Shown: positions 1 through 64,000 of the stretch, piece after piece
How the letters are laid out: each line of letters starts with the position of its first letter
Position numbering within the stretch: position 1 is the stretch's first letter
Source of the DNA: Octopus vulgaris
Taxonomy: Eukaryota
NCBI GenBank assembly: GCA_951406725.2
Contig: OX597821.1
Span: 8,990,001 to 9,054,000 of the forward strand
Direction: 5' to 3'
Length of the DNA stretch: 64,000 nucleotides
Notes under the pieces: model-generated
Database searches by the model: none
What the model was told of the DNA's origin: nothing
What the model saw: only the letters and a program-made list of their open reading frames with translations
Translations under genes and position numbers: made by a program

Positions 1-941
1 TATTGTTGATTGGATGGCTGACCCAAACCTGTAAGGCAGTGACATTTGTCAACGACGAACCTTCTGTACATATACTAATGATTGCCACAGAATTCATGTT
101 ACATTATCATCAGTGATTCACACCAACTATAAAAACATTTTATCAAGAAAAGTATTTCCAATGAAAGTATTTATGCATCGTATGTTATATAACCGTAGAC
201 CGCATTAGAAATATACTTTTGATAAAGCTAGGCAGTAAGGTTAGGAAAGAAATAATATTTAAAACCCGGTATTTACGATTTGACTCTGGTTTTGGACAGA
301 TACCATAATTAACTTGTCTTATATATAAACTAGCCAATTAATTTGTTGGTCGTAAGTGTATAATTATCAAATACTTTGTGGGTATATATGTTGTAGTATA
401 GATGTATAATGAAGGCAGTATTAATACTACAAGTTTCGTCTATTTGGGACTTACTTTAAGTCATCAATAATCCTGAGGTCATTTAAGTATTGTTTTACTT
501 TCAAAGACAAAGATTCAGAGCAACAGAACGACTACTTTTCAGTTTCCTTTTAGATTTGATGTCCGGCAACACCAATTAAAAGAAATGTACAGGTTTTACC
601 AGTGTGAATGAGTGAGTATGATGTGTGATGTGTGCTTGGATGTGTATGTGTACGTGTGTGTGTGTGAGAGTATGTGTGTGTATGCGTCTATGCATGCGTT
701 TATGTGAAGGATCATATAAACATTCTTTAGCGTAGAAAAATGGTTACCAGCATTTCTTCTGGCTCTCTATGTTCTGAGTTCAAACTTCAGCGATATTTAC
801 TTTACCTTTCATCATTCCCAGTTGAGCACTGGGATTGATCTAAATGACTTACTCTCTTTGTTGAAATTGTTGCTCTTGTGACAAAATTTCAAACCGTTAT
901 TTAGCGAAGTTTGAAATCATGGTTGGGTTATTTTTCCTCAC

Positions 942-1040
942 CTCGGGATCGATAAATTAAGTACCACTTGCATACTGGGGTTGATCTAATCGACGAGACC
1001 TCTCCCCCAAAATTTGGGCCGTGTGACTAGAGCAGAAAAA
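942..1040 (+). mobile_element. 3' half of tRNA-derived Nin/Deu-domain-type SINE
   Basis: gggatcgataaattaagtacca...ctggggttgatctaatcgac...ccccaaaatttgggccgtgtg matches the 3' part of the full copy at 1309-1523. Confidence 0.75.
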
Positions 1041-1215
1041 ATATAAAATATATCAGTGAAAGGCACACACACGCGTTTAGTATATACCGTATATGAATAC
1101 ATACATATATGTGTGCGTGTGTGTGTGTTATACATGCATAAACACACACATATATATAAATATACGTCTATGTGTATATGTATGTATGCATGTATGCATA
1201 CCCATGTTGTATAAA

Positions 1216-1262
<47 letters not shown>

Positions 1263-1308
1263 TTTGTGCAGAACAAGTATCATTAGTAACATTAATTGAA
1301 AAGTATAA

Positions 1309-1523
1309 AGGCGGTGACCTGGCAGACTCGATAGCATGCCGGACGAAAAGCTTAGCGATATTTCGTCTGTCTTTACGTTCGGAGTTCAAATTCCGCCGAG
1401 GTTGACTTTGCCTTTCATCCTTTCGGGGTCGATAAATTAAGTACCAGTTGCGTACTGGTGTCGATCTAATCGACTGATCGCCCACCCCCTTAAAATTTCG
1501 GACCTTGTGCCTATAACAGAAAT
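1309..1523 (+). mobile_element. Full-length tRNA-derived SINE (Nin/Deu-domain type, abundant local family)
   Basis: A-box-like ggcggtgacctggcaga, B-box-like gagttcaaattcc, conserved gactttgcctttcatcctttcggggtcgataaattaagtaccagt core; more than 8 related copies in the window. Confidence 0.85.
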
Positions 1524-3939
1524 AATTAATTGAAAAACATTGCTTTTGATTTGGTTTTTATGTCGTCGTTATTAATACTTCGCCAATATAGAATATATAA
1601 GCGGAAGACACAAACACGCATTTACGAATATACCATATATTAATGCATGTGTGTGTGTGTGTGTGTGTGTGTGTTTGTGTATGCGTGTGTGTATAACCAC
1701 GCGTATATGTTTATATTTATATCTATATAACGGAATTCTGCACACTTCCGGCATAGAAATGTCTACTCGTGAGATACTGTTAAAGCCAACGTTATGATAG
1801 AAGACGTACACGACCAAAGCCCTGCATAACAGGATGGTTTCGAAGTATATACTCGAACCTGCACATTGAATGTGGGCCATTTGATTCAAGTTACAGAACG
1901 TGTACACGGTCACTCGTTAATTTAATAATAATAAAAAAAAGAAATTAATCTTTTCAAGTTAGAATATTAATTTTCGTTGTTGTTTGTTATAAATAACTTT
2001 CAAGACATTTTCAGAAATTAATTATTCTTCTAGCAGAAGATAGAGTCATCAAATATCTGCTCATTAAATTTTCTTTATTAAAAATAACGGAAATTAAACT
2101 AATAAATTGTGTTTTGCTTGATGTGTTCTTGTCTCATGAATGAAAGAATGCTTCCTTTAAAGCAGAATATCGTTTTGGCGGAAGTTGCTTTGGCTGTTGA
2201 TGTTGTCCTTGTTATGGCTGTTGTTTTTGTTAAATATCCTTGGAAGTAAAATTGATGGGTTTTTCCCCACCAAAAGCTTTCTGTTATTGCCGTTGTTGTT
2301 ATTCTTGTTATTATTTAGCTCCCTATGAATAGTCATACTGAACACAAGATTGCATTATTCAATACGTCCATCTTTCCTAAGACATTAGCGAATGTATTTG
2401 ATGGAGTTTGGCTGCTATTTCTAATTGGTTATACGAGCAAGTCAAATATTCCGGGCCGAATCATTCTTTTCTTCTCTTTTGCTGTCGTTTTTGTTTGGGT
2501 ATCCTTAAGCCAAATCTGCTCTCGGAGATCGAAGATAAAAAACTTTCCAGTCGTGACCATCCTGCTTTTCCTAGGCAAAGTACACAAGACCACAGTAATT
2601 AATGTGCTCGATCTTTTCGAAGACGGTAGAATGTGATTTGAGGGAGATTTACCTGTTTTCACGCGTAGATCCTGAGACACGTAAAAGATTCTCCGTTGAA
2701 CAGTTTTGTAAGAAGTTTTATTACGGGTGCTGTTTGTTAGTGTTTAGAGACTGATCACCCATCATCATGCAAACAAATGATCAAAAGTGTTCCAGTTGTA
2801 GTCATCCTGTCTTTTATTTGAAACATAAAGCCCCAAAGACCACAATATTCAATGCATTCTTATTTTCTTAGATAGCAGAGTTACATTTCTTTGATATATT
2901 CAAAGCTTAGATACTTCCTTGTTTTCGTTCTATAAAAATAGTTACATTTGGGGAAATTCAAAAGTGGTTTAATGACTTCTGTGAAAATTTAGACCTAACT
3001 CTACCTAACATTGTTGTTTATTACCAGTGATTAAGCAGACGTCTAATAAATGATGTCCCAACCATGAACATTCCAAAACTACAGCATTATCTAATGCTTT
3101 CCTTTCATTATGTTTCGATTGGACATGATATGATGAAAACCGAGATATTTTTTATTCGCAGGTTGAGTGATGACGAAGAAAGTCTCCCGTTAGTTTCATA
3201 AAACCTTATACAGAAAAGTCTGGTGATGTTATAAATACGCGTTGTTGATGTAATTGTCTTTGTTTTAATTTTATAAATGTGATATTTTAAAATCACACTT
3301 TTAAAATAAAGTGCGATTATTTTGGAATTAAAAGCAGGATTTTTTTCATTCTGTAAGAAAAAAACATGGCTGAAACAAATAACACGTACTTCGTGAAAAT
3401 GAAAATAATCTAAATAAAGAGACATACGTCATTCTTCAGTTTCTGCTAGTAAAATAAGAAAGATATAATTGGGAACAAGAATAATACGTTTCTATGCGAC
3501 GTTCATATTAACAGTTACACTACACACTCAAAATGCAGCCACCACAATGTATATATATAGCATATGGAAGGACATTAGTAAGGAACAAATAGCTGCTGTT
3601 CTTTCTTTCTCCAGTGATTCGACCTCCAAGACCGAATCTCTCCAAAGTCAACAAGAGCTACGTTGTATGATTTTTTGATATTACTATTGTCTACATTATG
3701 CATCAGTATTACTAACAATAGAATTTTCTGATTGTCATTACTCTACAGTGCCCAATTGCTCTTAAGAAAAATGAAAGGTCCATTGCAGTTGGTAATGCAC
3801 AAAGCAACCTAAGGTCTATGGTTTTTCTATGGCTACCGAAAAATCTGCTGGCATCGAAAATGTTTGTGAAGTCGCAATTCATGTTTCTCGGTGTTTTATC
3901 CAAATGTCCATCGGACCGTTTGTAATACTACCACGCCTA

Positions 3940-4103
3940 AAGACAGCGAGCTGGCAGAAACGTTAGCACGCCGGGCGAAATGCTTAGGGCCCTTTCATTC
4001 TTTCAGAGTCGATAATTTGAGTACCAGTTGCGTACTGGGGTCGATTTAATCAACTGGCTCCCTCCCTCAAAATTGCGGGCCTTGTGCCTGGAGTAGAAAA
4101 GAA
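3940..4103 (+). mobile_element. Internally deleted copy of the same SINE
   Basis: gcgagctggcagaaacgttagcacgccgggcgaaatgcttag joined directly to ctttcattctttcagagtcgataa...gtaccagttgcgtactggggtcg. Confidence 0.8.
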
Positions 4104-4971
4104 TATTAAGACGCACTCAATAGCAGGATATTATAAGAAATTCGTTTTGTGGCATGATTAGTTTCTGTTATCAAATCTACAATAATGGCTTGATTTCAGA
4201 TTCAATTGACAAACCCCAGATCTTTTTCTTTTGATAACTACTACACTATGTCATTTACCGGTATTCAACAAGGAGACTCTTCGGGCTCCTCACTGTTTGC
4301 TACGGTCATTGACGACTTTCAGATAAGTGTCTCATTGAATTACTGAATTGAATATCTAATATTTAGTCATTGCGTTTATTGAAAAAATCTCACTTCTGTT
4401 TTAATCGATAAAGATTTATAAATCTTAGTGGGCTATAATCCTCAGTATTAGTGCTACAAATGCGAATTAATATTTAGCATTTAGCTTTCATGAAGAGTCA
4501 ATGAAATGAAACGAACGTTTTAAATAACATTTCAATTAACTCGCTTTCCAAATCCTTTTGACTGTTATTTAGACGAGCATCTCTCACCATTTATTCTAAC
4601 ATCACTCTTTTACCCGGCGAGCCGGCGCTTATAAAGCTTATGATAAGTAATCACCAAGACATAGTGAGGCCACCATTTTCTTTCTTATTCGCCATTGCTG
4701 CTGTATCCTAATGCTAACCTATAGCTTAAGATATACAGTTTTCATTCTATGGCCGTCCAAAAAGAGCTTGACCGCAACAGTTTTAAACATAGATCCTACA
4801 GATGTCTGCTAGTTCAGCAACCTACTCATTCTTTCATGGGCACGGAAATCCGATCTGCTTCTGTGTCCGACCATACTTCATGACAACCTTTTGCACTTAA
4901 CACGTTGTTTACGAGTAAGAAGGGAAGAACATAATTTTTTAATGGCTTCACGCTATAAAGGGCAGCTTTTA

Positions 4972-5848
4972 TATGAGGTGGTATCAAAACCTCCCCGGAC
5001 TAGTCCTGTAGTGCACCTGCAGGTGCAGTGAGAGCCAGCAGTAAACTCCCTGAGGCAATGTGCCAAGTGACGTTGCTGTGTTTACTTTGCAAGCTGTGAA
5101 ATTTGTATTTTTGTGATCACGTGTATACAGTAGTTTGCGATTTTGTCATGGAAAGGAACAAACAGCCAACTTTAAATTTTGCGTTAAACTTCAGAAGTCT
5201 GCTATAGAGACACTGAGCATGCCTCGGCGATATTACGATGACGAGGCAATGGGTCGCAAGCAATGTTTCAGGTGGCACGAGTGCTTCAAAAGCGGAAAAA
5301 TGTCCCTGGATGACGCTGAACTACCTGGAACACCTGCCGCTTGGGTCACCTCCGGGAATGTGGTTTTGTGCATCGAAAATTCGCCTCACAGGACCAGACT
5401 GTCAATCGAGAATTCTATTGCTACGTTTTGAAGCGTTTGAGGGCGGCCATTCAGTGGATCTGTGGAGCGCGGAGAATTGGTTTCCTCACTGAGCACTCTT
5501 CCCTGGTGAGTTTCTCGGGAAAAACAACATGGTATCGCTTCTGCACACGCTCTGTTCACCAGATTTAGCACCTACGGACCTCCATCTCTTCTCTAAGATC
5601 AAAATACAGCTGAAGGGTTGCCGTTTTAGCACTGTGTTTTTGAGATCAAGAGCAAATCATCGGAAGTCCTTGACTCGCTTACGAAAAACGACTTTGTGAG
5701 TGGATTCCAAATGTCGCAGGAACGCTAGCTCCAGTGTACAGCTGTGCAAGGTGATTATTTCGAAGGAGATGATGCTAAAACTAAGGTAATTAAGTTATTT
5801 ATTTTATTAAACATAGCTAGACCTGAAACCTTTTGATATCACTTCGTA
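4972..5848 (+). mobile_element. Internally deleted mariner transposon (irritans-like), non-autonomous
   Basis: TA-flanked imperfect TIRs tgaggtggtatcaaaacc...ggactag / ctagacctgaaaccttttgatatcacttcg; HTH-region translation KEQTANFKFCVKLQKSAIETLSM...FRWHECFKSGKMSLDDAELPGTP and a C-terminal SPDLAPTD motif. Confidence 0.85.
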
Positions 5849-5964
5849 GGTCTTTCTCATAATATTTGAAAGTGGAAAAATAATGCGGTATGTTACCTTC
5901 AGGTTAGAGGTATTTCCTGAATAGAAAATATTCTCACTGGCTTCCATACAGTTCCCATCTACTA

Positions 5965-6330
5965 AATATCCATCCATCCATCCATCTTCTATGCAAACTC
6001 TTCGTGGGAATGGCCATAAAGGCCGAAACCCCAGGCGCCTCTTCTGTACGATCCTGCCAGAAGCAACTGTCTTTTGACTTGATTCTCATGCATGAATAAC
6101 CGAGACTCCGGATATTATCCAGCTATCTCGTTCTTGGTCAACTCCTATGTTTCCTGCCAATTGGCTCGGCTTGAAGAATCTGTCAAGGGATTCATTCCTC
6201 TGAATTTCATCCACAAATATTTTATGAAACCCCATGTTATTATACTCGCTACTTTCTCGACGCGAACTCACAATAGTTACCAAATAAACTTCTAAATCCC
6301 ACAGATTATTTTCATTGCAACAGTTTGTGG
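5965..6330 (-). mobile_element. Decayed LINE 3' end (probably RTE-like) with (ATGG)n tail
   Basis: Degenerate ORF-like minus-strand sequence ending in a short tetranucleotide tail; no diagnostic motif intact. Confidence 0.35.
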
Positions 6331-6655
6331 TCCTCTTGATATAAAAAAAAAACATCGTGAGTTTTGATGTTATGATTCACCAAAGTCTTTTATTTCATAA
6401 TTTTAAAATTAATTAATTCAAGATTTCTATTTTATGGCACAAAATTGCTGCAAACCTTTTTTTTTTATTTACTCATGTGTTTGCTTTCGTCATTTTGTCA
6501 TTCTTTCATTCTCTCATCATTCATTCACTCATTCATTCACTTAATGTATCTTTCTCTTTTCTTTCTTTGTTTCTTTCTCTATTTCTTTCTTTGTTTCTTC
6601 CTTCGGTTTCCTTTTCTTTATCCCGTTTTCTTTGATTTCTTTTCTCTATCTGATT

Positions 6656-6699
<44 letters not shown>

Positions 6700-7811
6700 T
6701 CGTGTTTGCAGTTGACCTTAATTCACAGTATGGCTTGGAATTTATCACACACGCTCAAAAGTGCGCTTAGGCTCACGCAAACACACACTCGCGTGTGTAT
6801 ACACTCTGCAGACACATGCATGTGTACGTGAGCAAATGCACGCGCGCACACACACATACTACATAAGGAAACATCAACACAACAAATCATATATAAGTGC
6901 ACATACATATATACACACATGAATGTTCAATCAATCAATCATCCATTCATTGATACGACAATACATTCAAACACATACAGAAAAGGCACATGCAAGAAGA
7001 TAAACACATGACAATACAGACAGATACACGTGCGCTTGCACCCACATGCAATGGAACAATCTTCCGTACACGTACACAAACTTACACGATCCCATATAAA
7101 TGAGATGATATGGGTGCAGTTAATTGAGTGGCTAGTATTAGCAGCCAACTAACCCTCAAATTGCATTTCGCCTGCTTGAAAATACAGGGACACAAATTAT
7201 TATTAACATATTATGTGAATATCATATCTTTCAACGTTTTATTTATGCTAGTGTATTCTTCGTGCTATTTCTAAGATCATCCAAGCAACGAGTAAACATT
7301 AATGTGAAAAGCAGCCTTGGACTATTCCGTTTCACAGAAAGTGGATCGCACATTATGTCACCGTTTTAATCTGATGTTTCTGGTTAGGCTTAATCGAACT
7401 CGAAATCGATTACAATATTTCAGTCCACTCCTTGTGGACTTTAGGGTCTTTGTCAGATTTTTATATTTGCTTCTATTTTATATCTGGAAATTGCAGATAA
7501 TTTACCAGTCTTTCTTTCTGTACATTGCATGGAAGGTAGATTCATTGGAAATAGCTTTTTGAAAGGTGTGTATTTCGAAGCAAATTTTTGATTGGACTTT
7601 TTTCGAATTTGTTGATTACTATATCATGAGGCATGGCTTCTATTACACATGAGATTCGTTTACAAGATCTTCTTGAATGAAACATCTCTACTGGAATCAT
7701 GGAACCAATAGCTATTCCACAGCTAAGGGATATTAACAAGCTGTCATAACAACCAGTTATAAATCGGCGTCCCACTTTGAAAATGGTGTCCATATGTATA
7801 TATATATATAT

Positions 7812-7878
<67 letters not shown>

Positions 7879-8214
7879 ATATATATATCTGTATGTATGT
7901 GTCTGTGTCTGTGTGTCTTAGGGTGCATAACCTGGTGGATACTGGGTATTGGGTTCTACTCGCGAGAGACCGTGAATTAAATCCATGGACCGGATGATGC
8001 GTCACGTTCGTGAACAAAACACTTCATCTCACGTTGCTCTGTGATCACTTCGACACCTGACGTGTGATACACCGAACACATGTTAAGGCAATGTCGATTT
8101 GATGGAGAGAGTGTGTCAGTATACAGCAGCTGTATTTGATCACTATGAACAAATCCTTTGTACAAATCGTTCAGCAATAACTGAACACTCATACGTCGTC
8201 TTCCACGGTAGATT

Positions 8215-8265
<51 letters not shown>

Positions 8266-8364
8266 TTTAAATATGATTGCAATGCAAAAGTACAAAAGTA
8301 TCACTTTCCAGCTAAATATACTGGCAAGATGTAGCGATATTTTAAAATTTCATCACATGTGAAT

Positions 8365-8455
8365 TTACTTGATGAGGACTAATCAAATTTACGATAACAA
8401 CCGTATTTTGGAAAGTCCGAAACTCAGGTCCTAGATTATCAATTCTGGGTTGTCC
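8365..8455 (+). ncRNA. Degenerate type I hammerhead ribozyme in a (TA)n-flanked cassette (8262-8595)
   Basis: tTGATGA-ggact...agtcc-GAAA-ctcag...ctggg-TT; stems II and III pair, core C3 is mutated, stem I is weak. Confidence 0.5.
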
Positions 8456-8586
8456 ATTTTTACCATGTTCTGTCTAGAGGTAAGAGGAATTTTTTAATGT
8501 TCGCTGCCCGCATACATCATTGTCAGTATATATTTCAGTGAAGCTTTACATAGCGTTGTATCGTAATCCCTCCATATCTAGCAAAC

Positions 8587-8654
<68 letters not shown>

Positions 8655-8655
<1 letters not shown>

Positions 8656-8801
8656 CTTTGTAATTGTGATATTTTGCTGTTTTCCCTCCATATCAATGTG
8701 AATTATTTTTGAGTAAACACTCTTTGTAATTGTGATATTTTGCTGTTTTTCCCTCCATATCTACGTGAATTATTTTTGAGTAAACACTCTTTGTACATGT
8801 G
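8655..8801. repeat. Dispersed ~2-monomer patch of the 66-bp satellite
   Basis: tctttgtaattgtgatattttgctgttttccctccatatc...gaattatttttgagtaaacac matches the monomers at 26-37 kb. Confidence 0.9.
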
Positions 8802-9810
8802 AAAGTAGTGAGAAAGATAGAGTAAAGAAGAATCTAGTGACAGTGAAGAAGAGGAAGAAGAAAGTAGTGACAAAGACAGAGTAAGGGATCTGAGAGCTGT
8901 CATGAGAGAGTGACAGCAGCAGCGTCGATGAAGTAGGCAGATTAAGGAATCTGAGAGCAGATAGAGAGAATATTAGCAGTGCTAAGACAGATTAAGGGGA
9001 GTGATAGAGCAAGAGGTTTTTGGACAGTCGGTTTTTGGAAGGCAAAGCGAGCGGTCGGGATTTGAGGAGCGAGGATTTGGGAATTCGGGGCAAGAGTTTG
9101 GCAAGTTGGAGCTAGCAGTACTGAGAGAGATGAGGTGCAATATGAGGCGTTGGCTAATGTAAGGTACGTGAATTGTGTATTGATATGTGAAGAAACAGAA
9201 GGAAAAGGAATCGATGTATCGAAATGTTGAAAAAGAAATGAGACAGTAAAAAGGAATTTAATGAACAATGTGAATTGAGTAAAGGACTTGTCGATGTGTC
9301 GATTATCGAGTTGTGGTATTTATGTTCAGAATTGTGTTGATACATGTTACAAAAGAAAGTAGAAAAAGACTTTAAAGAACTGTGAACGTTATTCGTTTAA
9401 TTGGATTTGAACATTGATTTGTAACGTGAATTATTTGTATAATGAACATTGAACTGTTAGGCCTTTAATGTCCTTTGAAATGCTGTTGTTATTGAACTTG
9501 ATGTGTTGTTACCGGATGGTTATATTGTATCTGCATGTTGTTAAATGCTTTGATCTGTGGTATACCTGTATGATGTATTGAGTTGTTACTTGCATGTCCT
9601 CTTTTAAATGTACCTGATATGTATTTGATGTTGTAACAATTGATTGTCATATAAACTAGTTGTTAAATGTAAGCCAGTTGCCTTGCCTCTTTGTGTCTCT
9701 CTCGATTGCCTCTGTGCTGCTGCTGTGGTTGTTGTTGTTGTCTCTCTCCTCTCTGGGTTCCGTGGCGAACTTGCCCGTTCGGGCGAGCGACGGCAGGTGA
9801 TTCCGTAACA
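8797..9810. mobile_element. Possible solo LTR
   Basis: About 1 kb bounded by tgtgaaag...ccgtaaca (TG...CA), purine-rich body; no TSD visible. Confidence 0.25.
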
Positions 9811-11465
9811 ATATATATGAATGAATAAAAGGAATGGAAGACGTCGTTTTGTACAATGTATGTTTCAAAATGTATTGGGCCTGTATTATGTAATATTACA
9901 GCTTTTCATGCGCAATTACTTTGTCTTGCGAAATCATTTGTCGCTGTGAGTCATCCAAAGATATCAAATTATTTTGATTATCCCTGATGATTCCCAACTA
10001 TAGCAAATGAATAAGCAGAAAAAATAATCATATCAACAATATGAACAAAAAGAATGAGAACAGAAATAATTGTATCCAGAACGAAATCATCAACATCAAC
10101 GTCAAAAGCTCTGCAATAAATGTATGCTGTATCTTTCTCGAGAGCGGTTAACTAGTGGAAGATTAAAAAAAAAAGAATTTTCCGTATACAAAATATTGTT
10201 AAACCAGGATTAATGTCACTTATGAAAAGTTTCGAAAATCAACCAAATATATATAAATATATCTATCATAAACACAGATGACAGAAATAGAAAGATGCAC
10301 GGAAGACCTATTGCTCTCATGTCTACATGTATGCAAAGCTGTAGCTGCAATCTATAACAGTGAGGCGGAAAGTCTAAGAATGGCAACGTTAAATCTCATC
10401 TCCCAAAGTTTTATCAAAATACATTTACATATGCGTAGAACGTTAACTCGAACGTTCGGGCTTACAAGAAACTTAGGAATCTTTGTGAGCCGTGGCATGG
10501 GGTGATTGTAGAGGTCAAATTCATCCCCAAATTAACAGAATAGAGATTCTGATGGAATTATTGTTACTGGTCACCGCGGAAGAAGCCAATCACATTTTAG
10601 AATTTTCCTGTTTCGCGTTATGCAAGTAAATGCAGCTGATAATACAGGGCAGGGAAACCAACTGTTTTGTGTGTGAAAATTCAGATCACTTCAAAATTTT
10701 CTTTCCCACTCAAAGCAAGCACAGCACACTGTATTGTTACTATCAAATCCATTCCCACCTCTTTCTTCTGATCATGGTCTCAAATCAAAACCCCAGTTAG
10801 GAGATGAAATCCAGAGGAAATCGCTGTAAAAGGAATTTGTTGTGGAGAAAACAAAACAATCTGACCCAAGCTAATAGAAGTTGCTCCAAATTGAAGGCGA
10901 TGGGACGTGGCAAAGAAACAGAAATCTCGTCACCACAAAACCAATTGTTACAAACCCATTCACAGCCACAGATTCACAAGAAATCTCAAAAACAAAACAG
11001 AACACTCGAACAACACGATCAACAGTTCAATACTCACACACAGACCCCATTTATCAATTTCACTGTTGCTCAGAAGAGCAACATCGATTTGATTAAGGAA
11101 GTAGTCAGCTACAAAAATGTCTGGTATATGGGGCAAATTTGCACGAAATGTTCCCGAAAACACCCTTGGAAAGACAGTTTGCACCTGGTTTAAAATTTAG
11201 TGATCTCTTAAAAAGAATATGCTTAATGAATACCACAGTAAAATATTCTTGAGAAGCCTTTTCCTACTTAAACCCCAGTGGAAAAGAAGGCTGGATAAAT
11301 AGGGTCATGGTAAACATCTACCTATTCTGTTACCTGTTTCTGTTCTTGTAGTGTGTTGGTTGCGGGTTATGAAATGGCAGTGCAGTTACGATAATCCTTC
11401 AACCTTGACTTATGGACAATCTCACTGGAACCGTGTAGTTAGTTGGTTGTCTTCAACGTAAATAA

Positions 11466-11625
11466 TTCCATATCTACGTGAATTATTTTTGAGTAAACAC
11501 TCTTTGTAACTGTGATATTTGCTGTTTTCCTCCATATCAACGTGAATTATTTTTGAGTAAACACTCTTTGTACATGTGATATTTTGCCGTTTTTCCCTCC
11601 ATATCTATGTGAATTATTTTTGAGA
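11466..11625. repeat. Dispersed ~2.5-monomer patch of the 66-bp satellite
   Basis: Direct match to the satellite monomer. Confidence 0.9.
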
Positions 11626-11929
11626 AATAGGTTGTTCTGATTTCTTCAGATGTTTGTAAAATTTCCTCGAACACCTGCTCAGACGTTTCCAGTTGTCCGA
11701 CAAGTACCGATTGGGTTGCCCGCATGTGCCAGTGTGGACAAGGAGCAACTACAGCAGACCATCCAAATTATATCTAAACTGAGATTTTACGATACTACCG
11801 GATATGGTTATTGCAATATGCTCAAAATTCAAAGTAGTCGGCTACAGAAAACACGAATTGTGATCTAGCCGGCTGACTCAGTTATGGGAAGGTGAACTCA
11901 TCCTTATCGGCATGCAAAGTCTACGGGGA

Positions 11930-12190
11930 TCGGAGTAGTGAATTAGCAATCATCAGTTGACTGGAGCATTAAAAAACCGGCGATGCGGCGTTCTGATGAG
12001 GGCGATTAAAACAGGATGAGATTAATAAAGGCGTCGCCTGTTAGCATGAAAGGTTAATGATGGTGTATATAGACGACTTCAGCGTCATGGTGTCGGATGC
12101 TACCGAAGTGAAAGCGGTAGGCTCCATGCTGAAAGAATACGAGGCAGTAGATGGAGCAAAAACAAATGTAAACAAATCGATGGTAAGCGT
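11930..12190 (+). mobile_element. Tx1/L1-clade LINE reverse-transcriptase fragment
   Basis: VYIDDFSVMVSD...LKEYEAVDGAKTNVNKS, corresponding to the YADD and G.KIN..KS motifs. Confidence 0.75.
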
Positions 12191-12439
12191 TCCTCCCACC
12201 AGCGCTGCCACAGACATTCTTCCTCTTACGTCACTTACCCCACTCAAAGAATATGAGGTAAAAGGCAACAGCGGCGGCAGCGACGACGACGACGACGATA
12301 CAACAACAACAACAACAACCCGAATAGTGCAGGAGTGAGAGAATCTTGCAGCAGTGAGAGAATCTTGCAGCATTTTAGCAAAACTCAGCAACGGCAACAT
12401 CACGATCACCTGTTGTAGGACAATTTAAGCAACGAAAAT

Positions 12440-14020
12440 AGTGAAAACATCGGGCCCTGCATCACGGATGGTGAGTTGATGGTCCTGGATGTGAGCAGTG
12501 AGCGAATTGGTGCTTTTACACCCCAACTAAAGCAGGGCAGCCGGATTTCTTCAGACGTGTTGGGGTCTTCCTTGAAACACTCATTACTGATAGTGGGCGA
12601 TTGGAAGTCATCTTGGATGCACACCTCGATAGAGTGGGGCGAGCCGATCGGAGAGTTGAGAGTAAAAGTCTTACAAATTTGCGCAGCCGCTTCCAACTGG
12701 CTGACAGGTACCGACTGGATTTCTCGAAAGCGCCAATGTGGTCATGGGCAAATAGCATCGGGTCTTCAAGCACGTATCTAGATAGAGTATTCTGTAGGCC
12801 AGTAAATACAAGTAGCATACGTTATCCACAGTTCAAAGTCGTCGGCTACACACCACAAATTTGTGATCTACACAATTGACCTAGATAGGATACATTCAAG
12901 GTTGACTGTACTAAACAATACGTCGAGTATTTTTGCTGTTTTCCTCCATATCAACGTGAATTATTTTTGAGTAAACACTCTTTGTAATTGTGATATTTTG
13001 CTGTTTTCCCTCCATATCAACGTGAATTATTTTTGAGTAAACACTCTTTGTAATTGTGATATTTTGCTGTTTTCCCTCCATATCGTCAGGTGTAATCGTC
13101 AACAACCGATGGTTGATAGTCCTAAAAAAAGGCTATTGAATTATTTTTGAGAATAACACACTTTGTACATATGATATTTTGCTGTTTTTCCCTCCATATC
13201 TACATGAATTATTTTTGAGAATAACACACTTTGTACATATGATATTTTGCTGTTTTCCCTACATATGAGGCATTATGGTTTAGCAAGGAATTAGCCGTTG
13301 TGGAATCAAGAAGAGGGAAACCTAGTTTGGAAATTAGAAGTGGCACCTACTAGTGACATCGAGACCGATGTGTCGGTGGCGAGATTGGGTCTTGATAAAT
13401 TCTTCAATACCAAGCATGAATATTGCGTTGGGGACAGGCTCTTGACACTCGAGTTTAAGCAGATGTATGCGTAATTTCAGCTGCGCTTCACCCTACTCTA
13501 TGAAGCCGAAAATGGATTTCACCTTCTTCGTCGATGATATGCGGTGCTTCTCGGCCAGAGGTGTGTGGGTCTTACGAATTGACGATAACAGCCGAAGACA
13601 GCGGATACGATGACTAACTGCATAAGAAAAAAGTCTTTGGGGCTGGACGGTCTACCATGCGAGCTTTATTTTCATATGCCAGATTTCGGCGGTGATCTTT
13701 TGGCTGATATCTAGCGTAACTGGCAACAGAACGGAATGATCCCCAGTGCTGTAGCACGTGGTGTGGAGGCGCAGCTAAAAAAGCACCCGAACAAAAGGGG
13801 ACAAAATAGACAATTTTAGGCCCGTAACTCTACTAAACAGAGATTACAAGATTTTGGCCAAGTGTTAGCCAAGAGGTTTCCACTTGTCGATAAGCTGGTC
13901 GGTAACGTTCAGACATGCGTTATCCCAAGATAATCCTCCAACTCGCGCGTTACATCATAGAGAGGGCAGGTAGGGCACCTGGCATGAGTGGGGCCCTGAT
14001 CAATTTGGATCAATCAAAAG
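12440..14020 (+). mobile_element. Tx1/L1-clade LINE ORF2 relic (APE endonuclease plus RT N-terminal part), interrupted by satellite monomers
   Basis: LLIVGDW, LDAHLDRVG, LADRYR...WSWANS...YLDRV (endonuclease motifs); GLDGLP and NFRPVTLLN.DYKILAK (RT motifs), with frameshifts. Confidence 0.8.
12927..13262. repeat. Dispersed 66-bp satellite monomers (about 4, in two pieces) inside the LINE relic
   Basis: Direct match to both satellite variants (gagtaaacac and gagaataacac). Confidence 0.9.
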
Positions 14021-14040
14021 TAGCATATGTTTCGTTGTAG

Positions 14041-14181
14041 TTATGACTCGATAATTCCTAAAGAAGCAGCTGTAATAGTTATGTCTGTATCTTTTTCTTG
14101 GGAAACCAATAAACCGAGCAGGAAGGCATTTCCATTACTACAAAAATCAAGGCAGCAAATTCCAACTTCTCATTATCGAAT
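14041..14181 (-). CDS. Candidate terminal exon of the minus-strand membrane-protein gene
   Basis: Pyrimidine tract tttctgtttattcttgataag; one frame (14169-14041) reads EVGICCLDFCSNGNAFLLGLLVSQEKDTDITITAASLGIIES*, while the phase-compatible frame reads FDNEKLEFAALIFVVMEMPSCSVYWFPKKKIQT*; frame unresolved. Confidence 0.25.
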
Positions 14182-14429
14182 CTTATCAAGAATAAACAGA
14201 AAGTTCAGTAATATTCTATACAGGGCATCGGCATCATAGAATCGTTTTAGCTTTTCATTATGTTTACTTTCGTTCTCAATACAAATCTCAAGATTTTAAC
14301 ATTCAGGGGTCGATAACTAAAGTACCAGTAAAGTAATGATATCGGCGTAATCAACTAAACTGCACCCTTTAAATATTGACTCATGTCTACATTTGAAACA
14401 TTTTGAATATTTCGCTATATGATGTTTAC

Positions 14430-14497
14430 TTATCCTTCAGTAATAATACATGTAGTTCAATCCTTTTGCAATTCTTTATATAATATATATAGTTTTC
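14430..14497 (-). CDS. Candidate internal exon (68 nt, phase 0 to 2) ENYIYYIKNCKRIELHVLLLKD
   Basis: tcctag|...|gtaaac, open in phase with the upstream candidate exon; acceptor is weak. Confidence 0.3.
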
Positions 14498-14855
14498 CTA
14501 GGACATTGTCGAGGTATGAAAGGTCTTTTCGGAAATACCCCTACTGTTTCCCCCTCATAAATTTAACTTAACACTTTTACGCTTTTGATAAAGCTGGAGC
14601 ATCATCCTTTAATGTAGGAACCATGACAGCATGAAATATCCATGGGGGTTAAACTCTTTTTCTCTGGGTACTTGAATACATCATGATGGGAAATGTTATT
14701 TTCAACTACTTCTTACATTTGAATCGTTCTTTGAACAATGATATATCAGTTTTCGTGGAAAGAAACAATGTAGTTATTAAGAAGAAGAATTATAACGAAT
14801 GCATGCAAAGTTTCTCACAATTAAATATCTCTCCAGCATCATCAACCTAAGAGTA

Positions 14856-15323
14856 AGGCGGCGAGCTGGCAGAATCGTTGGCACGCCGGGCGAAATGCTT
14901 TGTGGTATTTCGTCCGCCGCTGCGTTCTGAGTTCAAATTCCGCCGAGGTCGACTTTGCCTTTCATCCTTTCGGGGTCGATGAACAAGTTATATGCCAAAA
15001 CCAATAATATATACATTGAATCAATAAAAAAAATATCGACTCCAGCACATACGTTGAGTGAGTATATATTTGTCTTGCACTTTTCCACCGCTGATCAACT
15101 TGCATGTGACCGAATTTGTCTCCTCTGTGTTTGGCCGCTTGTGGGTAGTAAATAAATAGGTATTTCGTCTGTCTTTACGTTCTGAGTTCAAATTCCTCTG
15201 AGGTCGACTTTTCCTTTTATCCTTCCGGAGTCGATAAATTGAGTACCAGTTGCGTACCGGGGTCAGTATAATCGACTGGCCCTCTCACCAAAATGTCGGG
15301 CTTCGTGCATAGAGTAGAAAAGA
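14856..15323 (+). mobile_element. SINE pieces (14856-14983, 15158-15323) flanking a duplicate of the Tc1-like element 5' region
   Basis: SINE consensus motifs; 14982-15112 duplicates 15622-15752. Confidence 0.75.
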
Positions 15324-15619
15324 AATCATCAGCCTATGAACATATCAGTCCAACTACCTAAGAAGGAGAGAGTTACTCCCCTGCAATTATAAATGCTTAT
15401 AAGTATCACTGAACTCAGGGGATATAACTGTTCCTTACTTCGTCTAAATATTTTTTTCGTTTTTTTTTTTCATTTCTATTTCTGCTCTGAAATGTTTTCC
15501 TTCTATATAGTGCAACCCACCTTTCATGAACAGGAGGCTCTGAGTCTTGATCAACGTTACCTAAAGACACGTCGATATTGTCAAGTGCTAATATTCAGCA
15601 CGAAACGAACAACAATATT

Positions 15620-16945
15620 CTAACAAGTTATAATTCGAAAACCAATAATATATACGTTGAATCAATAAAAAAATATCGACTCCAGCACATACGTTGTGTG
15701 AGTATTTAGTTGTGTTTCACTTTTCCACCGCTGATCAACTTGCATGTGACCGAAAGAGAAGTGTGGACCTCTCAGCTTATCAAAAGTACCTGAGAAAAGA
15801 TACGGCGAAATTCTTCTCGTTCCCTCAGAAAAATGGCTGTCACAATAAAAATAAGCCGAATATCGATGTATCGAGTGCTGAAGGATGATCTCACGATCCA
15901 CCTCTACAAGAAGACCCACTGTCATGAGCTCAGGCAAGTTTATAAAGCCATGATATTGGGGAGAAGTCGTCTTATCCTGATTTACTTTAGGTGGCGAGCT
16001 GGTAGAAACGTTAGCACTCCGGGCGAAATGCTTAGCGGTATCTCATCTGCCGTTACGTTCTGAGTTCAAATTCCGCCGAGGTTGACTTTGCTTTTCATCC
16101 TTTCGGGGTCGATAAATTAAGTACCAGTTATGCACTGGGGTCGACGTAATCGACTTAATCCGTTTGTCTGTCCTTGTTTGTCCTGTCTGTGTTTGGTCCC
16201 TTGTGGGTAGTAAAGAAATATGTTTCATCTGCCGTTACGTACTGAGTTCAAATTCCGCCGTAGTCGACTTTGCTTTTCATCCTTTCGGGGTCGATAAATA
16301 AAGTACCAGTTACACACTGGGGTCGATGTAATCGATTAAATCCCTTTATCTGTCCTTGTTTGTCCTCTTTATGTTTAGCCCCTTGTGGGCAATAAAGAAA
16401 AAATATATCCTGCGTTACTTTACTAAAAAGCACGCTGGTCAACCAGATATTTACTGATGAAAAGAAGTGCATCTGGCACTGTTGAAGGTAGACTTATAAA
16501 ATGACTTTCAAATGCCATAATAAGGTATGACGTTGCGAGTTGTGACAGTGAAGGTTTCCCCTCCTTTTTGTGTTCTCAGTAGTTAAAATTAAAACACAGC
16601 GATAGATTAACCTCATTTTGGAAGCTGAACTGCTTCTCTGGGTGAATGAGAGCATTCACGATGTACCTAGGGTCGTCCAACAGGACTCAGCCACATTCCA
16701 CAGGTCCAACACTGGATTCAGAAAATACTCCATTGCTCTTAGGCAAATATGTATGACTCTAGAGAAGCCCCGATCTCAAGCTCCGTTGGAATGTTCTCTT
16801 ACGTCCATTTCAGAGACGAGGGTTACGAGCACTCTACATGCTTCGCTTGATACTCTGAAGGCAAAACTGCGCCAGGAATGAACTTCGATTCGGCAAGAAT
16901 AGCTAAGTATAGCGTGTGAAGCATTGGCACCTAGACTTTACCAAT
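15620..16945 (+). mobile_element. Decayed Tc1/maT-like transposase, split by a tandem SINE insertion
   Basis: RKMAVTIKISRISMYRVLKDDL (HTH), IFTDEK, VQQDSA.FH and SPDLK.L motifs. Confidence 0.6.
15989..16400 (+). mobile_element. Head-to-tail SINE pair (second copy lacks the 5' head)
   Basis: Two successive gagttcaaattccgccg...gtaccagtt...ttgtggg units. Confidence 0.85.
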
Positions 16946-17046
16946 GCATATATATATATATGTAGGTCCCGGGTTGAGTCGGGGTTAACCACAGTAAATA
17001 AGGTACTCAATACATAGCGGAGTAAATTAATTTATTTTATAGAAGG

Positions 17047-17094
17047 AGCTTCTACAGGACTAGAACTGTTTCATTCAAATGAAATCATCAGGAA

Positions 17095-17097
<3 letters not shown>
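17047..17097 (-). ncRNA. Minimal type I hammerhead ribozyme in a 137-bp (TA)n-flanked cassette (16961-17097)
   Basis: Minus strand: ggcttc-CUGAUGA-uuuc auuu gaau-GAAA-cag uucuaguc cug-UA-gaagcu; all core residues present, GUA cleavage triplet. Confidence 0.85.
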
Positions 17098-17126
<29 letters not shown>

Positions 17127-17132
<6 letters not shown>

Positions 17133-18386
17133 GTCATCCTGTAAGTTCTGTCCGATTTTACCTTTAATAGTATTTTAGTATTTTAGAATGTCTTAATGGA
17201 ATTAGAAATCATTTTTATGCATTTGTGTACATTTAAACTAATTAAATATTATTTTACAAAATAATAGAATTAAAATTTCGTTGATTAAAACACTTTCTAA
17301 CATGGAAGTATCTAAAGAGCATTTGAGGCACATAATGCGTTATGAGAACAAAAAAAAGGTAACTCTGTAGCCGAAGCAACTGGAAACATACTCTCAGTTT
17401 ATAGGAAAGAATGCTTGAATGAAAGAACTTGCAGAAGATGGCTTGCAAAATTCAGAAGTGGAGATTTCAGCCTTGAAGTTGAAGATTGAACAGGACGTCA
17501 AGTTGAGTTTGATGATAAGCTCTTTGAGGCATTACTTGAAGAAAATCACGTATTATCAGTTGAAGAATTGGCAATAAAGTTTAGTTCAAACCATTCAACT
17601 GTTCATCGTCATGTTCAACAACTTGGAAAGCATCCTAAACTTGGAAAATGGGTGCCTCATGAATTGTCCGAAAGCAACCAAAAATCCTGAGTTGACATCT
17701 GCTCTTCTCTCTATTCTCGCGAACTCATTTCACCCTTTTTGGATAGACTTGTGACCGGTGACGAAAATGGATCTTCTATCGAAATGTTAAACGTCGTCAA
17801 CAGTGGCTTGGTGAAAGGGAAAAAGCTCAACCACAACCGAGAAAGGAACTTCATGGAAAAAAGGTTCTTCTCTCTATCTGGTAGAATTGCAAAGTAGTAA
17901 TTCACGTTGAATTGCTACCACGTAATGCAACAATCAATGCTCAAGTCTACTGAACCAAGCTTTGAAGTAAAAAAGACCCACCTTAGTGAACCGAAAAGGA
18001 GTGATGTTTCATCAGGACAATGCGCGACCCCACACTGCAAAGATTACATCACAGAAGTTCGAAGAGCTTGGTTGGGAAAAAATCCCCCATCCACCTTATT
18101 CTCTCGACCTTGCTCCTTCAGACTACCATTTGTTTCGTACTTTACAGAATCATTTGGGGGACGTAACTTTCGCAAGCCAGGAGGAGGTCGAAACTGACAT
18201 TTCAGAGTTCTTCGCTTTGAAACCCCAAAAGTTTTACATTGATGGGATTTAAAAGCTTGTAAATAGAAGGAAGGAAGTCATAGATAATCAGGGAAAGTAC
18301 ATTGATGATTACATTTCAACTAAATATAAGATTTGATTACTTGTTTTCCTTATACAAAATTCGGACAGAATTTATGGGAACTTATA
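17127..18386 (+). mobile_element. Full-length mariner transposon (DD34D), inactivated transposase at about 17302-18308
   Basis: TIRs gaggtcatcctgtaagttctgtccgatttt / aaaattcggacagaatttatgggaactt in TA context; MEVSKEHLRH, WVPHEL, TGDE, HQDNARPH and HPPYSLDLAPSDYHLF motifs with stops and frameshifts. Confidence 0.92.
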
Positions 18387-18429
18387 TATATATATACATA
18401 TATGTACATGTATATATATATATCTTCTT

Positions 18430-19335
18430 GATAGCACTGCCTAACCAGGGATCTCTGGAAGTTGTCCATAGGTCCCGGCCCGAAATCGTCATGAACAGGC
18501 GTGTCAGGTATTCCTCGTCGACGCCCAGCTTCGCCCAGCTTCGCCCAGCTTCGCCCAGCTTCGCCCAGCTTCGCCCAGCTTCGCCCAGCTTCGCCCAGCT
18601 TCGCCCAGCTTCGCCCAGCTTCGCCCAGAGATCGTCGTCGTACCTCCCCTCCACTAATCACCAATAGAATGCTGATCCGGGACTGCAGATTTGCTCGAGA
18701 GCAACTTGAGACTCGCGGTGCCATCCGCCCTTCCTCGGCCTCTTCTTGATCCACGACTGCAGCTCAGTTATGGAGACAAGCTGCGAGAAAGCGCGCCTCA
18801 CAAACGGCTCACCGTCATCCACGGAGAGCCGGAGATGTCGCAGTCACAGCGCTTGACTGCGCATCATCAACTGCGGCATGCCCAGCTCTTCTTTCAGCGG
18901 GTTTTCGTGGCCACCCTTGTCGTTATCTGGTCCCAGTTCTTCCCCGTTTGGAGGTCCGGACCTCACCAGACGCCGAGGAACATAACCGGTCCGTCCGTCC
19001 AGCATCCAACTACTGAGGCGCTGCCGGACGGCATGGGTTTGCTTCTCCAGGTGCCAAGCACCTGAGCCCACCGATTTTCCAGGTTGATTTTCGCTCCCGT
19101 CACAGCTTCATAGTCTTTCAGCGTCTAGCCTAGCAGCTCGATGTGCTTGTGGCTAGACACTATGACCGTTACGCTCGTCCCGCTCGTCCCGCACCCCAGT
19201 TCTTGGGGGATGCCCCTCAGCGTCGCCAGCTTCCGCAGTAGTGGCTCGAGTGTCAATACGTACAGAAGCGACGAGAGGGGGCATTACTGACGGTCCGAAC
19301 GTACAATGTCGAAAGGTCTCGATAGATGCCCATTC
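18430..19335 (-). mobile_element. Tx1/L1-clade LINE RT and post-RT fragment (GC-rich)
   Basis: LSRPFDIVRSDRQ, VTVIVS...LKDYEAVTGAKINLE, LGTWRSKPMPS...WTDGPVMFLGVW*GPDLQ..KNW. Confidence 0.8.
18522..18627. repeat. 10-bp minisatellite (ttcgcccagc)x~10.5
   Basis: Perfect tandem decamer. Confidence 0.95.
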
Positions 19336-20562
19336 ACACACACACACACAGATACACAGACACACAGACACACACACACACACACACACATTCACACACA
19401 TAAACATCTATGGTTTTAATGACGTAAATATATACACTCCATCTAAATGAGAACGTCTGATTGATGCATCTTGCTTTCACACGATGGCTGCGGGTTCTCT
19501 TTTAGTATTTCCCTATCGAGACACATTGTTTTTTCTCTATTTCATCCTGTCGATACAATAAGTTTTAAGGGACAGAATTATGCCGAACTATTGTGTCTAT
19601 GTATGTATGTGTGTATGTATGTATGTATGTATGTATGTATGTATGTATGTATGTATGTATGTATGTATGTATGTATGTATGTATGTATGTATGTGTGTGT
19701 GTATGTATGTATGTATGTATATATGTATGTATATATGTATGTATATATGTATGTATATATGTATGTTGTATCTGTCTGCCTGTTTGTTTGTGTGTCTGTC
19801 CGTTTGTCTGTCAGTCTGTCTGTCTGTCCCTCATTGTCTGTGAGTTAGAGCGTGTGTGTATGCTTGCGTGAGCGCCCGCGTGCGAATGTGCACGCCACTG
19901 CGTGTATTTGTGAGTGCATACATATATACACAGAAGCCACCCAGCCCCCCGCACACATAGAGTCTCTTGCTTGGGAAGCATGTAATAGACTTGATAAGAT
20001 TTGGCACTCAAACCATCCACCCACGTTAAAAGTAAAAAAAAAAATATTTTGAACACTGATTGAGCAGGTCCTTCTTTATGGATCAGAGACCTGTACTTTA
20101 TTGGCTGTCTAAGAAAAACAATTAGATGGAACATATACAAACCTGCACAGAAAAATGAAAATCTGATACCAGTATCGCTCAATCTAAATCAGAAACAGCT
20201 ACAATCTGCTGGCTAATGCCATCGAGCAGAGAAGTAATTCTATATTTCTTCGTTCGGTTTTTGCATAATATTTATTCGCCATTAAAGTTTTTGCACTAAA
20301 ATTTCATATTTCGTCACCACCAACTTATACCAGAATGTACGTAGCTCTCGTGATGAAGGTATTCTGCGGTTCAGGTGATGATGCCTGAAGTGATGCCAAT
20401 GTTTTCATGTGTCAGTATATTACCAGAGACTGACAACAATATTCTGACACTTTATACATTTTCATCGGCTGCAGCACTTTTTTGCACACATTCAGACGAA
20501 GAGATACACAGACAGATAGACAAACAAACAGATAGATAGATAGATCGATCGATCGATCGATC

Positions 20563-20705
<143 letters not shown>

Positions 20706-20784
20706 CGGTGTGATTTTGGTCTCTGAAAACTTGTAGCGATAGGGTAAAAGACGCGCGTACTCATTGCGATGCGCAGACACATCA

Positions 20785-21290
20785 TCATCCTTCGACCATC
20801 CTATGGTTAGTCGAAACTTCATTGATAACCCTCTCCCACATTACACTGTCCTTCATTACTGTGTTTAGATCTCTAATATCCAGCCTTAAGTCCCGAGATA
20901 TAGCATCTCGAAACTTCAATATACTGGAGGAAAAACTTCCAGAGGGATACCATATGAGCAGGGAGAGGTAACATCTTTCTCTGCTCGATGACATTGGCTA
21001 GCAAATTATAGCCGTTTCTGTTTTAGCTTGAGAGATATTGGTATCAGCTTTCCATAGGTGTTACTAAGTGTTGAGTGTGATGCCCGACTGATGTTCTGTA
21101 TCTTTCTGAGCAGGTTGGTATGTGTTCCATCTAGTGGATTTTCTTAGACAGTCGATAACGTCCAGGTCTCTGATCCATAAAGATGGACCGGCTCAATCAG
21201 TGTTCTAAATATCTTTCTACTTTTAAGATGGGTGGAAGTTTTGAGTGCCAAATCTTATCCAGTCTATTACATGCTTCCCAAACAAGCGCC
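20785..21290 (-). mobile_element. RTE-type LINE 3' region
   Basis: WEACNRLDKIWHSKL, IEPV.LYGSETWT, LDGTHT, RL.FA.QCHRAE, ISRDLRL...W motifs across frames. Confidence 0.75.
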
Positions 21291-21323
21291 TCTATGTGTG
21301 CGTTTGTGTGTGTGCGTGGGCTA

Positions 21324-21386
<63 letters not shown>

Positions 21387-21391
<5 letters not shown>

Positions 21392-21610
21392 ATCACGTGA
21401 CCGACCAGACCATCAGATGTTGTTACACATCGCTGGTCACAATGCGTTCGCATTGTTTTAGCCTTCGAATGACGCCACCCCGCTGGCTAAGCGAGCAGGC
21501 CAACAAAAGAAAGAGTGGGAGAAAGAGTGGTGAAAGAGTACAGCAGGGATCACCACTCCCTGCCGGAGCCTCGTGGAGCTTTTAGGTGTTTTCGCTCAAT
21601 AAACACTCAC
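21387..21610 (-). mobile_element. 5'-truncated SINE-like dispersed repeat next to (TA)n
   Basis: GC-richer 220-bp insert ending in gtgttttcgctcaataaacac, a CORE-like box in reverse; tRNA head absent. Confidence 0.45.
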
Positions 21611-22767
21611 TGATGAACAGAGAGATAGACAGACAGATTAAAATATAGATAGATTGGTAGATAGATAGATAGACAGATAGATAGATACGTACATATATAC
21701 ATGCTTACATACATATACACACATACATACATGCATACATGCACATATACATACATACACACATACGTACATACATACATACATACATACATACATACAT
21801 ACATACATACATAATAGTTGTGTATAATTGAGTGTCTTTGAACTTATTGTATTGATAGGATGAAACAGAGAAAAAAACAATATATCTCGATAGGGAAATA
21901 GTAAACAAGACACACACAGCTATCGTGAGAGGCAAAATGCATCAATTAGACATTCTCATTTAGAGTGTATATGTTTGCGTCATAGATGTGTGTGTGTGTG
22001 TGTGTGTGTATTTGTGTGTGTTTTGTGTGTGTGTATGTGTGTGTCCGTGTGTAAGTGTAAATGGGTGGATGATTAGATGAAGAGAATGGCGAGATATGTT
22101 GATTCTCCTTTGTATCGTATTTAACAAAGTATCATTCGATTCGCTTCAAGGGAAGTAACTCTATATTTCTTCATTCGATTTTTGCATAACTTCTCGTTCG
22201 CCATTAAAGTTTTTGCTATAAAATATCATTTCATATTTCGTCACCACCAACTGAACCCAGAATGTAAGTACCTCTCGTGCTGAAGACACTCTGCGATTGC
22301 AGTGTTGATGCCTGAAGCGATGACAATATTTTCGCGTGTCAGTATGCTACCCGAGACAGACAACGATATTCTGACTCTTTATAAACTTAAACCGGCTGCA
22401 GCACGTTTTCTGCACAGATTCAGGCAGACAGATAGACAGACAGACAGACATATAGATAAATACTACAGGATCCTGCATTGCTGTGTTCAGAGAAAACACT
22501 TCCAGATGGATACCATACGTGCAGGGATGAAAGAAACTCTTTCTCTGCTCGGTGGCATTGGCCAGCAAATTGCAGCCGTTTCTGTTTTAGATTGGCGGAC
22601 ATTGGTATCAGATTTCCACAGGTGTTACTAAGTGTTGGGTGTTATCTCCAACTGATCTGTATTTTTCTGAGCAGATTGGTATATGTTCCATCAAGTTGTT
22701 TTTCTTAGACAGCAGATAAGATCCAGGTCTCTTCATCTAATCATCCACCCATTTACACTCACACACG

Positions 22768-22817
<50 letters not shown>

Positions 22818-22923
22818 ACCCCCCACACACACACACAAACACACACTCAGATACAAACACACAGAGACACATACACAAACACAGACACAGACACAAACAC
22901 AGACACACACACACACACACACA

Positions 22924-22958
<35 letters not shown>

Positions 22959-23228
22959 ACACATGCGCGCGAAAATGTTGGCATCGCTTCGGGCATCATC
23001 CCCCGAACCGCAGAGTATCTTCTGCAAGAGAGATACGTACATTCTGGATTCAGTTTGTGGTGACGAAATATGAAATCTTAGTGCAAATGAAAAATTATGC
23101 AAAAACCGAACGAAGGAATGTAGAGTTATTTCCCTTGAAATGAATCTAGTTATCCCCATGTTAAACAAGATAGAAAAGAGAATCAACATAACTCGTCATT
23201 CTTTTCATCTAATCGTCCACCTTTTACA

Positions 23229-23280
<52 letters not shown>

Positions 23281-23495
23281 TCTAAGTGTTGGGTGTGATC
23301 TCCAACTGATGTTCTGTATCTTTCTGAGCAGGTTTGTATGTGTTCCATCTAGTGGATTTTCTCAGACAGCCGAAAACGTCCAGGTCTCTGATCCATAAAG
23401 TGTTCAAAATATCTTTTTACTTTGAACATGGGTGGAAGGTTTGAGCACTAGATACATACATACATACGTACATACGTACATACATACATACACAC

Positions 23496-23526
<31 letters not shown>

Positions 23527-23704
23527 CATACATACACACTTACATACATACATACATACATACATGCATACATACATACATAATACATACATACATACGC
23601 ACATAAATACATACAGGAAGAATTAAGAAATATCTGCATCATAGGACGTCAGTAGTTAGCAATTTCATCGTTGAAGAGAGTGTGAAGAGAATTTGAAAGC
23701 ATAC

Positions 23705-23752
23705 GTTATATAATGGACAGGGTCCATCGAAAAGAGAATAGTACAAGTCTAT
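23705..23752 (-). CDS. Candidate internal exon (48 nt, phase 0 to 0) IDLYYSLFDGPCPLYN
   Basis: tattttag|...|gtatgc; the only open frame matches the phase of both neighbours. Confidence 0.45.
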
Positions 23753-24068
23753 CTAAAATATTTGGCGCCTCAAAAGAAACGATACTAATTTCTCCATCTC
23801 TTGGATAATCCTATCTTCTTCTCCTTCTTATATAAGTAATAATAAAATTTGTAGGTTATGTTTAGAAGGAAGCTATAACATAATGCGAAGGAATGGAAAT
23901 TAGGTTAATACTACGGATGAGAAAGTTTTTCTCATGTAAGCACATGACCAAATTCCTATTCATCAATCTAAAATAACTGTTCACTTACCTTTTACTTAGT
24001 TTGATATTAAAAAATATATAACTATATTTTACTATCCATCACACCAACTTTACATTACTATATCTTAC

Positions 24069-24103
24069 ACTATATTGGTACATTTTTTCTTCAACTTTTC
24101 CTT
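24069..24103 (-). CDS. Candidate internal exon (35 nt, phase 1 to 0) EGKVEEKMYQYS
   Basis: gtttattcag|...|gtaaga; bridges the phase-1 exon 45884-45925 to the phase-0 exon 23705-23752. Confidence 0.4.
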
Positions 24104-25069
24104 CTGAATAAACACCATATATAGTGGTGTGTTATAAGTTATTATTATTCCTTATATGATAATTTATATTTATTAATTGGTACTTATAAAATTTTATTCT
24201 CTTTATTTATAATCCATTTATAAAGCTTGTATTAGTATGTATTAGTATACAGCTTGTATTTGTATGTATTAGAATACATACAAAGATCATGAGGGTAGGG
24301 TTGTTTTAGAGAAATGGAAACTATGTAACTTAGATACTATTATCTATACTTTATCAGGTTTTGAATGTTAATTAAGGGTATTTAGAATAACTTTCATGGG
24401 GATATTCCTAGTAAATAAGGTATAAATTGACGCACATACCAAAATCTTTAAAGTTTAATGGAAGGGAGGCAACCAAGATGTAAGTTTCTAAAATAAGAAA
24501 TATTTAAATTTAGTATTAAGAGTGAAATGTAGCTATATGGGAAAATACAACTTTGGAACGTTGTTTATTAATTCGTCTCTTTTCATTTGTTTCACTCATT
24601 TGACTGCGGCCATAAAATTTACCATATTTTGATTTTATGTCCCGGATTCATATAGGTACCTTTAGAGCAGTCAAAAGACTCTGCAAATTCGTCATAGTTC
24701 CGCAATGGCACTTGGACACTGAAAGTCAAAAGATTAATATTTATAATCATTGTAATGAAACACTTGTACATGAATATTGCATACGTGAAGGAGATTGTGT
24801 ATTTATGATTAACTTTTAGTTAGTAAAATAAATGTGCTGTAAGTTTTATTCTGTGAATCAATATGTGATTTCGAAGACAGCCGTTAATATGTAGACAGTC
24901 AAATGAATTGATGGGTGCCACTGCAATGCAATGTTTCCTATAAAATTTCACACCTTCTCTATTTTTCTCTCTTCATCTTCTTTTCTCTTCCTTTTCACAA
25001 TTACTAATATGTCATTTTACTTTTCATCAAATACATATTTTCAGCCATTTATACCAAAGTGTTGTCACA

Positions 25070-25186
25070 GCAATATGAAATGAACTGCTTTGCTAAAGGA
25101 CACCACGCTCTACCTGGATCAGGAATTGAAACTACGATCTCGCGGTCGTACGTGCAATACCCTAACCACTGGGCCATGCGATTTCA
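25070..25186 (-). mobile_element. tRNA head and CORE part of a SINE
   Basis: tgctaaaggacaccacgc...ggaattgaaactacgatc...ccctaaccactgggcc is the reverse of the A/B boxes and CORE box. Confidence 0.7.
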
Positions 25187-25209
25187 TCCATCCATCCATC
25201 CCTCCATCC

Positions 25210-25338
<129 letters not shown>

Positions 25339-25739
25339 GATGTATGTATATGTACATACATATGTACATACATCAGTCTCCCTAAATAGCTGACAAACTT
25401 TAAATCTCGTTTGAAACCCACATTGGAATATATTCTACAACGTAAGGAAGGTTGATCTTGCTGCACACCCTAACATCAGATATCAATTTCAGAGAAACAT
25501 CCATCGATTGATTACTCAAGAGTAAGAAACCTACTGAAAGATACTAGCTCACAGTTTTAAAGGTATTCAGTTACATGATTGTGCCAATTCCTACACCCCA
25601 CCATTACCTTACCCACGTCTTGTTGATTATCTGCCTCCATCGAATGAGGACTAGTTTGTGAGTAATAGCGGTAGTTGTGAAAAGAGAGATTGTTAGTAAT
25701 TTCATCTACTGCAGGATAGTGCGTGACTTCATGGTCACC

Positions 25740-25804
<65 letters not shown>

Positions 25805-25805
<1 letters not shown>

Positions 25806-25990
25806 CGTTATATAATTAGGGCTCAGTAAAATAACTTACTTTGCCACATACTGAATTTTTAGAAATAGCAGCCAAAATGTATATTTAGCCATTTCTACTA
25901 CTTTAAGAAAAGTCTCCCAGATAGTGTTTAATCAAAAATAATTCACGTAGATATGGAGAGAAAACAGCAAAATATCACATGTACAAAGAG
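25805..25990. mobile_element. (TA)n-anchored element terminus containing one inverted satellite monomer (25923-25989)
   Basis: About 120 bp of non-satellite sequence runs directly into agtgtttaatcaaaaataattcacgtagatatggagagaaaacagcaaaatatcacatgtacaaaga, the reverse complement of the array monomer. Confidence 0.7.
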
Positions 25991-28900
25991 TCTTTGTGCA
26001 TGTGATATTTTGGTGTTTTCCATCCATATCAACGTGAATTATTTTTGAGAATAACACTCTTTGTACATGTGATATTTTGCTGTTTTCCCTCCATATCTAC
26101 GAGAATTAATTTTGAGTAAACACTCTTTGTACATGTGATATTTTGCTGTTTTCCCTCCATATCAACGTGAATTATTTTTGAGTAAACACTCTTTGTACAT
26201 GTGATATTTTGCTGTTTTTCCCTCCATATCTACGTGAATTATTTTTGAGTAAACACTCTTTGTACATGTGATATTTTGCTGTTTTCCCTCCATATCAACG
26301 TGAATTATTTTTGAGTAAACACTCTTTGTACATGTGATATTTTGCTGTTTTCCCTCCATATCTACGTGAATTATTTTTGAGTAAACACTCTTTGTACATG
26401 TGATATTTTGCTGTTTTCCCTCCATATCTACGTGAATTATTTTTGAGTAAACACTCTTTGTACATGTGATATTTTGCTGTTTTCCCTCCATATCAACGTG
26501 AATTATTTTTGAGTAAACACTCTTTGTACATGTGATATTTTGCTGTCTTCCCTCCATATCAACGTGAATTATTTTTGAGTAAACACTCTTTGTACATGTG
26601 ATATTTTGCTGTTTTCCCTCCATATCAACGTGAATTATTTTTGAGTAAACACTCTTTGTACATGTGATATTTTGCTGTTTTCCCTCCATATCAACGTGAA
26701 TTATTTTTTGAGTAAACACTCTTTGTACATGTGATATTTTGCTGTTTTTCCCTCCATATCTACATGAATTATTTTTGAGAATAACACTCTTTGTACATAT
26801 GATATTTTGCTGTTTTCCCTCCATATCTACGTGAATTATTTTTTGAGTAAACACACTTTGTACATGTGATATTTTGCTGTTTTCCCTCCATATCTACATG
26901 AATTATTTTTGAGTAAACACTCTTTGTACATATGATATTTTGCTGTTTTCCCTCCATATCTACGTGAATTATTTTTGAGTAAACACTCTTTGTACATGTG
27001 ATATTTTGCTGTTTTCCCTCCATATCTACGTGAATTATTTTTGAGTAAACACTCTTTGTACATGTGATATTTTGCTGTTTTCCCTCCATATCTACGTGAA
27101 TTATTTTTGAGTAAACACTCTTTGTACATGTGATATTTTGCTGTTTTTCCCTCCATATCTGCATGAATTATTTTTGAGAATAACACACCTTGTACATATG
27201 ATATTTTGCTGTTTTCCCTCCATATCTACGAGAATTATTTTTGAGTAAACACTCTTTGTGCATGTGATATTTTGCAGTTTTTCCCTCCATATCTACGTGA
27301 ATTATTTTTGAGTAAACACTCTTTGTACATGTGATATTTTGCTGTTTTCCCTCCATATCTACGTGAATTATTTTTGAGTAAACACTCTTTGTACATGTGA
27401 TATTTTGCTGTTTTCCCTCCCTATCTACGTGAATTATTTTTGAGAATAACACACTTTGTACATGTGATATTTTGCTGTTTTCCCTCCATATCTACGTGAA
27501 TTATTTTTGAGTAAACACTCTTTGTACATGTGATATTTTGCTGTTTTCCCTCCATATCTACATGAATTATTTTTGAGAATAACACACTTTGTACATATGA
27601 TATTTTGCTGTTTTCCCTCCATATCTACGTGAATTATTTTTGAGTAAACACTCTTTGTACATGTGATATTTTGCTGTTTTTCCTCCATATCTACGTGAAT
27701 TATTTTTGAGAATAACACTCTTTGTACATGTGATATTTTGCTGTTTTCCCTCCATATCTACGTGAATTATTTTTTGAGTAAACACTCTTTGTACATGTGA
27801 TATTTTGCTGTTTTTCCCTCCATATCTACATGAATTATTTTTGAGAATAACACTCTTTGCACATGTGATATTTTGCTGTTTTCCCTCCATATCTACGTGA
27901 ATTATTTTTTGAGTAAACACTCTTTGTACATGTGATATTTTGCTGTTTTTCCCTCCATATCTACATGAATTATTTTTGAGAATAACACTCTTTGTACATA
28001 TGATATTTTGCTGTTTTCCCTCCATATCTACGTGAATTATTTTTGAGTAAACACACTTTGTACATGTGATATTTTGCTGTTTTCCCTCCATATCTACGTG
28101 AATTATTTTTGAGTAAACACACTTTGTACATGTGATATTTTGCTGTTTTCCCTCCATATCTACGTGAATTATATCTGAGTAAACACACTTTGTACATGTG
28201 ATATTTTGCTGTTTTTCCTCCATATCAACGTGAATTATTTTTGAGTAAACACTCTTTGTACATGTGATATTTTGCTGTTTTCCCTCCATATCTACGTGAA
28301 TTATTTTTGAGAAACACTCTTTGTACATGTGATATTTTGCTGTTTTCCCTCCATATCTACGTGAATTATTTTTGAGTAAACACTCTTTGTACATGTGATA
28401 TTTTGCTGTTTTCCCTCCATATCAACGTGAATTATTTTTGAGTAAACACTCTTTGTACATGTGATATTTTGCTGTTTTTCCCTCCATATCTACATGAATT
28501 ATTTTTGAGAATAACACACTTTGTACATATGATATTTTGCTGTTTTCCATCCATATCTACGAGAATTATTTTTGAGTAAACACTCTTTGTACATGTGATA
28601 TTTTGCTGTTTTCCCTCCATATCTACGTGAATTATTTTTGAGTAAACACACTTTGTACATGTGATATTTTGCTGTTTTCCCTCCATATCTACGTGAATTA
28701 TTTTTGAGTAAACACTCTTTGTACATGTGATATTTTGCTGTTTTCCCTCCATATCTACGTGAATTATTTTTGAGTAAACACTCTTTGTACATGTGATATT
28801 TTGCTGTTTTCCCTCCATATCTACGTGAATTATTTTTTGAGTAAACACTCTTTGTACATGTGATATTTTGCTGTTTTCCCTCCATATCAACGTGAATTAT

Positions 28901-31900
28901 TTTTGAGTAAACACTCTTTGTACATGTGATATTTTGCTGTTTTTCCCTCCATATCTACATGAATTATTTTTGAGAATAACACACTTTGTACATATGATAT
29001 TTTGCTGTTTTCCCTCCATATCTACGAGAATTATTTTTGAGTAAACACTCTTTGTGCATGTGATATTTTGCTGTTTTCCCTCCATATCAACGTGAATTAT
29101 TTTTGAGTAAACACACTTTGTACATGTGATATTTTGCTGTTTTCCCTCCATATCTACGTGAATTATTTTTGAGTAAACACACTTTGTACATGTGATATTT
29201 TGCTGTTTTCCCTCCATATCTACGTGAATTATTTCTGAGTAAACACACTTTGTACATGTGATATTTTGCTGTTTTCCCTCCATATCAACGTGAATTATTT
29301 TTGAGTAAACACTCTTTGTACATGTGATATTTTGCTGTTTTCCCTCCATATCTACGTGAATTATTTTTGAGTAAACACACTTTGTACATGTGATATTTTG
29401 CTGTTTTCCCTCCATATCTACGTGAATTATTTTTGAGTAAACACTCTTTGTACATGTGATATTTTGCTGTTTTCCCTCCATATCAACGTGAATTATTTTT
29501 GAGTAAACACTCTTTGTACATGTGATATTTTGCTGTTTTCCCTCCATATCTACGTGAATTATTTTTGAGTAAACACTCTTTGTACATGTGATATTTTGCT
29601 GTTTTCCCTCCATATCTACGTGAATTATTTTTGAGTAAACTCTCTTTGTACATGTGATATTTTGCTGTTTTCCCTCCATATCTATGTGAATTATTTTTGA
29701 GTAAACTCTCTTTGTACATGTGATATTTTGCTGTTTTCCCTCCATATCTACGTGAATTATTTCTGAGTAAACACTCTTTGTACATGTGATATTTTGCTGT
29801 TTTTCCCTCCATATCTACATGAATTATTTTTGAGAATAACACACTTTGTACATATGATATTTTGCTGTTTTCCCTCCATATCTACGAGAATTATTTTTGA
29901 GTAAACACTCTTTGTGCATGTGATATTTTGCCGTTTTCCCCTCCATATCTACGTGAATTATTTTTGAGTAAACACTCTTTGTACATGTGATATTTTGCTG
30001 TTTTCCCTCCATATCTACATGAATTATTTTTGAGAATAACACTCTTTGTACATATGATATTTTGCTGTTTTCCCTCCATATCTACGAGAATTATTTTTGA
30101 GTAAAACACTCTTTGTACATGTGATATTTTGCTGTTTTCCCTCCATATCTACGTGAATTATTTTTGAGTAAACACTCTTTGTACATGTGATATTTTGCTG
30201 TTTTCCCTCCATATCTACGAGAATTATTTTTGAGTAAACACTCTTTGTACATGTGATATTTTGCTGTTTTCCCTCCATATCTACATGAATTATTTTTGAG
30301 AATAACACTCTTTGTACATATGATATTTTGCTGTTTTCCCTCCATATCTACGTGAATTATTTTTTTAGTAAACACACTTTGTACAAGTGATATTTTGCTG
30401 TTTTTCCCTCCATATCTACATGAATTATTTTTGAGAATAACACTCTTTGTACATATGATATTTTGCTGTTTTCACTCCATATCTACGTGAATTATTTTTT
30501 TGAGTAAACACTCTTTGTACATGTGATATTTTGCTGTTTTCCCTCCATATCTACATGAATTATTTTTGAGAATAACACTCTTTGTACATGTGATATTTTG
30601 CTGTTTTCCCTCCATATCTACGTGAATTATTTTTGAGTAAACACACTTTGTACATGTGATATTTTGCTGTTTTCCCTCCATATCAACGTGAATTATTTTG
30701 AGTAAACACTCTTTGTACATGTGATATTTTGCTGTTTTCCCTCCATATCAACGTGAATTATTTTTGAGTAAACACTCTTTGTACATGTGATATTTTGCTG
30801 TTTTCTCTCCATATCTACGTGAATTATTTTGAGTAAACACTCTTTGTACATGTGATATTTTGCTGTTTTCCCTCCATATCAACGTGAATTATTTTTGAGT
30901 AAACACTCTTTGTACATGTGATATTTTGCTGTTTTCCCTCCATATCAACGTGAATTATTTTTGAGTAAACACTCTTTGTACATGTGATATTTTGCTGTTT
31001 TCCCTCCATATCTACGAGAATTATTTTTGAGTAAACACTCTTTGTACATGTGATATTTTGCTGTTTTCCCTCCATATCTACATGAATTATTTTTGAGAAT
31101 AACACTCTTTGTACATATGATATTTTGCTGTTTTCCCTCCATATCTACGTGTATTATTTTTTGAGTAAACACACTTTGTACATTTGATATTTTGCTGTTT
31201 TTCCCTCCATATCTACATGAATTATTTTTGAGATTAACACACTTTGTACATATGATATTTTGCTGTTTTCCCTCCATATCTACGTGAATTATTTTTGAGT
31301 AAACACTCTTTGTACATGTGATATTTTGCTGTTTTTCCCTCCATATCTACATGAATTATTTTTGAGAATAACACACTTTGTACATATGATATTTTGCTGT
31401 TTTCCCTCCATATCTACGTGAATTATTTTTGAGTAAACACTCTTTGTACATGTGATATTTTGCTGTTTTTCCCTCCATATCTGCATGAATTATTTTTGAG
31501 AATAACACACTTTGTACATATGATATTTTGCTGTTTTCCCTCCATATCTACGAGAATTATTTTTTGAGTAATAACACTCTTTGTACATATGATATTTTGC
31601 TGTTTTCACTCCATATCTACGTGAATTATTTTTGAGAATAACACTCTTTGTACATATGATATTTTGCTGTTTTCCCTCCATATCTACGTGAATTATTTTT
31701 GAGTAAACACTCTTTGTACATGTGATATTTTGCTGTTTTCCCTCCATATCTACGTGAATTATTTTTGAGAATAACACTCTTTGTACATATGATATTTTGC
31801 TGTTTTCCCTCCATATCTACGTGAATTATTTTTTGAGTAAACACTCTTTGTACATGTGATATTTTGCTGTTTTCCCTCCATATCTACATGAATTTATTTT

Positions 31901-34900
31901 GAGAATAACACTCTTTGTACATATGATATTTTGCTGTTTTTCCCTCCATATCTACGTGAATTATTTTTGAGTAAACACTCTTTGTACATGTGATATTTTG
32001 CTGTTTTCCCTCCATATCTACGTGAATTATTTTTGAGTAAACACTCTTTGTACATGTGATATTTTGCTGTTTTCCCTCCATATCTACGTGAATTATTTTT
32101 GAGTAAACACTCTTTGTACATGTGATATTTTGCTGTCCCTCCATATCTACATGAATTATTTTTGAGAATAACACTCATTGTACATGTGATATTTTGCTGT
32201 TTTCCCTCCATATCTACGTGAATTATTTTTGAGTAAACACTCTTTGTACATGTGATATTTTGCTGTTTTCCCTCCATATCTACGTGAATAATTTTTGAGA
32301 ATAACACTCTTTGTACATATGATATTTTGCTGTTTTCCCTCCATATCTACGTGAATTATTTTTGAGTAAACACACTTTGTACATGTGATATTTTGCTGTT
32401 TACCTCCATATCTACGTGAATTATTTTTTAGTAAACACACTTTGTACATGTGATATTTTGCTGTTTTCCCTCCATATCTACGTGAATTATATCTGAGTAA
32501 ACACACTTTGTACATGTGATATTTTGCTGTTTTCCCTCCATATCTACGTGAATTATTTTTGAGTAAACACTTTTGTACATGTGATATTTTGCCGTTTTTC
32601 CCTCCATATCTACGTGAATTATTTTTGAGTAAACACACTTTGTACATGTGATATTTTGCTGTTTTCCCTCCATATCTACGTGAATTATTTTTGAGTAAAC
32701 ACTCTTTGTACATGTGATATTTTGCTGTTTTTCCCTCCATATCAACGTGAATTATTTTTGAGTAAACACTCTTTGTACATGTGATATTTTGCTGTTTTCC
32801 CTCCATATCTACGTGAATTATTTTTGAGTAAACACTCTTTGTACATGTGATATTTTGCTGTTTTCCCTCCATATCTACGTGAATTATTTTTGAGTAAACA
32901 CTCTTTGTACATGTGATATTTTGCTGTTTTCCCTCCATATCTACGTGAATTATTTTTGAGTAAACACTCTTTGTACATGTGATATTTTGCTGTTTTCCCT
33001 CCATATCTACGTGAATTATTTCTGAGTAAACACTCTTTGTACATGTGATATTTTGCTGTTTTTCCCTCCATATCTACATGAATTATTTTTGAGAATAACA
33101 CTCTTTGTACATATGATATTTTGCTGTTTTCCCTCCATATCAACGTGAATTAATTTTGAGTAAACACTCTTTGTACATGTGATATTTTGCTGTTTTCCCT
33201 CCATATCTACATGAATTATTTTTGAGAATAATCAAAACTTTGTACATGTGATATTTTGCTGTTTTCCCTCCATATCATGAATATTCACCTTGTACATTCT
33301 GTCTGAGAATTATTTTTTGCTGTTTTCCCTCCAGTGAATTATTTTTGACACTCTTTGTAATGTGATATTTGTTCTCCATATCAGTGAATTATTTTGATAA
33401 ACACCTTTTACATGTGATATTGCATATCACGTGAATTATTTTGGAATGATACATTGATATTTTGCTGTTTTCCCTCCATATCTACGTGAATTATTTTTGA
33501 GTAAACACTCTTTGTACATGTGATATTTTGCTGTTTTCCCTCCATATCTACGTGAATTATTTTTGAGTAAACACTCTTTGTACATGTGATATTTTGCTGT
33601 TTTCCCTCCATATCTACGTGAATTATTTTTGAGTAAACACTCTTTGTACATGTGATATTTTGCTGTTTTCCCTCCATATCTACGTGAATTATTTTTGAGT
33701 AAACACTCTTTGTACATGTGATATTTTGCTGTTTTCCCTCCATATCTACGTGAATTATTTTTGAGTAAACACTCTTTGTACATGTGATATTTTGCTGTTT
33801 TCCCTCCATATCTACGTGAATTATTTTTGAGTAAACACTCTTTGTACATTGATATTTTGTACATGAATGATATTTTGTACTGTTTTTTGCCCCTCCATAT
33901 CTACGTGAATTATTTTTGAGTAAACACTCTTTGTACATGTGATATTTTGCTGTTTTCCCTCCATATCTACGTGAATTATTTTTGAGTAAACACTCTTTGT
34001 ACATGTGATATTTTGCCGTTTTCCCTCCATATCTACATGAATTATTTTTGAGAATAACACTCTTTGTACATATGATATTTTGCTGTTTTCCCTCCATATC
34101 TACGTGAATTATTTTTTGAGTAAACACTCTTTGTACATGTGATATTTTGCTGTTTTTCCCTCCATATCTACATGAATTATTTTTGAGAATAACACTCTTT
34201 GTACATGTGATATTTTGCTGTTTTCCCTCCATATCAACGTGAATTATTTTTGAGTAAACACACTTTGTACATGTGATATTTTGCTGTTTTCCCTCCATAT
34301 CTACGTGAATTATTTTTGAGTAAACACTTTTTGTAATTGTGATATTTTGCTGTTTTCCCTCCATATCTACGTGAATTATTTCTGAGTAAACACACTTTGT
34401 ACATGTGATATTTTGCTGTTTTTCCCTCCATATCAACGTGAATTATGTTTGAGTAAACACTCTTTGTACATATGATATTTTGCTGTTTTCCCTCCATATC
34501 TACGAGAATTATTTTTGAGTAAACACTCTTTGTACATGTGATATTTTGCTGTTTTTCCCTCCATATCTACATGAATTATTTTTGAGAATAACACTCTTTG
34601 TACATGTGATATTTTGCTCTTTTCCCTCCATATCAACGTGAATTATGTTTGAGTAAACACTCTTTGTACATATGATATTTTGCTGTTTTCCCTCCATATC
34701 TACGAGAATTATTTTTGAGTAAACACTCTTTGTGCATGTGATATTTTGCTGTTTTCCCTCCATATCTACGTGAATTATTTTTGAGTAAACACTCTTTGTA
34801 CATGTGATATTTTGCTGTTTTCCCTCCATATCTACGTGAATTACTTTTGAGTAAACACTCTTTGTGCATGTGATATTTTGCTGTTTTCCCTCCATATCAA

Positions 34901-37243
34901 GATGAATTATTTTTGAGTAAACACTCTTTGTACATGTGATATTTTGCTGTTTTCCCTCCATATCTACGTGAATTATTTTTGAGTAAACACTCTTTGTACA
35001 TATGATATTTTGCTGTTTTCCCTCCATATCTACATGAATTATTTTTGAGAATAACACTCTTTGTACATATGATATTTTGCTGTTTTCCCTCCATATCAAC
35101 GTGAATTATTTTTGAGTAAACACTCTTTGTACATATGATATTTTGCTGTTTTCCCTCCATATCAACGTGAATTATTTTTGAGTAAACACTCTTTGTACAT
35201 GTGATATTTTGCTGTTTTTCCCTCCATATCTACATGAATTATTTTTGAGAATAACACACATGGTACATATGATATTTTGCTGTTTTCCATCCATATCTAC
35301 GTGAATTATTTTTCAGTAAACATTCTTTGTGCATTTGATATTTCGCCGTTTTCCCCTCCATATCTATGTGAATTATTTTTGAGTAAACACACTTTGTACA
35401 TATGATATTTTGCTGTTTTCCCTCCATATCTACGTGAATTATTTTTGAGTAAACACTCTTTGTACATGTGATATTTTGCTGTTTTTCCCTCCATATTTAC
35501 ATGAATTATTTTTGAGAATAACACTCTTTGTACATGTGATATTTTGCTGTTTTCCCTCCATATCAACGTGAATCAATTTTGAGTAAACACTTTTTGTACA
35601 TGTGATATTTGGCTGTTTTCCCTCCATATCAACGTGAATTATTTTTGAGTAAACACTCTTTGTACATGTGATATTTTGCTGTTTTCCCTCCATATCTTGA
35701 ATTATTTTTGAGTAAACACTCTTTGTACATGTGATATTTTGCCCTCCATATCTACGTGAATTATTTTTGAGTAAACACTCTTTGTACATGTGATATTTTG
35801 CTGTTTTCCCTCCATATCTACGTGAATTATTTTTGAGTAAACACTCTTTGTACATGTGATATTTTGCTGTTTTCCCTCCATATCACTGAATTATTTTGAG
35901 TAAACACTCTTTGTACATGTGATATTTTGCTGTTTTCCTCCATATCTACTGAATTATTTTTGAGTAAACACTCTTTGTACATGTGATATTTTGCTGTTTT
36001 CCCTCCATATCTACATGAATTATTTTTGAGTAAACACTCTTTGTACATGTGATATTTTGCTGTTTTCCCTCCATATCTACATGAATTATTTTTGAGTAAA
36101 CACTCTTTGTACATGTGATATTTTGCTGTTTTCCCTCCATATCTACGTGAATTATTTTTGAGTAAACACTCTTTGTACATGTGATATTTTGCTGTTTTCC
36201 TCCATTCTACGTGAATTATTTTTGAGTAAACACTCTTTGTACATGTGATATTTTGCTGTTTTCCCTCCATATCAATGTGAATTATTTTTGAGTACATGTG
36301 ATATTTTGCTGTTTTCCCCCCATATCTACGTGAATTATTTTTGAGTAAACACTCTTTGTACATGTGATATTTTGCTGTTTTCCCTCCATATCAACGTGAA
36401 TTATTTTTGAGTAAACACTCTTTGTACATGTGATATTTTGCTGTTTTCCCTCCATATCTACGTGAATTATTTTTGAGTAAACACTCTTTGTACATGTGAT
36501 ATTTTGCTGTTTTCCCTCCATATCAACGTGAATTATTTTTGAGTAAACACTCTTTGTACATGTGATATTTTGCTGTTTTCCCTCCATATCTACGTGAATT
36601 ATTTTTGAGTAAACACTCTTTGTACATGTGATATTTTGCTGTTTTCCCTCCATATCTACGTGAATTATTTTTGAGTAAACACTCTTTGTACATGTGATAT
36701 TTTGCTGTTTTCCCTCCATATCTACGTGAATTATTTTTGAGAAAACACTCTTTGTACATGTGATATTTTGCTGTTTTCCCTCCATATCTACGTGAATTAT
36801 TTTTGAGTAAACACTCTTTGTACATGTGATATTTTGCTGTTTTCCCTCCATATCAACGTGAATTATTTTTGAGTAAACACACTTTGTACATGTGATATTT
36901 TGCTGTTTTCCCTCCATATCTACGTGAATTATTTTTGAGTAAACACTCTTTGTACATGTGATATTTTGCTGTTTTCCCTCCATATCTACGTGAATTATTT
37001 TTGAGTAAACACTCTTTGTACATGTGATATTTTGCTGTTTTCCCTCCATATCTACGTGAATTATTTTTGAGTATAACACTCTTTGTACATGTGATATTTT
37101 GCTGTTTTTCCCTCCATATCAACGTGAATTATTTTTGAGAATAACACACTTTGTACATGTGATATTTTGCTGTTTTCCCTCCATATCTACGTGAATTATT
37201 TTTGAGTAAACACTCTTTGTACATGTGATATTTTGCTGTTTTC
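25991..37243. repeat. 66-bp tandem satellite, about 170 monomers, open-ended at the gap
   Basis: Monomer tctttgtacatgtgatattttgctgttttccctccatatctacgtgaattatttttgagtaaacac; a longer variant with gagaataacac is interspersed. Confidence 0.98.
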
Positions 37244-37343
37244 NNNNNNNNNNNNNNNNNNNNNNNNNNNNNNNNNNNNNNNNNNNNNNNNNNNNNNNNN
37301 NNNNNNNNNNNNNNNNNNNNNNNNNNNNNNNNNNNNNNNNNNN
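37244..37343. other. Assembly gap (100 N)
   Basis: Run of N. Confidence 1.
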
Positions 37344-37608
37344 CGAAGATCTTGGACATATAAAAGTGACTTATGACAGATTACGAGAAAGAAAAGTTTA
37401 AGACCATGTCTAATGGACGCCTGATTACAGGACATAATTAATTGCTGTTCTTAGTTTTAAGTCTTCACGGATGAACACGTTAGTCGGTTACTGATTCATT
37501 GCACATATGGAATATTCGTTCTCGAATACATGAAATGCACAAACCTTTGTTTGTACAAGACTTTGCAACTTCTTGATCATCCTGACAATATATATATATA
37601 TATATATA

Positions 37609-37681
37609 TGCAGATGTCTTCAAAATAAAGCTGGACCTCTTCCTGTCAGGTGTCCCAGATGAACCAACTTCACGGCAGGAG

Positions 37682-37685
<4 letters not shown>
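37609..37685 (+). mobile_element. CR1/L2-group LINE 3' fragment between TA tracts
   Basis: DVFKIKLDLFLSGVPDEPT, related to the end of the 51130-51585 relic. Confidence 0.6.
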
Positions 37686-37714
<29 letters not shown>

Positions 37715-37716
<2 letters not shown>

Positions 37717-38737
37717 CATAAGGGACATTAGCCATTTGAATGTGGCTAGGGACAGGGCAGGGCGGTGGGGGTGTTACTGATGTATTTAGCCCCAGGCGAT
37801 CATCAACGTCACCAGATAGGCTGACACCATCACGGTGTCCTCTATCCTGCAAAGGGAGATCATTCCCCGAAGAAGCGGATGCCACATACGGACCCAGGGT
37901 TTCAAGGTGTTTGCCTATTGTCAACGTATGGCAGGCACCGCCCCTCGACGAACGACGACTCTCTGTGCAGGATATTTATATATAGATTTTCACGTAAATA
38001 CATTTACTGATTTCGAAAATCTGTTCGACAGCAATAATAATTCTCTAAACGAGATATAAACAGTAACTGCTCCATAACATAAGGGACATTAGCCATTTGA
38101 ATGTGGCTAGGGACAGGGCAGGGCGGTGGGGGTGTTACTGATGCATTTAGCCCCAGGCGATCATCAACGTCACCAGATAGGCTGACACGTGCCATACGTT
38201 GACAATAGGCAAACACCTTGAAACCCTGGGTCCGTATGTGGCATCCGCTTCTTCGGGGAATGATCTCCCTTTGCAGGATAGAGGACACCGTGATGGTGTC
38301 AGCCTATCTGGTGGCGTTGATGATCGCCTGGGGCTAAATGCATCAGTAACACCCCCACCGCCCTGCCCTGTCCCTAGCCACATTCAAATGGCTAATGTCC
38401 CTTATGTTATGGAGCAGTTACTGATGCATTTAGCCCCAGGCGATCATCAACGCCACCAGATAGGCTGACACCATCACGGTGTCCTCTATCCTGCAAAGGG
38501 AGATCATTCCCCGAAGAAGCGGATGCCACATACGGACCCAGGGTTTCAAGGTGTTTGCCTATTGTCAACGTATGGCACGTGTCAGCCTATCTGGTGACGT
38601 TGATGATCGCCTGGGGCTAAATGCATCAGTAACACCCCCACCGCCCTGCCCTGTCCCTAGCCACATTCAAATGGCTAATGTCCCTTATGTTATGGAGCAG
38701 TTACTGTTTATATCTCGTTTAGAGAATTATTATTGCT
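37715..38737. repeat. GC-rich ~220-bp unit in five direct or inverted pieces, forming a 708-bp palindrome (38030-38737)
   Basis: Arms 38030-38350 and 38417-38737 are reverse complements, including internal junctions. Confidence 0.92.
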
Positions 38738-38764
38738 ATATATATATATATATGTGATATATAT

Positions 38765-39176
38765 TCTCTTTTCTCTTTTACTTGTTTCAGTCATTTGACT
38801 GCGGCCATGATGGAGCACCGCCTTTAGTCGAGAAAATCGACCCCGGGACTTATTCTTTGTAAGCCCAGTACTTATTCTATCGGTCTCTTTCGCCGAACCG
38901 CTAAGTGACGGGGACGCAAACACAACAGCATCGGTTGTCAAGCAATGCTAGGGGGACAAACACAGACACACAAACACACACACAAACACACACACATACA
39001 TATATATATACATACATATGTACGACAGGCTTCTTTCAGTTTCCGTCTACCAAATCCACTCACAAGGCATTGGTCGGCCCGGGGCTATAGCAGAAGACAC
39101 TTGCCCAAGATGCCATGCAGTGGGACTGAACCCGGAACCACGTGGCTGGTTGCTACTTACCACACAGTCACTCCTA
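38765..39176 (-). mobile_element. tRNA-derived CORE-type SINE with internal (CA)/(TA) tract
   Basis: agaagacacttgcccaagatgccatgcagtgggactgaacccggaacc (reverse CORE plus B box); 3' part tcagtcatttgactgcggccatg also at 24590 and 51060. Confidence 0.85.
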
Positions 39177-40659
39177 TGTATGTGTATGTATGCGCATGTA
39201 TGTATATATGTGTGTAGGTATGTATATGTAGGTAGGCATTTATGTACACATGTATGCATGCATGTGTGCATGTATGTATTTATAAGCGTATGGATGCGTT
39301 TATATGCGTATGTATGTTTATATGCACATATGTCTGTATATAGGCATATGCGTTTATATATGCGGGCAGATATTTATGTGTGTTTATGTGTACTGAAGTA
39401 CGTTTATATATGTGTGTCTGTGTGTACATAGTTATGTATACGTTTATGTGAAAGTGCGTACATTTATGTATGTATGCATATGTATGCATATGTGTGCATA
39501 TGTGTAATTGTATGTGTATATGTATGTATATATATATGTATATATGTGCTTGTAGAGAGAGATATATACATAAGTATAAGTGGATGAGGCGGAAAGGGAG
39601 TGAGAAAACATGTGTGTTTGTGTATGCGTATGAGTGTGCGTGTGAATGTGTGTGTGTGTGAGTGTGTGCGTTTGTATCCGTGGGTAAAGAAATAGAAAGG
39701 AAGGGAGAGGGGAGCGGTAGATGGATTTCATTTTGGCCTGCAGGAACCCTGGGGAGTTCTAAGAACATTTGGCGTTTGTCTACTCGAGCGCCACTAAATG
39801 AGTGTCGGCGGGTAGGTAGGTCATATATTATACCTTTATGAGTCTGAAGACGGTCAAGAGAAAATAAAAATAAAAATAAAAATAAAATAAGGGAGGGAGA
39901 TGAGGAGAGAAAAATAAAAATATATATATATGTATGTGTATATATGTATGTATATATATATATGTATATATGTGTATATATATGTATGTGTATATATATG
40001 TGTGTGTATGTGTGTGTATATGTATATATACATATATATGTGTGTGTGTATGGGTGTGTATATTTATTTATATATATATGTGTAGATATATGCGTGCGTG
40101 TGTTTGCGTGTTGGCATGTATGTGTATGTGTATTTGTATATATATATGTGTGTATGTATATATGTGTGTGTATGTATGTATGTGTATGTATGTGTATGGG
40201 TATATATGTATGTATGTGTATATATATATATGTGTGTATATATATATGTGTATATATATATATATATATGTGTGTGTGCTAGTGTATTTATATGTATTTA
40301 TGTGTGTGTCTGTATGTATATACATGGGCATATGTATATGTATGTGTATGAATATTCGTATGTGTATGTTTGTGGGTTTGTAAGTATATTTATTTTATAT
40401 GTTCTTTTATGTATACTTATCTACTTCTTCCCTCAACTTAATAACAACAACAACAAACTGACTAAAAGCGATAGTCTTCTAATTTACCTAAAACTCTATT
40501 CAATAATTCTATTTATTCATTTATTTACTTTATCACTGACTCTTTTGACCACTCCCCTAAGAAAGAAAGTTTGTGCCCTGCTTACCCAGAAAATGTCCCC
40601 CACCACCACCCCATTAAATCTGCCTAAATGTATAAATGCCAAGACTTATTTCGACAGCA

Positions 40660-40710
40660 AGCTTCCTGATGATTTCATTTGAATGAAACAGTTCTAGTTC
40701 TGTAGAAGCT
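40660..40710 (+). ncRNA. Minimal type I hammerhead ribozyme, same family as 17047-17097
   Basis: agcttc-CUGAUGA-uuuc auuu gaau-GAAA-cag uucuaguu cug-UA-gaagcu; 6-bp stem I; predicted cleavage after A40704; followed by ctataaaataaat and (TA)n. Confidence 0.88.
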
Positions 40711-40729
40711 CCTACTATAAAATAAATAA

Positions 40730-40782
<53 letters not shown>

Positions 40783-41599
40783 TACCTGAAAATAGAATTA
40801 GATCTTATTTCGTTCTGTTTCTAATTACGTTGTGCAAATCCTTCATTTAAAGTAGTTCTGAAATGGGATCAATTCTTTGAGAAACCACCATCAAATGTCG
40901 GATAATGAAAAGAATATGAAATGTGGAATTCTGCATGAATATTTCCGCTTTTATATCAAATATTTTACTACACTCGAATATCTGTTCTGATACATATTTT
41001 TCGAGGACAATTAGAGAGATACGTAAAAAAAATATTTATTCTTTTAAGACGTAATCAAACGCTAATCGTTATGCAAACAAGAGCCCATCTATAAATATTT
41101 TCCGCACTTGGATTAAAACACTAGACTACGTATCCAAGAATTTTATTTATTCGAAACATAGAAATTAGTCATCTGAGTTTTGACAATTGGAGTAACAATA
41201 AGTTGTCTCCCTGTTATAACTACTTTTAGTTAACTGAGAGTTAATAAAAGATCTATACGTACCAATAACGTTTTCATCAATGGATCGCTGCATTTCTGCT
41301 TTTACGTTCATGTCTAAGTTGAATTTCGATGTCTGTAAAGGTTTTCGAGTTTGTATGTATTCCCCACAAGAATATATCCAAAAATTATTGCAAGGATCCT
41401 CACTGGTGTTTAATTTATTCAGTACATTATGAGCTGGTAAATTTCAAATAATTACAGCAAAAATATAATAAAACCCATACAGAGTTCATGTTGAATTTAA
41501 TGTTAATATATTGCAGAAAATATTATATTTTTAAATGTATAAACATTATTATTATAATATAGGTTATTGTATTTCATGTTGTTCTTTTAGTATCAGCTG

Positions 41600-42065
41600 C
41601 GGTTGGTAAATGTATGTAAATGTGTATACACACATACATACAAGCAACAATATGTATGTGGATAAGTGTAAAGGACTTTAGGCACCAACTTGTATTTGTC
41701 TTAGCTATTCTCCTGAGGATCAGAGGACGAAAGTCATTTCCAATAATTCCTATCCTAAGAAATTGGCCCAATTTTTTGCATGGGCAATAAATCACAAGTA
41801 GTAAATTACCGACTGATCGCATCTACCACATCATAGAAGCTGTATGCTGCAGATGATAAACAACTAGAAAATTTATTAAAGACAATGCATGGATTTACCA
41901 AAGAAATAAACATCGAAATTCTGCTTTGAATAGTGTGCCAAATCTATCTCGAATTCAAGAAAACTAGTAAAAAATAACAATATCACAGTAGATGAACAAC
42001 ATGAATTAAGAGAACTAGAACAAACTCAGACTTACAAATACTTAAGAATCAATGAACTAGATAAG

Positions 42066-42122
<57 letters not shown>

Positions 42123-43700
42123 AGCACTCCGTCGGTTACGACGACGTGGGTCCCAGCTGATACGATCAACGGAACAGCTTGCTCATGGAATTAAAGTGCA
42201 AGTGACTGAGCAATCCACAGACACGCGTACCCTTAACGTAGTTCTCAGGGAGATTCAGCGTGACACAGAGTGTGACAAGGCCGGCCCTTTGAAATACAGG
42301 TACAACTCATTTTTGCCAGCTGAGTGGACTGGAGAAACGTGAAATAAAGTGTCTTGCTCATGGATACAACGCATCGCCGGGAATCGAACTCACGACCTTA
42401 CAATCGTCAGTCGAATGCCCTAACCACTAAGCCACGCGCCTTCACAGATAAGGTACAACATACACAAAGAATAGAGAACAGAAGAAAGCAATATTAAAGA
42501 AGAGTTAGATTAGTACTTAAAACAGAGCTCAATCGAAAAATAAGATAAAAGGTATCAATACTCGACTTATATCAGTCACAGTTACAATATTCTTAATTGT
42601 ACACTGAACGATCAGCCCACACTAAACAGGAAAGCTATTATTATCATTATTATTTTATTATTATTATTATGACGAATTTAGAATACACTACCCAAAATCT
42701 CACAAGAAATAAAAGTAGTAGCGGTCTTATAAAACTAGAAAACTACTACAAATTATCCACCATAGGAATACAGACTTATCCAACTCAGAAGCAAGGAAAA
42801 CTGTTGCAAACGGCTACAATACATAAGAAGAATAAAAAGCAAGTTTTTGATCTTCAAGGAAGCCGAAAAATTAAAGAGGACATAATACCTAAGAAGAAAA
42901 AGAAGAAACAAAAACAAATGCTGAGAGGGAACAAAAAGCGAAGCTCAATCTGGAACTACAAAATACCATGATAAATGGAGCCACAAAAAGCCCTTACATG
43001 ACAAATACTAGTATAAGGTAAACGGAAAAGAAGTAGATAAGGTAAAACTTCACCAGTGTTTAAGAACATCGGAGCACAAAGTACAAAACGAAGGCTATTT
43101 AATTGCAGAACAACATCAAAACTTGCCCACCAGAAACCAGAAAAAACAGATACGAATAAAAAAATTAAATAAATAACACGAGTAGTTGTAGAAAATAAGG
43201 TGGCGGGGGAGAAGCAATAAGCCAAATTGACCCTTACTTCCCTAGTTCTGGCTATGGTGGAGTATATTCACACAAATGACAGAGTGGGGCTTACATGACC
43301 TGCAGGCCATGCCAGCACTAAGGAATGACCAAAGAAGTCATGGAAGAAACATGCCCTAGACAATACACAGCAACCATACACTTAGTTATGTCAATATACA
43401 CAGAGATCAAGGCTAATATACGTATATTGTCCTCAGGTACTACCGAAAAAATAATGTTTTCTAATCGACATATCAGCCACAACAGAAGTCAGTGTATCTC
43501 TAAAGGAAAGAGAGATTCCCGTGTAATACGAAGATTTGAAACTAGAAACAATCCCTCTGATAATAGTTGTATTAAATATAGTTAAAAGGCACACGGAAAA
43601 ATACATAACGAAAACAGTAAGGCTAACGAGTATATATAGCATACAGAAAATTGCACTGCTAGGGGCTGAAAGCATTCTACGTAAAGTAATTTCAGTACAG
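41600..43700 (+). mobile_element. Decayed R4/Dong-type (RLE-endonuclease) non-LTR retrotransposon
   Basis: ELRELEQTQTYKYL, RLVLKTELN, GLIKLE.YYK, IKANIR(PD)I, ETIPLII, IQKIALLGAESILRKV across frames. Confidence 0.7.
42059..42457 (-). mobile_element. Full-length tRNA/CORE SINE with (TA)n tail and 12-bp TSD, inserted in the R4-type LINE
   Basis: TSD agataaggtaca at 42059-42070 and 42446-42457; reverse A/B boxes gggaatcgaactc...ctaaccactaagcc. Confidence 0.9.
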
Positions 43701-43816
43701 TATTATGATAACAGCAAAACCACAACACCTACCTAAGGCACACAGAGCTGCACTCAGTAGTCCAGAGAAAAGCACGTGGTAAAAACGATTATTGTACAAC
43801 AAAAATAATGATAATC

Positions 43817-43985
43817 CTTTCTATTATAGACACAAGGCCTGAAAGTTTGGGCAGGGGGCTAGTCAATTCCATTGATCCCAGTACGTAACTGGTACTTATT
43901 TCTTTGACCCCGAAAGGATGGAAGGCAAAGTGGACCTTAGCGGAATTTGAACTCAGAGCCTAAAGACGGACGAAATGCCGATACG
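43817..43985 (-). mobile_element. Nin/Deu-type SINE copy
   Basis: Reverse complement of the 1309-1523 consensus. Confidence 0.85.
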
Positions 43986-44244
43986 CAATTTTCAGACTGA
44001 ATTAGAATCGTTCTATCTACATACTACTAAAATTGTGTGATTGCATGCTTGCTTGTGTATAATTTACAACATTCAAAACAGTGTATAATGTGAAAATACT
44101 CTGAAAGTAAGGAGCCCTTGAAATGTGAATACAAACGGATTATAAATAAGTTTCATATAAATCAGACCACAGATTCCCGAGATGTGGTGTACTTTCATAA
44201 ATAGTCAAAGCGCTACATAGTGGGATAATACGCCGAAAGTAACA

Positions 44245-45518
44245 TAGGAGGGGCGTTCAATAAGTAATGCCCCTGATCCACTTCCCATAGCAGTAGAGCA
44301 ACGACACTTGGCACAGTTATTAGTCTTTTCCTACATAGGAACTACCCAGAGTTATGCATTTCTCCCATCGTTTGATACAGCTCTGGAGACCGTTTTTGTA
44401 GAAGACCCCAGCTTGGTCCTCCAACCACGACGTGACTTCAGAAATCAAGGCTGCATCATCTGGGAAACGCTTTCTTTTCAAAATCAACTTCATGGCTGGG
44501 AAGAGGTGAAAATCAGAGGGTGCAAGGAGAGGAGTTCATAGCTGCACGCCTGTGCTTCTGATCTGGCGACACGCGAGTTGTGGACCGGAGCGTTGTCCTG
44601 CAGGAGGAGGATGCCTTTGCTGATCTTGCCCAGCCTCTTGATTTTGATATCTTCTCTTAATTTCCTCAAAAGTGAAGCATAATAGGATCCTGTTATTGTG
44701 GTAACCCTTTGCCAGGAAATCTGTCATCACTACTCCGTCCTGGTCCCAGAAGACTGTGAGCATAACCTTGTCAGCGGAGGGCTGCACCCTTGCCTTCTTT
44801 AGAGGAGGTGAGTCACGGTGCTTTCACTGCATTGACTGGGCTTTGGTCTATGGATCATAGTGATGGACCCAGGTTTTATCCTGTGTGATCAGTCTTTTGA
44901 AAAATGTTGACTCATCTTCTTGGCACATCTCCAAATTCATCCTCGAGCACTCAACGCGTTCTTGCTTCTGGAAAGGTGTGAGCAACCTGGAAATCCATCT
45001 GGCAGACACCTTTTGCATATGCAAATGGTCATGAATGATAGTTTCCACAGACCCGGTACTAATCTTGACCTAATGGGCTATTTGGCGAATAGTTATGCGT
45101 TGACCTACCAAAATGGCAGCCTCAACTTGACGGACAGACGTCTCATCAACGGCAGAAGAGGGCGACCAGATCTGTGAGCTGTTTCCACAGAGTTCCTGAC
45201 TATGTTTGAATTCACAATATCAGCGTTTTACAAGGGCATATGATGGGGCATCATCACCATAAGTTACTTTCATTTCATCAAAAGTCTCCCGTGGTGTTCG
45301 TCCTTTCAAATACAAAAACCGGATCACTGCTCGACACTCAACAGGCTCCATTTCACACTTGACTCAGTTCAAACACCTGTAAATCAGAAACCACTAGTTC
45401 AGAGCTGTAATTCGCCACTTAATCTATAGAGGTATAAATAAGTACACATGCAAAATTTCAGCTAGATCAAACAACTGCAAGTGGGTCAGGGGGCATTACT
45501 TATTGAACGCCCCTCGTA
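44245..45518 (-). mobile_element. Full-length mariner (irritans-like), inactivated transposase from ATG at 45351
   Basis: TA-flanked TIRs gaggggcgttcaataagtaatgcccctga / tcagggggcattacttattgaacgcccctc; KVSARWISRLL, TQDKTWVHHYDP, KVMLTVFWDQDG and LLQDNAPVH motifs. Confidence 0.93.
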
Positions 45519-45883
45519 AAAAATAAAAATTATTTGAACTTGAGTATTTATATTTCAATTTTCTTTAAACAGACAATATTTTAATTATTAAAAAGTATTT
45601 TTAAGTGAATATGATTTGAAATGTACGATTTGTTTGTAGAGTAAATATTAATATTTAGGTTTCTTTGAACAGACAATATTTTAATTATTTAGAAATATTT
45701 GTAAGTGATGATTAAAAAAAATTCTTGAGGTAATAGGATTTTTTTTCAAAGGTGAAACGATTTCCTATTCTTAGATCATGCATCGACGAGGAAGAAAGTA
45801 AATACCGTGTTTTATAACCTGAAACGTCAGTGACCCAACGCATCACGGGTATTCTAGTCACGATATATGAATCATTTTCTTAC

Positions 45884-45925
45884 CTGCCTTCAAACTCGTG
45901 ATTACTGTTATTGTTGCTTCGTGAC
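45884..45925 (-). CDS. Internal exon (42 nt, phase 1 to 1) GHEATITVITSLKA
   Basis: tccttgcag|...CAG|gtaaga strong sites; open in the phase left by the TM exon. Confidence 0.65.
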
Positions 45926-46043
45926 CTGCAAGGATTTAAAGTGAAACACGTAAGCTGAGATACCCATCGGAAACACACGCATACATACGTACACACACGC
46001 TCATTCATGCACACATGTACACACACACACACGCAGACACACA

Positions 46044-46132
<89 letters not shown>

Positions 46133-46461
46133 ACTGTAGGGAATAAAATGTTAAAATGTATTGCTTAAAGGTTTGGTCGGTGTTTAGTTACATATTTAGG
46201 AGTTGGTTATAAATTTACTTATTGAATTTATTTATCGGTATTGTTGTACATTCGGGAAATGTATTTGAAAGTTGTAGTTTCTATAGCATGTTTGTTCCCA
46301 AACAACACTTATTTTAGTGATATTGAAACCGCCGGATTGACTGTTACTTAACAACTGTAGAAACCATAATGATATCCGTGGGGCAGCTGACGATGGATGT
46401 ATATTGGAGTGTTGGTATGGCTGTTTTTATATATGTGGAGTAGTGTTATAACACATCCTTT

Positions 46462-46506
<45 letters not shown>

Positions 46507-46718
46507 TAAATATTAGGGAATAAATCCAAACTTACAGGGAAAAATCAGATTTAGGATTGAATCCAATTTTATAGTAAAATAATATATTATATTAAATTAG
46601 AGACAAAACCACTATTAGGCAAATCAAGCAATGAAAAACTTAATCCAATACAAAATATTATTTAATTTATATTATTTAAATATATAACAAAATTATTTAA
46701 AAAATATAATTAATATCA

Positions 46719-46781
46719 CACTACGGTCGTTTCATGCCTGCTAATATCTTCAAATTTTGAGTCGCAGTCATTCAACAGGTG
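46719..46781 (-). ncRNA. Mirror hammerhead copy with mutated core (CUGUUGA, loop GACC)
   Basis: Reverse-complement arm of 46817-46880. Confidence 0.65.
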
Positions 46782-46816
46782 GTTTAAATAAACCTCGCCA
46801 AGTTAAATATTTAAAC

Positions 46817-46880
46817 CACCTGATGAACGACTGCGACTCAAAAATTTGAAGATGTTAGCAGGCATGAAACGATCGTAGTG
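46817..46880 (+). ncRNA. Minimal type I hammerhead ribozyme with palindromic loop III
   Basis: cac-CUGAUGA-[extended stem II acgacugc...gcaggcau]-GAAAC-gauc-GUA-gug; ACGATCGT is self-complementary. Confidence 0.8.
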
Positions 46881-47011
46881 TGATATTAATTATATTTTTT
46901 TAATAATTTTGTTATATATTTAAATAATATAAATTAAATAATATTATGTATTGGATTAAGTTTTTCATTGTTTGATTTGCCTAATAGTGGTTTTGTCTCT
47001 AATTTAATATA

Positions 47012-47103
<92 letters not shown>

Positions 47104-48224
47104 TCATAAATAAGGCAAAATGCGTGCGTATTGTGAAAAAAATTATATTGTCAATGGACAATGTGTCCAATTTTTCGGCATATTTGGCATTAGAATTTTT
47201 TTCGTTTGCCCTTATTTATGAATTGTTTACAATTTTTACCTTTAAAGGTATTTTTTTAATATGCTGGCCATTGATAAAATTTTTGGGAAAATAATTTTTT
47301 CGAAAAAAAATTTATCCTATATTAGATATATATATATATACAGACACACACATACATACATACTTGCAATAATAAGTGCATATATGCAAACATGTATTAG
47401 CAAATACACACATACGTCGTTATCATGAAGCATGCATACGTAGATCGTTTAAAATAGGTCTGTAAACCTTTTCTTCAACAATAGGCTCTGACCAGTAACC
47501 AGTCTATTCTTGTGTTATAGTTAAGGAGAAGTATTTTTACTAATCAAGTTAGCATTAGTCAGGCGGAATTTTAAAAAGGTGGCATTTCGTATGTATGTTA
47601 ATGGCCAATCTTGCTAACAGAACCCTCAACTATACCAATATTTACACTTATACCACATCTGCGTGCTATCTAAGATGACGAAAATATTGTTCTCTCGTTG
47701 CATGGATAACACAGTTAAAGACATATTTGGGCTGTATGAAACTCGCAAAAACAACTGGAGCGTAGCTCATCCAAACTTTCTTTTTCGCAGCTAAATACTT
47801 TTGACAAGAGGCAACTTTCAGTGTCCATAAAAAGGCAGTCTCAAAAAGCAGCTATTATTCAAAGAATTGTGGTGGTACTTGGATTTTCGGCTTATTTTAA
47901 ATTTGATCAAACCGACACTCGCCACAATCGTTACCGTCTCACAACATTCATGCTGCTTCATATTGTAGTCCCAGAGGGATGATTGTATACACAAACGCAG
48001 GCGTACACACATACACAAACGCATACATACATACACATACACACACAAAAACGCATACATACACACATACACACAAAGGCGCGCACACACACACACTCAC
48101 ACACATTGGAACATAAGCATGCACACGCACAAACGCTTACATACACACATGCACACACACGCAGGCGCGCTAGCACACATACGTAGGCTATAATTATCGC
48201 AATTATTTTCCACCTTCTTTTGTA

Positions 48225-48580
48225 TATGATTATGGTGATGATATATTTGGATATTGTTATTTCGGATATTGTTATGTAATGATAATTACGATGATAATGA
48301 TGGCGATAAAGATGATTTATTGTGAAGATGATGTTGACAATGATGGGGTGATTCTAATGATGATGGAGGTCGGAGTGATGTTGATCATGATGATAAGGAG
48401 TATGATTATGATGATGATTATGTTGGCGAGGATGCTGATGGTGGCACTAGTACTGATAATATTGATGACTGTGTTAATAGAGATGATGGTAAAAATGTTG
48501 AAAATTGCTGCTGCTGCCGTCGCTTTGTTGCTGCTGCTACTGATGATGATGATGATGATTGTAGTGGTGATGATGGTAGT
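48225..48580. repeat. Degenerate (ATG)n/(CTG)n low-complexity tract
   Basis: Trinucleotide periodicity. Confidence 0.85.
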
Positions 48581-49384
48581 GAGAACATTTCGAATTATGT
48601 AAAGAGAGGAAATGCCATGATCTTGGTTCCTGATAATTAGAATTTCGATTAATATACAAATCAATCCAAATAAGTATTTTGAGTGTCCCATAAAATCCGT
48701 AGCAGAAAAATGTGATTTACGTCGAGAGACTCATATTGAGTATTTATGCAATTGTGATGTGATTAAACTTTGGGTGTGTAATTTGAAGATGAATTTTGCA
48801 TCGTAATCAGTCTACGTCTCCACAGTATTCTCTTTTGGAATCACTTACAGTGATTTATAGTAAGAGCAATATACTGCAGTAGATGATCGATATGCAGCCT
48901 TTTGAAATTTGAATGATGAAATTGAAAGTGAAATGCATTGTGTAACATTGTAACAAAATAACACAGGGTATGCGGATAATTCATCCGAATAAGGTAAATA
49001 AACTAGGTAACGAAAACAAAATGCTAATTAAATCGAAGCAAATACACTGAAGCGATAGACTTACAATAAAACTAATGCGAATGATCTTGCAAAATAATAT
49101 ATGCAGCTTAACATAGAATGATTTCTGAAGTCTAAGCAAATTGTTTCTAAAGAGAAAAAAGTGTATTATGTCTCCTTCTCTTTCTTACGTGAGATGATAT
49201 GGATACGAATATTAAACAATTCTGGTCCGTATATAGTACTTACACTTCGAAAGAATTGTATAAGGTCCCTAAATGTTGAGCATGTTGAAGAAATGCCTTC
49301 TATGTCGATAATAGTACTAGATTGCTATCAAAGGCCCTCGCAAAAGTATTGGATATAGAATGACATTTTTAATATCAACATCTA

Positions 49385-49700
49385 AGGCGGCAAGCTGGCA
49401 GAATTGTTAGCACTTCAGACAGATTGTTACCCACTCATTCGAAATATCTGGCCTTGTGCCAAAATTTGAAATGATAATTAGTTTGAATGTGAAGATGGCG
49501 AGGTGGCAAAATCATTAGCATGCCGGACAAATTACTTAGAGGTATTTCGTCCGTCTTTACGTTCTAAATTCTGGCGAGGTCGACTTTGCCTTTCAACCTT
49601 TCCGTATCGTCAAATTACGTACCAGTGAAACGCTGGGATCGATGTAATTCATTAATCCACTTCCCCAACATTTCAGGTCTGTACTATAGTAGAATGGATT
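49385..49700 (+). mobile_element. Two diverged Nin/Deu-type SINE copies
   Basis: ggcggcaagctggcagaa and ggcgaggtggcaaaatc heads, gtcgactttgcctttca core. Confidence 0.75.
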
Positions 49701-50451
49701 ATTCGTTTGACCATGACAAAATACAAGATGGATACTAGATAGAAAAAAGAAAAACCTCATAATAAAATTCTCTCATAACTTTCTAGTGAAGAAGATTTAA
49801 ATTCCTGATGGTCTGAGAGATTGGATGAAAGAAAAAGACATTTAGCTCATTTACATCACTGATAAGTAACACCAATAACGAGGAGGGTATCAATATCTAT
49901 AGCTAAAGATCAATATCTATAGCTAATTAAATGCACATTGTAACCTTGATGATGCCATCCTTCTACAATTAGTGCATTTAGGTCAACATTATACACTACT
50001 GTTCTTTATTTTCATACGAATAAGCTGCCGTTTCAAGGAAGTTTGACTCCTATTTCTTGGTGGTTGTAGATTATGTACGATAGATACGTGTTTGCTTTGT
50101 TTCAGTTATAGATATTTTTTCTGGTTATTCCATTCCAAGATCAGCTTTGATCGAGACAAACTATGAAGAAATATATTCCAGGTTTGACCGACTGCTTTTT
50201 CTTCATAAGATTCAATTTATAGGAAGTATTGTTTCTAATAACATATGTAACTTGAATAAAATTTGGCTTCCACTTAAAGCTAGAGAGAAATAATTGAAGT
50301 GATGATGATTATAAGGACGATGGTAACTAGATAGAGAAGAAGGATGGCGAAAATGATGAGCTGTTATGTGTGATGCACGTGGTGGTGGTGCAGGCTCTTA
50401 TGCGATAAATGTGATGTGTTGGTGTTCGTATTACGGAGGAGGATACTTTAC

Positions 50452-50558
50452 CTTGTCTTTGATTAGCAATAAGTAGTTTTACGCCCAACACCACTACTAC
50501 GCTCAAAATTATGATGCCTATTGCCACGGTTCCAATAATACAAATTTTTCGCGCTTTC
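50452..50558 (-). CDS. Exon (107 nt, phase 2 to 1) encoding a type II signal-anchor transmembrane helix
   Basis: ttttctttgcag|...CAAG|gtaaag; KARK-ICIIGTVAIGIIILSVVVVLGV-KLLIANQRQ, a basic cluster followed by 22 hydrophobic residues, bounded by the splice sites. Confidence 0.8.
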
Positions 50559-51129
50559 CTGCAAAGAAAACATATAGTTAAAATATTGCATGTATTTAGA
50601 AAGGGATGGAAATATTTCAATATATTTGTGATGCAAATGTAAGGCTTTAGTGAGAAAATAAAGGGATCGAAGCTTGACCATCAAGAAAACCAAATTTCTC
50701 TCCATGTAGCATACATAACAGCGTACTAACATTAATCAATAATCCTGATCCTCCTTTCTTTCCTTCTCTTTTTCTTTCTTTCTTTCTATCGTTGTTTGTT
50801 TGCTTCTTTCATTCATTTTCTTTTTCTTCCGTCTGATACAGTAGCAACAAAAAGTAGTTTGGTGCTTTGTCTTTAAGTTATTTCACCATTTATATATATA
50901 TATATATACATAGATATATACATATATATATACATAGATATATACATATATATATACATATATATATACATATATATATATATATGTACATATATTTATA
51001 TATATATATATATACATATATAGATATATACATTTTTTCTTTAGTTGTAGCTCAGAGATGCGGCCATGCTGAGGCACCGCCGTTTTGCTACATGTTATTA
51101 CTAAGAGCCTCCTCTAATGCGTGACACTT

Positions 51130-51585
51130 GGTGAAGAGTGGAGTTTGATAAGCTACACTCAATTGCAACTCTTGCCGTGAGGTAGGATCATCTGGGACTC
51201 ACGATAGGAAGAGGACCAGCTTTGATTTATAAACACCTATATCTACTTTGTGCAAGTTTCTCAGACTCTTTGGGAGACTATTGAAAAGCTGTGATCCCTT
51301 GAAACCCAGGCTGTTGCAGTAAATGGTCCTGAAGCGTGGTGGCATTGCTGGGATATTTGGCACTATGAAGTGTCGTCCCGCCCTGGCATTGGTGTAGCTT
51401 TCAATGGCAACATTTGGCCCGAATCCTTCCAGGATCTTTCAGATATATATTACTGCATACCTCTCCCGTCTTCTCTCCAGGGAGTAGAGTCTTAACAGTT
51501 TCAACCTTTCCCAGTACCTGAGCTGTTGCAAAGAGATGATCTTCTTTGTGACTCTTCTCTGGATTGCTTCAAGATCCGCTGTTAA
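51130..51585 (-). mobile_element. CR1/L2-group LINE ORF2 C-terminal relic
   Basis: [12 protein letters not shown]...[20 protein letters not shown]. Confidence 0.85.
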
Positions 51586-51668
51586 TTATATATATATACT
51601 TATACACAAACACACACACACACACACACACATACACACACACATATATATATATATGTATATATATG

Positions 51669-51725
<57 letters not shown>

Positions 51726-52297
51726 ATATATGTATATATATATATATGTATATATATATGTATATATATATATGTATGTATGTATATATGTATACTTATA
51801 TATGTATATATATGCATATATATATACATAAATATACATACATATATATATATGCATATATATAGTATATATATATACACACATATATATGTATATATAT
51901 ATACATATATACATATATATACATATATATATATACACATAAATATACATATTTATATATTTATATATACATACATATATATATATACATACATATATAT
52001 ATTCATACATATATATATATATACATATATATATACATATATATATATATATACATATATATATACATACATATATATACAAAGATATATTTACATACAT
52101 ATATATATATATATATATATACATATATACATATACATATGTATATATAAAAATATATATATATATATACATTATATATACATATATATACTTATATATA
52201 TATATATATATATAAACAATTGCAGCGTGGAAGGTGTTTATAAGCCATTTAAGAAACACACAAAAGCCGTTCGATTCACTTCAACATTTAAGTTTAA

Positions 52298-52347
52298 TTT
52301 GTCAAAATATTTTCGTCGCTAAAATACGCGACCTGTTCACTGACAAA
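52298..52347 (-). ncRNA. Hammerhead-topology RNA with non-canonical core
   Basis: uuuguca-GUGAACAG-gucgc...gcgac-GAAA-auau-UU-ugacaaa. Confidence 0.45.
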
Positions 52348-52384
52348 GTCCGTTCAGTGAACAGGTAGGTTCCAAGAGGAATTC

Positions 52385-52880
52385 ACACAAAATCTCCTTG
52401 CAAGTGTCATGATTCTTGGTGAAGGACATGTGATGCCTCCTCAACCTTTTCCAAAAGGCCTTAGAATGAATGCTGCTGCGTAAATTGACGTTCTGAATAA
52501 AGTTAAGATCAACAGTGTATGCAATGGAAGGACTTATGCCTTTCAACAAGTTTGTGTACCATCACACAAGGCTCAAATGATACAAGAATGGATAACCGAC
52601 AATTTGCATGATCACATCATTCCCAACATTTCGCCTCCTATGTCTCCAGATCTCAATCCACTGGACTACTATGTATGGAGCGTTTTTGAGAGAAATGTCC
52701 ACCTCATAGCACCCCACCATAGCACCCCCATAGCATCCCCCATAACACCAAAGATTCTTTGAAAGCTGCCATAGTTCGAGTCATGTCCGACATGAACAAA
52801 GACAACCTAATACGAGCTTGTAAACGATCTCGACCTTGCGTAGCGTTAGTTATTGTTGCTTGTGGTGGTGTTTTTGACTG
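52385..52880 (+). mobile_element. maT/Tc1-type transposase C-terminal relic
   Basis: FPKGLRMN, YAFQQ...SHKAQMIQEW, PPMSPDLNPLDYYVW, NLIRACKR. Confidence 0.8.
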
Positions 52881-53683
52881 AATTTATTAAATTGATAATT
52901 TAGCTTTAGCAACTTTTAATAGAGGAATGAGAACATTAAACCATTCCAAAAAAAGGATGCAGTAATCATCAGATGGAAAGTTATTTTACAAATAAAAAGA
53001 ATACCACGAGAATATAACTGGGACGCTGCTGAACTTTTCCGATGTCAACAATGACATAGTAGAGCTTAAGAATATAGTTTGTGAAAGGGAGTAATATGTC
53101 ATTTAAGTTCAGCTACACTACTAGACTTGTTCTTAGTAGGCTGGTAGCCGTGTATATGATATTTTATTATAGTAGGGTTATAAGAATGGATATCTGGGAG
53201 GGGACATCATTTATTCTTTCTTATCGTTAAGAAGTTAATGATAAAGAATGAAGAAAGAATGAAGAAAGAAAGAACTAATGGTGAAGAAAAAGTGAAGGAA
53301 AGAAATATAAAGAAAAATAAATGCGTACAAGACAGTTAGGCATGAGGTGGAAAGATGTAGGGTGTTGTTTTAGATACGAATATGTTATATACTTTAGATG
53401 GCATCGCTTGTAATATTAGGACAAGCTTGCCTGGAGAGACTAACTTCTTAGATCCTTTTCCCAGCTATCATTTGCTTAAGCCTTCTATAAGAAAATGTCA
53501 TCTACACCCATCTCCAAACTAGGTAAGAACCAGTCTAGCAGACTCTTATCACACTCGGGTCACCTAATTATCATATTACTGCCTGTCACAGACTATAATC
53601 TTCACTACAACAGCCAACTTTATAATGGAGTAATGTTCTCATTCTCCTATTTAAAAGATGATTAATGGCAAACTCTATTATTA

Positions 53684-53829
<146 letters not shown>

Positions 53830-53837
53830 TATACATA

Positions 53838-54177
53838 TATTACTCATAAAATACAGTGTACATTTAAACACATAAAAGGAATCCACTCGAGATTCATCGC
53901 GCTAGAAAGAACAGCTAGGTTCCAAATCCTATTTAAGCTGAGGTCTACCTGTTGATAACGATTTCACCTACCAAATTATCTTTTTTGCTAAACTAAAATC
54001 AGAAACCAATTGTACAGGAAACTAGATGGTAAAACTTTATATTTTTCATTTCATTCCTTTCGGGATTTTAAACCTAATTTTGTGGTTTTGGAACCTAGCT
54101 GTTCTTTTTAGCGGGATGAACCCTATGAGTGGATTACTTTTATGTGTTTAAATATACAGTGTATTTTATGAGTAATA
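53838..54177. mobile_element. (TA)n-anchored fold-back cassette with degenerate hammerhead (53948-54018, +)
   Basis: About 89-bp imperfect arms 53838-53926 / 54087-54177; cctg-uUGAUaA-cgauuu...aaauca-GAAAC-caauu-GUA-cagg. Confidence 0.65.
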
Positions 54178-54508
54178 CATAGTCTTTGGACTAAACTTTT
54201 ACGCGCTAGGCTACTGGAAGGGAAAATGTCTATTAATTCCGATTTCCATTCGATATGATTAAGTATTGTAAGATAGACAGATAGATAGATAGATAGATAG
54301 ATAGATATATAGATACTTACATACAGACAAATTTATAGATAGTCAAATAAATAGAGAGGTCGATAGATATTTAGATAGATGCATACATACATACATACAT
54401 ACATATATACATACATTCGTATGTATCTACACATATAGATACATACGAATAACTGCACATATATTATACCAACATATATATCTTTAATGTGTGCTCTTAG
54501 TTCATATT

Positions 54509-54580
<72 letters not shown>

Positions 54581-54978
54581 ACTGGTTGCGAAATTTCGCG
54601 TTTATCACATATTTTAGCAGATGTTCAGTCTATGGATAATTTCGTACATTCCACATATGTAGACATACACGTTCATGTGCCTAAACATACATACGCACGC
54701 ACACTCAAGCGCATATATACGTACATAAGCACACGTGCGCAATCATGTACGAACACTCATACACACATGTATACAAAATTTATGTCGAGTTTGGTTTATG
54801 GTAATGTAAAATTCTGGGGTTTGGTGAATAATAAATTTGTGTATACCTTGCAATACCCCGGGTATGTGATGATTGTATACAGAGAAAGAATTTGGGGGAC
54901 AATATTAGTATAATAATATTTATATAACGGGTCCCCTAACGAAGAGGCATTTAAATATTTCAATGGAGAATTACTTAC

Positions 54979-54993
54979 AACATATCCTGGAAC
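54979..54993 (-). CDS. Candidate 15-nt micro-exon (phase 2 to 2) FQDM
   Basis: attgcag|GTTCCAGGATATGTT|gtaagt; in frame with the TM exon; weak pyrimidine tract. Confidence 0.35.
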
Positions 54994-57690
54994 CTGCAAT
55001 TATCATTGGACGTGAAATGTAAAAATAAAGTTGAAGATATCATGTTAGATTTCCTTAGACTACAGTAACATTACTAGTGGGTTATTAAACCAATGAGAGT
55101 TTCCAAAAATAGAGCAGACATAACACTCCACATCAAACACATAATGAAACACAAATGCATATACACACATATATATGGGTATTTATATTGACAAATGTAG
55201 GGGCCTGTATGTGTGTATAAGTGGTGTCTAAATATGCATACGCACATCCATATATGGGTGTATGATTTTTTTGTGCGCGCGTGTGTGTGTGTGTTTGGGT
55301 TTGTGTCTGCAGTTGAACAATTTGCAAGAGGTATTTCAGGATATATTTTATAATTACCTGAAGCAATTCCAATCTAGTATAGTTTAAATTTACGTTACTA
55401 GAAAATGTTTGAAAGCTCTCGATAGAATTTCAGGTAACTTGAGCATCGAAGTATTGACATGAGTTCTTACTAGCAGTAAAAATCTAAATGTATTCCACTG
55501 AATTTAAATCTGGTAAGTTTTAAGTAAACTAGCCATATGTTTCATAACCATAAACAATGTCTGGTGGCCATACTAAAGTTTCCTATGATTTGTGTAAAGC
55601 CTTCCACTGCTTCCTACATCCAAAAGAATTTAACAACAACCTCCGATATTATTCAACTTATTCACCTTCAGTACCGACTACACTTAAAACTACCACGTCG
55701 CTAGAGACATAATGTGCATCTATCTAGGGGCATTAGCTAACCCTGCAGATAACCATTTTCGTCTATCTGTGCAGACACGAATCGGTTCTCTTCAATTTGT
55801 ACAATATGTAACGAATTTGTGGGGGATCGAATCACGAGCAAAAGCATATATGCTTTATATGATTACTGAAGGTATGATACCACTAGATAACACGGGATTT
55901 GAAGCCTAGCAAATTAGATCTACTTTCATGTCAATACCTATAGTTGTTTTTTTCATATTCCATCAGTTCTCCCAGTTTTCTGTTATCTGCTCCGATTGCC
56001 AAGATCTTTTCGTTGTATGCAGCAACCAAAAGCATGCAAGGATTGATGCCTTCAATTATTTACTGTTACTTTTCTTCTTTATCCAACATGTTCAGGTAGC
56101 AGTTATATATTTCTAAATAAATTACACCCATGTAATCAAAGAAAAGTGACCCAAGCCGAGATACTCAGGCGTCTCACGAAAGCGGCGATTGAGTGAAGTT
56201 CTCTGGTGATCTGCCTCAGAATAATCGTATTGAATGGTGTTGCAGGTATACATCATCATATTCGTATCCCAGTGTTCATAGTTTTAAATCTAGGTATAAT
56301 CGTTCACTTTGTTCATTGCTGGTTAACAACTAAGTGTGACAAATTATCAAAGTGGTTCTGAAGGTAATGCATTTTGATGATTTTAGATTGATGATATTAG
56401 ATTGATATTTTGATTGATATTAGAGTGAAGTTGAAAGAAAAGAAAGCATGTTCTCTACAATTTCAAAGTGGTTACCTGCTTTATGAACCGCCAAGTAATA
56501 TCTTTGCAACCAGTGTGAAGAATGACCGTTCATTTGTCTCAGAAAATTGAAGCCCGTCGAAAATACCTTCTTCTTCATGCTCAGCAGTAAGAATGCCCTG
56601 CATATTTAATTATAACTGCCATCTGTTCTACTCAAAGTCTTCACAAACGCATTTTGAATATGACTTTAAATGTCCACTGGACGTTAAATCATCTTATCAA
56701 TTTCATCCAACCTCTCATGTTTTCTCTCAGATGACATTGTCTATCAATCAGTTTCCATACTAGATTTACTATGCCACAGGCTAATAAAGCAGGTATTCTT
56801 GTTACATCTACTCAGCAATTTCAGGAAACAAATCAACGATCGGAAAATTCATAGAGTTTGGAACTTAGTCACCGTAGTATGATATCGTTTGTAAAACCAG
56901 GGCGTTTGTGTCGTGATACTCAATCACTTAGCAGAGGGACTATTTCTCATTCATCCATCATAATTGCTATTATGTAGAAACATATATTTTATGCGTCATA
57001 TGGAACTCTTTGAATAGTCACCATTCTCTTGGGACATATATAAATATACCAACTTCTGCAATGAAGCATTGAATATCATTGCAATAAAACGAAATCATTG
57101 TATTTGAGTGTGCTAGTGTGTGCGTGGGTGAGTGTGCACGTGTGTATCTGTTTCCATGCTCATGTGAGTGAGTGTGTGAGTACTATGTGTGTGAATGTTT
57201 GTGTGAGTGTATGTGTGTGTGTGTGTGTGTGTTCTCAATCTATATCGAGAATATCAGTCCGCAACCGTCCACCTCATAGCCATCCGATGCATGCGATAGT
57301 ACGCACATATACTCTGCCTCCCTACTGGTCAGTCTACAATGGTCGTATTCTTCTTCGATGCACTAGCTCCACGGTGCAAGCCTATCCGTGGCGAGTTCCG
57401 TGCCGTATATTTGGACGTGATTAAGCAAGGTATCCAATTGATCTATGCCATTTTCTTGAACAAGTGAGTTTATAACCTAGTTTCACCTCCCTGAATATAC
57501 AAAAACATCCTCATTCCTACAATTCCTTATCAACAATTACTACATTTCTGTATCCCCTATCTCCTTAACGAAGCTCTTATTCTAGCTAAAAATTTTACTA
57601 ACCTGACCCTCTAAGAAATAGACTTAATTCTAACTGCTAGGAAGGTATAAATTTTCTTCGATGATAAGCTTTGGTGCCGATGAACATTCG

Positions 57691-57744
<54 letters not shown>

Positions 57745-59259
57745 GCAACAATTTGTTTGATATAACTATGGGCCCCCCTTACTCTGCTCAGGTAACGGAT
57801 CTGGTCGGACCATACCTTAGCCAGTGACTCCTCATGTATTTCCGTAATACCAAGTGAAGTTTGTATAGGTACGATGCATTGGTGGTTACTATGTACCCAT
57901 CTAGACCGTCAATAGAGAAGACTAGACAATATTTACAGAACTTCTTTGCTCAGAGAGCAACCAGCGAGAGAGAGAGAGGGGAGAGAGAGAGAATACGTGC
58001 ACAGTATCACAAATATGATTACTATCAGCAATAAGTATTGTCAAACGAAATATTATGTGAGAAAATACGATGTATAAACCAGAGTGAGGATAGAAATATA
58101 TCGGTAGCGAAGAACTTACGAGACTTTCAAGAATCCGCATCATCTTCATCCTGAATCTGAAATATAAATGGAAAGCAGAAACATATATTACTGCTGTGAT
58201 TTCTGTAGTTGGCTTATGGAATAAAATACAACATTAAGAAATGATTGAACACTGGTGTCGATGTAATCGACTTACATCTTTCCCAAAACGGATGGCATTG
58301 TTTCAGACATTAAGAGCAATATGGAAAGATTTGAACGGAGAGCTTGCAGAATAGTTTGCCATGCAGAGAGTTCAGCATCATTTTGCCCATGCTTACGTTC
58401 TTAGCTGTGGATTAATTCGCCTTTGATACTTGATGAGTGATAAAATAAGAAAAGTTGAATCACTAGTGACAATATAATCAATGTACACACTTCTCCGACA
58501 TATGCTGAAATTCTTCCCATATTTGAAAATAATATGAATAAAATATTCTAGTTCGAATCTGTGTTTAATTCATATTCGCGTCCCAAAATAAGATTGATAT
58601 ATCGACAGGATACAGAAATGATCAAGGGTAAGTATGAAATAATTTTAGAAAGAGAGCATCGACATTCTGTGGTTTATGTTACGCACTAAAATTAAAATAC
58701 CAGTGAAAGAATCAAGATTAATTATTAACTGAAGAGTAGAAATTTCGAAATGGGCACGTGAATCAAGGAAAATATCTATTAAAAGACATTCTTGAATGGA
58801 ATGTGCTATATCTTTGTCAATGAATCAGTTATTTCCTCCATCAGCCATTACATGAAAGGTAATATTTCACTGATCATTCGTCTTTACTGTATTCTAGCAA
58901 TTATTTGCTGCTCCAATACACTAGTGTCTGCCTATTATATCAAATCAGGACACTCCTTATTTTGATAGCTTCTGTTGTCAAAATTGACTATAAATGTTGT
59001 TTTGTTACGAGTACTGTGGTCCCTAAAATCCTGTGTATTTAATTGGCTGTATTGGATTCAATTGAATAGCCGTTCGTGGTATCCTGTATGGATAACAACA
59101 CATACATGTATATATACCCACATTTATAGGCAGGTATGTATGTACATACTTGTGTATGTATGTAAGCCTTTATCTACGTGTGTATGTATGTAAGCATGTA
59201 TGTATGCATGTATGTATGTATATATGTATGTATGCATGTATGTATGTATGTATGTATAG

Positions 59260-59450
59260 CGTATAAGATGGAGGTTGTCCTGGATAGATCTGCCGCCGAT
59301 TAGTCCACACACGATACGCGCCAACATGTTTGCTAATACCTTGGCCAAAATCTTCAAATCTCAATTAAGCGGAGTGATGGGCCTCAAATTGTCTATTTTA
59401 TCCCCGTTGTTTGAGTCCTTTCTTAGTAGCACCACGATCCCCCGGCAAAC
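59260..59450 (-). mobile_element. Tx1/L1 RT fragment (copies also at about 60955-61145 and 63520-63735)
   Basis: NLRPITPLN*DLKILAKVLA...GRSIQDNLHLIRY. Confidence 0.85.
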
Positions 59451-59847
59451 AGATTTGGGTATTAATAAATTTTATGTAGCATTAAATGATTTCATCTTAA
59501 TATACATCAATGTATAATGAGTCAAACTTCTAAAAGTTAAAATTTAAACAGATTAGATTTTACAGGCAAATTTTGTTGGGCTATTCTGCGTTGCAGACGT
59601 TTATACCCAGGCAAGTGTCTTAGATTTAAGACACCATTTTTATATACTTACTTCTACCTACCTATCAGTGTTTTCCTAATGGGTAGTCAGTGAGCAACCA
59701 GAGAGAGAGAGAGAGAAAGAGAGAGTTGTGCAAGGTATTACATACATGGTAATTATCAGCAATAAGGATTGTCAAATGAAATATGTGAGAAAATAAGATG
59801 TATAAACCAGAATGAGGATAGAAATATGTCGGTAGCGAAGAACTTAC

Positions 59848-59889
59848 GAGACATTCGAAGAATCCGCATCGTCTTCATCCTGTTTGAAT
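59848..59889 (-). CDS. Candidate exon (42 nt, phase 2 to 2) FKQDEDDADSSNVS; paralogous segments at 58120-58156 and 62412-62454
   Basis: atatttcag|...|gtaagt in all three blocks; only this copy preserves the frame. Confidence 0.45.
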
Positions 59890-62800
59890 CTGAAATATTA
59901 ATGGAAAGCAGAAACATATATTACTGCTGTGATTTCTGTATTTGGCTTATGGAATAAAATACGACATTAAGAAATGATTGAACACTGGTGTCGATGTAAT
60001 CGACTTACATCTTTCCCAAAACGGATGGCATTGTTTCAGACATTGAGAGCAATATGAAAGATTTGAACGGAGAGCTTGCAGAATAGTTTGCCATGCAGAG
60101 AGTCCAGCATCATTTTGCCCATGCTTACGTTCTTAGCTGTGGATTAATTCACCTTTGATACTTGGTGAGTGATAAAATAAGAAAAGTTGAATCACTAGAG
60201 ACAATATAATCAATGTAAACATTTCTCCGGCATATGCTGAAATTCTTCCCATATTTGAAAATAATATGAATAAAATATTCTAGTTCGAATCTGTGTTTAA
60301 TTCATATTCTCGTCCCAAAATAAGATTGATATATCGACAGGATACAGAAATGATCAAGGGTAAGTATGAAATAATTTTAGAAAGAGAGCATCAACATTCT
60401 GTGGTTTATGTTACGCACTAAATTTAAAATACCAGTGAAAGAATCAAGATTTATTATTAAATGAAGAGTAGAAATTTAGAAATGGGCACGTGAATCAAGG
60501 AAAATATCTATTAAAAGACATTCTTGAATGGAATGTGCTATATCTTTGTCAATGAATCAGTTATTTCCTCCATCGGCCATTACTTGAAAGGTAATATTTC
60601 ACTGATCATTCGTCTTTACTGTATTCTAGCAATTATTTGCTGCTTCTAAACACTTGTGTCTACCTATTATATCAAATCAGGACACTCCTTATTTTGATAA
60701 CTTCTGTTGTCAACATTGACTATAATGTTGTTTTGATACGAGTACTGTGGTCCCTAAAATCCTGTGTATTTAATTGGCTGTATTGGATTCAATTGAATAG
60801 CCGTTCGTGGCATCCTGTATGGATAACCACACATACATGTATATATACCCACATTTATAGGCAGGTATGTATGTACGTACGTGAGTATGTATGTATGTAA
60901 GCATGTATGTACGTGTGTATGTATGTAAGCATGTATGTATGCATGTATGTATAGCGTATAAGATGGAGGTTGTCCTGGATAGATCTTCCGCCGATTAGTC
61001 CACACGCGATACGCGCCAACATTTCTGCTAATACCTTGGCCAACATCTTCAAATTTCAATTAAGAGGAGTGATGGGCCTCAAATTGTCTATTTTATCCCC
61101 GTTGTTTGAGTCCTTTCTTATTAGCACCACGATCCCCCGGCAAACAGATTTGGGTATTAATAAATTTTATGTAGCATTAAATGATTTCATCATAATACAC
61201 ATCAATGTATAATGAGTCAAACTTCTAAACGCTAAAGTTTAAACAGATTAGATTTTACAGACAAATTTTGTTGGGCTATTCTGCGTTGCAGACGTTTATA
61301 TCCAGGCAAGTGTCTTAGATTTTAGACACCATTTTTATATACTTACTTCTACCTAGTGATTTCGTAGTGAGCTACATTTGGTAAATTAATATTCTATGGT
61401 ATACGTTATCCATTCCTTGTAATGGCAGAATAAGGAAGTAGTGAAATATTGATATTTTCAAGAATACACATATACTTTGTATCTATGTATAGTACAATAT
61501 TTATAATGTTATCCGTCGTGGTTTCAAAATGCAAATCGACTTAGTGAAACCAACGTAGGACTGGATTTTGTCAGAAGAAACTTTAAGGCAAATTGATTCA
61601 GCTTTCTATACTTACTGAAAGGAGTGCATTCCTTGAGACATTAGGAAGCACTGCAACATATATTACCTGAAACATTTTCAAAATTCAGGACTGTAATCTT
61701 AGTTACATCTATGGTTGCACCAGAACTCAATGTTTCACCATCCGGTCAAATATACTGGACATGCAAATACTGGTTTTATTTGGAGCATCCCTGACGGAGC
61801 CAGATCGGAGTGGGAATCAGTCAGATGCTGGCTGCAGTATGAATTGCGTGAAGGTCGCAATCAGCCTAACCGCCACAGAATTATGCCACGTAACACCAGA
61901 ATTCTTCTGAACACATTCCTGTCCATCAAGTGAAAAGACTTACTGATGTCAATATAGCCAGCAATCGTCTCCAAACGAGAGCTTCGCACAAGCTCGATGA
62001 GTAATTCGAAAGTAACTACCTCGTATATAGTTCATCTATTTCGTGTAAATACTGAAACCTCCCGCTGCTGAAATGAGAGGCATGCAGATTATTTCGCCCT
62101 CTGTTGAGAACAACTATGCCAAATCTCTAGGGCAAGAAGTTGAGTACAACATTTGAATAGAATTTACGGTTGGGTTTTTCATCTTTACATTTCTTGGCAA
62201 AGACAGAAAGCTACTGCTACAAATAAAGCATATGACCTGTTTTCCTAATGGATAGTCAGTGAGCAACAGAGAGAGAGAGAGAGAGAGAGTTGTGCAAGGT
62301 ATTACATACATGGTAATTATCAGCAATAAGGATTGTCAAATGAAATATGTGAGAAAATAAGATGTATAACCCAGAATGAGGATAGAAATATGTCGGTAGC
62401 GAAGAACTTACGGGACATGTCGAAGAATCTGCATTGTCTTCATCCCCTCTTAATCTGAAATATAAATGGAAAGCAGAAACATATATTACTGCTGTGATTT
62501 CTGTATTTGGCTTATGGAATAAAATACGACATTAAGAAATGATTGAACACTGGTGTCGATGTAATCGACTTACATCTTTCCCAAAACGGATGGCATTGTT
62601 TCAGACATTGAGAGCAATATGGAAAGATTTGAACGGAGAGCTTGCAGAATAGTTTGCCATGCAGAGAGTTCAGCATCATTTTGCCCATGCTTACGTTCTT
62701 AGCTGTGGATTAATTCGCCTTTGATACTTGATGAGTGATAAAATAAGAAAAGTTGAATCACTAGTGACAATATAATCAATGTAAACACTTCTCCGACATA

Positions 62801-64000
62801 TGCTGAAATTCTTCCCATATTTGAAAATAATATGAATAAAATATTCTAGTTCGAATCTGTGTTTAATTCATATTCTCGTCCCAAAATAAGATTGATATAT
62901 CGACAGGATACAGAAATGATCAAGGGTAAGTATGAAATAATTTTAGAAGGAGAGCATCGAAATTCTGTGGTTTATGTTACGCACTAAAATTAAAATACCA
63001 GTGAAAGAATCAAGATTAATTATTAACTGAAGAGTAGAAATTTAGAAATGGGCACGTGAATCAAGGAAAATATCTATTAAAAGACATTCTTGAATGGAAT
63101 GTGCTATATCTTTGTCAATGAATCAGTTATTTCCTCCATCATCCATTACTTGAAAGGTAATATTTCACTGATCATTCGTCTTTACTGTATTCTAGCAATT
63201 ATTTGCTGCTTCAATACACTAGTGTCTGCCTATTATATAAAATCAGGACACTCCTTATTTTGATAGCTTCTGTTGTCAAAATTGACTATAAATGTTGTTT
63301 TGATACGAGTACTGTGGTCCCTGACATCCTGTGTATTTAATTGGCTGTATTGGATTCAATTGAATAGCCGTTCGTGGCATCCTGTATGGATAACCACACA
63401 TACATGTATATACACCCACATTTATAGGCAGGTATGTATGTACGTATTTGTGTATGTATGTATGTAAGCATGTATGTACGTGTGTATGTATGTAAGCAAA
63501 TATGTATGCATGTGTGTATATCGTATAAGATGGAGGTTGTCCTGGATAGATCTGCCGCGAATGCCGCAAGTTTATGCTTTCCCGATTAGTCCACACGCGA
63601 TATGCGCCAACATTTCTGCTAATACCTTGGCCAAAATCTTCAAATCTCAATTGAGCGTAGTGATGGACCTGAAATTGTCTATTTTATCCCCGTTGTTTGA
63701 GTCCTTTCATCGCAGCACCACGATTCCCCGGCAAACAGATTTGGGTATTAATAAATTTTATGTAGCATTAAATGATTTCATAATAATATACATCAATGTA
63801 TAATGAGTCAATCTTCTAAACGTTAAAATTTAAACAGATTCGATTTTACAGGCAAATTTTGTTGGGCTATTCTGTGTTGCAGAGGTTTATACCCACGCAA
63901 GTGTCTTCGATTTAAGACACGATTTTTATATACTTACTTCTACCTATGACCCCTCAGTGATTTCGTAGTGAGCTACATTTGGTAATTTAATATTCTATGG

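Follow-up and report, generated by a model that had tools for sequence, protein, structure and literature searches.

A 66-bp satellite array joined head to head with the end of a (TA)n-anchored repeat, probably a mobile element, in Octopus vulgaris

Penelope-type reverse transcriptase is the closest kin of telomerase. Full-length Penelope-like elements (PLEs) of the EN+ kind encode it together with a GIY-YIG endonuclease, and a direct pLTR formed by a partial tandem and a tail of 30-40 bp are further marks of the group. PLEs are described as preferring (TA)n targets, as being truncated at their 5' ends and as carrying an adjacent inverted copy (PMC8557442), and head-to-head palindromic junctions have been interpreted as products of self-priming (PMC3846280). 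Canonical PLEs and Hydra carry a hammerhead in the pLTR, while Naiads are described as being without canonical hammerheads (PMC8557442). The origin of satellites from parts of mobile elements is an established kind of event, with cases reported in PMC4209133, PMC4079207, PMC7492417 and PMC13553610. In the open-licence literature we found no description of an octopus satellite of this kind; repeat libraries (Dfam, Repbase) may contain the family of the element end described below.

The window analyzed here is a stretch of 64,000 nucleotides from Octopus vulgaris (contig OX597821.1, positions 8,990,001 to 9,054,000). A first-pass annotation had reported at 25805-26060 a (TA)n tract, an element end, one inverted monomer and a fold-back leading into an array of about 170 copies and more than 11 kb. 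Both the layout and the size are borne out by the assembly, in which a 117-bp non-satellite head is followed by exactly one inverted monomer, a turn at 25990 and 170.5 copies of a 66-bp unit that run up to a gap of 100 Ns. The features of the locus are as follows.

25743..25805, no strand: (TA)32 microsatellite, the likely insertion target
25806-25922: head, 117 bp of non-satellite sequence between (TA)32 and the inverted monomer
25806..25877, minus strand by analogy: first part of the head, a high-copy terminal segment common to several subfamilies of a (TA)n-anchored repeat (contig alignment)
25878..25922, minus strand: second part of the head, a middle segment specific to a subfamily, through which terminus and monomer are linked (contig alignment)
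25923..25989, minus strand: single monomer contiguous with the head, in the opposite orientation to the array
25984..25996, no strand: palindromic turn CAAAGA-G-TCTTTG with a 1-nt centre at 25990, seen in the assembly only
25991..37243, plus strand: 66-bp satellite array of 170 monomers (170.5 copies) in a single orientation, 11.25 kb
37244..37343, no strand: 100-N scaffold gap that hides the right end of the array, so that 11.25 kb is its visible part

The array is satellite DNA in the usual sense, being long, homogeneous, head to tail and noncoding, and array junctions are present in contigs of three public runs (X1, X2 and X3). Its monomers differ from the commonest monomer at a mean of 2.0 positions, as measured on the 156 of 170 that are 64-68 bp long; 14 noisy monomers were dropped. 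Patches near 33240-33460 and 33840-33900 are noisy in a way that resembles uncorrected long-read consensus. No clear higher-order period was found in the array, since the distances between monomers were 3.07-3.74 at lags 1-15, with the lowest value at lag 2. The monomer itself, taken at 26323-26388, consists of a 32-bp and a 34-bp half that have diverged from each other (34/66 matches at either shift). Long open frames run through the monomer on the minus strand only, and a coding reading of the array was rejected, since these frames yield just repeat-driven Pfam matches. In folds of a monomer dimer, a 4-bp GAGT/ACTC stem is predicted across the unit junction.

The turn falls 1-2 nt from the unit boundary as set by the head junction, and the junctions of turn with array and of head with monomer have a 3-nt AGT microhomology in common. 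Across the whole window, 14-mers of the reverse-strand monomer are confined to 25932-25991, and the array contains none. The two arms are identical in 60/68 columns, far above chance, and the inverted monomer is just two changes away from the commonest array monomer (at 25931 and 25959, where its letters are nearly absent from the public contigs, which have the other letter in almost all of their depth). The first array monomer, however, is not the mirror image of the inverted one: the two differ at 8 positions, and 119/155 other monomers are closer to the inverted monomer. Three of its variants are absent from the inverted monomer and recur in 5, 29 and 30 of the 169 interior monomers, none of which has all three together. 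Since an exact fold-back copy should start out identical, these differences suggest either that already diversified monomers were joined or that the monomer at the array edge was converted later.

Other copies of the head and monomer were sought in public contigs, which took the place of a genome-wide comparison. Seven of the 24 runs listed contained part of the stretch and none contained half of it (share of sampled words, at most 0.35). We aligned contigs of four runs from four studies, X1, X2 and X7 from organism A and X3 from organism B, to 25800-26058 at 80% likeness, leaving out X4, X5 and X9 (0.05 share). These runs may come from other individuals or species, and their contigs show presence, not absence; none of the runs that contain part of the stretch is listed as RNA, and X7, which was only guessed to be RNA, was not taken as evidence of transcription. 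Summed contig depth, which does not equal copy number, was 44-48, 344-376, 439-493 and ~10 thousand over the terminus (25827-25853) in the four runs, and, in the same order of runs, 1.0-1.3, 13-17, 23-30 and 0.5-0.8 thousand over the middle segment (25881-25916) and 68-81, 676-1187, 208-298 and 1.2-1.5 thousand over the monomer (25953-25979). The segment 25806..25877 was thus deeply covered in 4/4 runs, and 25878..25922 had lower cover than the terminus, with bridging contigs that carry 8-21 other letters. Loose ends of contigs are TA- or AT-rich before 25804-25839 (among the 24 rows listed of 144) and diverge from one another behind 25876-25877, which indicates a terminus common to several subfamilies. 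The head is therefore a repeat of a mobile family, as the first-pass annotation had supposed, and not single-copy sequence: it is multi-copy and (TA)n-anchored in four runs and two organisms.

The monomer region travels with the head in these other copies. Among the 32 pieces listed (of 2,197), six bridge the head/monomer junction with at least 31 letters on each side (X2 records 13-15, X3 records 22-23 and X7 record 31); since each carries 8-21 other letters, they are other copies of the junction. The junction is overlapped by 11 further listed pieces, with 15-29 letters on the short side and, in X1 record 5, without a difference. A second junction subtype, defined by the linked changes T>C at 25922, G>A at 25924 and T>A at 25928, is present in all four runs (7-17 contigs per run at 25922). 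Position 25928 is covered by array contigs as well, and there T is dominant in X1, X2 and X3, so that the arrays match the subtype of the window and not the second one. A contig of X1 and another of X2 follow the terminus as far as 25877 and match again from 25935. Behind 25991/25995 the listed loose ends continue into a next monomer (4 contigs in X1, 23 in X2 and 10 in X3), so arrays exist in both organisms; X7 has other letters behind 25921, 25954 and 25964. X2 record 13 continues for 190 letters, and the listed contigs are too short to span the head plus two monomers of the same orientation. Across 25990, no piece among the 32 listed (of 2,197) extends for 31 letters in both directions, and none covers the whole aligned stretch, which is no evidence either way on the turn.

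From this linkage, the monomer is likely a segment of the (TA)n-anchored element family. Because its region occurs in two element subtypes and the arrays resemble only one of them, derivation of the satellite from the element is simpler than capture of the satellite by the element. The first-pass annotation had gone further, taking the monomer for a piece of a Penelope-like pLTR and expecting dispersed copies that run on into a hammerhead. Of this, the mobile-element end stands, its linkage to the monomer being found in other, diverged copies in two organisms, and so does the multi-copy head; a hammerhead-bearing continuation was not seen, as there is no core in the head or monomer and the listed loose ends enter another monomer. 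In metagenome scans, a monomer 30-mer had 0 matches, and six matches of a head 20-mer (L001-L006), whose likeness to head plus monomer went no further, were taken as chance.

The element is likely a Penelope-type retrotransposon, judging from its geometry and its (TA)n target. The insertion bias of PLEs is seen in the (TA)32 that adjoins the head and in the TA- or AT-rich letters that precede other copies, and their inverted segment at a truncated end, with a palindromic head-to-head junction, is seen at 25990, in the assembly only and with the strand set by analogy. The published Naiad_Obim 3' end (supplement of PMC8557442) matches the window at 46183-46467, by eye and with three exact 20-mers, and ends there in (TA)n, so PLE 3' ends do adjoin (TA)n in this genome. 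We read 25806..25877 as an element 3' end by analogy with this Naiad end and with the element at 46.5 kb, the strand following from the same comparison. No reverse transcriptase or GIY-YIG sequence was found linked to the head, and Pfam detected no GIY-YIG domain in 17 of the 130 listed open reading frames of the window. The supplement of PMC8557442, which covers few octopus families, was searched for ten short motifs of the head and monomer by exact match on line-wrapped text; eight had 0 matches, and two, of 9-10 nt, had a single match apiece in surroundings that resemble neither the head nor the monomer, so that neither of these was found among the published octopus PLE consensus sequences. 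No significant similarity was found between the head terminus and the further ends next to (TA)n in the window (best P values, 0.002 and 0.03 among 38 ends, uncorrected), and a terminal motif common to the head and the 46.5- or 53.8-kb ends was discarded as not significant over the 38 tests.

Hammerheads were sought by several routes. No core was found in 25806-26058 or in the monomer, beyond which one could lie, and neither strand of the monomer dimer contains CUGANGA; for the TTGAGAA variant, which 34 monomers have, the dimer tested contains no GAAA on the same strand. With the Rfam hammerhead models, which may miss minimal variants, there was no match at the gathering score in the window and none at E values up to 10 in 45900-54600 or 25700-26500. 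Rfam miRNA matches at the turn were set aside as generic hairpins below the gathering score. A strict scan for minimal hammerheads returned nothing at 46.5, 52.3 or 53.8 kb and one unrelated match at 23321-23408.

The loci at 46.5, 52.3 and 53.8 kb had been cited as repeating the layout of (TA)n, element end and inversion with hammerheads or similar folds, which holds well for one of them and partly for another. At 46.5 kb there is a true head-to-head inversion between (TA)n tracts; its arms match at 191/203 positions, and both contain a minimal hammerhead-like motif with the core UUGAAGA in place of CUGANGA:

46720-46770 and 46846-46880: minimal hammerhead-like motifs in the two arms of the 46.5-kb element, with a one-pair helix III and a GATC or GACC loop

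Judged from the sequence, activity of these motifs is doubtful. The 52.3-kb locus has just a 13-bp stem and a degenerate motif (GUGAACA ... GAAA). At 53.8 kb, 95-bp arms (86/97) surround a spacer of ~155 bp in which, as in the rest of that locus, no TGAN[GC]A core was found on either strand. As a PLE-like analogue, 37713-38737 is better than either 52.3 or 53.8 kb; it is a young nested tandem and inverted structure with ~99% identity between its parts and (TA)n on both sides. The window is rich in repeats generally, with microsatellites, SINE-like repeats, decayed transposases and LINE remains. The 5'-truncated Naiad PLE 3' end at 46131-46467, like Naiad_Obim, ends in (TA)n and adjoins the inverted 46.5-kb element, and 57950-64000 holds at least three tandem copies of a 1.7- to 2.6-kb segment at 91-94% identity.

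Satellite sequence also occurs without the head. Four pieces of 130-161 bp lie within 5 kb of sequence, 13-17 kb upstream of the array and on the same strand:

8655..8802, plus strand: 2.2 units with an AATT variant, after (TA)n
11467..11627, plus strand: piece within a decayed LINE endonuclease region
12931..13084, plus strand: piece with the AATT variant within a second decayed LINE copy
13137..13266, plus strand: piece in that same LINE copy, 52 bp further on

Three of the four interrupt decayed LINE copies. Relative to the homologues P0001, P0022 and P0035, ~16-18 codons seem, by eye, to be missing at the second and third pieces and ~2 at the fourth, and no clear target-site duplications were found at any of the four. 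The pieces could be either repair-associated captures or polishing artefacts. Their AATT variant is present in 1 of ~170 monomers of the long array and in 5 contigs of X2, which makes it likely that other arrays exist. A 14-bp monomer word at 8567-8580 stands just ahead of the (TA)n that precedes the first piece, as if (TA)n had split a monomer, and right behind that piece a segment of ~1 kb (8798-9812) starts with TGT and ends with ACA, possibly a solo LTR. An 18-bp match at 2407-2424 had no convincing extension and was dropped.

We favor the explanation that the satellite is element derived, with a probability of roughly 0.5. The 66-bp monomer would come from an element anchored in (TA)n, probably from the 3' region of a PLE, and would have become tandem in one subfamily, likely before the present locus formed. 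Such a repeat-bearing subfamily could have gained the tandem unit near the element 3' end, for which the AGT microhomology would suffice. A 5'-truncated copy of it may then have inserted into (TA)n; self-priming or a template switch would have reversed its direction at the first unit boundary and so joined already diversified monomers head to head, and ordinary unequal exchange or slippage could have brought the right arm to more than 11 kb. The GAGT/ACTC hairpin predicted across every unit junction offers a second possible reason for a turn in phase with the unit. Besides the negative results given above for a linked reverse transcriptase, a hammerhead core, a published match and a terminus like other (TA)n-adjacent ends, two observations count against this explanation: a random turn within 1-2 nt of a unit boundary is a ~1-in-20 coincidence, and a fold-back at the predicted hairpin would leave 7 more centre bases than are seen.

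If, as the first-pass annotation proposed, an element end with a single monomer folded back at this very place, the initial array would have arisen here through repeated template jumps or later exchange and would be the ancestor of every other array; the phase of the turn would suit such an origin. Exactly one monomer between head and turn, the AGT link between the two junctions, the two changes that separate the inverted monomer from the commonest one and the diverged monomer region of the second element subtype all agree with it. That claim is nevertheless poorly supported, as the same type of junction recurs in other copies, both organisms have arrays, the array opens with a monomer that shows three pool variants in place of mirror identity, and the AATT variant points to arrays elsewhere. 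We consider a birthplace at 25990 distinctly unlikely; the site is probably one of many junctions between head and satellite. Very unlikely, too, is the fuller version in which a Penelope-type reverse transcriptase primed itself at the hairpin, recopied the first 66 template bases and founded here a ribozyme-free satellite that spread in two octopus species, and the evidence leans against reiterative, telomerase-like synthesis. A foldback DNA transposon of the Tetris/TIR-220 type, in which head and monomers form the left terminal inverted repeat, the array is the expanded right one and the gap hides an inverted head, predicts the layout as far as the gap and has its precedent in Drosophila virilis (PMC4079207). 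We find it unlikely, given the 1-nt centre with no internal domain, the variable, TA-like letters in place of a sharp end before the terminus, the several subfamilies that diverge behind 25877 and the company that palindromic centres beside (TA)n keep with PLE-like ends in this window (46.5 kb). No second head was found within the window, and the right end of the array lies in or beyond the gap.

The headless pieces in unrelated LINE remains suggest that the satellite moves without the head, as would be expected if an older, independent satellite had been taken up by the element through a template switch onto satellite DNA or RNA, leaving a chimera at the edge of an array. The route is a recognized one (PMC13553610), and the two diverged halves of the monomer hint at a tandem history of its own; yet a monomer region in a second, diverged subtype that the arrays do not match fits the path from element to satellite better, and capture is quite improbable. 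Finally, the turn may be a fold-back chimera or a misjoin at a repeat, given that the array runs into a scaffold gap and contains noisy patches like those of uncorrected long-read consensus. A fold-back read would mirror itself, head included, whereas here 8 differences separate the arms, several of which are array variants, each arm has private changes, and comparable inversions within the genome are normal for PLEs; an artefact of this sort therefore seems very improbable.

This locus is a clean, testable cephalopod case of a satellite probably derived from a (TA)n-anchored element: the satellite matches one element subtype but not its sister, and their junction is still intact. The general point, that satellites derive from elements, is ordinary, and only reiterative synthesis would surprise a specialist; should the element prove to be a PLE, its ends would have given rise to satellites by a hammerhead-free route, beside that of the retrozymes. 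The animal non-LTR retrozymes (bioRxiv 10.64898/2026.07.22.740005; PMC4209133) resemble the array as tandem repeats, in their case traced to PLE pLTR sequence, but have a type I hammerhead in each unit; the 66-bp unit has none, so a route through self-cleavage and rolling circles is unsupported here. The Helentron central repeats of Crassostrea gigas (Cg_HINE; PMC7492417) are similar as molluscan satellite-like arrays dispersed by nonautonomous elements, but are described as lying between two flanking modules, in place of a (TA)n anchor and a head-to-head turn. Tetris/TIR-220 of D. virilis (PMC4079207) resembles the locus in the amplification of an internal element repeat to kilobase-sized arrays that, in an inverted layout, remain attached to the end of the element; as reported, it is a two-ended DNA foldback element with target duplications of 8-10 bp, whereas one end is seen here, on a microsatellite. 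Closest are the (TA)n-preferring octopus PLEs of PMC8557442 (Naiad_Obim, Naiad_Ovul, Naiad_Omin and Hydra-1_Obim). These differ in that no match to the head or monomer came from exact-motif searches of their published sequences, that no open reading frame is linked to this locus and that the inverted arm is a 66-bp array and not a partial pLTR, but they have in common with it the (TA)n anchor, the one-ended truncated copy and the adjacent inverted segment, and the Naiads among them are, in the same report, without canonical hammerheads, a core of which was not found in the head or monomer here either.
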